DNA of 64,000 nt from Bacillota bacterium. Its GTDB lineage: Bacteria > Patescibacteriota > Patescibacteriia > Patescibacteriales > UBA12465. The notes beneath the pieces were generated by a model. The model saw nothing but the letters and a program-made list of their open reading frames with translations. It made no database searches and was not told the origin of the DNA. Shown one piece after another: positions 1 to 64,000 of this stretch. Location of the stretch: the NCBI GenBank assembly GCA_050259635.1, contig JBLNBA010000004.1:139005-203004 (forward strand), given 5' to 3'. How positions within the stretch are numbered: the stretch's first letter is position 1; each line of letters starts with the position of its first letter. Made by a program: the position numbers and the translations under genes.

Positions 1-300
1 AACGCTACTTTAAGCACATGTGCGACTGGTGCGGGAGTAGATGGCATCTTCGGTACAGCCGATGATGAAGAGGTTTGCTCTTTAGCAACCTTATCCGTTT
101 CTAGAACAGCTGGAAAAAGCAAGTTTACCGATGTCAGTAAACAACTGCTTTACGTTTTCGCCGACTTAGACGGTGACGGAACAGCTGAGAGATACCCTCT
201 CTTCTCTGATGCCCTTCAGGATTACTTCTGGAGTTATGACAACCAGGGATTGAAGGTGGTACAGCTTCGCTTCTATGAAGTGAGCTCCTCAGTAAATTAA
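1..300 (+). CDS. 3' end of an ORF truncated by the window edge (C-terminal 99 aa, hypothetical, possibly surface protein)
   Basis: Frame 1 is open from base 1 to TAA at 298-300 (NATLSTCATGAGVDG...DGDGTAERYPLF...QLRFYEVSSSVN). A strong intrinsic terminator follows. It is absent from the ORF track because no start lies in the window. Confidence 0.45.
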   Translation, partial: NATLSTCATGAGVDGIFGTADDEEVCSLATLSVSRTAGKSKFTDVSKQLLYVFADLDGDGTAERYPLFSDALQDYFWSYDNQGLKVVQLRFYEVSSSVN

Positions 301-348
301 AGCCTCGCACGAAGCCTTCGGGTTTCGTGCCGGATAACCATCTGGTGC

Positions 349-378
349 GGCGGATCTACGAATGATCCGCCTTTTTTT
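349..378 (+). terminator. Rho-independent terminator
   Basis: 8-bp stem GGCGGATC/GATCCGCC with a 7-nt loop, followed by T7 (372-378). Confidence 0.75.
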
Positions 379-423
379 ATACAAAAAAAAGCGTTTAGAC
401 ACCCTCTTTTTAAATATGTCTTC

Positions 424-1386
424 TTATTTAAGAATATAATTAAACAGATAGCCGGTAAACATGATGCCGACCCCGACGATACCGGCAAATATCAGGAGGA
501 GTCTCATTTTCATCACCCGTTTTAAGATGGTAAATTCAGGTAAAGATAAGGCGGTGACTGCCATCATAAATGACAGGGCCGTTCCCATCGCTACTCCTTT
601 CTCGGTTAAGACGCCGACCAATGGGGCCACACCGGCTGCATTGGCATATAAAGGTATACCTATTAAAGTGACCAAAGGAACGGCATACCAATTATCGGCA
701 TTCGCATAGGTAGATAGCACTTCAACCGGTATATAACCATGGATCCAGGCACCGATGGCAACCCCGATAATCACATACAGCCAAACTTTGTTAAGGATTT
801 TAACAGAATAATCCTTCGCATAAATCAACCGCTCGGCAGCCGTCAAGCGGTATCCCTCCAAAGCCTTATCGCCCCTCTCGCCTGAGTCGAAATCAAGAAC
901 CAGATGCTCAAGTTTGAGACGGTCGATGATGATGCCGGAAATAATGGCAATGAGGAGGCCTGATACCACGTAAAGGGAGGCTATTTTCCAACCAAACATG
1001 CCGATCAATAAGGCTAAGGCCACCTCATTGATCATCGGTGAAGAAATAAGGAATGAAAATGTCGTCCCTAATGGGACGCCGGCCTGTACAAACCCTAAAA
1101 ACATCGGAACGGCAGAACATGAGCAGAAGGGGGTGATAATGCCTAGGGCCGAAGCGAAAATATACCCCAAAAACTTATTCTTCCTGGATAAAAAAGCCCG
1201 CATCTTAGCTGGCGACCAATATGTCCTAATAAATGAAATGATAAAGACAACCAATAATAGCAGGATAAGTATTTTCAAGGAATCAAAAATGAAAAAAACA
1301 ATTGCGTCGCTAAGATGCGTTCCCTTCACCAGTCCGAAAACTGCATAAGCAAGCCATTCGGCCAGAATCTGTATTGGTTTAAACAT
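424..1386 (-). CDS. Predicted permease (UPF0718/ArsP-type multi-pass membrane protein)
   Basis: 320-aa polytopic ORF with the ITPFCSCSAVP cysteine motif typical of this permease family; ATG start at 1386. Confidence 0.7.
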   Translation of the reverse strand: MFKPIQILAEWLAYAVFGLVKGTHLSDAIVFFIFDSLKILILLLLVVFIISFIRTYWSPAKMRAFLSRKNKFLGYIFASALGIITPFCSCSAVPMFLGFVQAGVPLGTTFSFLISSPMINEVALALLIGMFGWKIASLYVVSGLLIAIISGIIIDRLKLEHLVLDFDSGERGDKALEGYRLTAAERLIYAKDYSVKILNKVWLYVIIGVAIGAWIHGYIPVEVLSTYANADNWYAVPLVTLIGIPLYANAAGVAPLVGVLTEKGVAMGTALSFMMAVTALSLPEFTILKRVMKMRLLLIFAGIVGVGIMFTGYLFNYILK

Positions 1387-1473
1387 AATATAATAGAGTA
1401 TATTTTCCTAACGATTTAATATTATCTTATTCGTCCAAATTGTTAAAGGTGCCCTGACCAGTTATCTTTGATA

Positions 1474-1505
1474 TAAAAAAACGAGCGAATATTCATCCGC
1501 TCGTA
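1474..1505 (-). terminator. Rho-independent terminator of the PAP2-like gene
   Basis: Stem ACGAGCG/CGCTCGT (1481-1487 / 1498-1504); the plus-strand A-run at 1475-1480 is a T-run on the minus strand. Confidence 0.65.
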
Positions 1506-1539
1506 TTGCAATCCCCTTGCAAAGACAATCTAATCAAAT

Positions 1540-2145
1540 TTATTTTACTGTTTGCTCAGCTGCCCGAGATAACGTAGAACTATGTAATCTATTTTTAATT
1601 AGAGAAAAATAGATCGTGGTCACCAATATCCCGCCCAAGGCATCGATTACATAATGTTGTTTAACAAATATCACGGATATCATGATAACTGTTCCCCAAA
1701 TTATGAAGAGGTATCTCATCTTATGAGAAATACCAAGCAACGGTGCGGATAATATGGTGAGGAAGATTAAGGAAACATGTAAACTCGGGAAGCAATTTTG
1801 TGGATTATCACAACTAAGTAGAAAGCTGTTTATTTTGCTAAGCGAATCAACGTTGTATTCCCTCGGAAATTCGACTGGATAAATTAGGAATATTAAGGCG
1901 TGAATAACCACTAAAATCGTTGCGAATTGGATAAATTCCTTTGCTCTACGTCTAATAAATAGACAGAAAACGGCAATGTAGAGCGCCCAAGAAACATATG
2001 GGATCATCCAATACTCATTCATTGCGATATTTCTTTCAAATTGGAATATCGGCAATTCATGAGCGGCAAGCAACTTTATGTTATTAGTCCCAAAATATAT
2101 AATTCCCCATAAAAGTCCGCATAGGACAATATGCTTGATTTTCAT
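1540..2145 (-). CDS. PAP2-superfamily membrane phosphatase-like protein
   Basis: 201-aa multi-TM ORF with PSLHVS and QHYVIDALGG motifs resembling PAP2 C2/C3 motifs. Confidence 0.55.
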   Translation of the reverse strand: MKIKHIVLCGLLWGIIYFGTNNIKLLAAHELPIFQFERNIAMNEYWMIPYVSWALYIAVFCLFIRRRAKEFIQFATILVVIHALIFLIYPVEFPREYNVDSLSKINSFLLSCDNPQNCFPSLHVSLIFLTILSAPLLGISHKMRYLFIIWGTVIMISVIFVKQHYVIDALGGILVTTIYFSLIKNRLHSSTLSRAAEQTVK

Positions 2146-2173
2146 CGTCTGATTGTTTTAAAGATCTGTGAAT

Positions 2174-2202
2174 ATCATAGCATAATATATGGTATTTGTC
2201 AA
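2174..2202 (-). promoter_or_regulatory. Sigma70-type promoter of the PAP2-like gene
   Basis: Minus strand reads TTGACA-N17-TATGAT, about 30 nt upstream of the ATG at 2145. Confidence 0.6.
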
Positions 2203-2313
2203 TGACATTAATTCTTTTACCAATAAATAACCAAATATTAGATAAATATGAAAGAATAACTGTAGTGCTTCAACCTATGACATTAATTCTTTCTTTAAAG
2301 AAAACCACCGATT

Positions 2314-2952
2314 CTATTCCGGTGGTTTTACGAAGTTGTTAAACAATTTAGGTCCATTTAACCTCAAGAAATTATGCACATGCCTGCTTCCATAATCGAG
2401 CATTTTTAATTTCCCTGCATCAAGGCAAAAGTTCCCTATTTCAGCAAAACTATGGGGATCGCAGAACGGTTGATTTACGTTTTCAGAATTATGACAGATA
2501 TATTTCCAAATATCTTTATAGCTCCAAAAAGAAATTTCTTGGCCTCGCTTTTGGATGTTAAACAAACCCAATAGAGAAAAATAGGTCGGCATTGTAAAGG
2601 GATTCATAGTTTTACGATAGAAACGATATTCATTCCAGTTGGCCATAATACCACTAAATAAAAAATACCTTAAATTGAAGAAGATTTCATACTTTTTATA
2701 AGGCAATACTTCTAAAGAGATGCCCTGGGATTTTGTCGACATAAGCTCTTCCTCCAATTTTAAAGACCTTGCTCTCCGTTCTCGTATATTTAGGTAATGC
2801 CTTCTCAATCCATTTTGTCTTATAGACTTATAATAGAATTTTCTTCTCTTATTTAATTCGATGAGGCTTCTTGCTACTCCAATTACCGGGAATTTGAAAA
2901 CTACCTTATCTAGAAGAAGAACTGTCCGGGTGCTCCCTTTTTTTATCTCCAT
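2314..2952 (-). CDS. Hypothetical protein (weak kinase-like C-terminal motif)
   Basis: 212-aa ORF in the AT-rich island. KMLDYGS resembles a DFG-type motif, but the catalytic-loop spacing is non-canonical. Confidence 0.5.
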   Translation of the reverse strand: MEIKKGSTRTVLLLDKVVFKFPVIGVARSLIELNKRRKFYYKSIRQNGLRRHYLNIRERRARSLKLEEELMSTKSQGISLEVLPYKKYEIFFNLRYFLFSGIMANWNEYRFYRKTMNPFTMPTYFSLLGLFNIQKRGQEISFWSYKDIWKYICHNSENVNQPFCDPHSFAEIGNFCLDAGKLKMLDYGSRHVHNFLRLNGPKLFNNFVKPPE

Positions 2953-2991
2953 TGTTTATTGATTTGAGGTTATTTTTAATGAACTATCAAC

Positions 2992-3024
2992 AAAAAATAG
3001 CACTGTATGTGCTATTTTGTCAAT
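2992..3024. repeat. Copy 1 of a 33-nt palindromic intergenic element (promoter/operator or terminator)
   Basis: aaaaaatagcacTGTATgtgctattttgtcaat. Minus strand reads TTGACAAAATAGCAC-N5-GTGCTATTTTTT. A near-identical copy lies at 3698-3730. Confidence 0.6.
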
Positions 3025-3093
3025 GGGATCGGACTTGATTTTGCAGTCTCTCACGGAGTATCTGAATTAGCTCGGGGACCGAGAACTCATATT

Positions 3094-3651
3094 TTAGCTC
3101 TTCAACCATATAGCAAATGGATCGACCAGGTCAGCCATCAGTACCGTCACTGTTTGTGCAGGAGTCTCTGGCACCGATTTATCAGCTCTTAGAGTCGCAA
3201 AAGATTTATTAATTCTGAATCTTAGATGTTCCAATAGCGGCTTTCCCTCATTTTTGCCGCTCACGACATCATATGCATTTAAAGGAAAGTCTTCAACAAC
3301 ACGCAGATTCTTCGCGACAAACGAAAATTCGGCACCTTGAAGTTGAACTGGTTTCTTAAATTCATAATAGTCAGAACCGTTTGCGGAATATTTATTTATG
3401 AAACCGATTGAAGACTCATACGTGCTTTTTGTTTCAAGCAAAACTAGTATAGGTGCAATCTTTACATTCTGGATACAATTTTCACAAAATATTTTCGTAG
3501 GCTTAGGTTGACAAAATACACCAGAATACCCCCAATAATGGACTCCATGCAACAATTCTTCATCTTGTTTCGACTTAACTATCTCGTTCAGCGACATATT
3601 ACTATGTGGACCAACTTTCATTATAATTATGTTTTGTGGTAATTTTGACAT
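3094..3651 (-). CDS. Hypothetical protein
   Basis: 185-aa ORF; no family recognised; flanked on both sides by the palindromic element. Confidence 0.5.
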   Translation of the reverse strand: MSKLPQNIIIMKVGPHSNMSLNEIVKSKQDEELLHGVHYWGYSGVFCQPKPTKIFCENCIQNVKIAPILVLLETKSTYESSIGFINKYSANGSDYYEFKKPVQLQGAEFSFVAKNLRVVEDFPLNAYDVVSGKNEGKPLLEHLRFRINKSFATLRADKSVPETPAQTVTVLMADLVDPFAIWLKS

Positions 3652-3697
3652 AGCTATAAATTATGACATTTTATTTTAAGCATTTATATTTATATAA

Positions 3698-3730
3698 CAA
3701 AAATAGCACTTAATGTGCTATTTTGTAAAT
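3698..3730. repeat. Copy 2 of the 33-nt palindromic intergenic element
   Basis: caaaaatagcacTTAATgtgctattttgtaaat. Same ATAGCAC-N5-GTGCTAT palindrome and flanks as 2992-3024. Confidence 0.6.
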
Positions 3731-3813
3731 TTGTTCCGAAGGTTGAGATATGCTTGGAACTGAGCCAACTAAAATCAAGTAAAAAAATAGAGGCAAATTA
3801 ATGTCTCTAGTTA

Positions 3814-4137
3814 TTATTCAATGCTTTCAAGAAAAATTTGTTTATCAAATCCTCCCCTTTCTTGTTTCCTCTTATCTTTTAGAGTAAATATCTCTTCCTT
3901 ATTAAGATCAAAGGCATTAATGGCAGAATCGATAACTTCCAATAAATCTCCAAGTTCTTTAATCAAGTCTTTCTTATCTTCTCTAGCCCCTAAGACCTCA
4001 TTGGATTCTTCGACCAATTTTTTAAGCAATTCGTATTTATATTCATCATTGCTCAAAATTCTTGTTTTAGGGATTTTATTCTCTTTTCGTATTATTTCAG
4101 GAATATTGTCCCTTACTAATTTTTTGTAAATTTCCAT
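3814..4137 (-). CDS. MazG-like nucleoside triphosphate pyrophosphohydrolase (small stand-alone type)
   Basis: 107 aa: YKKLVRDNIPEII...LVEESNEV...ELGDLLEVIDSAI...ERGGFDKQIFL, the pattern of the PRA-PH/MazG-like all-alpha NTP-PPase family. Confidence 0.7.
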   Translation of the reverse strand: MEIYKKLVRDNIPEIIRKENKIPKTRILSNDEYKYELLKKLVEESNEVLGAREDKKDLIKELGDLLEVIDSAINAFDLNKEEIFTLKDKRKQERGGFDKQIFLESIE

Positions 4138-4188
4138 GATTTATATTTTTTGAGTTGTTATTTTTCATTTACTAACACGAATAATCAA

Positions 4189-4217
4189 ATACTAATCTTT
4201 TATATTTCTAATGTCAA
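4189..4217 (-). promoter_or_regulatory. Sigma70-type promoter of the MazG-like gene
   Basis: Minus strand reads TTGACA-N17-TAGTAT. Confidence 0.6.
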
Positions 4218-4339
4218 TGCTTTTATAACAATAATGAACTAATTTTAGTCTATTTTTGCGTTCGCGACATTATCTAACAAATATTACAAATTGAATAAAA
4301 TGACAAAAACAATGCAAATATTTTGGAACTTCTTACCTA

Positions 4340-4364
4340 ACAAAAATAAGCCTTTCGGCTTATT
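4340..4364 (-). terminator. Rho-independent terminator after the 179-aa gene
   Basis: Minus strand reads ATAAGCC-GAAA-GGCTTAT followed by TTTTTG. Confidence 0.65.
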
Positions 4365-4436
4365 CTTTAATTATGCTCTTTTGGTGGACTGCTTTGGAAC
4401 TCGAATGGCTAATTATGGAAAAAATGCAGATACTAA

Positions 4437-4976
4437 TTAAGCATCCAACTTTATGATTCCATTATGTTTTTCACTAACAATAAAACCAAAATATTTAGGC
4501 AATAATTTCAACTTCTCTACTGGATTTTTTTTAGAATATGAAAAGAAAATTTTTGAAGCAAAGCTCTTTTTTAACAAATCATCAGAAAATTGACACTTAT
4601 CTAAATCTCCTGAAAAAATTACTAGTGTTAAATCTTTAACGGCTTCAAATATTTTTTTACTATACCGGTCGATATTTTTAATTAACACTATTCTTTGCGA
4701 TAGATCAGGAATATTTTTAATTGTCTCAATAAAATCTACTTCTTTTTCGGAATCAATTATTAGAGCGTTGCCCAACTCATTACCAATCTGACTCTTAAAT
4801 TCCTCTTTAGCCGCTGGATGGGCGGAAAATAGAATTACTTTATGTCCATTTTTCAACAGATTGGCTAATAAACAAACTGTAAAAAAAGATGAACCAGTCT
4901 TCTCTGCCCCGGAAATTAGAATAGGTAAATCATTTAATGAAAAATCAACTTTTTCATCATTAATTAAAATATTCAT
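4437..4976 (-). CDS. Hypothetical protein with degenerate P-loop-like motif
   Basis: 179 aa. ISGAEKTGSSFF resembles a Walker A motif lacking the Lys; RIVLIKNID is Walker-B-like. Its start overlaps the GNAT stop by 4 nt (ATGA). Confidence 0.5.
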   Translation of the reverse strand: MNILINDEKVDFSLNDLPILISGAEKTGSSFFTVCLLANLLKNGHKVILFSAHPAAKEEFKSQIGNELGNALIIDSEKEVDFIETIKNIPDLSQRIVLIKNIDRYSKKIFEAVKDLTLVIFSGDLDKCQFSDDLLKKSFASKIFFSYSKKNPVEKLKLLPKYFGFIVSEKHNGIIKLDA

Positions 4977-5446
4977 AAAATTACTAATTTTTTATAAAAT
5001 ACCTTCATATTATTTGCCAGTTTATGTATCTGCTCGTAGCCCATTTTTTTATAAAAACAATAAGCCGTGTCTTTGTATTTCTCAGCACTTCTAATAAATA
5101 GTTCAGTGTAACCTTGGTTTCTCGCCTCCTGTTCTAAATAATTTACCATCTGCCTGCCGATGCCTTTACCGCGATGAATATTATTAATATAGAGTATTTT
5201 TATCTCTCCAGGGTTACTCGTTTTAGCCAGTGGTAAAATTATTGGTAATGGCTTAGCTAAGCCACCGATTCCAGTTACTAATTTCCGATCTTTAACAACA
5301 AAAAAATTCATTGAATGTTCAGTGTTTCCATTAATTTCTGATTCTATTCTGGATAAATATTTTTCAATCTCTTCTGGCTCAGTCCATTGCTCTAAAATAT
5401 AACGAATCATCTTTAAATCTTCATTTCTTGGTTTTTCTATTAGCAT
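4973..5446 (-). CDS. GNAT family N-acetyltransferase
   Basis: 157 aa; acetyl-CoA motif A RGKGIGRQMVNYLEQEARNQGY. Confidence 0.75.
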   Translation of the reverse strand: MLIEKPRNEDLKMIRYILEQWTEPEEIEKYLSRIESEINGNTEHSMNFFVVKDRKLVTGIGGLAKPLPIILPLAKTSNPGEIKILYINNIHRGKGIGRQMVNYLEQEARNQGYTELFIRSAEKYKDTAYCFYKKMGYEQIHKLANNMKVFYKKLVIL

Positions 5447-5481
5447 AATTATATTATAAGCTAAAATTTGTAATTTAAAAA

Positions 5482-5500
5482 CAGCGACGGGGATTCGAAC
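5482..5500 (-). other. Remnant of a tRNA 3' end (T-loop, 3' T-stem and 3' acceptor strand)
   Basis: Minus strand reads GTTCGAATCCCCGTCGCTG with no 5' partner. It differs from the 3' end of the intact tRNA-Gln 130 nt away. Confidence 0.4.
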
Positions 5501-5591
5501 TTTTTTAAGTCAATAAAATTATGTGTTTGCTAAAATCTAAAAAAATAGCCTTATTTTTGAACTACTTTGGAACCTTAAATAATGTTTAATG

Positions 5592-5624
5592 TTAAAACAA
5601 AAACAGGCCTTATAAGCCTGTTTC
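5592..5624 (-). terminator. Rho-independent terminator downstream of tRNA-Gln
   Basis: Stem ACAGGC/GCCTGT (5603-5608 / 5615-5620) followed on the minus strand by TTTTGTTTT. Confidence 0.6.
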
Positions 5625-5633
5625 CGTGTTTTG

Positions 5634-5704
5634 CTCGGGGACAGGGATTCGAACCCCGATAAACAGGACCAGAACCTGTTGTCCTACCGTTAGACGATCC
5701 CCGA
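5634..5704 (-). tRNA. tRNA-Gln (anticodon CUG)
   Basis: Hand-folded cloverleaf: acceptor TCGGGGA/TCCCCGA, anticodon stem ACAGG/CCTGT with loop TTCTGGT, T-arm CGGGG-TTCGAAT-CCCTG. 71 nt; CCA not encoded. Confidence 0.85.
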
Positions 5705-5743
5705 ATTTGGCTAGCTTAGGCTAGCCTTTTTGAATTCTTTTGT

Positions 5744-5771
5744 ATTATAACAATTAAGAGTTTTTTTTCAA
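5744..5771 (-). promoter_or_regulatory. Candidate promoter of tRNA-Gln, overlapping the lysS stop
   Basis: Minus strand reads TTGAAA-N16-TATAAT, about 40 nt upstream of the tRNA 5' end. Confidence 0.45.
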
Positions 5772-7271
5772 GTCGGTTTCCTTTTCTTCCAACATTACGT
5801 CTTTCTTGGGCTTCATAAGGGGGAAAAGCGTGGTTTCCCTAATAGGTTTATCCATCATGAAGGCAAATAGGCGTTCACCGAAACCGAATCCGCAGGTCGG
5901 AGGCATACCGTGCTCGAGCATTTCCACGAATTCCCAATCCGGCATCATTGCCTCCTTGTCTCCCCGATCTATGAGTTGCTGTTGGAGCTCAAAGCGCTGC
6001 CGTTGGTCTACCGGGTCGTTTAGCTCAGAGAAGCCGTTCCCTACTTCACTGCCGGCGATAATAACCTGGAAACGTTCAGTAAGTTCTGGATTGCCCGGTT
6101 TGGCTTTGGCTAAGGGTGACACTAACTTGGGGTGATTGATCAGAAATACCGGTCCGGCAATCGTCTTCCGGCAATATTTCCAGAGAGTATCAGTCAGGCG
6201 TTCTCTGTTATCTCCTTCATATTTGACACCTAGTTCATCCAATTTATTCTTCATGTCACCATCGCTGGCTGAGAGGACATCAATCCCGGTTTGTTTCAAA
6301 ACCTCTTCCCGATAGTCTATCCTCGGCCACTCGCCAGCCAGGTCGTAGCTCATTCCCTTGGTTGTAAAGCTAGTCTTGCCGAACACCCTCTGCGCTATTT
6401 CCTGATATAGCTCCTGGACCATCTTCATTCCCTTTTCGTAGTCCGAATAAGCCCAATAAAATTCCATGTTGGTAAACTCCTGTAAATGATCCGGGCTAGA
6501 TCCTTCATTGCGATAAACTCGGCCTATCTCAAATACCTTCTCAAAACCGGCGGCCATGAGACGCTTCTGCCACAGCTCCCCAACGGAGATGCGAAGATAT
6601 ACATCAAGGTCGAAATCATCATGATGGGTCTTAAAGGGATTAGCCTCGGCCCCGCCGGTAGTAGTTTCTATAGTCGGCGTCTCTACCTCGAAAAAACCCT
6701 TTCCTTTCAAAAATTCCCTGGTTACTTCCCAAAACATCGCCTTCTTCACAAACATCTCACGGATCTCAGGATTTAAAAGGATATCCAAATAACGGCGGCG
6801 ATAACGCTCATCCTCATCTTTTAACCCGTACCAGGCATCAGGAATCGGAGCGATCGCCTTAGTAAGGACTTTCCAACCAGAAACCATCAGGCTCTTCTCT
6901 CCTTTATGTGTCAAAAAAACAGCACCGGTGGCTTCGATAAAATCACCGCTATCGATCAATTTAATGAATTGCTTATAGCTCTCGTCACCAAGCTCTTTTT
7001 TGGAAAAAGCCAGCTGCAATCCGCCACTTGCGTCTTCCAGGTTAGCAAAGGTGAGATTACCATGGCTGCGAATTCCTCTTAATCTGCCAGCAACGGTAAC
7101 TTTAGCTTGGCTGGCAGCCAAGTCATCGAAAACAGCCTGCACTTCGGCAAGAGAATGATCGCGTCCGCAAGCAGCAGGGTAAGGGTTTATGCCACCCTCA
7201 ATCAGGGCGGCCAGCTTTTTCAAACGCTCCTCTTTTTCGCTTCCCGGCGCTTGCTGGTTCATTTCCGACAT
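5754..7271 (-). CDS. lysS: Lysine--tRNA ligase, class II
   Basis: 505 aa with an N-terminal OB anticodon-binding region and class II core (FFEVETPTIE..., RISVGELWQKRLMAAGFEKVFEIGRVYRNEG, GFGFGERL). Confidence 0.95.
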   Translation of the reverse strand: MSEMNQQAPGSEKEERLKKLAALIEGGINPYPAACGRDHSLAEVQAVFDDLAASQAKVTVAGRLRGIRSHGNLTFANLEDASGGLQLAFSKKELGDESYKQFIKLIDSGDFIEATGAVFLTHKGEKSLMVSGWKVLTKAIAPIPDAWYGLKDEDERYRRRYLDILLNPEIREMFVKKAMFWEVTREFLKGKGFFEVETPTIETTTGGAEANPFKTHHDDFDLDVYLRISVGELWQKRLMAAGFEKVFEIGRVYRNEGSSPDHLQEFTNMEFYWAYSDYEKGMKMVQELYQEIAQRVFGKTSFTTKGMSYDLAGEWPRIDYREEVLKQTGIDVLSASDGDMKNKLDELGVKYEGDNRERLTDTLWKYCRKTIAGPVFLINHPKLVSPLAKAKPGNPELTERFQVIIAGSEVGNGFSELNDPVDQRQRFELQQQLIDRGDKEAMMPDWEFVEMLEHGMPPTCGFGFGERLFAFMMDKPIRETTLFPLMKPKKDVMLEEKETDLKKNS

Positions 7272-7277
7272 ATGTTT

Positions 7278-7739
7278 TCAGTCAATCTTAACGATCTTAT
7301 ACTCGACAATTCCCCTGGGGGTTTCAACATTTACCGTCGTTCCTTTCTTTTTCCCTAAAAAGGCCACACCGAGTGGCGATTCGTTCGAAATCATGCCTGA
7401 CATCGGATCGGCCTCATTAAAACTGACAATCGTATATTTCCTTTCTTTGCCGTCCGCTTTCACGGTCACGGAAGAACCCATGGTTACCTCATCTTTCCCA
7501 TTGCTGCTCTTTTCTACGACCGTCACATTCTTGAGGATATTAGTTAGCTCAAGGATGCGGCCTTCGTTTAAGGCCTGCGCATCTTTGGCTTCGCTGTATT
7601 CGGCGTTCTCGCTAAGGTCGCCCAGCTCTTTAGCACGCTCGATCCTTTCTGCGATTTCCCGGCGTCGGGCGGTACTAAGAAGATTCAGCTCATCCTGGAG
7701 CTTGTCGTAACCTTCTTGGGTGATAATTTGTTCGGACAT
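7278..7739 (-). CDS. greA: Transcription elongation factor GreA
   Basis: 153 aa; ITQEGYDKLQDELNLL...RREIAERIERAKELGDLSENAEY coiled coil plus a C-terminal FKBP-like domain. Ends 6 nt upstream of lysS. Confidence 0.9.
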   Translation of the reverse strand: MSEQIITQEGYDKLQDELNLLSTARRREIAERIERAKELGDLSENAEYSEAKDAQALNEGRILELTNILKNVTVVEKSSNGKDEVTMGSSVTVKADGKERKYTIVSFNEADPMSGMISNESPLGVAFLGKKKGTTVNVETPRGIVEYKIVKID

Positions 7740-7802
7740 ATTTAAGATGTTTTTTTAAAGCGTCCGGAGGGAAAACCTGCTCGGACGCGGAGAATAGTTT
7801 GT

Positions 7803-7831
7803 ATTATAATGGCTTCCTAGGGAAAAAACAA
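7803..7831 (-). promoter_or_regulatory. Candidate greA-lysS promoter
   Basis: Minus strand reads TTGTTT-N17-TATAAT, overlapping the stop of the upstream gene. The leader contains the hairpin GCGTCCG...CGGACGC. Confidence 0.4.
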
Positions 7832-9261
7832 GTGCTTAGGACGAGAAAGCCCAAGCCTAGAGGATGGTTCAGATATGGGGTAAAAACATTGACAATACCT
7901 AGGAAAATGATGCTAGCGGCGACCACCTGGCGGATATGTCGGTCTTCGCCTTTCTTCAGCCAGCCGGCTATGATCAGGATTAACCAGGTAAGATAGGCTC
8001 CTAGGCCCAGTAATCCGATCTTGAGCCAGATATCAAGATAGGCCCACTCAAACGCATAAGTGGTGTAGCGGCCATCAGGATGCAGTGCCAGCACCCGCGG
8101 ATCTTGAGAATTATAGGTTATAGTCTTCCCAAAACCCTGCCCGATCAAAGGTGACCTTGAAATAGAATCTCTTAATTCCGGTAGCTGAGACCAACGTGAA
8201 GATACGGCCGCGTCGTTACCGGATAGTTCCAAACGCTGGGCCAAGGCTTCCGCCGAAAGCCCGGTAGCGGGATTTGGATAAGGAAACTTTATGGTGAGAT
8301 ACATCAGCATGGCGGCTCCAAGCAATGAGGCCAGGACGTAACCCAAAGCCTTTAAATAATCCCTTGTCCTTCCTTGGAATGAATATATGGCCAGCAAGAC
8401 ACCCGTAACCCCAAGGGCCAGCCAAAAGCTCCTAGACATGCTCACAATAATTACCGTCATCAACAAGGAAAGGGCAAGTAAAGATATATTTCTTTTCGTC
8501 TTGTTATTAAGGAGAGACCACAAGATGAATAAATATGCGATCGGCGCATAAATTTGCGACTGGATAAAAATCCTCTGCCAACCCCCGCCCATGGCCGTTA
8601 CCTCCCCGATCCCGCTTCGTCTCAACCAAAGGTAAATATCAGGCATGATGGCCAGGTTATGGGAAAAGACGAAGAGAAGGAAAAAGGTTTCAAAGCACAA
8701 CCAAGCCACCGCGATCAAGAAATAGGAAAACAAGCGCCTGGCCTTTTCCTTGGAGCCGTCATAGACCAGCAGGGCGGGAATGAACAGGCTGAGATAAATC
8801 CACGCGTTGGCGTCGGCGAGAACCAGGCCGAGGTCATGGTTTCGTAATATACCTTGGAGGACCCCGATAAATAACATCACGACAAAAACGGCAAATACTT
8901 TCTTATAAGGCATCCTGGAGCTGATATCCAGATATGACGCCTTAATGCCGCGACGCCAGACGTAAATCGCTGTTGCTAGCATTATCCCCGCCCAAAGGGC
9001 GAAACGCAAAGAAAAAGGAAACCCCAGGATCTCATAAGAGAACAAGTGTCCCTTTGATCCGATAACTAACTCCATGGCCGCTGCGATAAGGCCATATTCC
9101 AGCGAGCGGAGGGATAATAAAAAAGCCGCAAAGAAAGCGGCGACCGGAAGATAGGGCTGCCAGGCGGGCAAAAAATAGGCGGCAAAAGACAGGAGTTCGA
9201 CCAGAATGATCAGGCTCACGCAGAAAAGATAGGGGAATCTTGGTTGAAAAGATATTTTCAT
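7804..9261 (-). CDS. O-antigen ligase-like (Wzy_C) polytopic membrane protein
   Basis: About 12 TM segments with a loop typical of the O-antigen ligase family (SMSRSFWLALG). Start placed at ATG 9261 (MKISFQ), 2 nt after the upstream stop; the track ORF extends to 9297. Confidence 0.6.
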   Translation of the reverse strand: MKISFQPRFPYLFCVSLIILVELLSFAAYFLPAWQPYLPVAAFFAAFLLSLRSLEYGLIAAAMELVIGSKGHLFSYEILGFPFSLRFALWAGIMLATAIYVWRRGIKASYLDISSRMPYKKVFAVFVVMLFIGVLQGILRNHDLGLVLADANAWIYLSLFIPALLVYDGSKEKARRLFSYFLIAVAWLCFETFFLLFVFSHNLAIMPDIYLWLRRSGIGEVTAMGGGWQRIFIQSQIYAPIAYLFILWSLLNNKTKRNISLLALSLLMTVIIVSMSRSFWLALGVTGVLLAIYSFQGRTRDYLKALGYVLASLLGAAMLMYLTIKFPYPNPATGLSAEALAQRLELSGNDAAVSSRWSQLPELRDSISRSPLIGQGFGKTITYNSQDPRVLALHPDGRYTTYAFEWAYLDIWLKIGLLGLGAYLTWLILIIAGWLKKGEDRHIRQVVAASIIFLGIVNVFTPYLNHPLGLGFLVLSTCFFPRKPL

Positions 9262-9262
9262 A

Positions 9263-9724
9263 TCACCAACTGATTGAGCTGCCAGCCGCAATGCCACAGG
9301 CTTGGCTGCGTCCTCCTGTTATTTCCAACACGGCATCGGCTTCACCGCCGCTATGGTAAGTATGCTCGGGCTTCTTACTTTCTGGCGGCAAATCGCGATA
9401 AAGGTTCACCACCTTCCCTTCCTTGATAAATATTATATCCAAAGGAAAATTCATCTCCCTCATCACAAATACTAAGTCTTGCGGCTTGTTAAATAAAAAT
9501 AGCATGCCTCTATCTTGTTCCAAATTACGACGGCGTGATAGACCGCGGTATTGTTCACGGAGAGAATTGGAAACCTCCGCCTTGAAAGTACAGTTGCCAA
9601 TGGCCACCTGCTCAACTTTCCGCGGCCAGAATACATAAATGATCATTGCTAGAATAAGCGCGGAAATGATTAACAGAAGCGGGCGGGAACGCAACTTCTG
9701 ATAGAAAAACTCAGGCCAAATCAT
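9263..9724 (-). CDS. DUF192 domain-containing protein
   Basis: 153 aa, N-terminal TM, then GMLFLF...MREMNFPLDIIFI...YHSGGEADAVLEI, which is typical of DUF192. Confidence 0.75.
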   Translation of the reverse strand: MIWPEFFYQKLRSRPLLLIISALILAMIIYVFWPRKVEQVAIGNCTFKAEVSNSLREQYRGLSRRRNLEQDRGMLFLFNKPQDLVFVMREMNFPLDIIFIKEGKVVNLYRDLPPESKKPEHTYHSGGEADAVLEITGGRSQACGIAAGSSISW

Positions 9725-10412
9725 GCTTTTGTTTTATTATCGCCATCGCCGCCTTATATTTCTTGACCGCAGACAAAAAAGGAAGAAGCTTATAGGCAAA
9801 AGAAGGCAGCCAAGAGCTAATCGTTCCTCCGGGGGCGATATTAAATAATACCTTATCAATCCATATCCCATACTTGCCGGCCTCAAGCATCGTTAACCAG
9901 AGGTCCCAGTCCTGGAATTTGCGGATCGTTTCATCCCATCCGCCTTGGGGCAAGGATGAGCGGCGGATCAGGGCCATAGTATGGATATAAGGACCTTCCC
10001 TGAGCTTTTCGGGATCAAACGGACCAACCTTAAACAGCTTGTTACCCCAACGGAAGGAGGGATAGGCATAGCTTGCTTCCGGATTCGCTTCAAGGGCTGC
10101 CTGTAGGGTAAATAAAGCCTCAGGCGATAAGTCCGCATCAGCATCGCAGAAAAACAGATATTCCCCTTGCGCTTCTCTAAGTCCTCGGTTTCGAGCGGCC
10201 GGAGCTCCTTGATTAGCCTGATTGATAAAGACAAATCTTGCCTCTGTTTGCGCACCCCTGGTGACATCGGAAAACTCTTTTTCCGGATTATCAAGAGATC
10301 CGTCGTTTACCACAATCACCTCGAATTCCACCCCCTTTTGGGCGATAATGCTTGTTAATGCCAGCCGTAATTTTTTAGCTTGATTATATACCGGAATGAC
10401 TATAGAGATCAT
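9711..10412 (-). CDS. Glycosyltransferase family 2
   Basis: ISIVIPVYNQ...VIVVNDGS...FCDADA (DxD) motifs; 14-nt overlap with the downstream gene. Confidence 0.8.
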   Translation of the reverse strand: MISIVIPVYNQAKKLRLALTSIIAQKGVEFEVIVVNDGSLDNPEKEFSDVTRGAQTEARFVFINQANQGAPAARNRGLREAQGEYLFFCDADADLSPEALFTLQAALEANPEASYAYPSFRWGNKLFKVGPFDPEKLREGPYIHTMALIRRSSLPQGGWDETIRKFQDWDLWLTMLEAGKYGIWIDKVLFNIAPGGTISSWLPSFAYKLLPFLSAVKKYKAAMAIIKQKHDLA

Positions 10413-11479
10413 ATGTATTTTTCAATAGCACCCTGTAACTTGGCTACTTGCCTGCTCCAGGAAAAATTGTTCTCGGCCCGGGATTTTCCTTGGCTACCTA
10501 GCCGGAAAGCTTCTTCAGGTTGAGCGAATAATTCGGAAATCGCAGCCGTTATCTCGGTCGTCGCCAAGGGATTTACCAGCAAGCCATTCACTTCATCCTC
10601 TACCGCGTCGCCTACGCCGCCGCTGCGGCCAGCGATTACCGGCTTGCCCATTAAATTGGCTTCGAGATAGACAATACCGAAACCTTCGAAATCGTCTTCA
10701 ATCTCCCTCGAAACCGTAATAAATATATCACACAAATCAAGGAGCGGCCACTTTTCTTCCTCTTTGATTGCCCCAAGGAAGAGAATCCTGGCGGCGGCTG
10801 CGCTTTGAGAGGCCAGTTCCTCCAGACGTCTCCTCTCCGGTCCATCACCGGCAATTAGATATATGGCACTAGCATCTTCCACCTGAGAAAAAGCTTTTAT
10901 CGCTTGATCGATTCCTTTACGCTCTACCAATCGTCCGACCGAGAGCAGTACTTTCTTCCCTTCTAAGCCATATTTATCCTTTAATTCCTCTTTTATCGCC
11001 TTATCCGTCGCTTGAGCGACGACACCCGGATTAATGATTACAACCTTATCCTGAAGTTCCGGAAGGAAATCTAAAAGTATTTCTTTCACTCTGGAATTGG
11101 CACAGATAATGAATCCGGCACGCTTGAGAATGAGCTTGCTTAACCAGCGTTTACGAGGGGTTTTCAGGGCAAATGGCAGATCCATCCCGTGCAGAAAAAC
11201 CGCAAAGCGAAACGTCTTTACTAGTCTTGCGATTAAAGCCGCTGTTCCTAGGGGTAATATCTGCCCGATGAGAACCAGTTGGTAATCCTTCCCAGACAGG
11301 GCCTTTATCAGGCTCCATATCGCTTTTCGCCAAGGGAAAGGACCTCTTGCCAACATCCCGGATCGGTCTATGATATCTATCTCAGCGCTTTTTTTCCATT
11401 CGGCCACTAATTGGCCGTAATATGAAGCCACCCCTCCGATCTGCGGCGGATATTCGGTTGTGCAAAGCAGGTAACGCAT
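10409..11479 (-). CDS. Glycosyltransferase family 4 (GT-B fold)
   Basis: 356 aa with C-terminal EGFGIVYLEANLMGKPVIA...GGVGDAVEDEVNGLLV (E-x7-E type motif); 4-nt overlap with the GT2 gene. Confidence 0.8.
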   Translation of the reverse strand: MRYLLCTTEYPPQIGGVASYYGQLVAEWKKSAEIDIIDRSGMLARGPFPWRKAIWSLIKALSGKDYQLVLIGQILPLGTAALIARLVKTFRFAVFLHGMDLPFALKTPRKRWLSKLILKRAGFIICANSRVKEILLDFLPELQDKVVIINPGVVAQATDKAIKEELKDKYGLEGKKVLLSVGRLVERKGIDQAIKAFSQVEDASAIYLIAGDGPERRRLEELASQSAAAARILFLGAIKEEEKWPLLDLCDIFITVSREIEDDFEGFGIVYLEANLMGKPVIAGRSGGVGDAVEDEVNGLLVNPLATTEITAAISELFAQPEEAFRLGSQGKSRAENNFSWSRQVAKLQGAIEKYI

Positions 11480-11480
11480 A

Positions 11481-12911
11481 TCAGACTCGCTTAAAAGAAG
11501 AGGCGATGCTTATAATATCCGCCTTACGTAAGCCGCCAAGCGCAAAGAGTGAGGCAAAATAGACGGCCGCCCCGGCTATGACTGCCAAGAAGACATTAAT
11601 TCTCTGCCCTCCATAATACGCGGCAACACCCATCAGCATAGATGCGCCAAGCGATTTCACGAGCACGATGAGGTTCTTTTTAGGGGAATAAGAAATGAGT
11701 CCGCGAGCAGATATAGCACCTAGAATTAGCATCAAGCAATTGCTTGCCAGTACCGTCATGCTTGCCCCCAGGGCCTGCCAGCGAGGGATTAGGAGCAGGT
11801 TCAGCAAGATGCTTGCTATGGCAGCCAACCCCATATTCCGGGTGTTGCGCCGTTGACGATCGCAAGCATTAAGGAGGGAGCCCAGGGGGAAATTGAGAAA
11901 AATGAAGAAGAGGGCGACAATAGAAATGCGCAACGGCCAAACGGCTTCATCCCCGGCTTTAAAGAGGGGCACGATTTCCTCCGCCAAAGAGAACACGCCG
12001 AAAATGATCGGCAGAGAGATGATGATAAGGTAATTTATCGCTCGTTCGAATGATATCCTTAACTGATCACGATTATTTAGCCAATAGGAACTCATAGCCG
12101 GATACAAAGAGGCGGTAAAGGCCATAGGCAAGAACTGCAAAGCAAAAATGATCTTGAATGCAATCTGATATATCCCCACTTGGACAAAACCGGAATAGAA
12201 ACCGAGCAAGAGCGAGTCGAGATAGGTAAACAAGCGCTGGAAGACATTATAAAGGGCAAACGGCCAGCTAATCGCAAATACCTGCCGGGCTATCTTAGCC
12301 TGCCATTTTGGCTTAAGGCTCACGCCCAGTTTAGTCCTTAAAATCAAAGCGGAATAAATGAAATTAAAGGCGCTGGCTAGAACCAAGGTCCCGAGCAGAA
12401 GCGTCATCGGGCCGCCACTGCGAAGGACGGCGTAACCGGCGATAAAGACTATCAGCTGGAAAATTACCGAGGAGATGCTTTCATATTTCAGATTGTGGAA
12501 CCCCCGGATAACGGCAAAAAATGTAGCCGTAAAGGAATCTAGGACCATCGAGAGTGCCGAAACGGCGATCAGCAGTACCAAACGAAGGTCATAGGCAAAG
12601 AAGGCGACCAACAGTGCGAGAAGCAAAGTTCCTGCGGCCAGCACAAACTTCATCGAAAGCACGCTGGACAGCATTTCTGAGGCTTTTTCGCTATACTTTG
12701 CCACTTCCCTGGTCAAAGCATTGGCAAAGCCGAGGTCAATCAATATCGAAAAAATCGTGGTAAAGGAAATCGCGGTGTAATACTGGCCTAAAGATTCAAA
12801 CCCCAGATAACGAGCTAAAAGGATGAAATATGAAAAAGAGATTATCTTCTGGATAATCAGGGCAAGGGTCAAATAAGATGTATTTTTTGCAATATTAGCA
12901 ACTTTATTCAT
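11481..12911 (-). CDS. Polysaccharide flippase (Wzx/MOP superfamily)
   Basis: 476 aa, about 12-14 TM segments, N-terminal pattern typical of polysaccharide biosynthesis/flippase proteins; directly upstream of the GT genes. Confidence 0.7.
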   Translation of the reverse strand: MNKVANIAKNTSYLTLALIIQKIISFSYFILLARYLGFESLGQYYTAISFTTIFSILIDLGFANALTREVAKYSEKASEMLSSVLSMKFVLAAGTLLLALLVAFFAYDLRLVLLIAVSALSMVLDSFTATFFAVIRGFHNLKYESISSVIFQLIVFIAGYAVLRSGGPMTLLLGTLVLASAFNFIYSALILRTKLGVSLKPKWQAKIARQVFAISWPFALYNVFQRLFTYLDSLLLGFYSGFVQVGIYQIAFKIIFALQFLPMAFTASLYPAMSSYWLNNRDQLRISFERAINYLIIISLPIIFGVFSLAEEIVPLFKAGDEAVWPLRISIVALFFIFLNFPLGSLLNACDRQRRNTRNMGLAAIASILLNLLLIPRWQALGASMTVLASNCLMLILGAISARGLISYSPKKNLIVLVKSLGASMLMGVAAYYGGQRINVFLAVIAGAAVYFASLFALGGLRKADIISIASSFKRV

Positions 12912-13067
12912 ATCATCTACTTCTCTTCCGCCATATCTCTAACCAGTATATCAGGTCTTGCTTAAATTTTAAAGTTATGATATTATCGGAATACCAAAGG
13001 AAAAATCAATTTCTTTTTTTTGTGCCTTTAAAGAAAGAATCTGTTTTCCTCTATATTTACTCACAAT

Positions 13068-13409
13068 ATGAAAAAAGACATCCATCCGCAATATTATCCG
13101 GATTGCCAGGTAACTTGTGTCTGCGGCAATTCCTTCGTCACCGGTTCGACCGTTCCCGAAATCAAGGTCGAGCTTTGTTCTGCCTGCCATCCTTTCTATA
13201 CTGGCAAGCAGAAGCTCGTTGATACCGCTCGCCGCGTTGAGAAATTCGGTGCTAAGTTAGCCGCCAAAGAAACTGCTGCCGCCGGCAAAAAAGGCAAAAA
13301 AGTGAAGAAGGCCGAACGCGCAGAAGCCAAAGCCTCGAAAGAAGTCGTGGTAAAGACCAAGGATATCAAGAAGATTTCCCAGGTTACGCTCGGTTCAAAG
13401 AAGAAATAG
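13068..13409 (+). CDS. rpmE: 50S ribosomal protein L31 with Lys/Ala-rich C-terminal extension
   Basis: [10 protein letters not shown]...CVCGN...[13 protein letters not shown] core (Cys-containing type) followed by about 45 extra K/A/E-rich residues. Confidence 0.9.
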
Positions 13410-13420
13410 CAATACTTAAG

Positions 13421-13490
13421 ATAATCAGCTCCTGTTATCTGGCTTATAGTCTAGGCCTTGATAAACGCTAAGGGAGCTGATTATTTTATA
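13421..13490 (+). terminator. Long-loop hairpin / probable rpmE terminator
   Basis: Perfect 12-bp stem ATAATCAGCTCC (13421-13432) / GGAGCTGATTAT (13473-13484) enclosing a 40-nt loop, followed by TTTATA. Confidence 0.45.
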
Positions 13491-13518
13491 TCCCGATTAA
13501 TTTAAAGCCTTAATTATT

Positions 13519-14556
13519 ATGTACGAAGAGATCAAAGCGAAATTCGCGGAAATCGAAAGCCGTCTAGCCGACCCTACTCTCCTTCAAGATCAAAAGGAGC
13601 TGGTTAAAGCTGGCCAAGAACATGCCGCCATGAAGGCTCTGATCCAGCTTCTAGCCGATGAGGAACGGCTGGTTGCCGAGATAGAAGGTAGCCGCCAGTT
13701 AGCCTCCCAAGAGGAGGACCCGGAAATGAAAAGCCTGGCAGAAGAAGAACTTGCCGGCCTGGAGGTCCAACTGCAGGGAGTCCGCGAACAGATCGAGGAA
13801 GAAATGCATCCTCAAGGCCCAAATGACCACAAGAACGCCATTATTGAAATCCGTGCCGGAACGGGCGGCGATGAAGCTGCTCTCTTTGCCGGCGATCTTT
13901 TCCGCATGTACGTCCGTTTCTGCGAACGCCGTGGCTGGAAGACGGAAATGATCGATTCCAGTGCCATCGGTATCGGCGGTTTCAAAGAAGTCATCTTCGC
14001 CGTTAAAGGAGCGGGTGCTTTTGGCACCCTCAAATACGAAGCCGGGACCCATCGGGTCCAGCGCGTTCCGGAAACTGAGAAACAAGGACGCATCCACACT
14101 TCTACCGCCACGGCCGTCGTTCTTCCCGAGGCAGAAGAAGTCGATATTGAAATCAAGCCGGGGGATATCCGTATCGATACTTTTTGCTCAAGCGGTCCGG
14201 GCGGGCAGAGCGTTAATACGACCTATTCTGCCATCCGCATTCTCCATCTGCCTACCGGCCTTATCGTTAGTTGCCAAGATCAGAAATCCCAACATCAAAA
14301 CAAGGAAAAAGCCTTACAGGTCCTTCGTTCCCGTCTATTAGCAAGACAGGAAGAAGAAAGGATGGCCGCTGAATCCAGTGCGCGTAAGGACCAGGTTGGA
14401 GCAGGAGACCGCAGCGACAAGATTAAGACCTACAACTTCCCCCAGGACCGTCTCACCGATCACCGCATCGGCCAGTCATGGCACAATCTAAGCGCCGTCA
14501 TGGATGGCGATATCGAAGAGCAAGTAAAGGCGGTCCGCAAAGCTTTGCGCCAATAA
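13519..14556 (+). CDS. prfA: Peptide chain release factor 1
   Basis: 345 aa; GGQ motif (SSGPGGQSVNTT) and an RF1-type P-x-T tripeptide (RVPETE). Confidence 0.92.
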   Translation: MYEEIKAKFAEIESRLADPTLLQDQKELVKAGQEHAAMKALIQLLADEERLVAEIEGSRQLASQEEDPEMKSLAEEELAGLEVQLQGVREQIEEEMHPQGPNDHKNAIIEIRAGTGGDEAALFAGDLFRMYVRFCERRGWKTEMIDSSAIGIGGFKEVIFAVKGAGAFGTLKYEAGTHRVQRVPETEKQGRIHTSTATAVVLPEAEEVDIEIKPGDIRIDTFCSSGPGGQSVNTTYSAIRILHLPTGLIVSCQDQKSQHQNKEKALQVLRSRLLARQEEERMAAESSARKDQVGAGDRSDKIKTYNFPQDRLTDHRIGQSWHNLSAVMDGDIEEQVKAVRKALRQ

Positions 14557-14557
14557 T

Positions 14558-15385
14558 ATGTCCAATATCGGCTGCTTGTTAGCGGCAGACAAAGATCGGA
14601 GAGCGGAAACCGAGTCCCTGCTCGGCGCCGTTTGTAATCAGGATCGGAGCTGGCTCTATGCCCACCCTGAATACGAGCTCAGCCAGCTTGAAACGGCAAC
14701 CCTGGAAAATCATCTTCGCCGTCTCAACGACGGCGAGCCGGTAGCTTATATTCTCGGATATAAAGATTTTTACAATCAGCGCTTCAAGGTTTCCTCGTCC
14801 GTCCTTATTCCCCGCCCCGAAACGGAAATAATTATAGACCAAGCGTTGCTCTTTGCTAAGCTCCAACCCGCCGCTTCTTTTTTTGACATCGGCACCGGGT
14901 CAGGAGCAATCATCATATCCATAGCATCTTCCATTTCGGGCTCATATCAGTTTTTCGCCGGAGACATCTCTCCTGAAGCCCTTGATGTCGCCAAAGAAAA
15001 CGCCGAAGGGATAAGCTCTGTAATTACTTTCAAGCTCGGCAGCGTGTTTACTCCCTTCAGGCAAGAATTGCAAAGCTCTACCTCAATATTCATCGCGGCC
15101 AATCTGCCGTATCTGACTCCCGAGGAAAGGATGGCGGAAAAGAGCATCGCGCCCGAACCAAGTATCGCTCTGCTCGGCGGTGTCGATGGTCTCGACATAT
15201 ACCGCCGTTTATTGAAAGACTGTGAAGGAATTAACGGAAAGCCTTTTCAGTTGATGATGGAAATCAGCCCGTGGCAAGAAGATTTGCTTGTCGGCCTTGC
15301 CGCTAAATCGTTACCCGGGGCCAAAATAATAACCGTGCCCGACCTTAGCGGCCGAACACGGTTTATTTTGGTAACGAATATCTAA
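14558..15385 (+). CDS. prmC: Release factor glutamine N5-methyltransferase PrmC/HemK
   Basis: 275 aa; SAM motif FFDIGTGSGAI. The catalytic tetrapeptide is NLPY (15101-15112) instead of NPPY. Starts 1 nt after prfA. Confidence 0.85.
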   Translation: MSNIGCLLAADKDRRAETESLLGAVCNQDRSWLYAHPEYELSQLETATLENHLRRLNDGEPVAYILGYKDFYNQRFKVSSSVLIPRPETEIIIDQALLFAKLQPAASFFDIGTGSGAIIISIASSISGSYQFFAGDISPEALDVAKENAEGISSVITFKLGSVFTPFRQELQSSTSIFIAANLPYLTPEERMAEKSIAPEPSIALLGGVDGLDIYRRLLKDCEGINGKPFQLMMEISPWQEDLLVGLAAKSLPGAKIITVPDLSGRTRFILVTNI

Positions 15386-16456
15386 TCAGTAGACGACGCT
15401 AGTATTGCCGTCAGCCGCCTCAATCCAGGTAACCCCTGGATTAAATTTTATCTCTTCCCCTTTAAGATCATAATAACGGGTCCGGGAAGAACCATTCTTT
15501 TTCCAAGCTCCTTCCTGACAGAGGCCATCAAGGCAAATTACGGCTTTTCCATTGCCAGCAACACCTAAGTGCAATCTTCCATAATCATCCACCACCTTGC
15601 TATCAAGTAAGTGGATAATGACGTTCTTCGCTTTGATTTCTATCCCTTCTCCATCCTTGCTCAACTCTCCGTTGAAATAACGCTGATACTCATTTGTGCC
15701 AGTGAGATAACGCCAGGTTGGACGGAAACTCGGGCTGAAGCGGATATCAATATCAGGGGAAGAAGTGGCATGTTCGTTTTCTTCCTTATACTGCCAGCTC
15801 TCCGCCGGAGATTCGGACAAACCTCTTTTTTCCAAATACGCACGCCAATCGTTACTGCCTAGAAGCAGATTATGGGGAGCAGGCCTTCCTCCTAGTTCTC
15901 GATGGAAATAACTGCCGTTATAAAATTCGTTGAAATCAGTTAACTGGGATTTCTTGATCAAAGCCAAAGCTTCATCACTGCCTCCGGCATGGACATACAA
16001 AGCGCGAAGCTCTTCGGCCCAACTAACGAAATATGGACGAGCGCTTCTGACTGGCCCGATTGAGGCCAGATCGATATCAGCCGGAAATACCGCCATATAT
16101 CTGGTTATCCTCCCCTCCACCGGTGCTTCATAGACCAATGATGCTCGAGCCAAGCCATTCTGCGGCCGCGCATTGATGTCGTTATCGATCATTACGGCCA
16201 CCGGAAATACTTTGGCTTTTTCCGCAGGAACCTCTATCCCGTCCAGCCACCGAGCTAAGCATCCGGGGCAATCATCAACGATGGTTTCCGGGGTCGCCTC
16301 TTCGGCCTGAGGCTGCTTATCAGGCGCAGGCAGTATATTTGGAGCGAAGAGGAAATAATATAATCCGGCGGCGGACACAATCAATACAAAAAGAGAGGCG
16401 CCCAAAAGCGCCTTCTTTTTATTATCTAAACCAGGTTTAACGCCTTTATCCTCCAT
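15386..16456 (-). CDS. DUF3048 domain-containing (YerB-like) exported protein
   Basis: N-terminal TM/signal, then PVAVMIDNDINARPQNGLARASLVYEAPVEGRITRYMAVF, characteristic of DUF3048. Its stop abuts the prmC stop with no spacer. Confidence 0.75.
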   Translation of the reverse strand: MEDKGVKPGLDNKKKALLGASLFVLIVSAAGLYYFLFAPNILPAPDKQPQAEEATPETIVDDCPGCLARWLDGIEVPAEKAKVFPVAVMIDNDINARPQNGLARASLVYEAPVEGRITRYMAVFPADIDLASIGPVRSARPYFVSWAEELRALYVHAGGSDEALALIKKSQLTDFNEFYNGSYFHRELGGRPAPHNLLLGSNDWRAYLEKRGLSESPAESWQYKEENEHATSSPDIDIRFSPSFRPTWRYLTGTNEYQRYFNGELSKDGEGIEIKAKNVIIHLLDSKVVDDYGRLHLGVAGNGKAVICLDGLCQEGAWKKNGSSRTRYYDLKGEEIKFNPGVTWIEAADGNTSVVY

Positions 16457-16474
16457 AAAGCGTAGAAATTGAAA

Positions 16475-17092
16475 TTATTTTTGTTCAGCTGGCTTCTGTT
16501 CCGCTGCCGGTGCGGCACTGGCTTCAGCCGGAGCTGCTACCGGTTCTTCTTCCACCTTCTTCGGTTCTTCAACTACGCAGATCACTTCATTGCCTTCGTG
16601 TTCCAAGGAAATACCCTTAGGTAGCTTGAGGTCCTGAAGGCGGATCATGTCTCCGAGCTCGTTCATGAGGCTGATGTCCACATCAATGTGATCTACTAAA
16701 TCTCCCGGCAAGCATTCCACGGACACCTCGTCCATGTTAACGACGAAAACGCCACTATATTCCTTGACTGCCTTGGAATCCCCGATAAACTCAAGCGGGA
16801 TTTCTGCCTTAACCTTCTCCTTCATGTTTACTTGATAGAAATCAATATGGATGAGATTGTTCTTTAAAGCATCTCTCTGGACCGCCTTAACCAGCACCGG
16901 GAATTCCTTGCCATCAAGGTCTAAGGTAATAAGATTGGATTCACCGGCCTCCGCAAAAAGCTTCCCGAATACGTTACGGTTCACTTTTATGGAGCGGCTC
17001 TCCAAGCCACGGCCATACAGGATGGCAGCGAGATCGTCCTGACTCAACTTTTCGTTCTTTTCACGCAATTGTGCGGTTAATTTCAGTTCCAT
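16475..17092 (-). CDS. rplY: 50S ribosomal protein L25/Ctc
   Basis: 205 aa; LYGRG...SIKV...VLVKAVQRD...IHIDF pattern with an acidic/Ala-Pro-rich C-terminal tail. Confidence 0.85.
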   Translation of the reverse strand: MELKLTAQLREKNEKLSQDDLAAILYGRGLESRSIKVNRNVFGKLFAEAGESNLITLDLDGKEFPVLVKAVQRDALKNNLIHIDFYQVNMKEKVKAEIPLEFIGDSKAVKEYSGVFVVNMDEVSVECLPGDLVDHIDVDISLMNELGDMIRLQDLKLPKGISLEHEGNEVICVVEEPKKVEEEPVAAPAEASAAPAAEQKPAEQK

Positions 17093-17095
17093 AAG

Positions 17096-18208
17096 CTAAT
17101 AGTTAATTTTAGACTTGATTATGATATTTTCTATAATCCCCACCAGGATGAAGAGCGAAAAGATGGAACTTCCGCCGTAACTGATGAAGGGCAACGATAA
17201 TCCGACTACCGGGACAACCCCGATATTCATACCAATATTAATAAACATTTGAATAAAAATCAAGCCTGCCGCCCCGAGAATGAAATATATGGAAAAATCA
17301 TTGGGTGCCCTTTTGGCGGCCAGGAAACATCGGCTGAAAAAAACAGCAAAAAAGAATAAGACCAGGCAGACGCCAAGGAACCCTAATTCTTCAGCAATAA
17401 CAGCAAAAATAAAGTCATTCTGAGCCTCGGGTAAGAATTTCAGCTGGGACTGTGAACCGAATCCTACCCCTTTTCCGCTCCAAGAACCCGAGCCAACGGC
17501 AATAATTGCCTGGGAAACGTTATATCCCTCCTGCAGAGCGTTTTCTCCTGGGTTGACAAGAGTGAGGATACGTTGCTTTTGATAGTCTTGGAAGAAAAAA
17601 GCCCAGGCCAGCACGGACAAGATCAATCCCGCACTGATGATGGTAATGAAATATTTCTTAGGAAAGCCGGCTAGCGCCACCAGAACCAACCAGATTGCTC
17701 CAAGGATAAGAGAGGAACCGAAATCAGGCTGCAACATGACCAGGACCATTAGCAAACCGGCACCGAAAAAGGAGGCAATAAAATGTCTCAGAGTCTTTAC
17801 CTTAGTGGCAAGATCAGAAAAATACCCAGACAGGAAGATAAGTAAGATTACTTTTACGAGTTCCACTGGCTGGATGCCAAGACCGGCAATATCGAACCAG
17901 CCGCGAGTACCGCGGGAAACGGAACCGAAGACCAAGACGGAAGCCAGGATAACCACGCCGAATGAATATATGTATTTGCGAATGCTTTTTAGAAAACGAT
18001 AATCGACAAAAGTGAAGCCGAAAAGCAAAGTTAAGCCGATGATAATAAAAAGGATCTGCTTATAAAAATTAAGCAGATCAAGATCGCCCTGCCCCAAAGC
18101 AACGCTGTATATTTCCATCAGACCAAAAGCAGACAATAGGACGACGGCTGCCAATAAGATCCAATCAAAGTTCTTTAAATATAATTTAATCCGGGACCAC
18201 ATATTCAA
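17096..18208 (-). CDS. FtsW/RodA/SpoVE (SEDS) family peptidoglycan polymerase
   Basis: 370 aa, 10 TM; QPVELVK, LQPDFGS, EAQNDFIFAVIAEELGF, SYGGSS motifs. Confidence 0.9.
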   Translation of the reverse strand: MNMWSRIKLYLKNFDWILLAAVVLLSAFGLMEIYSVALGQGDLDLLNFYKQILFIIIGLTLLFGFTFVDYRFLKSIRKYIYSFGVVILASVLVFGSVSRGTRGWFDIAGLGIQPVELVKVILLIFLSGYFSDLATKVKTLRHFIASFFGAGLLMVLVMLQPDFGSSLILGAIWLVLVALAGFPKKYFITIISAGLILSVLAWAFFFQDYQKQRILTLVNPGENALQEGYNVSQAIIAVGSGSWSGKGVGFGSQSQLKFLPEAQNDFIFAVIAEELGFLGVCLVLFFFAVFFSRCFLAAKRAPNDFSIYFILGAAGLIFIQMFINIGMNIGVVPVVGLSLPFISYGGSSIFSLFILVGIIENIIIKSKINY

Positions 18209-19113
18209 CGGACGCGGTAAGGAAGAAAGTTTTCTTTATCTAAGATATTTACATCCGGCTCGACCACGGCTCGAGTAACCCGCTCTCCGGCGGAGGCCCA
18301 AGATACTGATACCTCCCTGCTCTCACCCGATAGAAAATTATCCAGGCGGAACGAGTTCACCGCCGAAGGCAAGGAACCGTTATATAAGATGATATCCAAG
18401 GGAAACTGCAAATAGCTGTAGGCGGATGTGTTTTTTATCGTAAAGCTCAAATCATGGAAAGCATTGCGGCCGCCTCGATTATCACTTTCGTATTTAATCG
18501 GCCCCAATGCCACGTCCATCCTTTCCGAGCGATACTCACTCCAGTCTTGGATCTCATGGGCACTTAGCCGTTGCCAGAATAAATTTGAGATCTCCAAGCG
18601 CACATTGGACGGTTCGTTTACGGTCTCTATGCCGGCGATAAGGAGATTTTTCTCCGAGGCGGGCAATATGAAGCTCTCCCCGCAAGCTATTTTGTCGTCA
18701 CCGGAAACGAGGCAATACTCAAAATTACTAAAATGCTTCAGGTTTGGATTCTTTAGCGGAACGAGAAAATCATGGCGTCCAACCGTCCCAAAAACAGAGA
18801 CTTCACCGATTGCCAGCGGTTGGGGGGTATTGGCGTTGCGATATGCCTGAGTATCAACCAAGTTGGTGGTAAGCTCCCCCGCAAGCTTTTCATCCGCTTT
18901 CTTCCCTTCCAAAAAATAAAAAATGTAATTATAGGTTGAGTAAACAAACATGACAGCGGAAGCGATTATCAAAAAGGCCGCCAAGCCGCGCGTTATTTTA
19001 GGACGATTTTCCGAAAGCCAAAGCCCGAAATGCATCTTGCGCACGGTCAAGCCTTCTCGGTCCTCGTATTTATTCAAATCTATGCCCAATCCGCTACTAT
19101 TCTTCGGATTCAT
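18205..19113 (-). CDS. Hypothetical membrane-anchored protein (first gene of the SEDS operon)
   Basis: 302 aa, one N-terminal TM segment, beta-rich ectodomain; 4-nt overlap with the SEDS gene. Confidence 0.6.
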   Translation of the reverse strand: MNPKNSSGLGIDLNKYEDREGLTVRKMHFGLWLSENRPKITRGLAAFLIIASAVMFVYSTYNYIFYFLEGKKADEKLAGELTTNLVDTQAYRNANTPQPLAIGEVSVFGTVGRHDFLVPLKNPNLKHFSNFEYCLVSGDDKIACGESFILPASEKNLLIAGIETVNEPSNVRLEISNLFWQRLSAHEIQDWSEYRSERMDVALGPIKYESDNRGGRNAFHDLSFTIKNTSAYSYLQFPLDIILYNGSLPSAVNSFRLDNFLSGESREVSVSWASAGERVTRAVVEPDVNILDKENFLPYRVR

Positions 19114-19118
19114 AAGTG

Positions 19119-19149
19119 TGATATAATTAAGAATATTCTGATTATATCA
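19119..19149. promoter_or_regulatory. 31-bp near-palindromic divergent promoter (two extended -10 elements)
   Basis: TGATATAATtaaGAATATTCtgaTTATATCA. TGnTATAAT reads outward on both strands; the implied start sites fall near 19134 for both the 19113 (-) and 19175 (+) genes. Confidence 0.5.
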
Positions 19150-19174
19150 TAAGAGCTTAATTTATTGAATCAAT

Positions 19175-20128
19175 ATGGAGGATTTAATCATTCCCTTGTC
19201 GGTACCGGCAAACCGCCGCTCGACCTATAAGCGGAACTATAAGCTGGCCACCGCGAATACTGGCAAGTTATTGCTGTTTGCCGGTGACCAAAAAATCGAG
19301 CATCTTAACGATGATTTTTACGGCAAAAGCATCGACCCGGAAGACGCCTCGCCGGAACATCTTTTCCTTATTGCCGCAAACATTCCTGGTGCCGTGCTGG
19401 CAACCCATATCGGACTCTTAGACCGCTACGGGCAGGATTATCGTGATCTGCCGTACATCGTTAAACTAAACGGCAAGAGTCCCATCAACCGGGACGAGGA
19501 TGATATTTTCAGCGGTTCCCTGGTATCAAAAGATGATTTGCTCCGTTTTATCGATAACAGCAAATTAAAGATCGTTGGCCTGGGATATACGGTTTATTTA
19601 GGAAGCAAACGCGAAGCCAAGATGCTAAAACAAGCGGCTAAGGCCATCCAAACCGCACACGAAGAAGGCTTGCTCGCCATCATCTGGATGTATCCCCGCC
19701 ACTCAAGCATTAAGAATGAAGAAGATTTGCATCTCATTGCCGGCGGCGCCGGCGTGGCCGCCTCCCTCGGCGCTGATTTCGTCAAGGTGAAATACCCCTA
19801 CAAGAAGCTGGACCCGACCAAGAAGGCGGAAGCCTTTGAAGAAACTATAAAGGCTGCCGGGAGAACCGGCGTTATCTGCGTCGGTGGCAGCCGCTTGCCG
19901 GCAGATCGCCTCCTCCGCCATTTATCCAGACAGCTGGAAGCCGGCTCCAAGGGTTTGGCTATCGGACGCAATCTCCATCAGCGTTCGCTAGAAGAAGCGG
20001 CCGCCTTGGGACGCGCACTCACCGCCATGATCCACAAGGGGGCAAAGACAACCGAAGCGATAAGGATAATGAAGTCAAAGGTACAGATTAAGAAACGAAA
20101 TAAAAGCAAAATCCTCGGACTCTTCTAA
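19175..20128 (+). CDS. Class I aldolase of the DhnA/FbaB (DeoC/LacD) family, probable fructose-bisphosphate aldolase
   Basis: 317 aa; LLLFAGDQKIEH, IIWMYPR, GADFVKVKYP (candidate Schiff-base Lys), GLAIGRNLHQ. Confidence 0.65.
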   Translation: MEDLIIPLSVPANRRSTYKRNYKLATANTGKLLLFAGDQKIEHLNDDFYGKSIDPEDASPEHLFLIAANIPGAVLATHIGLLDRYGQDYRDLPYIVKLNGKSPINRDEDDIFSGSLVSKDDLLRFIDNSKLKIVGLGYTVYLGSKREAKMLKQAAKAIQTAHEEGLLAIIWMYPRHSSIKNEEDLHLIAGGAGVAASLGADFVKVKYPYKKLDPTKKAEAFEETIKAAGRTGVICVGGSRLPADRLLRHLSRQLEAGSKGLAIGRNLHQRSLEEAAALGRALTAMIHKGAKTTEAIRIMKSKVQIKKRNKSKILGLF

Positions 20129-20142
20129 AATTATTTCTCGAA

Positions 20143-20172
20143 TAAAAAAAGGCGCAAACGCGCCTTTTTTAT
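20143..20172. terminator. Bidirectional Rho-independent terminator
   Basis: An A-run, stem GGCGC-aaac-GCGCC, then a T-run, between convergent genes. Confidence 0.75.
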
Positions 20173-20186
20173 TTCTAAATATTTAA

Positions 20187-21629
20187 TTATTTGACCTCAA
20201 CCTTTATCCTATCAGCCAGGCTTGGAGCCCTCCTAATGAATTCTGGGAAGAATTCGAGGTCATACGATTGGATCTCGGGGAATGAGCTTAAATATTCGTT
20301 TATCTGGCGTTCATTGAGATTCACTAACTTTTTCCGGTCAATGATATCCGAGTCGGTCCGCAAAGACATGTTACCTTTGAAATTTGCAGAGATGGAAGCA
20401 GTCCCGGAAGCGGTGTCATAAGTATCAAGGCGGTATTCTACGTCGTTAGAATCAAAGGATGAAAGCTTCTTATCATCAGGCAGCAAGAAAGCGATCTTTG
20501 CTTTGACGAGAGACTCAGCTTGATCCTTTGGAAATAGGGCATAGGCCAATTCACCCGCAGCCGTCACGGTGAAGCTTTCTGTTTCATCACCCAGCTTGCC
20601 GCTAAGTGTTATCGAAGCGGCGTCCTCATTAAGGGAGTAAGCCAGGACCTTGCCTTCGGCCGTAATCTTATCGATTTCTTCCTGAGCCTTATCTTTCAAG
20701 GCCGTCTTGATAGTAGTAACCGCCTGATCTAAGTCTCGCTGCCGGATGTATCTCTTAACCTGGTGACGGTACTCGAAAGGCTTTTCACTGACAGCATAAA
20801 TCTGGTCCTGCAAGCCGAGCCACAGTCCGGGAATAGTGAAGCGAGTAGCTGATATGGCCATATCCAGCGAAGGCTTATCGGCATAAACCTCAGCCTCTAC
20901 GCTTCCTCCGGCTGGTATCGTCGCGGATTCTTTTAACCGAAATAGTTTATTATCCGCACTCAGCAGCCTTGTATTTGCGACTAAAGGTTGGGATTTAGAA
21001 TAATCATTCTTTAGGGTAACCGTTCCAACCACTTCTTCGCCGAGGATCTCTTCTCCGCTTGATTCAATAGATGCCTCCACCGCTATGGGCATCGTGACGA
21101 CCGTGCCTTCTATCTGCCTGGCCTCGGAGTCGTCCGGGCTTTCACTGCCACCGGGAGCCACCCGTATAGACAGACTATCGGCGATCGCTTCGGCTGTGGG
21201 GTGCATGGTGATCTTCAGGCTCGGCAGGAAAAAATATCCCACCGCCAGCAAGAGGATTACGGTCAGGCCGACAAACTGATAGGCTATGCGACGATAGAGG
21301 CTGATAGATTTCTTCGCCGGTTTTCTCCCTCCTTTAGCCGCCGGCAAGGTTCCGTATAAAGGTTTAGGATTATCATTCTTCTGCTTCATGTCCGTTACTA
21401 ATTCGGAGAAGTATTTTTTTTGCGCATCCAGCTCCGCTCTCAGCTTAGGGTCGTCTGCCGGCAAAGAAGCCGGCGGATCTCGGAATAATACTTCCTCGTC
21501 ATCAGCAATGACATCGATGGTAATAGGTTTGGCTTTCGAAGCCGGTTTCTCTTTCTTCACCGCCCGTTTAACGCGCGGTTTTCTAGGAGCAGCCGCTTTC
21601 TTCGCGGGCTCTTTTTTGCTTCGTGGCAT
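20187..21629 (-). CDS. Hypothetical membrane-anchored protein with Lys-rich N-terminus
   Basis: 480 aa; K/R/A/P-rich cytoplasmic head, one TM segment (FVGLTVILLLAVGYFFL), large ectodomain. Confidence 0.6.
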   Translation of the reverse strand: MPRSKKEPAKKAAAPRKPRVKRAVKKEKPASKAKPITIDVIADDEEVLFRDPPASLPADDPKLRAELDAQKKYFSELVTDMKQKNDNPKPLYGTLPAAKGGRKPAKKSISLYRRIAYQFVGLTVILLLAVGYFFLPSLKITMHPTAEAIADSLSIRVAPGGSESPDDSEARQIEGTVVTMPIAVEASIESSGEEILGEEVVGTVTLKNDYSKSQPLVANTRLLSADNKLFRLKESATIPAGGSVEAEVYADKPSLDMAISATRFTIPGLWLGLQDQIYAVSEKPFEYRHQVKRYIRQRDLDQAVTTIKTALKDKAQEEIDKITAEGKVLAYSLNEDAASITLSGKLGDETESFTVTAAGELAYALFPKDQAESLVKAKIAFLLPDDKKLSSFDSNDVEYRLDTYDTASGTASISANFKGNMSLRTDSDIIDRKKLVNLNERQINEYLSSFPEIQSYDLEFFPEFIRRAPSLADRIKVEVK

Positions 21630-21705
21630 AATAGCTTGTTTCCTCCGGGCAAGCCGGAACTAATAAAAAAGGAGAGTCGGCCGCGAGTGCGACCATATGT
21701 GCTTC

Positions 21706-21734
21706 ATTATACCAGATTTTATCTAAGCTCACAA
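21706..21734 (-). promoter_or_regulatory. Sigma70-type promoter of the 480-aa gene
   Basis: Minus strand reads TTGTGA-N17-TATAAT. Confidence 0.5.
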
Positions 21735-21761
21735 TTTTCTCATCTCATTTATAGAGAGTAA

Positions 21762-21804
21762 TAAAAAAAGACGGCAGCTTGAACGGCTAACCGTCTAAAA
21801 AAAA
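21762..21804. terminator. Terminator downstream of dnaE
   Basis: Stem AGACGG/CCGTCT flanked by an A-run and a T-run (aaaaaaagacgg...ccgtctaaaaaaaa). Confidence 0.6.
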
Positions 21805-21813
21805 CTATTAAAT

Positions 21814-24800
21814 TCATTCTTCTTCAAGAGGCTCGACTACTTGCGCCGCATCTTTCAGTGACAAGCGTAGGCGTTGTCGGAGATCGGAATTATTTTCTAC
21901 CGCATAAGCAGTACGGATGACAAGGTCTTTGCCATCGATTGGGACGCGCAGATAGACGGCGTTCTTCCCTTTAGAAGAACCGAGAATCTCTTTCAGGACC
22001 TTCTCTTGATCAGCCAGTGGCGCATTACGAAAAGCAATGCGCAAAGCCGGCTCAGCCTCGGCCGCCGTAATGACAGGCGGCACCTCAATTGGAGGAGGAG
22101 TAACAGGCAGTGCTGGCTTTGCCGGCACGGAACCCGCCGGAAGCTTGCTCCGCCAATTGGACTTATTTCCGCGCCAGCGGCCATTCTCTTTTTCAGCCAA
22201 AATCGTTTTCTTAAAGGCATCGATAGAAGTCCGGGCATCCTCAGGATCAAGGCCGGCGGCGATATCTGCCAAAAGCTTGACATCCGAGTCTTTATCAGAC
22301 AACTTTCCGCTCACTATAACCAGACCGCCATCCTTCCAGATGTCGGCATTATTTTTCAACAGGCTAGGAAATACCAGCACTTCTACGTTAGCGCTCTTAT
22401 CCTCGATCTTCGCGAACAGCATCGTCTCGCCTTTTCTTGTCACGATCTTCTTGAGCGAAGTAATGACCCCGGCCGCGATAATGCGATCATCCCCTCGATG
22501 GGCGCCAAGCTGTGACAAGGGCAAGGCATAACCGGCTAAATCTGAACTGATCGTGGAAAGAGGATTATCGCTGATATATAAACCCAACAATTCCTTTTCC
22601 CAGGTCAAGCGCTCGATCTTCGTCGGCTCCGGAGCATCTAAAAGCTGAGGGCGGTTCAAGCGATCCAGTTCTGGCGCCGAAGCGAAAAGGCTAGCCTGCC
22701 GGCTTTCCGCTTGCTTGCTGATTTCTTTATTAAATGACAGGAAGCGCTCGACATTCGCCAAAAGGATGCCTCGGCCGCCAAAACTGTCCATCGCACCGCT
22801 CTTGATCAGGCTTTCCAAGGATTTCTTATTTAAATCCTTGTCGGTGACTCGCTCAAGCAAATCGTAGACATCGGCAAACGGTCCCCCGCTCTTCCGTTCT
22901 TCAATCAAGACTTCAACGATATGCTCGCCCACATTCTTAATCGCGTTCAATCCGAAACGGATGGTATCAACCTTTTCTCCGGCGGCCGCCGTTTGGTTGG
23001 ATTTGGTTCCGGCCGTGACCACAGTAAAGGAATCAAACGATTCATTGATATCCGGAGGCATCACTTTGAGCCCCATACTCCGGCACTCATCGATCTCAAT
23101 CGCCACCCGGTCGCTATCATGCTGATCGGAGGTGAGAAGAGCGGCCATAAATTCAGTGGGCCAATGGGACTTGAGATAAGCGGTCTGATAAGCGATCAAG
23201 GCATAACAGGCCGCATGGCTGCGATTAAATCCGTAACCGGCAAAAGGTTCGATAAATGAAAAGACTTTTTCGGCCAATTCCTTATACACTCCGTTTTTGA
23301 CGCAGCCATCGATAAATTTCTCCTTTTGCTCGGCTAAAAGGCTGGCAATTTTCTTACCCATGGCCTTGCGCAATACATCGGCTTCGCCGGGAGTGAAACC
23401 CGCTAAGGCGCGGGATATCTGCATCACTTGTTCCTGGTAAATAGCTACTCCGTAGGTCTTGGAAAGGATCGGTTCCAGTTTGGGGTGGAGATAGGAGACA
23501 ACTTTCTGCTTATGCTTGCCGGAAATATAATCAGGGATCCATTCCATCGGCCCCGGGCGATACAAGGCCACCATGGCAATGATATCCTCAAATTCACTAG
23601 GCTTCAGCTCGCGTAAGTAGCGCTTCATTCCCGAAGATTCGAACTGGAATACGCCGGTGGTCTCTCCTTGTTGGAAAAGGCGGTATGATGCTTCGTCTTC
23701 CAAAGGGAGGTTATCGATATCGATTTCTAATCCCCTCGTTTTCTTGATGATACGCAGGGCAGACTCGATGATGGTTAGATTTTTCAAGCCCAGGAAATCC
23801 ATCTTTAACAGGCCGAGATCTTCCACCGGATGCAAAGAATATTGCGAGATCACCGTCTTATCGGATGACGATGCGTATTGGATCGGCACGTACTCGGTCA
23901 AGGGCTTCGGAGTAATGAGCACGCCGCAGGCGTGGGTGGAGGTATGACGGGCTACGCCTTCCAAGCGCTTAGCATAGTCGAGGATGCGCTTCCCTTCCGG
24001 CTCGTTATTATAAATATCTTTCACCTCCGGAACTTCGGCGATAGCTTCGGATAAGGTGGTAAACATCGGGATGCTCTTGGAAATCCGGTCGCAATACTCA
24101 TAAGGGGCCCCCAGGACCCGCCCAACGTCGCGCACCGCCGCCTTAGCTGCCATGGTCCCGAAGGTTATAATCTGGGCGACATGGTCCTGCCCATACTTTT
24201 GTTCGACGTAGCTCAAAACGTCTCCGCGACGGATATCGGCAAAATCCATGTCGATATCGGGCATGGAAATACGATCCGGGTTAAGGAAACGCTCGAACAG
24301 GAGATCGTAGAGCAAAGGATCAAGATTGGTTATGCCCGCCAGATAACAGACAAGCGATCCGGCCGCGCTCCCACGACCTGGGCCGACGACGACCTTATTA
24401 TTCTTGGCCCAATTGACGAAGTCGCTCACGATTAAGAAATATGAAGGCCAGCCCATCTTAAAGACTATTCCTAGCTCATACTCCATGCGTTCGATTATCT
24501 TCTCTAGGCTAAGTGCCGCCGGGATCTTCCCTTCCGGGCCCAGAATATAGTGTCCATCCGCTTTGATAATCCCATATTTCTTTTCCAAGCCTTTCTCGCA
24601 AAGATGGCGTAGATAGGTCTCGCCGTCATAACCATCGGGTACGTTAAAATATGGGAGCTGTATCTCACCGAGAGGTATCGACACATCGCACATTTCCGCA
24701 ATCTTAACCGTATTATGTATGGCTTCTGGAATATGGGCAAAAACTCTTTCCATCTCCGCGGCTGGGCGCATCGAATAATCTCCATGCCCGATCATCCGCA

Positions 24801-25503
24801 TACGGTCCGTATCGTCGATCTTCTTCTTGTTCTGTAAGCACAGCAGAATATCCTGGGCCTCCGCGTCTTCCGGTTTGAAATAATGGACATCATTAGTAGC
24901 CACCAAGGGGATGCCTAATTCCTCTGAAAAAGCGATTAACTGGCGGTTAACCTTGTCCTGTCCCTCCAGTTCCGGGTGATCCTGGACCTCAAGATAATAG
25001 TTTTCACGGCCAAACAGCTGATCAAATTCGATTACCCTTTTCTTGGCCTTTTCCAGCTCGCCCGCCAATATGAGATGAGGGATTTCTCCGCCCAAACAAG
25101 CGCTGCAGGCGATAAGGCCTTCATGATGCTGCTGTAATAGTTCCCAATCTATTCGGGGCTTGTAATAAAAGCCCTCCAGATGAGCGGCCGATACCAGCTT
25201 GATCAGATTATCATAGCCGGTCTTATTCTTAGCCAACAACAAAAGATGGAAGCTCTTGCCATCCGCCCTGGTATGCTTATCGAAACGAGAATTCGGCGCT
25301 ACATAGGCCTCATAGCCGATAATCGGCTTGACCCCCGCTTTTCGGCATTTCTGGTAGAACTCAATGGCGCCATAAAGCACGCCATGATCGGTCAGAGCTA
25401 CGGCATTAGATCCTTCTTCCTTCGCTCTTGAGATAAGCTCATCAATCTTCGTCAGACCGTCTAAAAGCGAATAGTGGCTATGGTTGTGGAGATGCACGAA
25501 CAT
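21814..25503 (-). CDS. dnaE: DNA polymerase III alpha subunit
   Basis: PHP domain starts at MFVHLHNHSHYSLLDG; PDIDMDF, GLLKMDFLGL and FNRSHAACYAL motifs. Start placed at ATG 25503 (track ORF runs to a GTG at 25644). About 130-aa C-terminal extension. Confidence 0.93.
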   Translation of the reverse strand: MFVHLHNHSHYSLLDGLTKIDELISRAKEEGSNAVALTDHGVLYGAIEFYQKCRKAGVKPIIGYEAYVAPNSRFDKHTRADGKSFHLLLLAKNKTGYDNLIKLVSAAHLEGFYYKPRIDWELLQQHHEGLIACSACLGGEIPHLILAGELEKAKKRVIEFDQLFGRENYYLEVQDHPELEGQDKVNRQLIAFSEELGIPLVATNDVHYFKPEDAEAQDILLCLQNKKKIDDTDRMRMIGHGDYSMRPAAEMERVFAHIPEAIHNTVKIAEMCDVSIPLGEIQLPYFNVPDGYDGETYLRHLCEKGLEKKYGIIKADGHYILGPEGKIPAALSLEKIIERMEYELGIVFKMGWPSYFLIVSDFVNWAKNNKVVVGPGRGSAAGSLVCYLAGITNLDPLLYDLLFERFLNPDRISMPDIDMDFADIRRGDVLSYVEQKYGQDHVAQIITFGTMAAKAAVRDVGRVLGAPYEYCDRISKSIPMFTTLSEAIAEVPEVKDIYNNEPEGKRILDYAKRLEGVARHTSTHACGVLITPKPLTEYVPIQYASSSDKTVISQYSLHPVEDLGLLKMDFLGLKNLTIIESALRIIKKTRGLEIDIDNLPLEDEASYRLFQQGETTGVFQFESSGMKRYLRELKPSEFEDIIAMVALYRPGPMEWIPDYISGKHKQKVVSYLHPKLEPILSKTYGVAIYQEQVMQISRALAGFTPGEADVLRKAMGKKIASLLAEQKEKFIDGCVKNGVYKELAEKVFSFIEPFAGYGFNRSHAACYALIAYQTAYLKSHWPTEFMAALLTSDQHDSDRVAIEIDECRSMGLKVMPPDINESFDSFTVVTAGTKSNQTAAAGEKVDTIRFGLNAIKNVGEHIVEVLIEERKSGGPFADVYDLLERVTDKDLNKKSLESLIKSGAMDSFGGRGILLANVERFLSFNKEISKQAESRQASLFASAPELDRLNRPQLLDAPEPTKIERLTWEKELLGLYISDNPLSTISSDLAGYALPLSQLGAHRGDDRIIAAGVITSLKKIVTRKGETMLFAKIEDKSANVEVLVFPSLLKNNADIWKDGGLVIVSGKLSDKDSDVKLLADIAAGLDPEDARTSIDAFKKTILAEKENGRWRGNKSNWRSKLPAGSVPAKPALPVTPPPIEVPPVITAAEAEPALRIAFRNAPLADQEKVLKEILGSSKGKNAVYLRVPIDGKDLVIRTAYAVENNSDLRQRLRLSLKDAAQVVEPLEEE

Positions 25504-25530
25504 GGGAAAACTGCTTATTTTTATGTCTAA

Positions 25531-25559
25531 ATCATACCAACTTTGCCCTGCTAATTCAA
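25531..25559 (-). promoter_or_regulatory. Candidate dnaE promoter
   Basis: Minus strand reads TTGAAT-N17-TATGAT, 28 nt upstream of ATG 25503; supports the shorter start. Confidence 0.5.
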
Positions 25560-25640
25560 TCTTGCCAAAAGGGAGCGATTCTGCCGGGATAAAGAAAAAA
25601 GACAATCCGTAGATTGCCTTTATGGGGTCATTTTTTTGCT

Positions 25641-26516
25641 TCACAAGCTTTGAAGGACATTTTTCAAGTCGGCTCCTAGTCTAAACGTATATATTCCAAA
25701 AGCCAATACTAACATGAGGATGTGCCAAGTAAAACCGTAACAGAGAAAAGGCAAAAGGAAGATAAGCCCCACCATAATAAGTAGGAAGAGCACTTCATGG
25801 TTGTCAGATAATAGGAGTGAAATAAACAGACCACTGAAACAGCATACGAAGAAGACTATAAAGGGTGCGATAAACATCCCAAATACGCTGCCATACCCCT
25901 GATATACGGGTACATCCAATAATACTAAACCCAGGATCAAGGGCAAATATCTCAATAATTTTTGAGGCTTGATCATGATGATAAAAATGGAAGACACCAG
26001 TATTCCTACCGGAAACCAAGGTATCGAGGTATTTTGCGCGGGTAAATGTTGAAGGAATCCATTTCCATATTGGACGCGGTCTGTCTCATAATTTAAAGAC
26101 CCGAAAAGTTTCCAAGCAGGGCGATTAACATGTATTATCGTAAAATTCTCAATTTTACCGGGTTCAAGATAGAACCAGTAATCGGATAAGTGCTTGGTAA
26201 ACATTGTCTGTTCTTCATCCGTAATGGTGTCGATGACAAAATATAAATTTGTTGAAGGTATTCGTATGTCTTTAACGAATTGCTCATCAACTACCAGGGC
26301 CGTGGAATTGATATTGGCAATGACTTTGCCATTGATACGGCTAATTAGCAGGCTGTCATCAATGAGTACATTCTTGCTGGTCGTTTGCAGTAATACATAG
26401 TGTTTTCCCTCAATCCTTTGGATCCTCATTTCGTTTCCTAAACTTTCCTGGCCGATTGAACACAAGGCCAATAATCCCATGGACATCAATATGGCCAATA
26501 ATGCTGCTTTTTTCAT
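25641..26516 (-). CDS. Hypothetical membrane protein (signal peptide plus C-terminal multi-TM region)
   Basis: 291 aa; MKKAALLAILMSMGLLALCS signal, about 170-aa ectodomain, 4-5 C-terminal TM segments; AT-richer than its neighbours. Confidence 0.6.
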   Translation of the reverse strand: MKKAALLAILMSMGLLALCSIGQESLGNEMRIQRIEGKHYVLLQTTSKNVLIDDSLLISRINGKVIANINSTALVVDEQFVKDIRIPSTNLYFVIDTITDEEQTMFTKHLSDYWFYLEPGKIENFTIIHVNRPAWKLFGSLNYETDRVQYGNGFLQHLPAQNTSIPWFPVGILVSSIFIIMIKPQKLLRYLPLILGLVLLDVPVYQGYGSVFGMFIAPFIVFFVCCFSGLFISLLLSDNHEVLFLLIMVGLIFLLPFLCYGFTWHILMLVLAFGIYTFRLGADLKNVLQSL

Positions 26517-26557
26517 GATTCTCTGTTTTGTGAGTTGTTAAACAACTAATAACCCTC

Positions 26558-26586
26558 ATAATAATAGGATATGTCGATATTGTCAA
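26558..26586 (-). promoter_or_regulatory. Sigma70-type promoter of the 291-aa gene
   Basis: Minus strand reads TTGACA-N17-TATTAT. Confidence 0.6.
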
Positions 26587-26601
26587 TAGGTTAAGGGAAA
26601 C

Positions 26602-26630
26602 AAAAAAATCGGCCTCAGCCGACTTTTTAT
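26602..26630. terminator. Terminator downstream of parB
   Basis: aaaaaaaTCGGCctcaGCCGActtttt; 5-bp GC stem flanked by A- and T-runs. Confidence 0.55.
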
Positions 26631-26631
26631 A

Positions 26632-27507
26632 TTATTCCTCAATCTTATCCATTATATTGCCCAGTTCTTCATCGCTATAGAACTCCAGCAATACCCGTCC
26701 TCCTCGCCGCGATCGGATAATCTTGGCCTTGGTACCGAAATAAGTCCTTAGCTTCTCTTCGCGGTCCTGGTCCGCATAATTAGCCACAATCTTCGCCGAC
26801 TTAGTGCCGCCCATCCTCTTGGTTTCATCATGAGTCTGAGCCACGGACAAATTCTGATTGATGATCTTCCGAAATAGCACCATCTGCTTGCCGGGGTTAT
26901 CTATGCCTAAAAGATATTTGGCGTGTGCCTCGGTTATGCGTCCGGAACTTAAAGCTTCCTGCATTTCCAATGGAAGATCTAGCAGGCGCAAAGAGTTTGC
27001 CAGGCTGGAACGAGCCTTCCCCACTCTTTTAGAAGTCTCTTCCTGAGTAAGGTCGAACTCATCCATAAGGCGCTGATAGGCTCGCGCCGTCTCGACCGGA
27101 TCAAGATCCTGGCGCTGCAGATTCTCTATAAGCGCCAACTCTAGCTTCTTCTGCTGACTGGCTTCGCGGACGATTGCCGGAACGGTCTTTAAGCCGAGCT
27201 GTTGCGCGCTGCGCCACCGGCGTTCGCCAGCGATAAGTTCATAGCCCCCGTCTTTGCGGGTAACCACCAAAGGTTGGATGATCCCGTGCTCACGAATGGA
27301 GTCGATAAGTTCCCGGAGGGAGGCCTCGCTGAAATTATGACGCGGTTGATAGGGATTGATAACGATCGTCTTGGGATCGATATGGTGGACGCGTTCGTCG
27401 TCCCTCAAGGGTGCTGCTGCCGCAGAAGGATTGCCCTCCTCACTGTTATTTTCTGGATTCTTTTTTGGAATAAGGGAGCCGAGACCCCTGCCTAAAGCCT
27501 GAGACAT
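26632..27507 (-). CDS. parB: Chromosome partitioning protein ParB/Spo0J
   Basis: 291 aa; IIQPLVVTRKDGGYELIAGERRWRSA ParB box and an HTH (LTQEETSKRVGKARSSLANSLRLL). Confidence 0.9.
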   Translation of the reverse strand: MSQALGRGLGSLIPKKNPENNSEEGNPSAAAAPLRDDERVHHIDPKTIVINPYQPRHNFSEASLRELIDSIREHGIIQPLVVTRKDGGYELIAGERRWRSAQQLGLKTVPAIVREASQQKKLELALIENLQRQDLDPVETARAYQRLMDEFDLTQEETSKRVGKARSSLANSLRLLDLPLEMQEALSSGRITEAHAKYLLGIDNPGKQMVLFRKIINQNLSVAQTHDETKRMGGTKSAKIVANYADQDREEKLRTYFGTKAKIIRSRRGGRVLLEFYSDEELGNIMDKIEE

Positions 27508-27516
27508 ATTTATAGA

Positions 27517-28281
27517 TTATTTTTCCAAAGAGATCACTTCTTGGGATAAGGCAAAGTATGCCTTAGCGCCGCTGGATTTAGGATCGTAATACAAAATGCT
27601 TCGACCGTAGCTTGGCGCTTCAGCGAGCTTGACGCTTCTGGGAATAAGAGAATCGAAAACTTTTCCGGGAAAAAATTTCTTGAGTTCGTCCAATACGGCA
27701 CCGGATAATTTATTACGCCGATCAAACATGGTAACTACCGCACCCATGATCTCCAAGCTCGGCTTGAGATTGTCTCTTACCAAGCCCACCGTCTCCAAAA
27801 GTTGGCCCAAACCTTCCAGGGCATAATACTCGCTCTGGATGGGTATAAGGACCGAGTCTGCGGCTACAAGGCTGTTTACTGTGAGCAAGCCTAAAGAAGG
27901 AGGACCGTCAATGATGATGTAATCATAATCCGCCCGTACCTCTTCAAGCATCAAAGCCAAGCGGAATTCACGGTTTTCTATGGAAACCATCTCGATGCCG
28001 GCGCCGGCTAAAGCAACCGTGGCCGGAGCAACCCAGAGATACTCCTCTTGGGTTTTAACAACAACCTCGCGCAGAGGCTTCTGCCCAAGTAAAGCTTCGT
28101 ATATGCCTGCCTCCAGCTTGCCGTGCTCTATGCCAAGTCCGGAAGTGGCATTGGCCTGAGGATCAAGATCCACCAACAAGACTCTCTTTTTGGCCTCCGC
28201 CAAGTAAGAGCATAAATTAACGCTGGTAGTAGTCTTCCCCACCCCGCCTTTTTGGTTTACGATCGCGATTATCTTACCCAT
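27517..28281 (-). CDS. parA: Chromosome partitioning ATPase ParA/Soj
   Basis: 254 aa; deviant Walker A NQKGGVGKTTT; DLDPQANAT; IIIDGPPSLG. Confidence 0.92.
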   Translation of the reverse strand: MGKIIAIVNQKGGVGKTTTSVNLCSYLAEAKKRVLLVDLDPQANATSGLGIEHGKLEAGIYEALLGQKPLREVVVKTQEEYLWVAPATVALAGAGIEMVSIENREFRLALMLEEVRADYDYIIIDGPPSLGLLTVNSLVAADSVLIPIQSEYYALEGLGQLLETVGLVRDNLKPSLEIMGAVVTMFDRRNKLSGAVLDELKKFFPGKVFDSLIPRSVKLAEAPSYGRSILYYDPKSSGAKAYFALSQEVISLEK

Positions 28282-28337
28282 ATAGAAAAACGGGCGATTT
28301 TGGCTTATAGAATGATAATTCCAGCCCGGATGCTATC

Positions 28338-28366
28338 ATTATAACTTAATAGCTTTTCTTTGACAA
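28338..28366 (-). promoter_or_regulatory. parAB promoter
   Basis: Minus strand reads TTGTCA-N17-TATAAT. Its -35 hexamer overlaps the -35 of the divergent tRNA-Leu promoter. Confidence 0.55.
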
Positions 28367-28388
28367 TTAAAATATTATTTATTATACT
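28359..28388 (+). promoter_or_regulatory. tRNA-Leu promoter
   Basis: TTGACA-N18-TATACT, about 28 nt upstream of the tRNA 5' end. Confidence 0.55.
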
Positions 28389-28415
28389 AATTTTCGTACC
28401 GAATATTATGGACTT

Positions 28416-28499
28416 GCCGCGGTGGCGGAACTGGTAGACGCGCACGACTCAAACTCGTGTGGGGGAGACTCCGTGAGGGTTCGATTCCCTCTCGCGGCA
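28416..28499 (+). tRNA. tRNA-Leu (anticodon CAA)
   Basis: Hand-folded: acceptor GCCGCGG/TCGCGGC, anticodon stem CACGA/TCGTG with loop CTCAAAC, long variable arm, T-arm GAGGG-TTCGATT-CCCTC. 84 nt. Confidence 0.88.
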
Positions 28500-28611
28500 C
28501 ATAAAAGATCCATTTAGGGTCTTTTTTTTGTTTCCTTAAATCATTTGACAATCTTTGGATTTAATGATAATTTACTTTAAAATCATTTTGTAGCACATAA
28601 ACAACTAAACC

Positions 28612-29133
28612 ATGGAAATAGAAGAATTTTGGAAACTGTATGATCTCTATGTGGAGACTGGCAATTACCAATTTTTGTCAGATTTATCAAAAGGACTGGC
28701 CGAGCTCGAACAAAAAGACAGGCAAAATCAACTTACTCGTCCAGATAAAAGTTGGAACAAGATTCTTGCCTGGCAGGTAACAAGAAACCAAGTGTTTCAC
28801 CATCCAAACAATCACACTTTCCAACTTCGAGAACACGAGATTATAATGTGGCACCGTCATTGGGACAGGGATATGTATATTTCTCGCATCCCCTCTCTGG
28901 AATTAGTTTCCGGAGCATATCTCAACCCTGGCAATAAAATGGATCTTGAAGATAAGGATGATTATTCCGTAAATGAATGGGACAATATTATCAAGTATCG
29001 CACGTTTACCGACGAGAGAGGGTTATACCTCCCCCTCTACCAAAAGAGAGACGTTCTCTTCCTTCTTAAAAAATTCATGGAGGAATGTAGAGACGAGGCC
29101 ATCGCCAAAGCAACTGAAAGCTTTGGACAGTAA
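28612..29133 (+). CDS. Hypothetical protein
   Basis: 173-aa ORF in the AT-rich patch after tRNA-Leu; candidate promoter TTGACA-N17-TAATTT at 28545-28573. Confidence 0.5.
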   Translation: MEIEEFWKLYDLYVETGNYQFLSDLSKGLAELEQKDRQNQLTRPDKSWNKILAWQVTRNQVFHHPNNHTFQLREHEIIMWHRHWDRDMYISRIPSLELVSGAYLNPGNKMDLEDKDDYSVNEWDNIIKYRTFTDERGLYLPLYQKRDVLFLLKKFMEECRDEAIAKATESFGQ

Positions 29134-29234
29134 CACCAGCAAGACTCTGAATAAGGGTCTTTTTAATTTTACGAGAAGATCTTCTTTATTGAACATTATG
29201 ACCTGATAATAATAACATCAACTCAGTTCATTAA

Positions 29235-29636
29235 ATTATAAACCGCCAAAATCATTTCACCTGTCTTGGTATTCATACTGACCCTATTTGGCATCAAAGA
29301 GCCAAGCAATTATATCCCTCAAGTGATTACCGACTTAAAGAAGACTATTACCCCGACCACAATCACCGAGCCTCTGCCATCTTTGTAATCAATCCCGTAA
29401 ACTGTTCCTATGAAGAAATTTTAAAAAGTATTGAGATGATTCTCGAGCCCGGCGGATACCTATTTATGCATATTAATAGTCTTCCTGATATTGAAAAAAC
29501 TATTAAAAGCTGCATAGAAGAAGAATATGACATTATTGAGGAACTAAAATTTGCACGTTTGCGTTACCACCCACTAATGTATTTTCATTCCATCTACGAG
29601 GTATATTTGTCAGAAAAATTTAATCTAAAACAATAA
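29235..29636 (+). pseudogene. 5'-truncated paralog of the 30138-30689 methyltransferase-fold gene
   Basis: Open frame from the stop at 29232-29234. CLGIHTDPIWHQRAKQLYPSSDYRL...ILEPGGYLFMH...LRYHP...IYEV aligns with residues ~65-184 of the downstream gene. The N-terminal third and any ATG before 29436 are missing. Confidence 0.55.
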
Positions 29637-29665
29637 AGAGCGACCAAAGGACCGCTCTTTTTTTA
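29637..29665 (+). terminator. Rho-independent terminator
   Basis: Stem AGAGCG/CGCTCT followed by T7. Confidence 0.65.
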
Positions 29666-29804
29666 ATATAATCGCGGTTTATAAAACAAAATAGCTAATT
29701 TTAGTAAAAAATTAAGTGTCACTTTCTTCTTCTATTATTTCACCTGCAATTTCGCTGTTCTATATTTCGCAAAAATAGGAAGCCCGGTCGCATTAAAGAA
29801 AAAA

Positions 29805-30020
29805 ATGCAAAGGCTTTCAAATGACGTGTCCAGCAATCTGCAAATCTTGAAAGATAGGCGCGAAGATATCCTAAAATTCTCGGAAGATATAAAACATGAA
29901 CCGGACAAGAAAATGATGGAAAAGCGTTTGGCAAAAATTGAAAATGACATCAGTTCTTACGAAATCAAGGCTTCCATTCTCAGCCATCTCCCCAAAGAGG
30001 ATTTCAGAGGCCAATGCTAA
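29805..30020 (+). CDS. Small hypothetical coiled-coil protein (uncertain)
   Basis: 71-aa K/E-rich ORF. Competing antisense ORFs exist; a weak hairpin CCCTG...CAGGG plus a T-run follows it. Confidence 0.3.
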   Translation: MQRLSNDVSSNLQILKDRREDILKFSEDIKHEPDKKMMEKRLAKIENDISSYEIKASILSHLPKEDFRGQC

Positions 30021-30065
30021 AAATCCTCTGCGACCGCCCTGCCACTTAATTGACAGGGTTTTTTA

Positions 30066-30094
30066 TTGACATTCCCTCAGGTAAAGATTAACAT
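30066..30094 (+). promoter_or_regulatory. Sigma70-type promoter of the methyltransferase-fold gene
   Basis: TTGACA-N17-TAACAT. The TTG used as a start by the ORF track is the -35 box itself. Confidence 0.5.
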
Positions 30095-30137
30095 CACCTT
30101 AGTTCGTTGTAACAACCCACACCCAAACACTGAAATC

Positions 30138-30689
30138 ATGGAAAACGCTCATTTAATGGAACATGTGAACCAAGGAAAGCACCTGTTCAACCACGCCACT
30201 AGCCTAGCCGAAAGATTTCTAGAATTTCTTCAGAAAAATGAATGGCCAAAAGGCCTTTTGATCGAACTAGAATGCCACCGGGGACACAGCATCGATTACT
30301 TCAGGCGAGAGCACATTTTTTGCTTCGGAATCCATACCGATTCGGAATGGAATAAGCGGGCAAAACAGCTCTATCCTCGCAGCGAATACCGTTTAGGTCC
30401 AATCTGCGACCCGGAAATAAAAAATGGCCTAGCCTCCGCCGTCTTCGCTATCAATCCTCGTCCCTGTCCAGATGAACTGGCGATTGCCGAGGCCTGGCGG
30501 ATCCTCAAGCCGGGAGGATATCTCTGCATGCATTTTTACTTGGAAAACAAGGGACCGGATGAGCAACTGGCAATCAGGCCGCTACTCTCCAAATTTGAGA
30601 TCCTTAACGAAATGAAGTTCAGCAGCCTGCGTTTCCATCCTCAGTTGGACTATAATTTTATCTACGAAGTAATGTGCCGGAAATCGTAA
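30138..30689 (+). CDS. Class I methyltransferase-fold protein with degenerate SAM loop
   Basis: Start placed at ATG 30138 (MENAHLMEHV). ILKPGGYL post-III motif and GIHTD motif-II-like; motif I reads LIELECHRGHS instead of a Gly-rich loop. Confidence 0.5.
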   Translation: MENAHLMEHVNQGKHLFNHATSLAERFLEFLQKNEWPKGLLIELECHRGHSIDYFRREHIFCFGIHTDSEWNKRAKQLYPRSEYRLGPICDPEIKNGLASAVFAINPRPCPDELAIAEAWRILKPGGYLCMHFYLENKGPDEQLAIRPLLSKFEILNEMKFSSLRFHPQLDYNFIYEVMCRKS

Positions 30690-30694
30690 AACAA

Positions 30695-30721
30695 AAGGAG
30701 CAATATGCTCCTTTCTTTTTT
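30695..30721. terminator. Bidirectional terminator between convergent genes
   Basis: Stem AAGGAGC/GCTCCTT followed by TCTTTTTT. Confidence 0.65.
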
Positions 30722-31073
30722 ATCTTATCTTTTGGAAACGGACGCTGAAATACGGTTCATACTCCACCTGATTTTCATCGGTCACCTTCACCGGTTCGCC
30801 TTTGGTCAGCTGCGTTAAGGCAATATCGCTTAGCATCTGTTTGTCTCCCGCAATGTTCAACTTCAGGCCCTCAAGCTTATCAAACTCTTCTTTTAAGTCG
30901 GCTTTTACCGAAGCCTCAATCTGTTTTTTCTTGATCTTCATCGCTTCCAGCTCCTCCACCACTTCATGATAATTGCCATTTACGGACAAGGCGTCGCGAT
31001 ACATCTTTTTGAGTTCGCGCTGACTCTTCTGTTTTTCCTGCAAGCGCTTAAATACTTCATCGAGCTGAGACAT
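30720..31073 (-). CDS. Hypothetical coiled-coil protein
   Basis: 117 aa, heptad-rich K/E sequence. An extended -10 TGCTATAAT (minus strand, 31103-31111) lies upstream. Confidence 0.55.
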   Translation of the reverse strand: MSQLDEVFKRLQEKQKSQRELKKMYRDALSVNGNYHEVVEELEAMKIKKKQIEASVKADLKEEFDKLEGLKLNIAGDKQMLSDIALTQLTKGEPVKVTDENQVEYEPYFSVRFQKIR

Positions 31074-31111
31074 AGTAGAAAATATTAGGTGAATATTCTG
31101 AGATTATAGCA

Positions 31112-31141
31112 AAAACAAAAAGAGCCGGAAAGGCTCATTTT
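31112..31141 (-). terminator. Rho-independent terminator after mnmA
   Basis: Minus strand reads GAGCC-TTTCC-GGCTC followed by TTTTTGTTTTT. Confidence 0.6.
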
Positions 31142-31153
31142 TATTGGATTTTT

Positions 31154-32239
31154 TTAATCTATCACGCCACCGCCCAGAAGACGGGAGCCGGAAAAGAAGA
31201 CTGCGCTCTGGCCGGAGGTAATAGCGCGGGTTTGTTCCTTGAGGCTGACGCGCAATTTCTTCCCTCTCCCGCTAACCAGGCATCTGATCGGCTTGTACCC
31301 GTAACGGATAACGACCTCGCATCGCAGAGGCATTACCGGAATCTTCCTTCCGGTCCACGAGACGCCGGAGACGGAAAAATCCATGCCATACAATTCGTGG
31401 TCATCCCATTGGCGGACCACCCAGAGCGTATTGGCAGAGTAGTCTTTTTCGGCGACATAGTATGGGCCACTACCGCCAATTTCAATCCCTCGCCTTTGGC
31501 CCAAAGTATATAAGGGCAAGCCTTCATGGCGTCCGATTTCCTTTCCGTCTTCCTTGCAGCGGATAGGCCCGGGTATAAGCTTAAGGTATCTTTTTAAGAA
31601 ATCATTATGCGGACCGCTGAGAAAGCAGATATCCTGGCTTTCCGCCTTGGATGCTGTCGGCAAGCCGAATCGAGCAGCTATCTTGCGGACCTCTTCTTTC
31701 CGGTACCGTCCCAAGGGGAAATATAAATGCCGTAACTCCGCTTGGCTAAACGTGTATAAAAAATATGACTGGTCCTTCTTGGGATCGTTGCCTTTATACA
31801 CCAAAGCTTCTCCTTCCTTATCAAGACGCTTCAAATAGTGGCCGCTTGCCACACCATCGTATCCCAGAGCTCGGGCGTGCTTTAAGAGTAGCCCCAGTTT
31901 GATCCGCTTATTACAAACCACGCAAGGATTTGGCGTCCGCCCCGCCCCATATTCCGCAAGGAAATAATCCACAACCTCTTTCTTGAATTCTCTCTCAAAA
32001 TTCAGAGAAAATAGCGGAATGCCGATCTTAGCCGCCACCGCCTTGGCATCATTCAGGGATTCTAAAGAGCAACATTTATTTTCAGTTTTTACCGGGGCTT
32101 TATCATCCTTCCAAAAATGCAAGAAAACCCCGGAGACATCATAGCCCCGGTTTTTAAGCAATTGGGCGGCCACCGAAGAATCTACTCCTCCGGACATGGC
32201 AACCAGAATCTTTAACTTCTTCTTTTCTTTCGTTTTCAT
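31154..32239 (-). CDS. mnmA: tRNA 2-thiouridine(34) synthase MnmA
   Basis: 361 aa; PP-loop VAMSGGVDSSVAA; NPCVVCN; ASGHY...DQSYFL. Confidence 0.92.
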   Translation of the reverse strand: MKTKEKKKLKILVAMSGGVDSSVAAQLLKNRGYDVSGVFLHFWKDDKAPVKTENKCCSLESLNDAKAVAAKIGIPLFSLNFEREFKKEVVDYFLAEYGAGRTPNPCVVCNKRIKLGLLLKHARALGYDGVASGHYLKRLDKEGEALVYKGNDPKKDQSYFLYTFSQAELRHLYFPLGRYRKEEVRKIAARFGLPTASKAESQDICFLSGPHNDFLKRYLKLIPGPIRCKEDGKEIGRHEGLPLYTLGQRRGIEIGGSGPYYVAEKDYSANTLWVVRQWDDHELYGMDFSVSGVSWTGRKIPVMPLRCEVVIRYGYKPIRCLVSGRGKKLRVSLKEQTRAITSGQSAVFFSGSRLLGGGVID

Positions 32240-32676
32240 GTTTCTAGTATTATCGTCGCGGGCCCGTCATTAACGAGCGATACTTCCATGTGTTCGCCGA
32301 AAGATCCGAGAGCGGCTCTTATGCCGGCGGCCGCGATCTTCCCTGCGACCAAATCAATTAGCGGGCGAGCTTCCTCTGGACGAGCGGATTTAATGAAACT
32401 CGGCCGGTTGCCCTTGTCCGCTTCGCCATAGAGCGTGAATTGCGACACCAGTAAAACAGACAGTCCTGCCTTATCCTTTAAGGAAAGATTCATCTTTCCA
32501 TCGGCATCGTCAAAGATCCGCAAACGAATGATCTTTTCCGCCATTTTGCCGGCTTGTTCCGATCCATCCCCGATCTTGACCGCCAAGAGAACCAAAAAAC
32601 CAGCCTCGATCCGGCTGATTTCTTTTCCCTGGAGGCTAACGGATGCCGATCTTACCCTCTGGATGACAGCACGCAT
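32236..32676 (-). CDS. dtd: D-aminoacyl-tRNA deacylase
   Basis: 146 aa; MRAVIQRV...LLVSQFTLYG...GNRPSF...NDGPATI; 4-nt overlap with mnmA. Confidence 0.92.
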   Translation of the reverse strand: MRAVIQRVRSASVSLQGKEISRIEAGFLVLLAVKIGDGSEQAGKMAEKIIRLRIFDDADGKMNLSLKDKAGLSVLLVSQFTLYGEADKGNRPSFIKSARPEEARPLIDLVAGKIAAAGIRAALGSFGEHMEVSLVNDGPATIILET

Positions 32677-32677
32677 A

Positions 32678-33820
32678 TTATAGTGAATGGAAAAGGTTTA
32701 TGTACCCCTTGGCCGTTTCTTCCCAAGAAAATTTCTTTATCTGCTGCTTACCGGCAGTGATCAGCTTTTCCTTGATCGCCGGTTCCCTGACCACAAGCTC
32801 CATCGCTTTAGCGATTTCATTGATATCGTGAGGATTGACCGTGAGGGCGGCCCCGCCCACCACTTCCGGCAGACTGGCGACATTAGTAGTTATTACTGGC
32901 AAGCCGTGGGCCATCGCCTCTAACGGCGGTAAGCCGAAACCTTCGTAATATGAAGGATATACCAAGGCTTCCGCCCGGCGATACAATAGTTCCTTCTCGC
33001 GCGCAGAAACATAACCCAAGAACTTTATATCTCTCCGATAAGGGGAGTTTTCCCAAGCCCGAAATATCTCCCTGTGCCGCCAACCGCGCGCACCCGCCAA
33101 AACCAATTGCACATCAACTTGGTTGACATTCTCATCGCGGAAGCGGTTATAGGCATAAATGAGCCCGGCGATATTCTTGCGCGGCTCGATCGTCCCCAGG
33201 TAAAGGAAAAAGCGGGGTTTAAGCTCATGGCGGCGGAAGAAGTTCTTCACTTCATCCGGCCCGGGAGCCGGCACGCCTTGGCTGATACCGGAGTATATGG
33301 TTGTTACCTTCCCCTCCGGTATCCCTAACCGTTCGATGATATCCTGGCGCGTATTTTCTGATACCGCCACGATATGGGCGCTTTCCAGAGCCAGCTTCTT
33401 CAAGGTCAAAGCTTTATGCCAGAAATTCTTCCGCCGGCTAAAAAACTCGGGATAATGGAGGAAAGAAACATCATGGATAGTAAGGACATGTTTTGTCTTC
33501 GGGGAGAAGCAGCTGAAATTAATATGCGGCGACCAAAAGACATCCGCTCCGCCTACCGCCTCATCCAGCTTGGGCCAGGCAAAGACTTTTTGCAAGCCGT
33601 AATTGAACACCTTATTAGGGTAGGAGGTTCTCTTAAGCTCAAGCTTCGGATGTTCAAAACTTCCGATCCTCGCTTCCACGTTCCTGAAAGAATTATAATA
33701 TAGGCGAAATTCGTCCTCTTCGTCTTGACGCAAGATCGCCCTCAAAACCGCCGAAGCATATTCGGATACGCCGCTATATTGCTTGTCCATCAGCACTCTG
33801 ATATCGATCCCGATCTTCAT
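32678..33820 (-). CDS. Glycosyltransferase family 4 (GT-B)
   Basis: 380 aa; C-terminal [31 protein letters not shown] motif. Confidence 0.8.
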
Positions 33821-34956
33821 AGGTTTTTTCCAAGCCGTTCGTCGATAAATTTGCCAAGATGGCGGCGGAAATTAGCGACCGAATATTTCTCCGCTTCTTT
33901 GCGTATTTCCTGGCTATCCCAAACCAAACTCCCGTTATCCAATCCTTCTTGGAATTTGCGGACTACCGCCATAAGGGCCTCGGGCGTCTGTTCATCGAAG
34001 AAGAGCCCATTCTTGCCTTCGGCTACGGTTTCGGTCGCTCCTCCCTTCCTAAAGGCGATTACCGGCCTTCCTGAGGCCATAGCTTCCACCACCGTGATAC
34101 CGAAATCTTCTTCTTGGGGATTGATAAAAGCCAGGGCCTGAGAATAAAGATCCGCTTTCCGTTCTTCATTTACTCGTCCAAGAAATTCAATGTTAGTCGC
34201 ATCACCGGCCAGCTTCTTAAGCCGCGGGGCGTCTATGCCATCCCCGAATATCTTGAGGCGATATCCGTCACCCAGAGCCTTGAAAGCTTGCACGACGATA
34301 TCGGCCCGCTTATATGGCGCCAGACGGCAACCGAGGAGGAAGTACCGCTCCGCGGATGCCTGCCCAGAAATATCAGTAATATGGAAATGCTCGGTTTCTA
34401 CCGGAGGATATATGACCTCAGAATCCCGGCGATAATATTTAGTGATTCGCCGGCGCACAGTCTCTGAATTGGCGATGAAGCTATCTACTCGGGAAGCGGC
34501 GGTGTAATCCCAGATGCGCAGCCGGCCAAGAATGAGGGAAATGGCCTTTTTGATCCACTTATTATATTTGAGTTCATTTAAATACTGATGGGCGTCACTC
34601 CAGAGATAGCGGGTTGGAGTATGGCAATAGCAGACATGCAGGGTTTCGGGAGTGGTAATCACTCCTTTAGCGAAAGCGCTGGCATCCGATATCACTAAAT
34701 CATATTCTCTCAGATCGAAGAACTCCACGGCCATAGGCATGAAGAACAGATACCACTTGTAATGTCTCACCCCTCCGGGCAGACGCTGGATAATGGAAGT
34801 TTCGATCTTCCGCCCCTTGAAATTCTTATCAACATTCCCCTTCTCATAAAGCAGGGTATATATAGGCGCATCCGGATACATTTCGCAGAGGACCTTCAGG
34901 ACTTTTTCCGCTCCCCCATCTTGAGCAAGATGGTCGTGGATCAAAGCAACTTTCAT
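33817..34956 (-). CDS. Glycosyltransferase family 4 (GT-B)
   Basis: 379 aa; EEDFGITVVEAMASGRPVIAFRKGGATETV motif; 4-nt overlap with the downstream GT gene. Confidence 0.8.
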   Translation of the reverse strand: MKVALIHDHLAQDGGAEKVLKVLCEMYPDAPIYTLLYEKGNVDKNFKGRKIETSIIQRLPGGVRHYKWYLFFMPMAVEFFDLREYDLVISDASAFAKGVITTPETLHVCYCHTPTRYLWSDAHQYLNELKYNKWIKKAISLILGRLRIWDYTAASRVDSFIANSETVRRRITKYYRRDSEVIYPPVETEHFHITDISGQASAERYFLLGCRLAPYKRADIVVQAFKALGDGYRLKIFGDGIDAPRLKKLAGDATNIEFLGRVNEERKADLYSQALAFINPQEEDFGITVVEAMASGRPVIAFRKGGATETVAEGKNGLFFDEQTPEALMAVVRKFQEGLDNGSLVWDSQEIRKEAEKYSVANFRRHLGKFIDERLGKNL

Positions 34957-34960
34957 ATTT

Positions 34961-36373
34961 TCACTCCGCCTCCCGATGTTTGAGAACCGCGAAAGGGGTT
35001 TTTAATAAGATAGATATATCCAAAAGCAAGGACCAATTCTCGAGATAATATACGTCCAATTTCACTTCCTCTTCGAAGAGCAGATCAGAACGGCCGGAGA
35101 CCTGCGCGAGACCGGTAATACCCGGCTTCACTGTCAGAGTCTTGCGGTGGTGGTGCTCATATTTGGCCACTTCTTCCGGCAAATGAGGCCGGGGGCCTAC
35201 CAAGCTCATCTTACCGGCAAAAACCAAGAAGAGTTCCGGCAGCTCGTCCAGCGACCAACGGCGGATCTTCTGGCCAACCCTCGTAACACGAGGATCGTCT
35301 TTAATCTTGACCAAGGGCCCGTCCGAGCGGAGATTGCGATCGGATAACTCCCGATAGCGCATACTATCCGAATTGGCGATCATGGAACGGAATTTGAAAT
35401 AGCGGAAGGGACGGCCGCCCTCGCCTACGCGGGTCACATAAGCGCCGTCATCACGTCGGGAAAAGAACACCGGACCGCGGGAATCCAGCTTGATCGCCAA
35501 AGTTACCGCCAAAAGGACCGGAGAGAACAGGATGATAAGGACCGAGGACCCGACAATATCCACCGCCCGTTTGATAATTCTGCCCCAGCCATCCAGGGTC
35601 GTCTTCTTAACCTCCACGATCGGGATACCGGCGAAATCAGTAACCTCCGTGCGCAAGACCTTCACTTCCAAGAGATCGGCAACGTATTTATAAACCAAGT
35701 GATGTTCGGAAGCAAAATCGTACAAACGCAAAGCTTCCGCCTTGCTAAGGTTGGGATCGCTTTGCATGATTTCGTCGACCGGAGTAGCTTTGAGTTCTTC
35801 GGCCAATTCTTGCGCGCTGTCCAGAGAAAAATCACGGAAGCGGCGAATGACCGAATATCCTAATCCCGGTCGGCTGGCATATTCCGCCATCAGCTTATCG
35901 GTCGTCTTGCTGTTCCCTACCAAGACGATCTTACGAGTACCGACGCCGAAATAAAAAAGACGGCGTCGCACCCAGTGCATGAGCAGCCGGCCAAAACTGA
36001 CATAAAGCGTGGCCAAAAGCCAAGCGGCTAAAACGATAAAGCGGGAATCGAATAGTTCCCGACGGAAAAAGGTAAAAATAGCAATCATGGCAAAACCGGT
36101 GGCGCAAGCCAAGACCACCCTTGCCAGCCCCCTGGCAATATTGGGACGGCGGATGCGATACATGCCGGCAAAGGCGAAAACCAAGATCCAACCGACAGCG
36201 ATCACGATGACCGTTTGCAGATACTGATCGAACGGCAAGTTGAAAATCACCGGACGGATCTCGCGGCTAAACTCCGAGAAACGGAGATAATAAGCGGAGA
36301 TGCCGGCAGCAACCAGCATAAGATAATCAAGCGGCACCAGGATAAAACTGAAAAATAATTCAGGTTTTTTCAT
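34961..36373 (-). CDS. Polyprenyl-phosphate sugar phosphotransferase (WbaP/bacterial sugar transferase family)
   Basis: 470 aa; N-terminal TM bundle plus C-terminal KRAVDIVGS...KFRSM...DELPQ-like (SLDELPELF)...VGPRP...PGITGLAQV motifs. Confidence 0.88.
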   Translation of the reverse strand: MKKPELFFSFILVPLDYLMLVAAGISAYYLRFSEFSREIRPVIFNLPFDQYLQTVIVIAVGWILVFAFAGMYRIRRPNIARGLARVVLACATGFAMIAIFTFFRRELFDSRFIVLAAWLLATLYVSFGRLLMHWVRRRLFYFGVGTRKIVLVGNSKTTDKLMAEYASRPGLGYSVIRRFRDFSLDSAQELAEELKATPVDEIMQSDPNLSKAEALRLYDFASEHHLVYKYVADLLEVKVLRTEVTDFAGIPIVEVKKTTLDGWGRIIKRAVDIVGSSVLIILFSPVLLAVTLAIKLDSRGPVFFSRRDDGAYVTRVGEGGRPFRYFKFRSMIANSDSMRYRELSDRNLRSDGPLVKIKDDPRVTRVGQKIRRWSLDELPELFLVFAGKMSLVGPRPHLPEEVAKYEHHHRKTLTVKPGITGLAQVSGRSDLLFEEEVKLDVYYLENWSLLLDISILLKTPFAVLKHREAE

Positions 36374-36395
36374 AGCAATTTAAAAAATATTAATC

Positions 36396-36733
36396 GGGGC
36401 AAGCGATAAGCCGGATTCTGTCGTGAGCGGCCATTTATCTAGCCTGTCCGTTACCGGACAGATCAAGCGAGCTACTTTTTACCGCAAAGCGGCTTTGCTC
36501 TTGCTTCAGGCAGGGTTTACCGCGGACACGCCGTTACCGGCGGCCGAAGCCTGTAGCCCCGAAGGGCACCAGGCGACTTTTCACCTTTCTCCGCTTGCGC
36601 GGATAGTATCGTCTCTGTGGCACTTTCCCTAAGATTACTCTTGGCGGACGTTATCCGCTGCCCTTTTAATGAAGTCCGGACTTTCCTCTTCTTTGCGCAT
36701 ATATCGCAAAAAAGCGGCCGCTTACTTGCCCCC
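36396..36733 (-). ncRNA. rnpB: RNase P RNA (bacterial type, compact)
   Basis: Minus strand contains GAAGAGGAAAGTCCGGAC (CR-I/P4 5' strand) and ACAGAATCCGGCTTATCG (CR-V/P4 3' strand). P1 pairs GGGGCAAG with CTTGCCCC. There is no credible ORF. Ends are approximate (about +/-10 nt). Confidence 0.85.
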
Positions 36734-36745
36734 ATTAACATCAAT

Positions 36746-36774
36746 ATCGTACAAGAAAAGGCTGAAAATTGCAA
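36746..36774 (-). promoter_or_regulatory. Candidate rnpB promoter
   Basis: Minus strand reads TTGCAA-N17-TACGAT; the -10 ends 13 nt before the P1 5' strand. Confidence 0.5.
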
Positions 36775-36808
36775 ATTTAAGTCACTTTTACCTTAACTTG
36801 CCAATATC

Positions 36809-36837
36809 TTGACAAAACTAATATATTGTGCTAATAT
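36809..36837 (+). promoter_or_regulatory. Sigma70-type promoter of the 385-aa gene
   Basis: TTGACA-N17-TAATAT. Confidence 0.65.
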
Positions 36838-36902
36838 ACCAGAGTTACTGTTAAACAGTAATTTTGTTAATTCACAATTTAATCAACCAAAAAACTCACA
36901 CA

Positions 36903-38057
36903 ATGAGAAAAGCAGCTCTTATTTTCTTGGCACTTATCAGTGTCTCCCAATTTTCTTTTGCCCAGCCAAACAGGCAGGCAAACACCGTTTCCGCAGAATT
37001 TGCCCCGTCCAGCACTGCCACCACCTTGAAATTCACCGTCGATGGAAAACAAATCCTCATCGATCGCGAAAAATTCATGGCAATTTATGAGCAAAATCTG
37101 AAACTGAATGAAAACCGGTTCAAAGATCTGGACAGAATCCAAATTGGCGACACCATCATATTAACGGCCCTCAACTCAAACGGATATAGGTACTGGGTGG
37201 CAAATGCTCAAACAGATGGTGAAATCCATGAATGCATTTGGCTCATAAGCGCCAAATATATCTTGGGCAGCTTACCGACGCAACCTGCAACCATACAATT
37301 TACCGTTGATCCGGAACAATCGTGGTGGCAATCGCTTAATGCCGAAAAGATTTTTTTCATCTCTCTAGCCGCAACTGTCTTGCTTGTTCTCTTGGTACTG
37401 TTAACCATCCTCATCATCTCTCTTAATAAAAAGAGAAGGATACAACAGGAGCAGAAGCTAAAGGAAGTCCAGAAGTTTGAGCACGATAAAGCCCAAACAG
37501 AAATTGCGGCAGCCGCTAAAGTGGTAGCAGATGAAGAAGCAGCCGAAAAGGATAAAGACCCGGAAAACCATCCCCCGGTAATGTCAGGCGGATTAAGCAA
37601 GGATGACCAGGTTGCCCTGCAACAGGTTAGCCAAGCATACGGGCTTAATCCTACCGGTGTAAAGAAACTTGAAAGAGTAACTTTCATCAGAGACTTCGGT
37701 CCTCATAAGGTTATAGCAAAAATGCTAGTCGGCGCATCAAACCAGCCGGCAGAAATTGATCTGTATGTTTTCCCCGGAGAGGAAGTCTGTAAAGTGACGA
37801 TGGTAGATGATAAGATCTTCTATTTCAAGTCCCATTGCGGTAACAGGTTTGGAACCACTATTTCCAATGGTGAATTCACTCCCCCAAAAGGATGGAGAGA
37901 AATACTAATTAGCGAATACGTCGTACCTGTTCCTTCCCCACTCGGAAGTAATGGCAATGAGAATATAAGCGCTAATGGAAAAGGAAAAAAATCCGATGTC
38001 TTAAACATCACCCTCGAAGTAAACGGGAAAGACGTAAAGATTTCTCAAGTAGATTAA
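36903..38057 (+). CDS. Hypothetical bitopic membrane protein
   Basis: Start placed at ATG 36903 (MRKAALIFLALISVSQFSFA signal). Central TM segment (IFFISLAATVLLVLLVLLTILIISL), K/E-rich linker, C-terminal globular domain. Confidence 0.6.
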   Translation: MRKAALIFLALISVSQFSFAQPNRQANTVSAEFAPSSTATTLKFTVDGKQILIDREKFMAIYEQNLKLNENRFKDLDRIQIGDTIILTALNSNGYRYWVANAQTDGEIHECIWLISAKYILGSLPTQPATIQFTVDPEQSWWQSLNAEKIFFISLAATVLLVLLVLLTILIISLNKKRRIQQEQKLKEVQKFEHDKAQTEIAAAAKVVADEEAAEKDKDPENHPPVMSGGLSKDDQVALQQVSQAYGLNPTGVKKLERVTFIRDFGPHKVIAKMLVGASNQPAEIDLYVFPGEEVCKVTMVDDKIFYFKSHCGNRFGTTISNGEFTPPKGWREILISEYVVPVPSPLGSNGNENISANGKGKKSDVLNITLEVNGKDVKISQVD

Positions 38058-38078
38058 TTGTCAAAGTGAATTATGAAC

Positions 38079-38110
38079 GGCCGACGCCTAAAAAACGTCG
38101 GTCTTTTTTA
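38079..38110 (+). terminator. Rho-independent terminator
   Basis: Stem CCGACG/CGTCGG (38081-38086 / 38096-38101) followed by TCTTTTTT. Confidence 0.7.
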
Positions 38111-38113
38111 ATC

Positions 38114-38142
38114 TTGACATCTAAGAACAAATGTGATATATT
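38114..38142 (+). promoter_or_regulatory. Sigma70-type promoter of a small unannotated ORF
   Basis: TTGACA-N17-TATATT, immediately after the upstream terminator. Confidence 0.6.
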
Positions 38143-38186
38143 ATAGGTAATCAACCAATCGTTCTTTCCAAAAAACCGTTCTTTCC

Positions 38187-38291
38187 ATGTTACACACCCT
38201 ATCTATTGCCGTCCCTATCATCCCAATGATATTGGCTTCGTATTTCGTTTACTTAGTAAGAAACGATAAAAAGAGCCAAATTCCAAAATAG
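38187..38291 (+). CDS. Candidate 34-aa single-TM peptide (below the ORF-track length cutoff)
   Basis: ATG..TAG encodes MLHTLSIAVPIIPMILASYFVYLVRNDKKSQIPK. It sits between its own promoter and a bidirectional terminator, and the leader carries the direct repeat CGTTCTTTCCA x2. Confidence 0.45.
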   Translation: MLHTLSIAVPIIPMILASYFVYLVRNDKKSQIPK

Positions 38292-38299
38292 GAAACACA

Positions 38300-38335
38300 A
38301 AAAATAAGCCGAGGTCCCATACCCCGGCTTTTTTC
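38300..38335. terminator. Bidirectional terminator
   Basis: aaaaaataAGCCGAGGtcccataCCCCGGCTttttt; stem with one mismatch, A-run before and T-run after. Confidence 0.6.
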
Positions 38336-41300
38336 TTATCTCTCGCTATCATATTCGCTCTGGGCTTTTTCGGTAGTCATCGTTCCCTTCCAGATCTTGA
38401 ACTTATCTATCTTATGTCCCCAGGAAGTACTGGAAAGCTGTATGTTATCTATTGCCGAGGCAGGCAAAGGAAGCCTTTCCTGATCAATCATCAGCTTGCC
38501 ATCAACAAATACCTTCCAGCGCCAAAGATAATCATCATAAGTAAGCACGATGTGATGCCAGAGATTATCAAGCGGGATGGCCGAAGGATTCTCCACGAAT
38601 ATATCATCATTGCCAACGCTCTTTATCACCTGCCGGCCTCCTTCCATGGATAGCTGGGCCAAATTCGTCTCACTGTCATTTAGATCGATGTGCAGCCTGC
38701 CGCTATAAGGCAAGGTTGCCTCATTCTTCCACCATAAAGAGAAAGAAAATCCTTCAGAAGATATCTCCGGGATTTGAAGCTTATAGGGAACATCTTTGGG
38801 ATAATCCAGCCCCTTCCCTTCCTTGCCGGTAAAAACGATCGCCCCAGCCGGGAGCTGCCAATCCAGGCTCCCAACGATGTCATGAGCCACTGAACCGGTT
38901 ACTTCATCGAATTCCCACTGATGCTCCAGCTTTAGCTCGGGAGGCGGATTCCGGCGGACAATGGGATTGAAGGGGCGGACAGAAGCGGCGTAGCTCTTTA
39001 TTTCCGTTCCGGAAAGAACGCGATTCCAGAATGCTAGCTCATCTACGACTACTTCCCCCGAAACCCCGGCGATACTGAACCGGTCATAACCGGCAGCTAA
39101 GCCCCCAAATTCCTGATAAAACAATTCTTCACCATCAATATGTAAAGACCAATTACCGCCGCGAGCATTCCAGATCAGGACCGCCTGATGCCATTCGTTA
39201 TCCATGAAATTCGGCATGTTATATCTTCCTTCTAATCCCGGAAAACCGTGGAATTCGGCCATAGAGCTGAAAAGATCGAATTTGAGGAAAGTATTGTCCG
39301 AAGAATTTTCTAACATGAACGACGGATTGCTGTAGTTATCCTTCCCCTTGAAGCGGAAAGCGAAGCTGAATCCACCTCCATCCAGCATCGGCGTCATGGC
39401 CGCTCTGAGCCGCTTGTCTTGATAAGGCAGGAACATACCGCAACCGAATTGCCCCACCGCACGCTTGCCTTCAGACTCCAAATAACCGGAAGTTGCCCGA
39501 CTTATGGAATCAGCGCTTCCGGCGCTATCGCACTCATTGAACGCCCACAGCCTCATCAAATCAGGGCTATCAATGCCTTCTACCTGAGCGTAATCTCCGT
39601 CCGTGCCCGTATCTGTCTCTTCTTCCCCATCATCCCCTTCTTCAGTCTCATTATCATTATCTTCCCCGGCTTCTCCATTATCATTATCTTCCTTCTCCTC
39701 TTCTTCCTCTTCCTGAGGTAACCGGCCGCCTAGAGGCCAAAGGAGAAAATCCCTGGCATTATCGTCATTATCATATTTCGGCGGCCAATTCTCTTTGCTA
39801 CCATCTTCCAGGATTTCCTCAATCTTGGTCGAGCTATCAGCTTTACGACGTAGGAGGTATCCCTCAGACAATGCCGGCGCCGGCCCTGACCCTTCATAAT
39901 ATGCGGCCTCGCCAAAACCCACCTTATCGATAATATCCTCGTCGACCGGGCTGCTTACCGCTCCTTTGGCGAGATAGATCGTGAAACCCTTGTCAGTCAA
40001 AGAGAAATCGCTACGCAAAGCGATTGCCGAAGCAGCCTGCTTCAGGTCAGGCGAAGCATCATCGCGCACTATCCGATAACCTTCTCCTGCCCGCAGTAAG
40101 GTGCCTCCCGGGAAAGTAGCATCGGAAGCGGCCTCAAAACGGAGCATTATCCCTGGGTCTGACGCAGACTTCGCCTTCTCTAAACGGATCTTGGCCGCAG
40201 CTAAATCGATATCCTCATCCCCGTAATTCCAGATCTCGATCCAATCATCATCCCCCTGCGTATGGATACGGGAGATTACTAGATCATCGGATATTTCCTT
40301 TTCCTCTTCCTTGCTCTCTTTCGACGTTTCTTCTTGCTCTTTTTCCTTCACAGTCTCCTTTTTTTCTTCCTCCTTTACCAGAGGAGTCCAAAGGGCGATA
40401 TTGGTGTCTTTGGTTTCCGTCTTCTGCTCCTTAGGGACCACCGACTGTGGTGACTGGGTTTTCGGACGGGCTGAAGCGAAAATATCCGTTTCTAATACCG
40501 AGGGCTGGGCCTGCGGATGCTTCACTTCTGCCGCCTCTTTCTCGACTCCAGTTTCTTCCGTTTTTTCCTTTACTTTTTCCCCGACCGCCGGCTTGGCCTT
40601 TTCCAGAGCCTGTTCAAAAACCGGATTAATTTCCGCAGACATATTTCCCTGCACCTGTTTGCTTTCCTCGCCTGCTAGCGGCGTCGGACTTTCATTACCC
40701 CCGCCCCAAGCCAAGCGGTCCGCCTCGGATTTAGCCGGGAATATGGCATCCCATTGCCTCCTTACCTCATCGGCCACGCTCCGCAAACCTGAGATCGGAT
40801 TATTTATCAAGCTCCATTTAAGAACCACGCCAAGGTTGTTTACCTTGCCCCTCACTTCCGCATCCGGAAAACGGCTGCTTAAATCTACATCCACCGGTAC
40901 GTCTATCAAGCTCTTCTGTACGGCCTGGGTATAGGGGATGAAGAGGAAGCGATCTCCCTCTATTACCTTGCCGGCATTGTAGCCGAGGATTTCCGGTGCC
41001 GGAAGGATAGTCAGGTTCCTTCTGGCGATCTGAGAAAACTCTTGGCCGCGAGAGAAGACATCGCCTTGCGGGCTATATATGCTTTCTCGGTCATAGCCGT
41101 CAGGGGTGATATCCACGGCATAATAGCGGGGGTCATATTCCAAAGCACCGAGCTTTTCGGGATTGGAAGCATTAGCGCTTTCATACAGCTTTTCCGTCAG
41201 CCCGACACAGGTCCAATCCCCGCTCCAAGGCCCTTTCTGTGAAGAAAAATCAAAGTCATAAGCCAAGCTGGAACGAGCCAGATACTTACCGATCGCCACC

Positions 41301-41650
41301 GCTTTGGCCCGCTGCCAAACAGTGGCCTTCTTGGGTATCCGGGCTGCCACCAGCAGCTCGCCTTCATTTTCATTTACGAAGTATTCCGCTGGCGTCATCA
41401 CTACACCGGTACCGAGCGCTTCGACGACATAATCCACCCCATCTACTTTCCCGACATACATCCCAGTATGGCCGGAATAGATATTTGTCATCACCCCCGC
41501 TTTCTGCCGGATTAATTCCTTACTGCTAAAACCATACATCTTGCCGTCAGAAGAAGTGCGATATAATATCGTTCCTGGTTCCATCGCCAAAGCCATCCAC
41601 GGACAGGCGAATACGAATACTATAATGATTAAGCACTTATATCTTTTCAT
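38336..41650 (-). CDS. Giant secreted multidomain protein: YiiX/C92-like permuted papain amidase, lamin-tail domain and two LamG (concanavalin-like) domains
   Basis: Signal peptide at MKRYKCLIIIVFVFACPWMALA (start ATG 41650). HTGMYVG...VVEALGTGV...YDFDF...WTCVGL is C92-like; ISRIHTQGDDDWIEIWNYGDEDIDL is LTD-like; WHQAVLIW and WHHIVLTY lie in LamG-like cores. Contains an acidic E/D/N linker. Confidence 0.6.
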   Translation of the reverse strand: MKRYKCLIIIVFVFACPWMALAMEPGTILYRTSSDGKMYGFSSKELIRQKAGVMTNIYSGHTGMYVGKVDGVDYVVEALGTGVVMTPAEYFVNENEGELLVAARIPKKATVWQRAKAVAIGKYLARSSLAYDFDFSSQKGPWSGDWTCVGLTEKLYESANASNPEKLGALEYDPRYYAVDITPDGYDRESIYSPQGDVFSRGQEFSQIARRNLTILPAPEILGYNAGKVIEGDRFLFIPYTQAVQKSLIDVPVDVDLSSRFPDAEVRGKVNNLGVVLKWSLINNPISGLRSVADEVRRQWDAIFPAKSEADRLAWGGGNESPTPLAGEESKQVQGNMSAEINPVFEQALEKAKPAVGEKVKEKTEETGVEKEAAEVKHPQAQPSVLETDIFASARPKTQSPQSVVPKEQKTETKDTNIALWTPLVKEEEKKETVKEKEQEETSKESKEEEKEISDDLVISRIHTQGDDDWIEIWNYGDEDIDLAAAKIRLEKAKSASDPGIMLRFEAASDATFPGGTLLRAGEGYRIVRDDASPDLKQAASAIALRSDFSLTDKGFTIYLAKGAVSSPVDEDIIDKVGFGEAAYYEGSGPAPALSEGYLLRRKADSSTKIEEILEDGSKENWPPKYDNDDNARDFLLWPLGGRLPQEEEEEEKEDNDNGEAGEDNDNETEEGDDGEEETDTGTDGDYAQVEGIDSPDLMRLWAFNECDSAGSADSISRATSGYLESEGKRAVGQFGCGMFLPYQDKRLRAAMTPMLDGGGFSFAFRFKGKDNYSNPSFMLENSSDNTFLKFDLFSSMAEFHGFPGLEGRYNMPNFMDNEWHQAVLIWNARGGNWSLHIDGEELFYQEFGGLAAGYDRFSIAGVSGEVVVDELAFWNRVLSGTEIKSYAASVRPFNPIVRRNPPPELKLEHQWEFDEVTGSVAHDIVGSLDWQLPAGAIVFTGKEGKGLDYPKDVPYKLQIPEISSEGFSFSLWWKNEATLPYSGRLHIDLNDSETNLAQLSMEGGRQVIKSVGNDDIFVENPSAIPLDNLWHHIVLTYDDYLWRWKVFVDGKLMIDQERLPLPASAIDNIQLSSTSWGHKIDKFKIWKGTMTTEKAQSEYDSER

Positions 41651-42590
41651 AAAATTCTTGCCATTCGGCCTCGGTGGGCTCGGGAACGCTAGGTCGGCGT
41701 CCACCGGCTGCCGTCAGAGCTTCCGCGGCCAGGCCGCGGCTTATATTATCCAACGATCCATCCGCAGCAATGGCAGCCAACGCTTCTATGACTACCGCTT
41801 GCCTTCCCATACCCGCCATGAACCAGATCCTTTTCCAACGAGCGGACACCTCTCCAGGTTTCCTTACCGCTTCCATCAGAGACTGCAGATCTTCTGCGGA
41901 CCAGCGGATGGAATTTCCCGACCAGAAAGAAACAGCATCCAAAGAGGCGGTAAGAAGTTCTGTTTCCTGGGTACGGATGATCATCTCTTTCATTAAAGAA
42001 GAATTTTCCGCACTTGGATACGGTGATAACAGCTCCAGGGCATAACGGCGGTTTGCTAGCGATGCTTGTGGATCAGAAGCGAGGCTCCTTAGGCTCATCA
42101 GCCAATCCTCGTCAGCGAAAGCGCCGGAAAAAGAAAACACGATAAGCTTCTTTATTTCCAGATCCACGCTTTCATTCTCTATCATCCCCTCCAAGGCGAC
42201 AGGCAAAGCATCTGAGCCATATTCCGCCGCCATTATCCTTATCAATGCCGCCTGCAATTCCGGCTTCCCGGAACTCAAAGCTTCCCTATAATATTTCACA
42301 GCAAGATCGGAATGAGCAGAAAAATATGGCCGCCAAGCATCGGCATACACCTGCCGGTTGGCCAAACAAGCTTCCCGGCAAGAACCGTTGAAAGTCTTAA
42401 CGAAACCCTGCCAAGCCATTTCAGAGCGCAAAGAAGGTGGATACTTCATCCAAGGACGGAAAAGCACGGGGGATAGGAGACCGAGCACGGCTAAAATCGC
42501 TAAGGCAGCAGCAATCCACTTCCATTTTGCCGCCAGCCAGACTTTCCAAAACGGGGGCTTCTTGCCCATTAATCTATCGATCATTTTCAT
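41637..42590 (-). CDS. Hypothetical membrane-anchored helical-repeat (HEAT/ARM-like) protein
   Basis: Start placed at ATG 42590 (MKMIDRL). One TM segment (WIAAALAILAVLGLL) followed by Leu/Ala-rich helical repeats. Its 3' end overlaps the start of the giant gene by 14 nt. Confidence 0.5.
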   Translation of the reverse strand: MKMIDRLMGKKPPFWKVWLAAKWKWIAAALAILAVLGLLSPVLFRPWMKYPPSLRSEMAWQGFVKTFNGSCREACLANRQVYADAWRPYFSAHSDLAVKYYREALSSGKPELQAALIRIMAAEYGSDALPVALEGMIENESVDLEIKKLIVFSFSGAFADEDWLMSLRSLASDPQASLANRRYALELLSPYPSAENSSLMKEMIIRTQETELLTASLDAVSFWSGNSIRWSAEDLQSLMEAVRKPGEVSARWKRIWFMAGMGRQAVVIEALAAIAADGSLDNISRGLAAEALTAAGGRRPSVPEPTEAEWQEFYEKI

Positions 42591-42601
42591 ATTATTATTC
42601 G

Positions 42602-42639
42602 GCTTGCCCGCCGGGACGGCGCGTGTCCCGGCGGCAAGC
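42602..42639. other. GC-rich imperfect palindrome (stable stem-loop) in the leader of the helical-repeat gene
   Basis: GCTTGCCCGCCGGGAC-ggcgcgt-GTCCCGGCGGCAAGC; 15 bp with one bulged C and no adjacent T-run on either strand. Confidence 0.55.
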
Positions 42640-42735
42640 ATGAGGCGTCGGCTTGTTGCGCCTCAATGATGATAATAGCAAAACCCCCCTGAAGGAACGT
42701 GAAACAGAAGATGAAATCTATATTCTCTGTATTTA

Positions 42736-42765
42736 ACAAAAACGCCCGTATTACGGACGTTTTTA
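42736..42765. terminator. Terminator after the O-antigen-ligase/TPR gene
   Basis: aaaaACGCCCGTAttACGGACGTtttt; stem with one mismatch, A-run and T-run flanks. Confidence 0.6.
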
Positions 42766-42787
42766 TTTGAAATAAAGGGTTATGTTA

Positions 42788-44953
42788 TCAGTTCGCAGAC
42801 ATCTTCTCTTGTACCTGCCGGATAAAAGCATCGACCGCCGGCTTGAGTGATTTGTCTATTTCCGCCGTTTGGGAAGCGATGGAGGCGGCCAGCTGGAGAT
42901 TGCCGGAATCAAGCACGATCCGTACGAGAGCCATCAGCTTAGTCGCATCTTTAGCGGCTGCATATCTCTCTGCGGCCGCCTGGATCGTTCCCACCATCAG
43001 CGAACGCCCCTGTTTGTCCACGCATTCATCTACATAGGAAGCAGCCTTCTCTTTCTGCCCCTCCAATTGATAAAAATTCCCCAATTGGCAAGCAGTATCA
43101 ATAAAGTTCTGATTAAGTTCCCTGGCCTTAAGAAAAGCCGCTTCCGCCAATTGCGGCTCATTCATATTGATAAGTATCTGACCCTTAACGAAATATACCG
43201 GGATACGGCGAGGACTGGAGGCGAGCGAGTGTTCTATCGCCGCCAAAGCCTTATCCATATAAGCCTGGAAGGTTTTGGGGTCATCAGGATAGTAACGGGC
43301 GGCAATATCATAGATCTGGGCAGCTTGCATCTGGGTCAAGCTATCATCCGGATTGAGCGCCAGGTTCTTTTCCAGTTCTCCCGTAACGAACCCGATATTC
43401 TCATAGAGCTTGCCGCCAAAGGCGGAAAGGATTCGCGGATTGTTAATCACCAGATTTACCAGCGTTGTCCGGGCATCCCGATCCAAGGGAGTCCCTACCG
43501 CCAAAGCTTCCTGATAGGTCTGGAAGCCCAAAGCCTCCTGACCGGTGGCAATGTAGGAATAGGCATCTATTACTTTGCTCAGCATCTTCCAAGGACGGGT
43601 ATTTAAAGGCAGAACGATCACCAAGACCATCACGGAGGAAACAATGAGGATAGTCCATTCCATTCCCGAAGATCCACGTTCTTCTTCCGAGGGCTCAGGC
43701 TGATCGCCGGGGACTAGGAATATCAGATAGCCCAAAGCGATCATCAACCCCATGTAAGTAGGGAGCGAGTCAAAGACTGCCAGATTCTGGATAAAATAAG
43801 CAGTGAAGAGGGCGGCTACCACCGCTAACTCGCGCATTGGCCGGCCCGCTTCTCCACTCTCAATCCTAAAGCCATGGACGCGCAAAGCGCGATACCAGCT
43901 CCAGGCCGCCGCTGCAAAAATACTCAAGTATGCGAGGAGCCCGATCGCTCCGGTAGTGGAAGCGATGTCTATCAGGTTATTATGGGCGCGATCGAAATAA
44001 GTTTCGGTCGTAGAATAATTGAAGAAAGAAGGATCGAACTGCCGATCAAAGATGATCGCATAGTTGCCGAAACCAGTCCCCAGCCAGGGGTGGGCGGGAA
44101 AATCGCGGAAGGCTCCTTCCCAAGACAAACGGCGTGTCTGGAACGTAGCCTTATTCACGCTCAAATCCTTAAGGAAGGCATTCTCCTTGAACCAAGGCTG
44201 ATTATACTGGGAAAACAAAGCGATTACCGCCAGAACGGCGGCCAGGAAAGTGATAAGGGCGCCTCGACGCACTTTCCGCCGTGAAGCAAAGAGGCCGAGC
44301 AAGAAAATGAGGAGCAGCAAGCTCGTTCCCAGACCGATAATGGCGCCGGAGGTATCTGCCCGGAAGAAAGAGATGAGCATCAGGACGATGGCAATATAAT
44401 ACGGCCATTGGCGGCTGACCGCTGTCCGCAGGCAAAGCAAAGCGGCAAAGAATAGGTTGAAGATCATGTAACCGCTCACATAAGCAGTGTTACCGATAGT
44501 ACCGATCTTCTCCCCGAATATGATAATGAGCGCCTCGATGGAAGCCGCAGCCACCGACGCGGATAACAGCCAGTACCAGTCTTCACGGCTACGGAAAGCG
44601 GTAATAAGATAGAGATAAAAGAGGAAGAAGTGGAAAATATGGAAGAAGCCCAAAAGGCGTTCCACATCGCCCCAAAAGCTGAGATTGAAATCCACCCCCG
44701 TAAAGCAAGATACCAGGATAACGGCTAGGAAGGCCCCGAGACCCCACGTGACCTTAGAGCGCATCGGACTGAAGGCAGGATAGCGATAGATGAGTACCAG
44801 CCAGATGGGCAGAAGAAGCTCCATCAGGATGTTGAACGTCAACTGTTTGGAGGAGATAAAGGGGAAAAGCAGGCTGCTAAAGACCAAGAAGATGACGCCT
44901 AAGGAGACGAAGACCCCAATCTGCAAAATACGCTGATAAATCTTTGCGGGCAT
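42788..44953 (-). CDS. O-antigen ligase-like (Wzy_C) membrane protein with C-terminal TPR-like domain
   Basis: 721 aa; about 12 TM segments with a GTGFGNY loop motif, then a ~280-aa helical-repeat C-terminus. Confidence 0.6.
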   Translation of the reverse strand: MPAKIYQRILQIGVFVSLGVIFLVFSSLLFPFISSKQLTFNILMELLLPIWLVLIYRYPAFSPMRSKVTWGLGAFLAVILVSCFTGVDFNLSFWGDVERLLGFFHIFHFFLFYLYLITAFRSREDWYWLLSASVAAASIEALIIIFGEKIGTIGNTAYVSGYMIFNLFFAALLCLRTAVSRQWPYYIAIVLMLISFFRADTSGAIIGLGTSLLLLIFLLGLFASRRKVRRGALITFLAAVLAVIALFSQYNQPWFKENAFLKDLSVNKATFQTRRLSWEGAFRDFPAHPWLGTGFGNYAIIFDRQFDPSFFNYSTTETYFDRAHNNLIDIASTTGAIGLLAYLSIFAAAAWSWYRALRVHGFRIESGEAGRPMRELAVVAALFTAYFIQNLAVFDSLPTYMGLMIALGYLIFLVPGDQPEPSEEERGSSGMEWTILIVSSVMVLVIVLPLNTRPWKMLSKVIDAYSYIATGQEALGFQTYQEALAVGTPLDRDARTTLVNLVINNPRILSAFGGKLYENIGFVTGELEKNLALNPDDSLTQMQAAQIYDIAARYYPDDPKTFQAYMDKALAAIEHSLASSPRRIPVYFVKGQILINMNEPQLAEAAFLKARELNQNFIDTACQLGNFYQLEGQKEKAASYVDECVDKQGRSLMVGTIQAAAERYAAAKDATKLMALVRIVLDSGNLQLAASIASQTAEIDKSLKPAVDAFIRQVQEKMSAN

Positions 44954-45013
44954 AGTTTAGAATGTTATTTAATCGTTATCTTTAATTATATTACATCCCC
45001 CCGGCTTAGACAA

Positions 45014-45044
45014 ATAAAAAAGCCCGCTTTTTGGAAGCAGGCTT
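45014..45044 (-). terminator. Rho-independent terminator
   Basis: Minus strand reads AGCCTGC-ttccaaaaa-GCGGGCT followed by TTTTTT. Confidence 0.55.
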
Positions 45045-45050
45045 CGAAGG

Positions 45051-45416
45051 TTAACTGACGTTTTCTCCCGCATTTTTATCGCCGAAGCGGTGGATCGAGA
45101 GCACGATAATAAGCAGGATCGCGGTCCAAATAACGGGACCGATTGATACGGCTTGGGAAGAACATAAAAACATAGCTGCCAACAGATAAATCCCGGAGGA
45201 TATGGCTCTGAACGTATAGCGCTTAGATGAAACCGCTACTGTACACAAAGCCGCGAGCAAGACGAGAGGCGGTATGGGATTCGCCGAGCCCACAAGAAGG
45301 CTCCAGACGAAAGCACATAGGCCAAAGGTAGCGATAATGGCCAGTTTTTCCTTCTCTTTATGCAGGAAGGAAAAGGCCAGAACCGCCAACACGAAGAAAT
45401 ACAGTAGCGCTTCCAT
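45051..45416 (-). CDS. Small hypothetical membrane protein (4 TM)
   Basis: 121-aa hydrophobic ORF, 3 nt downstream of hppA. Confidence 0.55.
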   Translation of the reverse strand: MEALLYFFVLAVLAFSFLHKEKEKLAIIATFGLCAFVWSLLVGSANPIPPLVLLAALCTVAVSSKRYTFRAISSGIYLLAAMFLCSSQAVSIGPVIWTAILLIIVLSIHRFGDKNAGENVS

Positions 45417-45419
45417 GGC

Positions 45420-47648
45420 TTAGAATACCAAGAAATGCAATGGGATAGTAATCGGCGCCGCTAAGATAGACACTGTCACCATCAGCTTAATAAGGATATT
45501 AAGCGATGGCCCGGCGGTATCTTTATATGGGTCACCGTTCATATCACCAGTGATTGCCGCTTTATGGGCGGGAGAATTTTTTCCTCCGTACCAACCGGAT
45601 TCAATGAGCTTTTTAGCGTTATCCCATGCTCCACCGGCGTTAGCCATGAATACTGCCTGACCAAAACCGGAGGCAAGAGCACCAAGCAGATAAGCTAATA
45701 ACATATTCGGTCCACCCAGTATTCCGATAATCAATGGAATGAATATGACCATAAAAGCTGGAAAACGACTTTCTTTCTGAGCAGCCTTTACGCTTATATC
45801 GATACATTTCTGGTAATCCGGAAGGCTTTTCCCTTCCAAAATCCCCATCGTGGCAAACTGCCGTCTGATCTCATTCATCATAACAACAGCCGTGTCACCG
45901 ACTGCTCTCAATAAACGGGCAGAAAACAGCCAAGGAACGCTAACCCCGATAATAATACCGGATATCGTCCAGATGTCGAATATGGAATAAGTTACCTCAG
46001 ATGCATCAATACCGTGTCTTATCATCACGCTATTTATGACATGTCTCAAGGCATTCACTAGCACGAAAGCAGCAAATGCAGCGGAACCGATGGCATACCC
46101 CTTACCTGTAGCGGCGGTGGTATTACCAGTAGCATCTAGGTTATTACCGATAACTGCTCGGTCGCCATCTATGCGTGCCATTTCCAACAATCCTTGAGCA
46201 TTGTCAGCGATTGGGCCGAAGGCATCGATGGTTAAGGTTAATGGCAAGGTGGAAAGCATTGAAACAGCAGATAAACTGATACCGTACAAACCAAGGTTAT
46301 AATCACCATGACCGGCCACAAAATATGAGGCGATCATGCCGGCAACTAATACAATGGCAGTATATAACACACTAGACATCCCTAAGGCATTTCCTTCTAT
46401 AACTACACTAGCATGACCGCCGTTGGCCTTTTCGGCTAAACGCTGGACAGGTTTGTAGCTGGCACTAGTATGATATTCCGACACGAATGATATGGCATTT
46501 CCGGTTACTAATCCTATGACCACCGACCAGAAATATCCGAGGTCTTCAAAGGTGTAATATACTATGAAGAAACTGCCGATTACCACCAAGAGAGATGATA
46601 AATACACCCCACGACGGACGCTTTTCAGTAATTCTTTCAAGCTATTGTCTTTAACGCGGATGGCATATAGCCCGATTAACGAGGCAAGTATGCCCAGGGC
46701 GGAAATAGCAAGCGGTAACATAACAAGCAAAGCTGCAGTCATACCTAAACCGAATACGGTTGAATTAGTCTGCAATGCCCCGGCACCCAGTTCATTAGAA
46801 GCAATCTGCTCCGTTGAATGAAAGCTGGAAACTGCAGACGGAACTCCATATACCTGTACATGAGTGGCGGCGGCCTGGTAACCTGCTTCCATAGAAGCAG
46901 CATTACCACCGACGAAAGATTCATTCAAGTCGGTGCCCATGCCGTAAACATCACTAGCGATATCACCGGTATTATCGGCAATTACGGCGGGATTGCGATA
47001 ATCATCCTCATTCAGATTGAACTCGCCCTTACCGACGGTATCGGCAGCTTCATCGGCGCTTTTAGTATAAATACCTCCAGAGACACGAGCCATAAAGGCT
47101 ATATAACTGGCACCGAATGAGAAAGTAATAACAGTCGAAGTTAACACCTCGATCTGCTCATACATGCCCATTTGCGGACTAGTCCACATGATAATCAAAT
47201 ACCATATAGCTAAGTCGAGCAAACCGAATCCGCAGACAGAAAAGCCCATTACCGCTCCACCATTCAGGGCGCCCTTGAATGCCGCTTTTAATCCGAATTT
47301 CGTCAGATAGGCGACAATCTTGTTCGCTCTAGCGGCAGCTGTCATCCCGAAATAGGAAGATAAGGAGGCAAAGAAGGCGCCGCTTAATACGGCCCAAGGC
47401 GTTAATACATTTAGCCACCCGCTAAGGGCGAGAAGTAAGAGGAAAATGAATATCCCCCCGATGATTTTACCCGACGTCAAATACATTCGACGGATAAAAC
47501 TAGCAACGCCGGTCTTGATGTAGCCGGATAGTCTTACTAGTTCTGGCTCAAGTACTTCTTGACGACGGAGCCATTTTAGCTTCACGACCACTACCGATAA
47601 GGATAGCAGGGATGCAAACATCACGATGGCAAAAATCAGTGTTTCCAT
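45420..47648 (-). CDS. hppA: Membrane-integral pyrophosphatase (ion-translocating, K+-dependent-type signature)
   Basis: Start placed at ATG 47648 (METLIFAIV). Motifs IADNTGDIASDVYGMGTDL, GPIADNAQG, DATGNTTAATGKG (Ala, not Lys, after GNTT; 46110-46127), DPYKDTAGPSLN. Confidence 0.9.
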   Translation of the reverse strand: METLIFAIVMFASLLSLSVVVVKLKWLRRQEVLEPELVRLSGYIKTGVASFIRRMYLTSGKIIGGIFIFLLLLALSGWLNVLTPWAVLSGAFFASLSSYFGMTAAARANKIVAYLTKFGLKAAFKGALNGGAVMGFSVCGFGLLDLAIWYLIIMWTSPQMGMYEQIEVLTSTVITFSFGASYIAFMARVSGGIYTKSADEAADTVGKGEFNLNEDDYRNPAVIADNTGDIASDVYGMGTDLNESFVGGNAASMEAGYQAAATHVQVYGVPSAVSSFHSTEQIASNELGAGALQTNSTVFGLGMTAALLVMLPLAISALGILASLIGLYAIRVKDNSLKELLKSVRRGVYLSSLLVVIGSFFIVYYTFEDLGYFWSVVIGLVTGNAISFVSEYHTSASYKPVQRLAEKANGGHASVVIEGNALGMSSVLYTAIVLVAGMIASYFVAGHGDYNLGLYGISLSAVSMLSTLPLTLTIDAFGPIADNAQGLLEMARIDGDRAVIGNNLDATGNTTAATGKGYAIGSAAFAAFVLVNALRHVINSVMIRHGIDASEVTYSIFDIWTISGIIIGVSVPWLFSARLLRAVGDTAVVMMNEIRRQFATMGILEGKSLPDYQKCIDISVKAAQKESRFPAFMVIFIPLIIGILGGPNMLLAYLLGALASGFGQAVFMANAGGAWDNAKKLIESGWYGGKNSPAHKAAITGDMNGDPYKDTAGPSLNILIKLMVTVSILAAPITIPLHFLVF

Positions 47649-47711
47649 AAACGATCGTTTTTTGTGTTTAGTTGTTAAATTACAAATAAAAAAGGGTTTC
47701 CCCCTCATATC

Positions 47712-47740
47712 GTTCTATCCCTAAAAGCATAAAGTGTCAA
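47712..47740 (-). promoter_or_regulatory. Candidate hppA promoter
   Basis: Minus strand reads TTGACA-N17-TAGAAC. The implied start site near 47705 argues against the long ORF start at 47708. Confidence 0.45.
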
Positions 47741-47808
47741 TAATCGTGGAAATACAATCAACACATATACTGAGATATTGTCAATGGTATTAAAAAAGCC
47801 CCGATTAA

Positions 47809-48111
47809 TCAGGACTTATAGTGGCGTCTAAAACCTCGGCTAGGCTTATCCTCTACCTCGAAATTAGCATAGAGAAAGAACAGGGTGACGACAAAGGCGA
47901 TCACAAAGACCAATAGGCCGCGGCTAATGGCCTTGAGCTCTATTCCCAAAGTATAAGAGACGATTGCACCGGCAAAGACACAAAGGAAAAGATAAAGATA
48001 TCGTCTTATCTTGGTCTTTGCTTTCACCTGGGATAGATAGATGTCGAAGACAAATGATGCAAAGAGCAGGCCAAGGAGGCCGGCAAGGTGCAGGAAAAGG
48101 ATGATATTCAT
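47809..48111 (-). CDS. Small hypothetical membrane protein (3 TM)
   Basis: 100-aa hydrophobic ORF with a basic C-terminus. Confidence 0.55.
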   Translation of the reverse strand: MNIILFLHLAGLLGLLFASFVFDIYLSQVKAKTKIRRYLYLFLCVFAGAIVSYTLGIELKAISRGLLVFVIAFVVTLFFLYANFEVEDKPSRGFRRHYKS

Positions 48112-48186
48112 CGGTTAGGGTTTTGGAATGAACGAACAGTTAATTGCCCATAACTTACCCCCATTGGGACATCTCGTCAATGGCAA

Positions 48187-48216
48187 TAAAAAAGCCCGTG
48201 TTTCGCAACAGGGGCT
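48187..48216 (-). terminator. Rho-independent terminator
   Basis: Minus strand reads AGCCCCTG-ttgcgaaa-CACGGGCT followed by TTTTTT. Confidence 0.6.
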
Positions 48217-48256
48217 CATGGACAAGAAACAGAAATATAACTAAGAACAAACCGTA

Positions 48257-48823
48257 CTAATGGAATAAGATTTTGGGAGAACTGATCTTCTCTTCTTCTT
48301 TCACGTCTTCTTGCCTTTTCCAGGAAGAAGGGATGGCGAATTGGAAAACCGCCATACCGATGATGAAAGTGATAAAGAACAATAGATGGGCAAGCAAGCG
48401 CTCTTCTGCGCTTATCGTGTAGAAAGACAGATTCAGGAGGAAGAGTGCGAGCATGAGCAAGCCGAAAGTCAGATTGGATGTGGCCTTCGTCGCTTTCTGC
48501 CGGGCTTTTTCCTGGCTGTACATGCAAGTACGGCGGCTATAGCCATCCAAGCGGCGGGAAACAGCAGTATGATAACAGGCTATGGTCACGCTGATACACA
48601 TGCCGAGGATGATCGCTAAGGGTCCTCCAGATGAGAGCTCCGGCTGCATTATTGCCGCGAGAAACACCGGGGCACAGACGAGAAATGACCTGGTAACTAT
48701 CTTCCAGGCTACCGAGGTGTATTCCTTGTCGCTTTGCAGACGACTATACAATCTCAGATAAAGAGCGGCCACGCTCAGAAAAACTAAGGCCAGGAGGCAG
48801 AACAATAACAGAAGTTGGTTCAT
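48257..48823 (-). CDS. Hypothetical membrane protein (5-6 TM)
   Basis: 188-aa hydrophobic ORF. The overlapping 103-aa alternative frame (48216-48527) is rejected. Confidence 0.55.
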   Translation of the reverse strand: MNQLLLLFCLLALVFLSVAALYLRLYSRLQSDKEYTSVAWKIVTRSFLVCAPVFLAAIMQPELSSGGPLAIILGMCISVTIACYHTAVSRRLDGYSRRTCMYSQEKARQKATKATSNLTFGLLMLALFLLNLSFYTISAEERLLAHLLFFITFIIGMAVFQFAIPSSWKRQEDVKEEEKISSPKILFH

Positions 48824-48860
48824 GACTGATATTTTTTGGTAGGTACTAAATTTATATTAA

Positions 48861-49478
48861 CTATTCAGGAGATAAATGTAAATGCTTTTTCCTGCGTTCA
48901 AATCCATAGGCGATAATCTGGAAAGAGGGATGATACAGGGCAAAGACATAGAGAGCCACCCCATAGAGGTGTAAGAAGGCGGAAACGGACAGCAAGGAGT
49001 ATATATGATACTCGGCACTCAGTCCCAGCAGGGATAAAGCGAGGAAGATAAGGAAAAGACCCTTTTTCTTGTCTAAATCCTTTAACTCCCGGTCTCTGCC
49101 TCCCAAGAGGGAGAGATCATAGACCGAAAAGAGATAGGCGGCCACAGCAAGGGCGAGAGCCAGCGCCATAGACAGGATAACAACCTCCCGGGCATAACCT
49201 AGCCCGGAAGCTAAAGCTAACCAGGATACCGGCAAGGCGATTAAGAGGAGGAGATCTCTCTTCCCCTTCCAGGATGATAGCCGGAAGAGATAGGAAAGAT
49301 AGGCACGGACTAAAGGGCCGTCTTTAGGGCTAGGACTGCCTCCACGGAGACGATAACGGCGCAAACGGTCTCGGTATCTCGTCAGCTGGCAATACCTCTT
49401 CCAGTACCTTCTATGCCCCTGCCAATAAATCCCAACCACTAAGGTAGCGATCAGGACAAGCAACAACGATGTGCTCAT
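48861..49478 (-). CDS. Hypothetical membrane protein
   Basis: Start placed at ATG 49478 (MSTSLLLVLIATLVV), because the predicted start site of the upstream promoter coincides with the track's TTG at 49514. Confidence 0.55.
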   Translation of the reverse strand: MSTSLLLVLIATLVVGIYWQGHRRYWKRYCQLTRYRDRLRRYRLRGGSPSPKDGPLVRAYLSYLFRLSSWKGKRDLLLLIALPVSWLALASGLGYAREVVILSMALALALAVAAYLFSVYDLSLLGGRDRELKDLDKKKGLFLIFLALSLLGLSAEYHIYSLLSVSAFLHLYGVALYVFALYHPSFQIIAYGFERRKKHLHLSPE

Positions 49479-49520
49479 GTTTATCTGATATTTGATGGTT
49501 TTGTTAAAGATCAACCGATT

Positions 49521-49549
49521 ATAGTATAATGATACAGCATTTCTGTCAA
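49521..49549 (-). promoter_or_regulatory. Sigma70-type promoter
   Basis: Minus strand reads TTGACA-N17-TACTAT. Confidence 0.6.
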
Positions 49550-49581
49550 GAGTGGAACTTTCCTTCCCTCTAAGAATATTA

Positions 49582-49617
49582 TATCAGAATATAACAAAAG
49601 ACCCCCTGTGAAGGGGG
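49582..49617. repeat. Direct repeat copy A (36 nt, contains a terminator hairpin)
   Basis: tatcagaatataacaaaagaccccctgtgaaggggg is identical to 51011-51046. Weaker similarity extends about 20 nt further upstream. Confidence 0.9.
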
Positions 49618-49625
49618 CCTAAAGT

Positions 49626-50054
49626 TTAGGATTGCTTGTTCAAAGTAATATCGATTGGCGTTTCTGCCACCAAGATATACTCCTTCTTCTCTTTATACTT
49701 CACTTTTACCAAATATTTCCCTTCGTCTGTAAATCCAAAGCCATTTATCTTTGACGTAGCCCGGAGCCTCCGGCGATCCTTGGGCATTACACACTCCTGT
49801 TCAAATGAATTCAACACTTTCCCCTCCGGATCATAGATTTCTACCAGGAGCTGAAAATGCCTCTCCTTATTGGCTTTTTCATCAAACCACAAGGTGACCA
49901 CATGGAATGATATCGGCAACATCTTGATTACCTTCCGATCAAGCTCCTCTCGATAGTTGATATTAATCTCATCCAAGGTCTCAAGCAGGCTTAGAGAGTT
50001 CGTTTCCCCGTCGATTATTGAATTTTTACAAACTACCGACCAAACATTTTTCAT
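49626..50054 (-). CDS. Hypothetical protein, third gene of the TA-like cassette
   Basis: 142 aa, beta-rich pattern (VKVKYKEKKEYILV); starts 17 nt after the antitoxin stop; no family recognised. Confidence 0.55.
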   Translation of the reverse strand: MKNVWSVVCKNSIIDGETNSLSLLETLDEININYREELDRKVIKMLPISFHVVTLWFDEKANKERHFQLLVEIYDPEGKVLNSFEQECVMPKDRRRLRATSKINGFGFTDEGKYLVKVKYKEKKEYILVAETPIDITLNKQS

Positions 50055-50071
50055 AGATATAATAAATACGA

Positions 50072-50467
50072 TTAATTACAATTCAAGGAATATTGGGGCT
50101 TATGATAAAAATCCTTAACCTCGACACAAAAAGCCCGTTGATTGTTTGGAGTGGAAACTCCGCTTAGTACCTGCAGATCGGTAATCTTGACCTCCCTCCC
50201 CGTAATCGCGTCAAAACCATCGATGATCATCTGGATATTGAGAAATTTGAATAACTTAAACAGCATTTTCGCACCCATATTATAACTATCCGCATTCTCA
50301 ATCTGAGAGATTATCCTTTGTGTGGTAGCCGTTTTTTCAGCCAAATCTTCTTGGCTTAATTTCATGCTATTCCGGGCTTTATAGACCGCATCGCCGATGC
50401 CCATAAAAAACAAGCTCAACTGGACACCTTCTTTAAATTCATTTTTTTTGTCAGGGTTAGATCTCAT
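50072..50467 (-). CDS. XRE-family HTH protein, putative HigA-like antitoxin with ~55-aa C-terminal extension
   Basis: 131 aa; ARNSMKLSQEDLAEKTATTQRIISQIEN helix-turn-helix; starts 4 nt after the toxin stop. Confidence 0.7.
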   Translation of the reverse strand: MRSNPDKKNEFKEGVQLSLFFMGIGDAVYKARNSMKLSQEDLAEKTATTQRIISQIENADSYNMGAKMLFKLFKFLNIQMIIDGFDAITGREVKITDLQVLSGVSTPNNQRAFCVEVKDFYHKPQYSLNCN

Positions 50468-50471
50468 ATAA

Positions 50472-50909
50472 TTATTTATATTTCTCTATTTCACTATATA
50501 TGTAACATTTTCCATTATCCTCGCCATATTCTTCGTAATATGCCTGCGCTTCCGCTAGTTTACGCTCAGACTCTCGATCTTCTGCTCCATGCTCCTTGAA
50601 GCCATCCGTCTTATGGAAACCATTCAATATAACCAGTCTTTCATTTGTTATATCGGTGTAAAATGGCAATCTGATAAGATCTGAACTGCGCTTCACTCTC
50701 ACTTCGATCGCATCATACGGTTTACTGAGTTTCTTTATATACTGTCCGCCCGGCATCCCTCTCCTACTGAGCGCAAACAAGAGCGCCGAAAATACTTTTT
50801 GTCTTTCCGCGAGACGAAGATCTAAGTCCTTTCCGTACCTAGATATGAGAAATTGTTGCATAGGCGAAGACTCGTGATCTTTATCTCTGCAGAAAAACGC
50901 TAAATGCAT
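50472..50909 (-). CDS. RelE/HigB-superfamily toxin of the Gp49-like (DUF891) type
   Basis: 145 aa; IEVRVKRSSDLIRLPFYTDITNERLVILNGFHKTDG...AEAQAYYEEY matches the Gp49/HigB-like pattern; toxin-first gene order. Confidence 0.6.
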   Translation of the reverse strand: MHLAFFCRDKDHESSPMQQFLISRYGKDLDLRLAERQKVFSALLFALSRRGMPGGQYIKKLSKPYDAIEVRVKRSSDLIRLPFYTDITNERLVILNGFHKTDGFKEHGAEDRESERKLAEAQAYYEEYGEDNGKCYIYSEIEKYK

Positions 50910-50940
50910 GGGCGTTTTAAGTTTAATGAATCATGAATAT

Positions 50941-50968
50941 ATTATACCTTATCGGGTATAGATGTCAA
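50941..50968 (-). promoter_or_regulatory. Strong sigma70-type promoter of the TA-like cassette
   Basis: Minus strand reads TTGACA-N16-TATAAT, 32 nt upstream of ATG 50909. Confidence 0.7.
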
Positions 50969-51010
50969 GGGTAATGAGCAAATATATCCACCCTACCCTT
51001 AAGACAAATG

Positions 51011-51046
51011 TATCAGAATATAACAAAAGACCCCCTGTGAAGGGGG
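51011..51046. repeat. Direct repeat copy B, which is also the terminator of the surface-protein gene
   Basis: Identical 36 nt. Hairpin GACCCCCT-gtga-AGGGGGTC has T-runs on both strands. Confidence 0.9.
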
Positions 51047-51073
51047 TCTTTTTGTTGGCAAAACTTACTTTAA

Positions 51074-54000
51074 TTACTTAGTAAGGGCCTGAGTGTTGGT
51101 CGGAAGACCGACAACATACTTGCCACTAGCATAAGTGTATTCAGTAAGAGAGGCACCATCAGACCAAACAAAGTTACCATCAGTACCGAAGTTGGCATCG
51201 CTATCAATCTTTGTAGTCAAAGACTGAGAGTTATCACCAGTAGCGGTAATAGTGGTCAGAACTTCGAAAGTCTTAGAGGTTCCAGCCGGGATGATTTCAG
51301 GTGCGGTATCGAGGTCAACTGTAATAGTACCAGCACCAACGGTAGAGGCAACAGCCTTAGTGACACCATCAACCTTCAAACCATTGCTGGCAAGAGTCTG
51401 AATGGTAACACCAGACGAAGTTGCAACCTTCAACACAACCTTCTTAAACGCCACGTCTCCGTTAGAATCAGCAGTAACGGTGAATCTAGAGACAACGACA
51501 TCGCCAGCAGTCAAGATAGTTGACGGAAGAGTCTGCAAAGCGACAGTCGGGGCAGTCTTGCGGATGCGGAAAGGGTTGGCCGAAACGTCAGCGGACTGAG
51601 TAGATTCAGAGCCAGCGGTCGACTTGAACTTAACCTGAGAAACATGAACGGTAAGATCCTTATCGGTTGCATCTGCATCATTCTCAATATTGTTGAGAGC
51701 AGCGCGGACAGATAAAGTCTTGCTGGTATTAGCATTGATTACCACGTTATTATTGATGGTAAATTTGCCAGTACCACTCACCGGTACGAATTCGCTGATC
51801 AAATTGCTACCATCATATAACTTGAAGGCGGCAATTCTGGCATCAGCAGAAGAGGTAGCAGCAGAGCCGTCCCAGTTAGAAACGGTCATTTCGGTCAAGT
51901 TAGCGCTGTCATTAACGGCGGTGAACTTGAAACGAGCTACTTCCTTCTCAGCCGGGCTAGTAACGAGAATAGAGGAAACAGGTGTATCACCAGCCTTCTC
52001 TACATTCAAAGAGCCGGATTCAACTACTGCGAAATCCGCAGTGGAATCAGACAAATCGCTACCACCAGCAGTGGTCAAAGCGGATCCACGGGAATCCTGA
52101 GCGCTTACAGTCATAACGGTCAAGAAACCGCCTGCAGCTGAAGCATCAAAGGAACCCTTAACCTCAACGATCTTAGTGCTATCCTTCGCGATAGTGAAGT
52201 TTAAGGAGGAGAAAGTGGAACCAGTTGAACCGAAGTCAACAGTGCTTCCAACCTGTACTCCATCAACAAACAACTTCATGTCAGACACAGAGTTAGCATT
52301 AACATCTGTGCTAGAAGCAGAGGTGTTGCCTGCAAGACTGATAGAGGTAACTTTAACCTCATCATTTTCAGCCTTTAAGGTAAACTTACCAAGAGAAACA
52401 TCGGTCATACCTTGAACGATGGTTCTGTTGTTAGAATAACCATCGCTTCTAACGGTGGTCAACTTAGCACCCTGGACAGTGAAGATACCGCCAGTAGCAG
52501 TTCCGGAGATATCACCGGTCGCATCATCAGTGCTAACCATGTTGCCAGAAGCAACATATTCTGGGTTCATACCGTCAAACAAATTACCATTTAACTGTGC
52601 ATAGAATGCAGATGCAGCAACGGCAGTTGTCTTAGCACGAACCATAACCTTGATTTCATTATCACCCTTATTCAAGGTGAAATTGCTATCAATGGCTTCA
52701 GTCTGCATGGCAGAAGAACTGGTAGCAGCAGGATCAAAAGAATCCAGGAGCATACCGTTCACGTAAACGCGAATGTTCTCAAAGTTATCAACGGTCGCCG
52801 AGTTATCGGTCGCAGAACCGTATCTTACATTGATACCATCAACATTAATCTGCTCATCAGCACGAACATTAGCTATCAACACGGTGTTGTCAGAACCCTT
52901 AACGATTGTGGTTGCAGCAGGGGAAGCAGATTTCTTAGAGACAGAAACCTTACCCGAAGCCAAAACAACGGTAGAAATAGCTGCATTATCAGCTAAAGTA
53001 GTACCAGCATAGGTATTTACACCAAAGCCGGTATTCTTCTCAACAGCTACTAAGTCAGTAGCCTTGTTTAAGACGAATACAAAGCTGTTGCCAGTGTTTT
53101 CCTTAGCAATCATATCTCCCTTTATGTAGAAGATCTTGGAGGAATCATCCTTCAATAAATCTAATCCAGTTCCCGGGAAATAGAAGGTGACAAAGCGACC
53201 ATCTACAGTGTAGCGGTCAGAAACTTTATTACCATTGTTCTCAAGGAAAAGATTCATGGAAGCGCGGGATAAATCTTCTGAGCCATTATTCTTAAGAGTA
53301 ATGGACTTCAGGGTTACATCCTTTGCATAAGCCTTGAAACCGATTTCCATCTTACCCAATTCAACCTTTTCATCGCCAACCTTAACATTATAAGAAGCAG
53401 AAGAGGTGGAAACTAAAGAGAGCTGAGTTAAATCATAAGTGGTCAAAGCCATCAAATTTCCGTTAATCGGGAAAGACCCGGTTACAGAAGCCGCAGAGGA
53501 AGAAACCGCTGAAGCAGAAACGATGGCTAACCCCATGTTACCGGTAGCGCTATCGAGACGAGCAGCTAAATCGATGGAAACAGTCTGCCCAGCAGGGATA
53601 ACTAAAGCCGGTGAGAACACTAAGATTGATTCATCATTAGAGCTCATTGACTTCTTAGAGGTAACTAAGACACCGTCCTTTTCCGCCCAAACCTCCTTGA
53701 CGTTGGTCGCAGAAGAAAGGCCGATTCTCTTTACCGTTAAAGAGTTCAAAGAGATTGCACCATCATTAGCAGCTGTGAGATTAACCTTAGTGAAAGGAAC
53801 TCTTACAGCAGAAGCCGGGATGGAAGTAGAGGCCGGAGTAGCAGCAGACAGGCTTAAGGTTAAGCCAGAGCCAGTGATAATCGGACCAACGCCGCCAGAC
53901 GGAGCCGAGAAGGTCTCGAAACCGGTGATGGAGGTGCCGCCAGCAGTCAAAGTGGCAGTGGTGGTAACGATATTCGCGAAGTTGAAGCGATTAGCAGTAA

Positions 54001-54571
54001 AAGCTGCTTCGTTAGCAATTAAGCGATAGTTGGTACCATCATAGTAGTAGACAGAAGCGTTGTTCGCATTCTTCAACAAGGTACCAGCCGGGTACTGACC
54101 AGAGGTCAAAGGAGTACCGACAGTGTAGTTGGTGAAGAAGGAATCAGCAACGTCAACGATGATCTTGTTCCAATTGGAACCGTACAAAGCGATAGCATCA
54201 GCTTCGCTCTGGATCTTTCTGAGAACGCCATTAGGAGTAACGGCATAAACGGAAGGATCAGTAGTGATCTTGACGAGCTTGGTGCCCGGTCTCATGGTGA
54301 CGTTTGCGCCTAACGGATAGGACTGCAATTCAGAAGCAGGGATGGTTACCACGCCGCTGAAATCATTGTACCAAGAGAAGTACACGGATTCGCTCGGGAA
54401 GACATATCTCTTGCCATCGTTGCCAAGGTAATAGACGGAGGACAAGCCATCCATCTTGATCAAATCACCAGCCTGGGCTGCTGCAGAGGCCGGAGCCACG
54501 GTCAGACCGCTCATAGCGATGATTGACAATACCATTACGCCGATGGTTAAGAATTTGCGTAATTTTTTCAT
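51074..54571 (-). CDS. Large secreted surface protein (S-layer/adhesin-like, Ig-like repeat-rich)
   Basis: Start placed at ATG 54571 (MKKLRKFLTIGVMVLSIIAMSGLTVAPASA signal). 1165 aa, T/S/A/V/G/N-rich with no Cys. Repeated beta-rich modules (VKVTSISLAG, LTEMTVSNW, FKKVVLKV). Confidence 0.7.
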   Translation of the reverse strand: MKKLRKFLTIGVMVLSIIAMSGLTVAPASAAAQAGDLIKMDGLSSVYYLGNDGKRYVFPSESVYFSWYNDFSGVVTIPASELQSYPLGANVTMRPGTKLVKITTDPSVYAVTPNGVLRKIQSEADAIALYGSNWNKIIVDVADSFFTNYTVGTPLTSGQYPAGTLLKNANNASVYYYDGTNYRLIANEAAFTANRFNFANIVTTTATLTAGGTSITGFETFSAPSGGVGPIITGSGLTLSLSAATPASTSIPASAVRVPFTKVNLTAANDGAISLNSLTVKRIGLSSATNVKEVWAEKDGVLVTSKKSMSSNDESILVFSPALVIPAGQTVSIDLAARLDSATGNMGLAIVSASAVSSSAASVTGSFPINGNLMALTTYDLTQLSLVSTSSASYNVKVGDEKVELGKMEIGFKAYAKDVTLKSITLKNNGSEDLSRASMNLFLENNGNKVSDRYTVDGRFVTFYFPGTGLDLLKDDSSKIFYIKGDMIAKENTGNSFVFVLNKATDLVAVEKNTGFGVNTYAGTTLADNAAISTVVLASGKVSVSKKSASPAATTIVKGSDNTVLIANVRADEQINVDGINVRYGSATDNSATVDNFENIRVYVNGMLLDSFDPAATSSSAMQTEAIDSNFTLNKGDNEIKVMVRAKTTAVAASAFYAQLNGNLFDGMNPEYVASGNMVSTDDATGDISGTATGGIFTVQGAKLTTVRSDGYSNNRTIVQGMTDVSLGKFTLKAENDEVKVTSISLAGNTSASSTDVNANSVSDMKLFVDGVQVGSTVDFGSTGSTFSSLNFTIAKDSTKIVEVKGSFDASAAGGFLTVMTVSAQDSRGSALTTAGGSDLSDSTADFAVVESGSLNVEKAGDTPVSSILVTSPAEKEVARFKFTAVNDSANLTEMTVSNWDGSAATSSADARIAAFKLYDGSNLISEFVPVSGTGKFTINNNVVINANTSKTLSVRAALNNIENDADATDKDLTVHVSQVKFKSTAGSESTQSADVSANPFRIRKTAPTVALQTLPSTILTAGDVVVSRFTVTADSNGDVAFKKVVLKVATSSGVTIQTLASNGLKVDGVTKAVASTVGAGTITVDLDTAPEIIPAGTSKTFEVLTTITATGDNSQSLTTKIDSDANFGTDGNFVWSDGASLTEYTYASGKYVVGLPTNTQALTK

Positions 54572-55174
54572 AAGTAATGTTAAATCATTCGCGATCGTCC
54601 GCACAATAGTAGTGAGAACAGACCGCAGATGATGCAGAATTGTTTTCCATGATCCCCTTCCTTATAAGCCTCGCTTAGAGAAGCTGCCTTCTGTTCGGGA
54701 AGATCGGGTGAATGAACCGGGACAATAGATTAGTCGGAATCCCGCCTCGCCAACCACTGGCTGAAGCAAGCTTTAAGACTGACAAAACGATTAAGAACTG
54801 CCAGCCTCTTTTCTTGTAACGCCGAGGCTGGAGAAAAGCTTAACCAATCTACATCCGGATCATCATCCCTCACATCCTTCCCTTCAGGCATCCGCCTTCG
54901 GTCCGGCTTCAGAGGTAGGTGATCATTTCGGAAAAACATTCTAATTTAATAAGGAGCGATTGCCTCCCTTCCCCTGTTCGGAGATGGGAATCGACCTTGA
55001 CTAGGCTCGCTAATCCGGAAAAACGGAACACATAAGCGTCCCGCTCTCACCAGGATTTATTAATTTGCTTCCGAGGTGCAATCCAGATCGGAAGAGTTCA
55101 GGAATCTGATCTTCTAAAAAGGCATCGACGTCAGAGGCAAACTAATAAATACCGGCGAAACCGGCATCCTTTCC

Positions 55175-56035
55175 TTATTTGTTGTTATTAATGATCTCTT
55201 TGACTTCCTTTAACTTATCCAAAGCACCGTCATATTCCTTATTATCAAACAGGACTTTAGCTTCTTCGAGGATGGCATCCGGCTGGCGGACTTCCGGTTT
55301 CGTCTCGGCCGGTTTGGTACTGGTGGCAGTAGTAGTGGCGGCCTGAGGATTAGCGGTACCGTTATTAACGGCGAGAGACAAACCCTTGTCATCCTTTTCA
55401 TTTCCGGCCGTCACGATCATCTCTTCATCGGAAGTGGTAGCGACTGGAGCTGGAGTGGCAACAGCCGACTTCTTTATACCGGCGATGCGGGTACGGACGG
55501 TATCAATCTCCTTATTGAAACTCTCATTCAACTGGGCGACCTGGGCATCGTCATGCTTGCCTTCCTCGGCTTCTGCCAATACTTGGGTAATGGCTGCAGC
55601 ATGATCGGCGGCGAACTGCACTTCCAGCTTAGCCTTCTCTTCATTATTAAAGACGCTAGCTAGTTTAGCCTTCTCGGAAATGATGCGAGCGATATATAAT
55701 GATTCATCCGGTTTGGCCCGATTGAAAGCCAGGTAACCAAAAGCGCTCGCTCCGGTGGCAAACAGAAGCAAGGAACCCAAGACCAAGGCCGGCTGAGAGA
55801 TAGCCTGAGTGAAGCTGCGGACATCTATGAGGATGCGCTTCCAAGAAGAGATCTCTTGAGCGCCAGAATTGGCGATTTGGGATAACAAAATCTCCCGGTT
55901 GCTTTTCAACCAGGTTTGATCAGGGGTAATCTGCTTGAGACCCTTCAGTTGTTTGATGAAGTCATGCTCAGTCATATCACGCCATAGTATACGCAAAAGA
56001 GACATTTTCGTTACAGTTCCTCGCTCTGTTTCCAC
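55175..56035 (-). CDS. DUF5667-like single-TM protein (possible anti-sigma-type partner)
   Basis: 286 aa; TM segment PALVLGSLLLFATGASAFGYLAF, then KPDESLYIARIISEKAKL...FAADHAAAI helical domain and an Ala/Thr/Pro linker. GTG start at 56035; alternative ATGs at 56005 and 55975. Confidence 0.5.
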   Translation of the reverse strand: METERGTVTKMSLLRILWRDMTEHDFIKQLKGLKQITPDQTWLKSNREILLSQIANSGAQEISSWKRILIDVRSFTQAISQPALVLGSLLLFATGASAFGYLAFNRAKPDESLYIARIISEKAKLASVFNNEEKAKLEVQFAADHAAAITQVLAEAEEGKHDDAQVAQLNESFNKEIDTVRTRIAGIKKSAVATPAPVATTSDEEMIVTAGNEKDDKGLSLAVNNGTANPQAATTTATSTKPAETKPEVRQPDAILEEAKVLFDNKEYDGALDKLKEVKEIINNNK

Positions 56036-56070
56036 CCGTCTTTATTGACTAATCATCTCCCCTTCCCTAC

Positions 56071-56096
56071 TTAAGTCTAGAAATATCTAGACTTAA
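56071..56096. promoter_or_regulatory. 26-bp palindromic operator, copy 1
   Basis: TTAAGTCTAGAAATATCTAGACTTAA (12 of 13 symmetric pairs). It overlaps the -10 (TAGATA) of the candidate minus promoter TTGTCA-N18-TAGATA and lies 10 nt from the -35 of the divergent plus promoter. Confidence 0.6.
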
Positions 56097-56161
56097 ATCC
56101 CATAGTTTGACAATACCGGCCAGAATGCTAGGCTTTCTCTATTCTTTAAAGACAAGAAATT

Positions 56162-56443
56162 ATGGAAGATCCAAGTAAACACCCAAGACACATCCAGGGC
56201 TACGAGGGCTCCTTTAAGGACCTAGCAAGCGCCATTGGCAAGATGACCTTTGACCAGGTCGGAACCTTCCTCGGCGAATTAGCCAAAGATATAGAATCAC
56301 AAGCTGAAGCCGATCTCAACAAACGAGGCAGAAAGCGCTTGGCTAAAGAGCTCTTTGAGGCGGCAGAAAATGTAAAGAAGGTCCAGGCCAATATCCTTTC
56401 TGCCTGGAAGATCTGCGAGCCATACATGAAACAAAATGACTAA
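56162..56443 (+). CDS. Small hypothetical helical protein
   Basis: 93-aa ORF; TTGACA at 56107-56112 with a weak -10; terminator at 56451-56474. Confidence 0.5.
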   Translation: MEDPSKHPRHIQGYEGSFKDLASAIGKMTFDQVGTFLGELAKDIESQAEADLNKRGRKRLAKELFEAAENVKKVQANILSAWKICEPYMKQND

Positions 56444-56450
56444 GACCCAA

Positions 56451-56474
56451 AAGAAGCCACAAGGCTTCTTTTTA
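56451..56474 (+). terminator. Rho-independent terminator
   Basis: Stem AAGAAGCC/GGCTTCTT with loop ACAA, followed by TTT. Confidence 0.65.
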
Positions 56475-56496
56475 AAATAAACACCCGAAAGGGTGC

Positions 56497-56524
56497 TTGA
56501 CCACATATCCTTGAATGATATAAT
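56497..56524 (+). promoter_or_regulatory. Orphan near-consensus promoter
   Basis: TTGACC-N16-TATAAT with no ORF downstream. Confidence 0.5.
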
Positions 56525-56530
56525 TATATA

Positions 56531-56597
56531 GTCAAATTCACCTTTGAACCCCGAATATTGAATATCAAATAAGCACCCAAAAGGGTGCTTATTTTTG
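56531..56597 (+). ncRNA. Candidate ~67-nt small RNA (promoter-to-terminator unit)
   Basis: Predicted start about 7 nt after the TATAAT. Ends at hairpin ATAAGCACCC-aaaa-GGGTGCTTAT plus T-run (56569-56597). No ATG in the transcript. Confidence 0.35.
56569..56597. terminator. Rho-independent terminator (10-bp stem)
   Basis: ATAAGCACCC/GGGTGCTTAT followed by TTTTT on the plus strand; also lies downstream of the convergent NYN gene. Confidence 0.7.
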
Positions 56598-56617
56598 CAT
56601 ATCAAGGGAACGCATTA

Positions 56618-57283
56618 TTAAATATCACTTGATTCGGCAAACGGAAGAAGATCTGATTTAACCAAAATGCGCTGTAAGCTAGTCCGACCGATCAAGCCCT
56701 GAGAAGGCTTTGTGTTCTTGCTTTCGTCCTCTTCGTCAACGATGATGGAAAAGCCTATATATTCCACCTTCTTCTTAAATCTTCTTGTAACAATATCAAT
56801 GGCTGGGACTAAATCAGTGTCCGAACTGATTAAAATTGCGGTATCATATCGATCATCCATAGCTCCAATAATCAAATCTGTTGCCAGCTTAACGTCAATA
56901 CCCTTCTCTCTTTTTCTATTAATTTCTATACACGTTATCCCCTTAGAAAGGATGTTTTGGCAGTCCACCGTTCGGTCATCAATCACGATCCGCTCAAGCC
57001 TATTCCTCAGCTTACTGGTTTTAATCTGCCACTCGGTAGACTCCAAACGAGAAAAAAGCGCTCCTTGCTTAGCCATCAGTTCTACACTATGCGGATTACC
57101 TTCGCTTTCTCGGACGGTGCCTATATAAAAACGTTTACCAAATTCCGTTATCTCTCGATTGCCCACCAAAAAATCAATAAAATTATCAAAAGAAAAATCC
57201 AGCTCTTTAATGTTCAGCTTTTTTAAAGCTAAATGATGGAAATTACCTCCATCAATAAAAATTTGCACTCTTTCCGTATCCAT
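56618..57283 (-). CDS. NYN/LabA-like (PIN-related) domain protein
   Basis: 221 aa; VQIFIDGGNFHH, EKGIDVKLATDLI and DTAILISSDTDLVPAI motifs of the NYN domain. Confidence 0.7.
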   Translation of the reverse strand: MDTERVQIFIDGGNFHHLALKKLNIKELDFSFDNFIDFLVGNREITEFGKRFYIGTVRESEGNPHSVELMAKQGALFSRLESTEWQIKTSKLRNRLERIVIDDRTVDCQNILSKGITCIEINRKREKGIDVKLATDLIIGAMDDRYDTAILISSDTDLVPAIDIVTRRFKKKVEYIGFSIIVDEEDESKNTKPSQGLIGRTSLQRILVKSDLLPFAESSDI

Positions 57284-57303
57284 TACTAAAGAATACCATG
57301 AAT

Positions 57304-57344
57304 AAAAAAATCCTGCACACCACCCCCGAAGGGGCAGGCACAGG
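57304..57344 (-). terminator. Terminator-like hairpin with U-tract between a promoter and the NYN start (terminator of the sigma gene or leader attenuator)
   Basis: Minus strand reads CCTGCCCC-TTCG-GGGG(tggtgtg)CAGG followed by ATTTTTTT. Confidence 0.5.
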
Positions 57345-57359
57345 AGACTTTATGCCTAT

Positions 57360-57388
57360 ATTCTACTTGAAATGATAAGCAGTGTCAA
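57360..57388 (-). promoter_or_regulatory. Sigma70-type promoter upstream of the NYN gene
   Basis: Minus strand reads TTGACA-N17-TAGAAT. Confidence 0.6.
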
Positions 57389-57461
57389 GAATATTCCTGA
57401 CGAACATGACAAATTTTCCTAATATGAGCAATTATTAAATTAGAATATTCTAGATTCAACT

Positions 57462-58124
57462 CTACTTCTTCCTCCTGTCCATATCCTCCTCCACCATCTC
57501 CTTTAAAGCCGCTAGGGCTCTATGGAGGATAACGCGGACATTTCCCTTGCTCTTCCCGGTTACATCGGCAATCTCTTCCAAGCTAAGGTCGTTTATGAAG
57601 CGCAGAACGATGACTTCCCGATACTCCTCTTTGAGCAGCGGCAACTGCCTATGGATAGTCTCGAGATCGGCCTGGCGATCCATTTCAGCAGCCGGATTCT
57701 GCCTTTCGTCTACGACTTCAATGGGATTATTCTCGTCATCCAAAGAAATTTCCAGCTTATTCCCGCTCTGGCGGTAGTAGTCTATAACCGATGTTCTGGC
57801 CACCTTATACACTAAAGCCCTCAGGGTTTTGCTATCGCTCAGGCTATTCGTCTGAATGAAATTCCAAGCCTTGAGGAAGACCATGGAAGTAAGGTCCCTA
57901 GCCTCTTCTTCCTTCCCTACTTTGAAATACACAAAACGATATACGTCTCCTACGTAATCGTCATATACCTTAATAAACGCTTCCTTATCTCGGCTTTTGA
58001 GCTGCGAAAGGAGCTGCCTATCCTTGAATTTTTTTACCGGGTTCTGGGCCATGAATTCGTAATCAAAAAATAAGGGAAGAATCCCTCTGATCGGCTTCGA
58101 ATTATTACTTTGATATTCTACCAT
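57462..58124 (-). CDS. Sigma-70 family (ECF-like) RNA polymerase sigma factor
   Basis: Region 2 (FIKVYDDYVGDVYRFVYFKV...EEARDLTSMVFLKAW) and region 4 HTH (LSLEEIADVTGKSKGNVRVILHRAL). An alternative ATG at 58052 (MAQNPVKK) gives a more typical length. Confidence 0.85.
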   Translation of the reverse strand: MVEYQSNNSKPIRGILPLFFDYEFMAQNPVKKFKDRQLLSQLKSRDKEAFIKVYDDYVGDVYRFVYFKVGKEEEARDLTSMVFLKAWNFIQTNSLSDSKTLRALVYKVARTSVIDYYRQSGNKLEISLDDENNPIEVVDERQNPAAEMDRQADLETIHRQLPLLKEEYREVIVLRFINDLSLEEIADVTGKSKGNVRVILHRALAALKEMVEEDMDRRKK

Positions 58125-58208
58125 GAACGGTCAAAAATGCAAGAAAAAGCAAGATATTTTATCCATAAAATAACGGTATTAGAGGCATTAGGTAACAAAC
58201 ATTATCTC

Positions 58209-58237
58209 TTGACTTATTTAATTAAATCTGGTATAAT
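58209..58237 (+). promoter_or_regulatory. Consensus sigma70 promoter of the small HTH gene
   Basis: TTGACT-N17-TATAAT. Confidence 0.7.
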
Positions 58238-58254
58238 TCATCCCGAGTAGCTTT

Positions 58255-58280
58255 TTAAGTCCAAGATTGCATAGACTTAA
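58255..58280. promoter_or_regulatory. 26-bp palindromic operator, copy 2 (in the leader of the HTH gene)
   Basis: TTAAGTCCAAGATTGCATAGACTTAA. Same 26-nt frame and outer arms TTAAGTC...TAGACTTAA as 56071-56096. Lies between the predicted start site and ATG 58310. Confidence 0.55.
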
Positions 58281-58309
58281 AAGATTAAACATAAAAACGA
58301 TATAAATCC

Positions 58310-58570
58310 ATGCTAGAAATGATAAAGACAAATCCGCCCAAACATCCCATCTGGCTCTCCGTTTCGGAATCCGCCAAGATTGGCGGCGTGAAAGACAAGA
58401 CGATCCGACGGGCCCTCAAGGCGGAGGCCGGTCTCAAATTCAAGGTATCGGGAAACCGATATCAGATTGAATTTGGGAGTCTGGTCACCTATTTCCGGCG
58501 AAATACCAAACTTAGCAATAAATTCAACGAGAAAGGCCTGGGCCAATATCTTATCTATCCAAAACCATAA
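58310..58570 (+). CDS. Small helix-turn-helix DNA-binding protein (excisionase/MerR-like HTH)
   Basis: 86 aa; WLSVSESAKIGGVKDKTIRRALKA is a typical short HTH. Confidence 0.55.
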   Translation: MLEMIKTNPPKHPIWLSVSESAKIGGVKDKTIRRALKAEAGLKFKVSGNRYQIEFGSLVTYFRRNTKLSNKFNEKGLGQYLIYPKP

Positions 58571-58585
58571 TCCCCTTCTTGAGAA

Positions 58586-58620
58586 CAAAAAAAGCGCCTG
58601 ATTCCGAAGGCGCTTTTTTC
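58586..58620. terminator. Bidirectional terminator
   Basis: A-run, stem AAGCGCCT/AGGCGCTT (8 bp), then T-run, between convergent genes. Confidence 0.75.
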
Positions 58621-58646
58621 TTTATGAGGATTTGTCCTAATTCAAA

Positions 58647-58928
58647 TTATAAGACGGCGTCCTTAACGGCCTTTGCCAAGCGGAACTTGACCACGGTCTT
58701 AGCCGGGATCTTGATGGTTTCGCCGGTTGCAGGGTTGCGACCTTCGCGAGCTTTCCTCTTAGCCTTCACCAATTTACCGAAGCCAGGAACGAGGCATTCA
58801 CCGCTCTTCTTCACTTCCTTGTAAACGAAAGCAGACATAGTTTCAAAGAAACCATTAACGTCTTTCTTGCTTAAGCCGGTGGCTTCAGCCATGTTGGCGA
58901 CAAACTGCGCCTTAGTCACTTTTGACAT
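58647..58928 (-). CDS. hup: HU family DNA-binding protein
   Basis: 93 aa; GFGKLVKAKRKAREGRNPATGETIKIPAKTVVKFR beta-arm motif. Confidence 0.92.
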   Translation of the reverse strand: MSKVTKAQFVANMAEATGLSKKDVNGFFETMSAFVYKEVKKSGECLVPGFGKLVKAKRKAREGRNPATGETIKIPAKTVVKFRLAKAVKDAVL

Positions 58929-59112
58929 ACGCTTTGCGTAGGGCCTTCATCACGAGACGGCGAGCATGGGGCAAGCCGGCGTAACGATCGAGCCGAATTA
59001 AAGAATATTTACTAATATAAATATTTTTATAAGGAAACGGAAATATCATTTTAGCGCCATCTTTATTAACTTAAATCGCTGTGTAAAATAATTATCCCCT
59101 GTTTATATGCTT

Positions 59113-59141
59113 ATTATAGCACAGAGAATAAATCCTGCCAA
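59113..59141 (-). promoter_or_regulatory. Candidate hup promoter (implies a ~180-nt leader)
   Basis: Minus strand reads TTGGCA-N17-TATAAT. Confidence 0.45.
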
Positions 59142-59261
59142 TAAATACAAGGGTATTTCTCATTTTAGAAATTTGACAAAAATAAAAAACTGGCTTCTCT
59201 TAAAAAACCAGTTTATAAATTGTTCCTATTTTTCTAAAATAGGAAGCGGATGAGTGTTAAT

Positions 59262-59606
59262 TTATTTGCTTTTTCTCAACCTGGCTTCTATATCATTATT
59301 ACTTGGTGGTCGTAGCGCCAGCAAATAAAAGATACCCGTCAGAAAAGTGGAGATACAAAGCAATATAAATATAGATGTAAGAATAAGATTCTCTCCCTCA
59401 AAAAGTCCACCAGAATCATTCATCGCTTTTTCCGGAGAGTAGTTCACAAACATATATACTATGGAAAAATAGAAACCGACTGTTGCCGCTACCGCTATTA
59501 TGCCACCGACGATTGTTGGTATGAGCCAAAATTTGGCCCTCTGATTTTTTATTTCTTGAGAGCACTTTGCTCTAAGCTCTTCATTCTCATTCTGATTTGT
59601 TTTCAT
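59262..59606 (-). CDS. 2-TM membrane protein, short member of a local paralog family
   Basis: 114 aa. The N-terminal EELRAKCSQEIKNQRAKFW resembles EELREKAVKEIRGRAKLKW of the 60810 gene. Two TM segments, ending ALRPPSNNDIEARLRKSK. Confidence 0.55.
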   Translation of the reverse strand: MKTNQNENEELRAKCSQEIKNQRAKFWLIPTIVGGIIAVAATVGFYFSIVYMFVNYSPEKAMNDSGGLFEGENLILTSIFILLCISTFLTGIFYLLALRPPSNNDIEARLRKSK

Positions 59607-59640
59607 GTCATCCTATTTTATTGTTAAAGAAATTCTAGTT

Positions 59641-59669
59641 ACTATATCACAGTTATTAAATATTGTCAA
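59641..59669 (-). promoter_or_regulatory. Sigma70-type promoter
   Basis: Minus strand reads TTGACA-N17-TATAGT. Confidence 0.6.
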
Positions 59670-59781
59670 TAGGAGAAAAACTCTCCCTTTATTCAACTTT
59701 AACAAAAAAAAGACCGGCTTGTTGACGCCGATCTCTGATATTGCCTTTGCAATACCTGATGGATAATTATATTTCTCATGA

Positions 59782-60696
59782 TTATGCAAGATACTCTGTA
59801 TGGCCTGGACCAAACCACACCATGCATTGTAACAAGGCTTGCATTTTTTCTTCCGCCCTAGTCGATTCGGATTTATATACTTGTTCTGCAAAAGTCCACG
59901 AAGGCAAATTTTCTCCTATCCTGCCTCCCAAGACTGGCATTTTCATCCAAGCATAAGTTTGTTCCGCTGCTTCCTTACAGCATTTTGTAATCCAATATGT
60001 TTCCAGATAGGGGGCGGCGGGAGTAGTATTATTTCCTTTGCTCCATTCCATGGCGACAGCGACACCGACCACTATTATAAATGGTTCGATGCCTATATCA
60101 ATGAAGTTATTAACGAAAACAACAATCACCAAGGTAGGAAGAAGTGAAAAGATGGTCTTGATGATTCGACGCAACAGTTTTTTCCGCGGTGCGATCTTCT
60201 GGAGCCTTTGCGCTATCTCTATTATATTCTCATTATCGGTAAGAGAAATCCGAAGATAGCTTCCCGGCCAGTGCATTGGGGTGTAATCGGTTTCACTCAT
60301 TTGTATAAGCGAAAGCTCGAGCTCGCACTTTCGTATCCTCTTACAGATTCCATACACCTGTTTAGGCGTTCTGCAATTGGACATCCTCTTTCTCAGAGCC
60401 TGAGATTTTGTCTTTAAACGGCCGGAGCGTCTCTTCAATACTGACGATATATACTTCTTAGAATTCAAGATGAAAATCGTAAGAATGATATAAATAGCGA
60501 GAAGCCACGCTTCGGCCATCATTGTTATCTGTCTTAACGGAAAAGCATCAGTAAAGAAGAAAATAATCAAGGTTGCTGCTGGCACTATCAAGGCCAGAAT
60601 CAAAGTGAAATAATTGGTGAAAAATCGAATAAATACCGACTTGAACAACATCTTGTTCATGTAGTAAAGCATCTGCAGGTAATCTTCTTGTTTCAT
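59782..60696 (-). CDS. Hypothetical polytopic membrane protein
   Basis: 304-aa ORF, AT-rich; TM segments at both ends with a basic central loop. Confidence 0.5.
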   Translation of the reverse strand: MKQEDYLQMLYYMNKMLFKSVFIRFFTNYFTLILALIVPAATLIIFFFTDAFPLRQITMMAEAWLLAIYIILTIFILNSKKYISSVLKRRSGRLKTKSQALRKRMSNCRTPKQVYGICKRIRKCELELSLIQMSETDYTPMHWPGSYLRISLTDNENIIEIAQRLQKIAPRKKLLRRIIKTIFSLLPTLVIVVFVNNFIDIGIEPFIIVVGVAVAMEWSKGNNTTPAAPYLETYWITKCCKEAAEQTYAWMKMPVLGGRIGENLPSWTFAEQVYKSESTRAEEKMQALLQCMVWFGPGHTEYLA

Positions 60697-60809
60697 GGCT
60701 GATATTTTTGGTTCAGATTGTTAAAGAATACTGATAAATAAAGTATCATTTTCATTCATTATTGTCAAGTACTATAAAAAACCGGCCCTTTTTTAGGAAC
60801 CGGTTAGGT

Positions 60810-61223
60810 TTATTTAGACATCATCGATTCGATGAAATCCCGATCAAGATGCAAGTCATCCAGATCGTCTTGGACGTCTTCGATCAGGTCTTTGTTATTT
60901 TTGATCTCTTGGTCGATCTCCTCTACTTTTTGCTCAAGGAAATGTTTCCTCATCTCCTCCATCCTTTCCTTTATTTTTTCCTCGCCAATCGGCCGATGGC
61001 GCCAAAGCTCCATAAAGGCGATTACGAAGATAGTAAGGATAATGGAAACGATCATATTGGCGACCGACTGGTGATCGGGAAACCAATAGTATTCCGATAT
61101 GTTTAACAATATCCACAGGATTATGGCGAGAATCGGCATCCACTTCAGCTTAGCGCGCCCCCTGATTTCTTTCACTGCTTTTTCCCGCAGCTCTTCTTCT
61201 AGATAATCGATATTACTTCTCAT
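60810..61223 (-). CDS. 2-TM membrane protein with acidic coiled-coil tail (paralog family)
   Basis: 137 aa. RHRPIGEEKIKERMEEMRKHFLEQKVEEI aligns with RFWPLDKEKVKAEMDKMREDFLTEKIEEL of the upstream gene. Confidence 0.6.
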   Translation of the reverse strand: MRSNIDYLEEELREKAVKEIRGRAKLKWMPILAIILWILLNISEYYWFPDHQSVANMIVSIILTIFVIAFMELWRHRPIGEEKIKERMEEMRKHFLEQKVEEIDQEIKNNKDLIEDVQDDLDDLHLDRDFIESMMSK

Positions 61224-61689
61224 GATTAGAGTATTTATGAATGGTTGCTAATGGATTATCTTTATTAGGGCTTCCTGTTTTTAATGCTCCCAGGCAATCT
61301 TGATAGAAGCTCAGATCATCTTCTTCTTCCGGGCTCAAGCCGCCGCTTTCTTCCTTCCCTTCAAGCTCTTCTATCTTTTCGGTAAGGAAGTCTTCTCTCA
61401 TCTTGTCCATTTCGGCTTTCACCTTTTCTTTGTCTAGAGGCCAAAAGCGGCTCGCTACATAGAAACAGGCGGGGATGAGCAGGAAACCGGCTGCAAGGAT
61501 GACGGAAGATAACATCACGCTCTCCTTCGAATCCATCTTTATTATCCACTCAATATTAAGGATAAGGACGAGTGCCACTACGATCATCACCATGATTACC
61601 ACCAGGAAAAGCGCATCGTGCAATTCACCGCGCATCTTACGCTTTACCTGTCGTTGTAATCCTTTTTCAAAGTCCACAATATTTTCCAT
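61213..61689 (-). CDS. 2-TM membrane protein with acidic coiled-coil tail (paralog family)
   Basis: 158 aa; 11-nt overlap with the downstream paralog; TTGACA at 61745-61750 (minus strand) upstream. Confidence 0.6.
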   Translation of the reverse strand: MENIVDFEKGLQRQVKRKMRGELHDALFLVVIMVMIVVALVLILNIEWIIKMDSKESVMLSSVILAAGFLLIPACFYVASRFWPLDKEKVKAEMDKMREDFLTEKIEELEGKEESGGLSPEEEDDLSFYQDCLGALKTGSPNKDNPLATIHKYSNHEK

Positions 61690-61764
61690 GATATTTTTAT
61701 TTATTGTTAAAGAACACCCTCATTTCATCACTTTAATTTGAATTTGTCAATCCTCGGAGATAAC

Positions 61765-61796
61765 AAAAAAGCCTCCTTTTTTTTCGGAGGCTTTTT
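61765..61796. terminator. Bidirectional terminator after the SIMPL gene
   Basis: aaaaaAGCCTCCttttttttcGGAGGCTtttt. Confidence 0.7.
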
Positions 61797-61808
61797 CTGC
61801 ATCCTATC

Positions 61809-62561
61809 TTATTTGATATTATAGCTTACTCCCACTTCGATCACTACTTCATGGCTGCCGCTCGGTACCTGGGCGGACATGTCGCCGCCCGCTCCCTTGT
61901 CACCTCCTCCAATGCCGTAAGAAGCATAAGGGACGGGTTGCTGGACATTCTCCCACCAGCCGGCGATATTCTTGATACTGACTCCCACCGCCGAGGCCAA
62001 AGAGACACTTTTCTCCTGTGCATCCTGCAAAGCCTTGATCCTCGCCTCCTGCTTGAGGTCGTTCATGCGAGTGGAATCGAAGGCGAGATTATTGATCTGA
62101 TTGGCGCCCGCCTTGGAAGCCGCCCCGATCACCCGGTTAAGCCTATCCGGCTTCTCGTCATAACCTCTCACCTTAATTGAAAGCTGCTGATTGGCATTGT
62201 AGCCGGAAACGGTAGAGATATTATCTTTATAATCATACTGAGCGTTGAGGTTATAGTTTTGGGTGCTAATATCCTCATCCGCCACGCCCTCGCCTTTAAC
62301 GGCGCTAATGATGCGATTGACCTTGGCATTGAGCTGGTCCAAGGCCGCGTCCGGCTGGGCCGCCTTGTCTATCTGTACCCCTAAAGTAACGATGGCGATA
62401 TCCGGGTCATAGGCGACCCGTCCCTGCCCGGTAACGGTCACTTGGCGATATTGAGTCGAGACGATGCGATCGCGCAGGATTGCGGTCACGATTATCCCGG
62501 CCAAGAGAACCAGTCCCAAGCCGATGAGTACCAAGCGTCCGCGAGAATTGTTTTCTGCCAT
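61809..62561 (-). CDS. SIMPL (DUF541) domain-containing exported protein
   Basis: 250 aa; N-terminal TM segment, then VTVTGQGRVAYDPDIAIVTLGV...ALQDAQEKSVSLA pattern typical of SIMPL/26-kDa periplasmic proteins. Confidence 0.7.
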   Translation of the reverse strand: MAENNSRGRLVLIGLGLVLLAGIIVTAILRDRIVSTQYRQVTVTGQGRVAYDPDIAIVTLGVQIDKAAQPDAALDQLNAKVNRIISAVKGEGVADEDISTQNYNLNAQYDYKDNISTVSGYNANQQLSIKVRGYDEKPDRLNRVIGAASKAGANQINNLAFDSTRMNDLKQEARIKALQDAQEKSVSLASAVGVSIKNIAGWWENVQQPVPYASYGIGGGDKGAGGDMSAQVPSGSHEVVIEVGVSYNIK

Positions 62562-62587
62562 ATTATTATGGTTAATTATTAAATATC

Positions 62588-63322
62588 TTATTTAGAAAGA
62601 TAACGCAGCCGCTCATCCTGGGGAAAACGTTCGATCGCGTACCTGAGAGCGGTCCGAGGCAAGCGTCCGGCGAAGCGATCCAAGAAAGACCGCAAAGCCT
62701 GTGCATCCTTCTTTCCTGTTTCTCTCAGCATCCACCCCACCGCCTTATGCATGAGGTCTTCCTTTTCTAGCAGAAGCATCTCGGCTAAGCGGAAGATTTC
62801 CGCATACTGTCCTTCCTTGATCAGAGCCATGGTTGCCACGACGGCCATACGGCGCTCCCAAAGATTTTTGGAAGCGGCGTAACGGTACAGCTTCTCTCTT
62901 TCCTTGGGATTGTGGAGAAGATAATCTCCCCACACCTTATATACCGAGAGATCGACCAAATCCCAATTATTTATGCCCTTCCGATTAGCCAGATAGAAAC
63001 GAACCGTCTCCCTCTTCTCCTGCTCGGTTTCCGCCCGTTCATAACGGCGGACGATGAGCAACAGGCCTAGCAGCCGGGCTTCATGATATTTGCTCTCCAG
63101 AAGCCGGGTAATCACCGGCGGGTCTGCGTTTTCAAAACGTTTGGCCAGCTCGCGCACATATGGGACCGCCAAGCCCAAAAATTGATCCCCTTCACCATAC
63201 TGCCCTGGTCCGGTCTTGAAAAACCGAAGCAGGAATACGCCTCTCTCCTTATCTTCTCCCGAGAGAAGGGCGCTAAGCACTTCCCGGTATGTCCATCTTT
63301 TAAGGGCAAGGGTTCTCTTCAT
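62588..63322 (-). CDS. DNA alkylation repair protein (AlkD-like HEAT-repeat family)
   Basis: Start placed at ATG 63322 (MKRTLAL) to avoid a 56-nt overlap. FLGLAVPYVRELAK, YHEARLLGLL, INNWDLVD and WERRMAVV motifs. Confidence 0.7.
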   Translation of the reverse strand: MKRTLALKRWTYREVLSALLSGEDKERGVFLLRFFKTGPGQYGEGDQFLGLAVPYVRELAKRFENADPPVITRLLESKYHEARLLGLLLIVRRYERAETEQEKRETVRFYLANRKGINNWDLVDLSVYKVWGDYLLHNPKEREKLYRYAASKNLWERRMAVVATMALIKEGQYAEIFRLAEMLLLEKEDLMHKAVGWMLRETGKKDAQALRSFLDRFAGRLPRTALRYAIERFPQDERLRYLSK

Positions 63323-63341
63323 AAAATAACGGTGGATATGT

Positions 63342-63980
63342 TTATTCGGTAACTTCATCCAAGCGGACAGTCCCTCGCCATAGCTCTCGCCCATCACGGG
63401 CGAAGAAACTGAGACGGTTTTTCTCTTCCGAAAGCTCTAACCCGAAAATCCGCTGGTAGGGACGGCTTTCCTTGCCATTCACCACGATCATATCGCCCCG
63501 CGAATCCCTGGCTTTATAAACGAAATAGCGGCTATCGGGGCTGAAAGCTCTGGGCTCGAATATCCAGTCATAATGCTTCCCTTCCACCCCGTTTACCACG
63601 GCGAACTCCTTATTATTTTCCTTGGCGGTATAGGCCAAGTTCCGCCCATCCGGAGAGAAGCCTAAAAAGGTAATACTGTCGTAATACGGGCCCGGTTCTC
63701 CATTAAGTACTACGCGCCGTCCCTCCCCGCCTTTCTCGATATAAGCGAAAGATTCCCCGTCCGATGATGACCGGAGAAGCAGTTCGGGATCATCAGGCAA
63801 GCTAGCGATAGATTTCTCGGTCAGGACGCCGGCGGTCGGCACAGCTAATGTCACGAAATCGCCTTCCGGCAAGGCGGGCAACTTCTTCGACCTGAACGAC
63901 CAGGCATAGAGAAGCAATCCTCCGATTACAACAAGGACCAGCATCGTCAACGTAAGGCGGAGCTGATCTTTCGTGATCAA
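63342..63980 (-). CDS. Membrane-anchored PD40/TolB-like beta-propeller repeat protein
   Basis: 212 aa; N-terminal TM segment; repeated SxDG..FAY / SPDGRNLAY / SPDSRYFVY units. TTG start at 63980, alternative ATG at 63944. Confidence 0.5.
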   Translation of the reverse strand: MITKDQLRLTLTMLVLVVIGGLLLYAWSFRSKKLPALPEGDFVTLAVPTAGVLTEKSIASLPDDPELLLRSSSDGESFAYIEKGGEGRRVVLNGEPGPYYDSITFLGFSPDGRNLAYTAKENNKEFAVVNGVEGKHYDWIFEPRAFSPDSRYFVYKARDSRGDMIVVNGKESRPYQRIFGLELSEEKNRLSFFARDGRELWRGTVRLDEVTE

Positions 63981-64000
63981 GAGCTTTATTTTATGAGGCA

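Follow-up and report, generated by a model that had tools for sequence, protein, structure and literature searches.

What kind of element is the AT-rich block that lies next to an intact tRNA-Gln gene in this tiny-genome, Falkowbacteria-like member of the Patescibacteria, and how were its six genes assembled? The original prediction, made for the same 64-kb stretch of DNA that we analysed (the window), described an integrase-free island of orphan enzymes with a tentative link to stress or defence. Our results indicate that the block is probably one instance of a lineage-wide, tRNA-Gln-anchored, integron-like array of horizontally exchanged cassettes.

Composition and gene content of the block

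The low-GC block predicted at 1390-5505 was confirmed by GC and tetranucleotide analysis against the rest of the window. Its GC content is 0.322 compared with 0.468 across the remaining window, it constitutes the GC minimum of the 64 kb, and the tetranucleotide distance peaks within it (0.49 versus ~0.15). GC3 ranges from 0.21 to 0.38 in the six block genes and from 0.50 to 0.56 in ArsP, LysS, GreA and Wzy; the host core has a GC content of 47-48% and a GC3 of 0.52-0.56. The six minus-strand ORFs were found at the predicted places and fill the space from tRNA-Gln/lysS to the ArsP permease. By coordinate, lysS (5754-7271) comes next after tRNA-Gln; in the direction of transcription, lysS, greA and wzy precede the tRNA gene. 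The features of the locus are as follows:

5633..5704, minus strand: intact tRNA-Gln(ctg), head and anchor of the array (ARAGORN; Rfam tRNA 57.4 bits, full length)
5601..5623, minus strand: terminator-type hairpin AAACAGGCTTATAAGGCCTGTTT, immediately 3' of tRNA-Gln
4973..5446, minus strand: GNAT acetyltransferase (157 aa), which opens a two-gene cassette with p179 (Pfam Acetyltransf_1 1.9e-11)
4437..4976, minus strand: p179 (179 aa), RecA/KaiC-like with a deviant Walker A (75 Patescibacteria clusters at 52-85% identity)
3814..4137, minus strand: candidate MazG/PRA-PH-like all-alpha NTP pyrophosphohydrolase, 107 aa, single-gene cassette (Pfam borderline)
3094..3651, minus strand: p185 (185 aa), widespread uncharacterised family, single-gene cassette (173 representative clusters)
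2314..2952, minus strand: p212 (212 aa), minimal protein-kinase-like Patescibacteria family, single-gene cassette (45 clusters)
1540..2145, minus strand: PAP2-family membrane phosphatase, 201 aa, last AT-rich cassette (Pfam PAP2_3 1.8e-11, PAP2 3.2e-07)
424..1386, minus strand: ArsP-type permease, GC similar to that of the host, bounding the variable region on its distal side (Pfam ArsP_1 2.9e-76)

The Pfam matches agree with the PAP2-like and GNAT calls of the original prediction, and the ATGA overlap that was proposed to couple the GNAT and p179 genes is present in the sequence. The MazG-like call held in part: the PRA-PH score just exceeds its cut-off (22.0 against 21.3 bits), whereas the MazG score lies just below its own (21.7 against 22). 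The AlphaFold2 model of p212 (pLDDT 95.5) gave Rio2, PRPK/Bud32 and Ark1 as best Foldseek matches, with a probability of up to 0.91 and TM scores of only 0.3-0.37, which fits a kinase-like fold, if weakly. The degenerate P-loop suggested for p179 corresponds to the deviant Walker A of its family (GAEKTGSS), and the p179 profile weakly matched the RecA-like domain of Dda in the PDB (E=0.009). For p185, searches of PDB and BFVD folds with the AlphaFold2 model (pLDDT 94.5) returned no match. The label of orphan enzymes was not sustained, as p212, p185 and p179 are members of conserved families; that of p185, formerly considered an orphan, includes Firmicutes proteins at 55-60% identity.

Junction units between the genes

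The original prediction reported no flanking direct repeat. In contrast, we found repeated junction units and decayed copies of the tRNA-Gln 3' end between the genes; what had been missed is that the genes appear to form a cassette array in which one junction element recurs. Copies of this element, ~100 nt long and either strong or decayed, separate the block genes. In each unit, a sequence that mimics the 3' end of tRNA-Gln is combined with a hairpin of terminator type, in which compensatory changes are seen, and with a putative extended -10 promoter. The following copies and related repeats were located:

3684..3779, minus strand: strong junction unit (nhmmer E=1e-16 over all sources, 9e-19 locally)
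2977..3084, minus strand: junction unit upstream of the p212 gene (nhmmer E=7e-08 over all sources, 4.7e-10 locally)
4339..4414, minus strand: decayed junction unit (nhmmer, model positions 15-92, E=0.45 in 10 kb)
5489..5518, minus strand: weak unit match with tRNA 3' remnant (AAAAAAGTTCGAATCCCC...), in a spacer (nhmmer E=0.47 in 10 kb)
5560..5575, minus strand: decayed T-loop-like repeat GGTTCCAAAGTAGTTC (boundary alignment)
2177..2203, minus strand: promoter/hairpin region ahead of the PAP2 gene that weakly resembles a unit (ATTGACAAATACCATATATTATGCTAT; nhmmer E=0.61 in 10 kb)

The first two are the only strong units in the 64-kb window, both within the island and on the tRNA strand; in each remaining island spacer there is a correctly oriented match that is weak and individually insignificant (E 0.4-0.9). 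In the unit at 3684..3779, the tRNA-Gln 3' mimic AGTTCCAAGCATATCTCAACCTTCGGAACA is followed by TTTACA, the hairpin AAATAGCAC-ATTAA-GTGCTATTT and then TTTTTGTTATATAA. The unit at 2977..3084 consists of the remnant GTTCTCGGTCCCCGAGCTAA (3065-3084), which scores only E=0.87 with nhmmer and where a repeat (D15) matches the tRNA 3' end, together with TTGACA, a hairpin and a T-run (2977-3033). The decayed unit at 4339..4414 reads GAGTTCCAAAGCAGTCC...GAGCA, hairpin AATAAGCCGAAAGGCTTATT and then TTTTTGTT, and can be aligned to a strong unit of source L087 (8559-8653). The tRNA 3'-end remnant noted earlier upstream of the GNAT gene is real (GTTCGAATCCCCGTCGCTG, ~5484-5518), and the region 5489..5518 is also conserved in L087, upstream of its GNAT gene. 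The repeats at 5560-5575 and 4386-4402 form a direct-repeat pair that brackets the GNAT-p179 module, and an exact 16-nt direct repeat (D19) is present at 2202-2217 and 2277-2292. Concerning the proposal that most genes have their own promoter and terminator, terminator-like hairpins were enriched in the block (7 versus 2.4 in shuffles) but promoter-like hexamers were not (21 versus 20.4).

A unit model trained solely on units without a tRNA neighbour detected 178 units in 88 sources (1.79 Mb). At lysS-anchored loci, 43 units were located downstream of lysS and none upstream (p=7e-18), and all 43 share the lysS strand (p=2e-13). No unit was detected in 670 kb upstream of lysS or in the remaining 60 kb of the window. 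Units of both orientations were not found together in any source, including all 58 metagenome loci, whose retrieval with one hairpin type biases the unit sample. The median spacing is 772 nt, mostly with one ORF per interval; in ~60 of 82 intervals the first ORF stops at most ~90 nt from the next unit, and L083 carries 11 units with a single ORF behind each. A stem of at least 8 bp is present in 90% of 79 unique units and in 10% of shuffles, with >25 distinct stem sequences, so the hairpin is a structural feature of the unit. RNAalifold applied to a MAFFT alignment of the units gave no consensus structure because the stem registers shift, and the covariation claim therefore rests on the per-sequence stems. 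In relatives, the unit hairpin occurs immediately 3' of the genuine tRNA-Gln end, and several carry a AAATAGCAC-type hairpin where the window has that of 5601..5623; at their other cassette boundaries, degenerate tRNA-Gln 3' copies precede the hairpin. We conclude that the junction element is derived from, or mimics, the tRNA-Gln 3' end.

Absence from relatives and sharing of cassettes

The Wzy-GreA-LysS order is kept in ~70 of 80 relatives and the lysS-tRNA-Gln adjacency in most of them. The block itself is not conserved at this site: PAP2, p185, MazG, p179 and GNAT were found in 0 of 80 within 10 kb downstream of lysS, a region covered by at least 4 kb of sequence in 43 of the 80. In the complete Falkowbacteria chromosome L011, tRNA-Gln is followed by one unit and then directly by the ArsP permease, which lies at +7.3 kb in L050 and at +9.5 kb in L023. 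Contigs tend to break just behind tRNA-Gln, as they end within 1 kb of lysS in 24 of 80 cases downstream and in 3 of 80 upstream.

Three cassettes of the window reappear in other arrays at 82-88% identity, compared with 67-73% for lysS/greA. The p185 gene shares 88% of amino acids and 84% of nucleotides with its counterpart in another array (L082), where the adjoining p212 gene reaches only 68%. The MazG-like protein has a homologue in L143 (85% aa) with a unit on either side, and GNAT is 81-82% identical (aa) in L087 and L128. The GNAT-p179 module is 82-87% identical at the nucleotide level in three genomes, about 15 points above the core genes, and its GC content is 0.28-0.30 when that of lysS in the hosts is 0.35-0.48. 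Its homology with L087 begins right after the 5560-5575 repeat and stops at ...GAGCA before the hairpin. Constraint could account in part for this high conservation.

These data bear on whether the block is native, vertically inherited DNA, that is, AT-rich accessory genes of low expression with units representing the usual tRNA terminator/promoter of the lineage. Low genomic GC (0.28-0.40) is common among the relatives, p179 is conserved throughout Patescibacteria, and GNAT-p179 is the first pair after tRNA-Gln in two genomes, so that one portion of the block may predate the rest. Nevertheless, this explanation is largely refuted and retains hardly any credibility, given the GC3 gap to the host core, the absence of the block from the site in 80 of 80 relatives, the excess identity of GNAT-p179 over core genes and the lack of units both upstream of lysS and in the rest of the window. 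An integrase-free, horizontally acquired island of foreign composition at a tRNA gene, as originally predicted, is supported.

The arrays carry very diverse cargo, with 141 ORFs distributed over 118 families and 57 Pfam families among 104 representatives. We consider it very unlikely that the MazG-like protein, p185, p212, GNAT and p179 act together as a coherent nucleotide-centred stress or defence module. Several contexts would suit such a role: p185 and p212 are neighbours in two genomes, a p212 homologue lies in a purine operon between guaB and guaA, p185 of Pseudobacteroides cellulosolvens is found beside a DEAD/ResIII helicase, a HAD hydrolase and a PRTase-CE gene, and a dCTP-deaminase-family gene follows GNAT-p179 in L087. 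However, PADLOC gave no credible match, the genes appear as separate transcription units with junction units between them, and the general cargo of this array type is miscellaneous. Moreover, the supposed partners occur singly: MazG in L143, GNAT-p179 in L087, L128 and L102, p179 in L088 and L089, and p212 in L083 and L084. The earlier link to stress or defence thus found no support.

Proposed mechanism and comparison with known systems

In the cassette-array model that we favour, a cassette would be one gene (two in a single case here, GNAT-p179) with a junction unit ahead of it. The unit comprises (i) the T-loop-to-acceptor 3' end of tRNA-Gln in mimicked or decayed form, (ii) a terminator-type hairpin with a T-run and (iii) a putative extended -10 promoter; as it would carry both terminator and promoter, each cassette may form an insulated transcription unit in the tRNA direction. 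Cassettes would be gained, lost and swapped through recombination at the units, possibly by a site-specific recombinase encoded elsewhere or by RecA acting on conserved units after DNA uptake. The AT-richness may reflect a common low-GC cassette pool without drift to the 47% GC of the host. An Xer-type HMM and motif search, of limited sensitivity to divergent integrases, detected no recombinase within the island, elsewhere in the 64-kb window or next to any array, and we saw neither an excised circle nor an empty/occupied pair with base-precise junctions.

Alternatively, one or several integrase-bearing, phage- or tycheposon-like elements may have entered the tRNA-Gln 3' end and decayed, losing the integrase and most genes and leaving cargo and att remnants. 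The tRNA location, foreign composition, partial tRNA copies and IS elements in some arrays are compatible with this scenario, as is the Prochlorococcus precedent, where repeated integration has left partial tRNAs and remnants behind (bioRxiv 10.1101/2020.12.28.424599). We regard it as unlikely: neither the annotated arrays nor the Xer-HMM scan of all sources yielded any gene of such an element (integrase, replication, capsid or other), whether whole or as an annotated fragment; viral contigs contain neither the unit motif nor the p212 family; and a ~0.8-kb one-ORF periodicity with a conserved promoter and terminator at each junction is unlike the random decay of 5-40-kb elements.

As with the tycheposon islands of Prochlorococcus, the genome is streamlined, its variable islands occupy fixed positions beside tRNA genes, partial tRNA copies lie between successive insertions, older material moves inward and decays, and the cargo is niche-related or unknown (bioRxiv 10.1101/2020.12.28.424599). 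However, tycheposons are elements of several kb that encode a tyrosine or serine recombinase and, in many cases, carry replication genes (bioRxiv 10.1101/2020.12.28.424599), whereas the present arrays exchange units of ~0.4-1.8 kb, usually one gene, with no recombinase or replication gene seen in any, and have a conserved junction that joins a tRNA mimic to a terminator and a promoter. Classical tRNA-gene islands and prophage remnants share the insertion on the tRNA 3' side, the deviant composition, the direct repeats of the tRNA 3' end and the patchy distribution among relatives; the present locus differs by its lack of integrase or mobility genes, by many repeats instead of a single attL/attR pair and by its single-gene periodicity. 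The tRNA-linked repeats of E. coli (e.g. at tyrT) are, like the present units, tandem, directly downstream of a tRNA gene and contain its 3' end, but they are short and near-identical, and they are not known to carry diverse ORF cargo or to pass from one species to another. Compared with integrons, the array has no intI alongside or anywhere in the sequences examined, is anchored at a tRNA gene and not at attI, and has junctions made of a short 8-12-bp hairpin and a tRNA 3' mimic, without the R''/L''-L'/R' attC architecture or the GTTRRRY core; its cassettes appear to have their own promoter and terminator, whereas integrons rely on Pc. Nevertheless, both are tandem co-oriented arrays of mostly single-ORF cassettes, with extremely diverse cargo of largely unknown function, a repeated hairpin-bearing element between the cassettes and identical cassettes in different arrays and positions.

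An AT-rich block beside tRNA-Gln and its absence in relatives

The composition of the segment at window 1390-5505 departs from that of the host genome. This segment has the lowest GC of the 64 kb (0.322 versus 0.468 over the remainder), the tetranucleotide distance peaks there (0.49 versus about 0.15), and GC3 is 0.21-0.38 for its six genes versus 0.50-0.56 for ArsP, LysS, GreA and Wzy. The GC, tetranucleotide and ORF data agree with the original prediction of an AT-rich block holding six minus-strand genes.

Genes of the block and the adjacent tRNA (window coordinates)
1540-2145, minus strand: PAP2 (Pfam 1.8e-11)
2314-2952, minus strand: ORF of 212 aa (p212)
3094-3651, minus strand: ORF of 185 aa (p185)
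3814-4137, minus strand: MazG/PRA-PH-like ORF of 107 aa (MazG107), right at the Pfam thresholds
4437-4976, minus strand: ORF of 179 aa (p179)
4973-5446, minus strand: GNAT, ATGA overlap with the 179-aa ORF
5633-5704, minus strand: tRNA-Gln(ctg), then lysS, greA and a Wzy-type gene

The block begins <200 nt downstream of tRNA-Gln, on the tRNA strand, and adjoins the 3' side of the tRNA gene; the order is tRNA-Gln / GNAT-p179 / MazG / p185 / p212 / PAP2 / ArsP. Further low-GC patches (0.34-0.40, background 0.47) are present at window 25501-26500, 49501-51000, 56501-57500 and 58501-60000, and the tetranucleotide distance has another peak at 50-56 kb. A second AT-rich patch (28501-30000, GC 0.34-0.39) lies right after tRNA-Leu(caa) (28416-28500) and contains a 173-aa ORF (28612-29133); neither tRNA-Leu 3'-end repeats nor the junction units described below were found in it.

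To place the block in its genomic context, we compared the loci of 80 LysS relatives (65-83% identity), all Patescibacteria and mostly labelled Falkowbacteria or Parcubacteria. One additional locus, L001, comes from the same organism (100% identity) and adds just 4.2 kb left of the window, giving no independent synteny. The Wzy-GreA-LysS order is kept in about 70 of the 80 relatives, and lysS is followed by tRNA-Gln in most of them. PAP2, p185, MazG107, p179 and GNAT were found in none of the 80 within 10 kb downstream of lysS, 43 of these loci having at least 4 kb of sequence on that side; a distant p212-like gene occurs there in one relative (L039) only. Adjacency to tRNA-Gln, foreign composition and absence from the site in relatives together uphold the predicted integration of an island at a tRNA gene.

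In L011, a complete Falkowbacteria chromosome, the ArsP permease gene directly follows tRNA-Gln, and the distance between the two is 4.3 kb in the window, 7.3 kb in L050 and 9.5 kb in L023. Since this distance varies and GC beyond ArsP is host-like in the window, tRNA-Gln and ArsP are the borders of a variable region. Of the 80 relatives, 24 have a contig end within 1 kb downstream of lysS and 3 within 1 kb upstream (p=5e-5), as happens at a locus that is rich in repeats or differs between strains. Positions 3701-11594 of the MAG contig L034, one of these 24, which ends just past tRNA-Gln, match positions 1-7894 of the metagenome contig L128 at 99.9%, and L128 runs on past this end into an array of 6 units. 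Genome bins of this lineage seem to lose arrays systematically at assembly breaks. A compact array of swapped single genes at this tRNA would also explain the frequent MAG contig breaks after lysS-tRNA-Gln, with loss of the variable gene pool. The gap between lysS and tRNA-Gln is bimodal in L002-L081 (about 18-100 nt or about 400-510 nt), and a LAGLIDADG-like ORF is annotated in that of L087, a further locus (2775-3464), suggesting that a small element was inserted upstream of tRNA-Gln in some lineages.

The junction unit and its arrays

The original prediction treated the block as an island of orphan enzymes; it missed the key feature, that the block is most probably an array of cassettes anchored at tRNA-Gln, with a composite repeat at the junctions. 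A 25-nt palindrome occurs at window 2994-3018 and 3700-3724 and nowhere else in the window (0 expected), and it recurs in other loci. In L018, L027, L039 and L087, the true tRNA-Gln 3' end runs straight into the hairpin, in the arrangement ...ATCCCTGTCCCCGAGCA-AATTGACA-hairpin-TTTTTGTTATATAA. At other gene boundaries, it is preceded by degenerate copies of the tRNA-Gln 3' end, for example AAAAGTTCCAATCTTATCCCAGTCCCCGAGTA elsewhere and CAGTTCCAAGCATATCTCAACCTTCGGAACA in the window. Because the hairpin flanks are either the true tRNA end or degenerate copies of it, a unit of ~100 nt can be laid out as follows: terminator of the upstream gene, TTACAAAAAAG, a mimic of the tRNA T-loop/acceptor 3' part, TTGACA, the hairpin with its T-run, and TGnTATAA. 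A cassette consists of one unit and, usually, one ORF.

The hairpin is conserved as a structure, with compensatory changes, and not as a sequence. With 45 units aligned by MAFFT, RNAalifold predicted no pairs, since the stem register differs from one hairpin type to the next, and stems were scored instead per sequence against shuffles. A stem of at least 8 bp was found in 90% of 79 unique units versus 10% of shuffles, with >25 distinct stem sequences (for example ATAGCAC, ATACCAC, ACATACC, ATATAGC and CACCTGT). In each unit, the terminator hairpin is followed by the extended -10-like motif TTTTTGTTnTATAA, and we infer from the sequence that the unit probably has terminator and extended -10 promoter functions. 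The original prediction gave most genes their own promoter and terminator. Terminator-like hairpins are indeed in excess in the block (7 versus 2.4 in shuffles), but promoter-like hexamer pairs are not (21 versus 20.4). An Rfam search of window 1-9000 returned tRNA only, and no family matches the junction unit.

An nhmmer model built from 20 units, none of which adjoins a tRNA, detected 66 units (E<0.01) in the loci collected first, every one of them on the strand of lysS and the tRNA. In the lysS-anchored loci, 43 units were found in 446 kb downstream of lysS and none in 670 kb upstream (p=7e-18), and 43/43 downstream units are on the plus strand (p=2e-13). In the 64-kb window, the model gave two strong units only, 3779-3684 and 3033-2977, both within the block and on the tRNA strand. 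Every other spacer of the block has a weak unit match on the correct strand, each insignificant taken alone (E 0.4-0.9) in a local search confined to the 10 kb downstream of lysS:

Weak unit matches in the remaining spacers (window coordinates)
5518-5489, tRNA strand: the tRNA remnant of the original prediction
4414-4339, tRNA strand: decayed unit of nearly full length that has a hairpin of its own
3084-3065, tRNA strand: GTTCTCGGTCCCCGAGCTAA
2203-2177, tRNA strand: upstream of PAP2

With strong and weak matches taken together, each transcription unit is preceded by a unit or its relic. The statement that the block lacks a flanking direct repeat has to be corrected, as degenerate direct repeats derived from the tRNA 3' end lie in its spacers, several rather than one pair (5560-5575, 5489-5518, 4339-4414, 3684-3779 and 2977-3084). 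In the p212-PAP2 spacer, an exact 16-nt direct repeat, ATGACATTAATTCTTT (2202-2217 and 2277-2292, 75 nt apart), has a T-loop-like GGTTGAAGC segment between its two copies.

Scanning metagenomes for one hairpin type added 58 loci and 115 units, with arrays of up to 7 units, such as that of L115, which begins at tRNA-Gln. Overall, 178 units were collected from 88 sources, and unit orientation is never mixed within a source. The median unit spacing is 772 nt; in about 60 of 82 intervals, no more than about 90 nt separate the end of the first ORF from the next unit. In L083, 11 units follow tRNA-Gln(ttg) with a single ORF behind each. At the loci examined, the unit offers a simple sequence handle for recovering accessory genes from metagenomes. 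A hairpin/promoter unit is also present directly after tRNA-Arg(tcg) in L098 (869-981) and L139 (842-954), and the junction element may not be exclusive to tRNA-Gln.

Cassette cargo

The 141 cassette ORFs fall into 118 families, and 57 Pfam families were recognised among 104 representatives, including methyltransferases, NUDIX, HD, inositol monophosphatase, peptide deformylase, pentapeptide repeats, holin and TfoX_N; no integrase appears among the top 25 families listed in this survey. Insertion sequences lie inside the arrays of L082 (4295-5215), L087 (11020-11952) and L036 (2839-3846); they are of the IS110 family, a rve-domain transposase and a likely IS30-like kind. IS110/IS1111 elements target integron attC sites.

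The stress or defence role tentatively attributed to the block is not borne out, as PADLOC gave chance-level matches only for the six proteins (Cas12a 0.0019 over 84 aa, mad8 0.0025, Csx3 0.045). MazG107 scores 22.0 bits against PRA-PH (cut-off 21.3), 21.7 against MazG (cut-off 22) and 0.0018 against the PHROG MazG-like profile.

The p212 family is restricted to Patescibacteria, measures about 211 aa and has no Pfam model; p212 itself has no Pfam kinase match. H167 and N174 are invariant, and K20 and D186-Y-G nearly so. The confident AlphaFold model (pLDDT 95.5) has protein-kinase-like folds as its top Foldseek matches, all weak (best E 0.03, TM-scores 0.3-0.37): Rio2 (E=0.03, prob 0.91), PRPK/Bud32, Ark1, LegK4 and APH. 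Single-sequence and profile searches of PDB sequences gave a weak match to TTK kinase. A homologue (42% identity) lies between guaB (IMPDH) and guaA in L084 (8001-8645), L085 and L086, in L084 inside a complete purine de novo operon, which hints at a role in nucleotide metabolism.

The 185-aa protein had been called an orphan; it belongs, on the contrary, to a family with 173 representative clusters, including Bacilli and Clostridia members at 55-60% identity. None of 101 members has a Pfam domain, and the confident model (pLDDT 94.5) has no fold match in PDB or BFVD, nor does the protein have a PDB sequence match. Family loci include window 3094-3651, L149 6001-6573 and L151 6001-6543. In Pseudobacteroides cellulosolvens, the p185 gene has a DEAD/ResIII helicase gene on one side and HAD and PRTase-CE genes on the other, in a segment that has inverted PRAI/RDD gene duplicates at its two ends; the homologue of a Bacilli MAG comes after a Bro-N gene. 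The p179 family is well conserved in Patescibacteria (52-85% identity). Its Walker A is deviant (GAEKTGSS), and a profile search matched it weakly to the RecA-like domain of Dda (E=0.009); distant relatives carry the p179 gene elsewhere in the genome and by itself, with no GNAT gene beside it. NCBIfam, PHROGs and PADLOC returned nothing useful for p185 or p179.

Cassette sharing, probable exchange and comparison with known systems

Several cassettes are shared between arrays. The p185 cassette, unit and ORF together, is 84% identical in nucleotides and 88% in amino acids to that of L082, where it sits in an AT-rich array with IS110; the p212 gene next to it in L082 has just 68% nucleotide and 56% amino acid identity to that of the window. 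A MazG107 homologue (85% aa) has units on both sides in L143. The GNAT-p179 module is 82-87% identical in nucleotides among the window, L087 and L128, versus 67-73% for lysS/greA of the same three, and its GC is 0.28-0.30 in all of them, with lysS at 0.48, 0.38 and 0.35, respectively. In the window and L128, no other cassette lies between tRNA-Gln and the module; in L087, four genes precede it (a 166-aa ORF, an EEP-family gene, a 168-aa ORF and a Fic gene). The window-L087 homology starts at GTTCAAAAA, just past the GGTTCCAAAGTAGTTC repeat, and stops at ...GAGCA, right before the hairpin, with complete divergence beyond. On either side of the module lie the copies of a 15/17 direct repeat in the window, and two copies of one remnant subtype in L087. 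Other cassettes are common to several arrays at different positions (85-91% nt). An all-against-all megablast for near-identical strain pairs one cassette apart gave no clean empty/occupied pair. As such an array, the block points to a concrete gene-capture device of CPR bacteria.

Two routes of exchange fit the data. A recombinase encoded elsewhere could act on the tRNA-mimic/hairpin site, in line with the left edge, which resembles a T-loop, with the direct repeats and with the strictly kept orientation. In searches with a Xer-type HMM and a motif regex, neither the 64-kb window nor any locus with an array gave a tyrosine recombinase; the matches were housekeeping Xer genes only, in distant relatives without tRNA-Gln at the site. 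A highly conserved Xer-type tyrosine recombinase gene lies 2.5-8 kb downstream of lysS in the more distant relatives L056, L058, L060, L061, L063, L075, L077 and L080, which have no tRNA-Gln beside lysS. Pfam detected no integrase domain in the six proteins, the gene annotations of the L082, L083 and L087 arrays include no recombinase, and no adjacent intI or recombinase was found with the lysS-greA-wzy genes that lie upstream of every anchored array. Alternatively, once DNA has been taken up, RecA could recombine the conserved ~100-nt units with one another; what looks like insertion or replacement at internal junctions speaks for this route, as do hairpins that are homogenised within a genome. 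A phage origin is unsupported, the hairpin motif and the p212 family being absent from viral contigs.

We tentatively consider, as a possibility short of an even chance, that Falkowbacteria-like Patescibacteria have a gene-capture system comparable to integrons that has not been described before. The tRNA-Gln gene would be its fixed insertion site, and the 'tRNA-3'-mimic plus hairpin' unit would be the recombination site of the cassettes, also supplying terminator and promoter; a recombinase from elsewhere in the genome or from a transient element would carry cassettes of one gene each from species to species. A full-text literature search found no description of such cassette arrays, or of integrons, in Patescibacteria/CPR. 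These bacteria have tiny genomes and are mostly uncultured, and their acquisition of accessory genes is poorly understood. Single self-expressed genes stored and swapped at one tRNA would, if this reading is true, constitute a concrete route of gene flow in episymbionts.

The block shares with integrase-type tRNA islands the tRNA 3' site, the foreign composition, the tRNA-derived repeats and the absence in relatives; however, no integrase was found by Pfam, the tyrosine-recombinase motif or the Xer HMM. In the tRNA-anchored islands of Prochlorococcus that tycheposons remodel, one integration is set apart from the next by partial tRNAs, and remnants build up (10.1101/2020.12.28.424599). The arrays described here are likewise anchored at a tRNA, with partial tRNA copies between insertions. 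However, tycheposons bring along a tyrosine or serine recombinase and, in some cases, a replication module; neither was found in the annotated arrays L082, L083 and L087 or among the top 25 families listed for the 104 cassette proteins, and the unit of exchange is here a single gene. As in integrons, co-oriented single-ORF cassettes with diverse cargo form an array, but without an adjacent intI, and by eye the units have no recognisable attC architecture (R''/L''-L'/R', GTTRRRY core). Moreover, integron cassettes are promoterless and expressed from Pc, whereas here every unit has a putative promoter motif. If the proposed system is real, the integron idea of cassettes and a recombination site would be extended to a tRNA anchor and built-in promoters.
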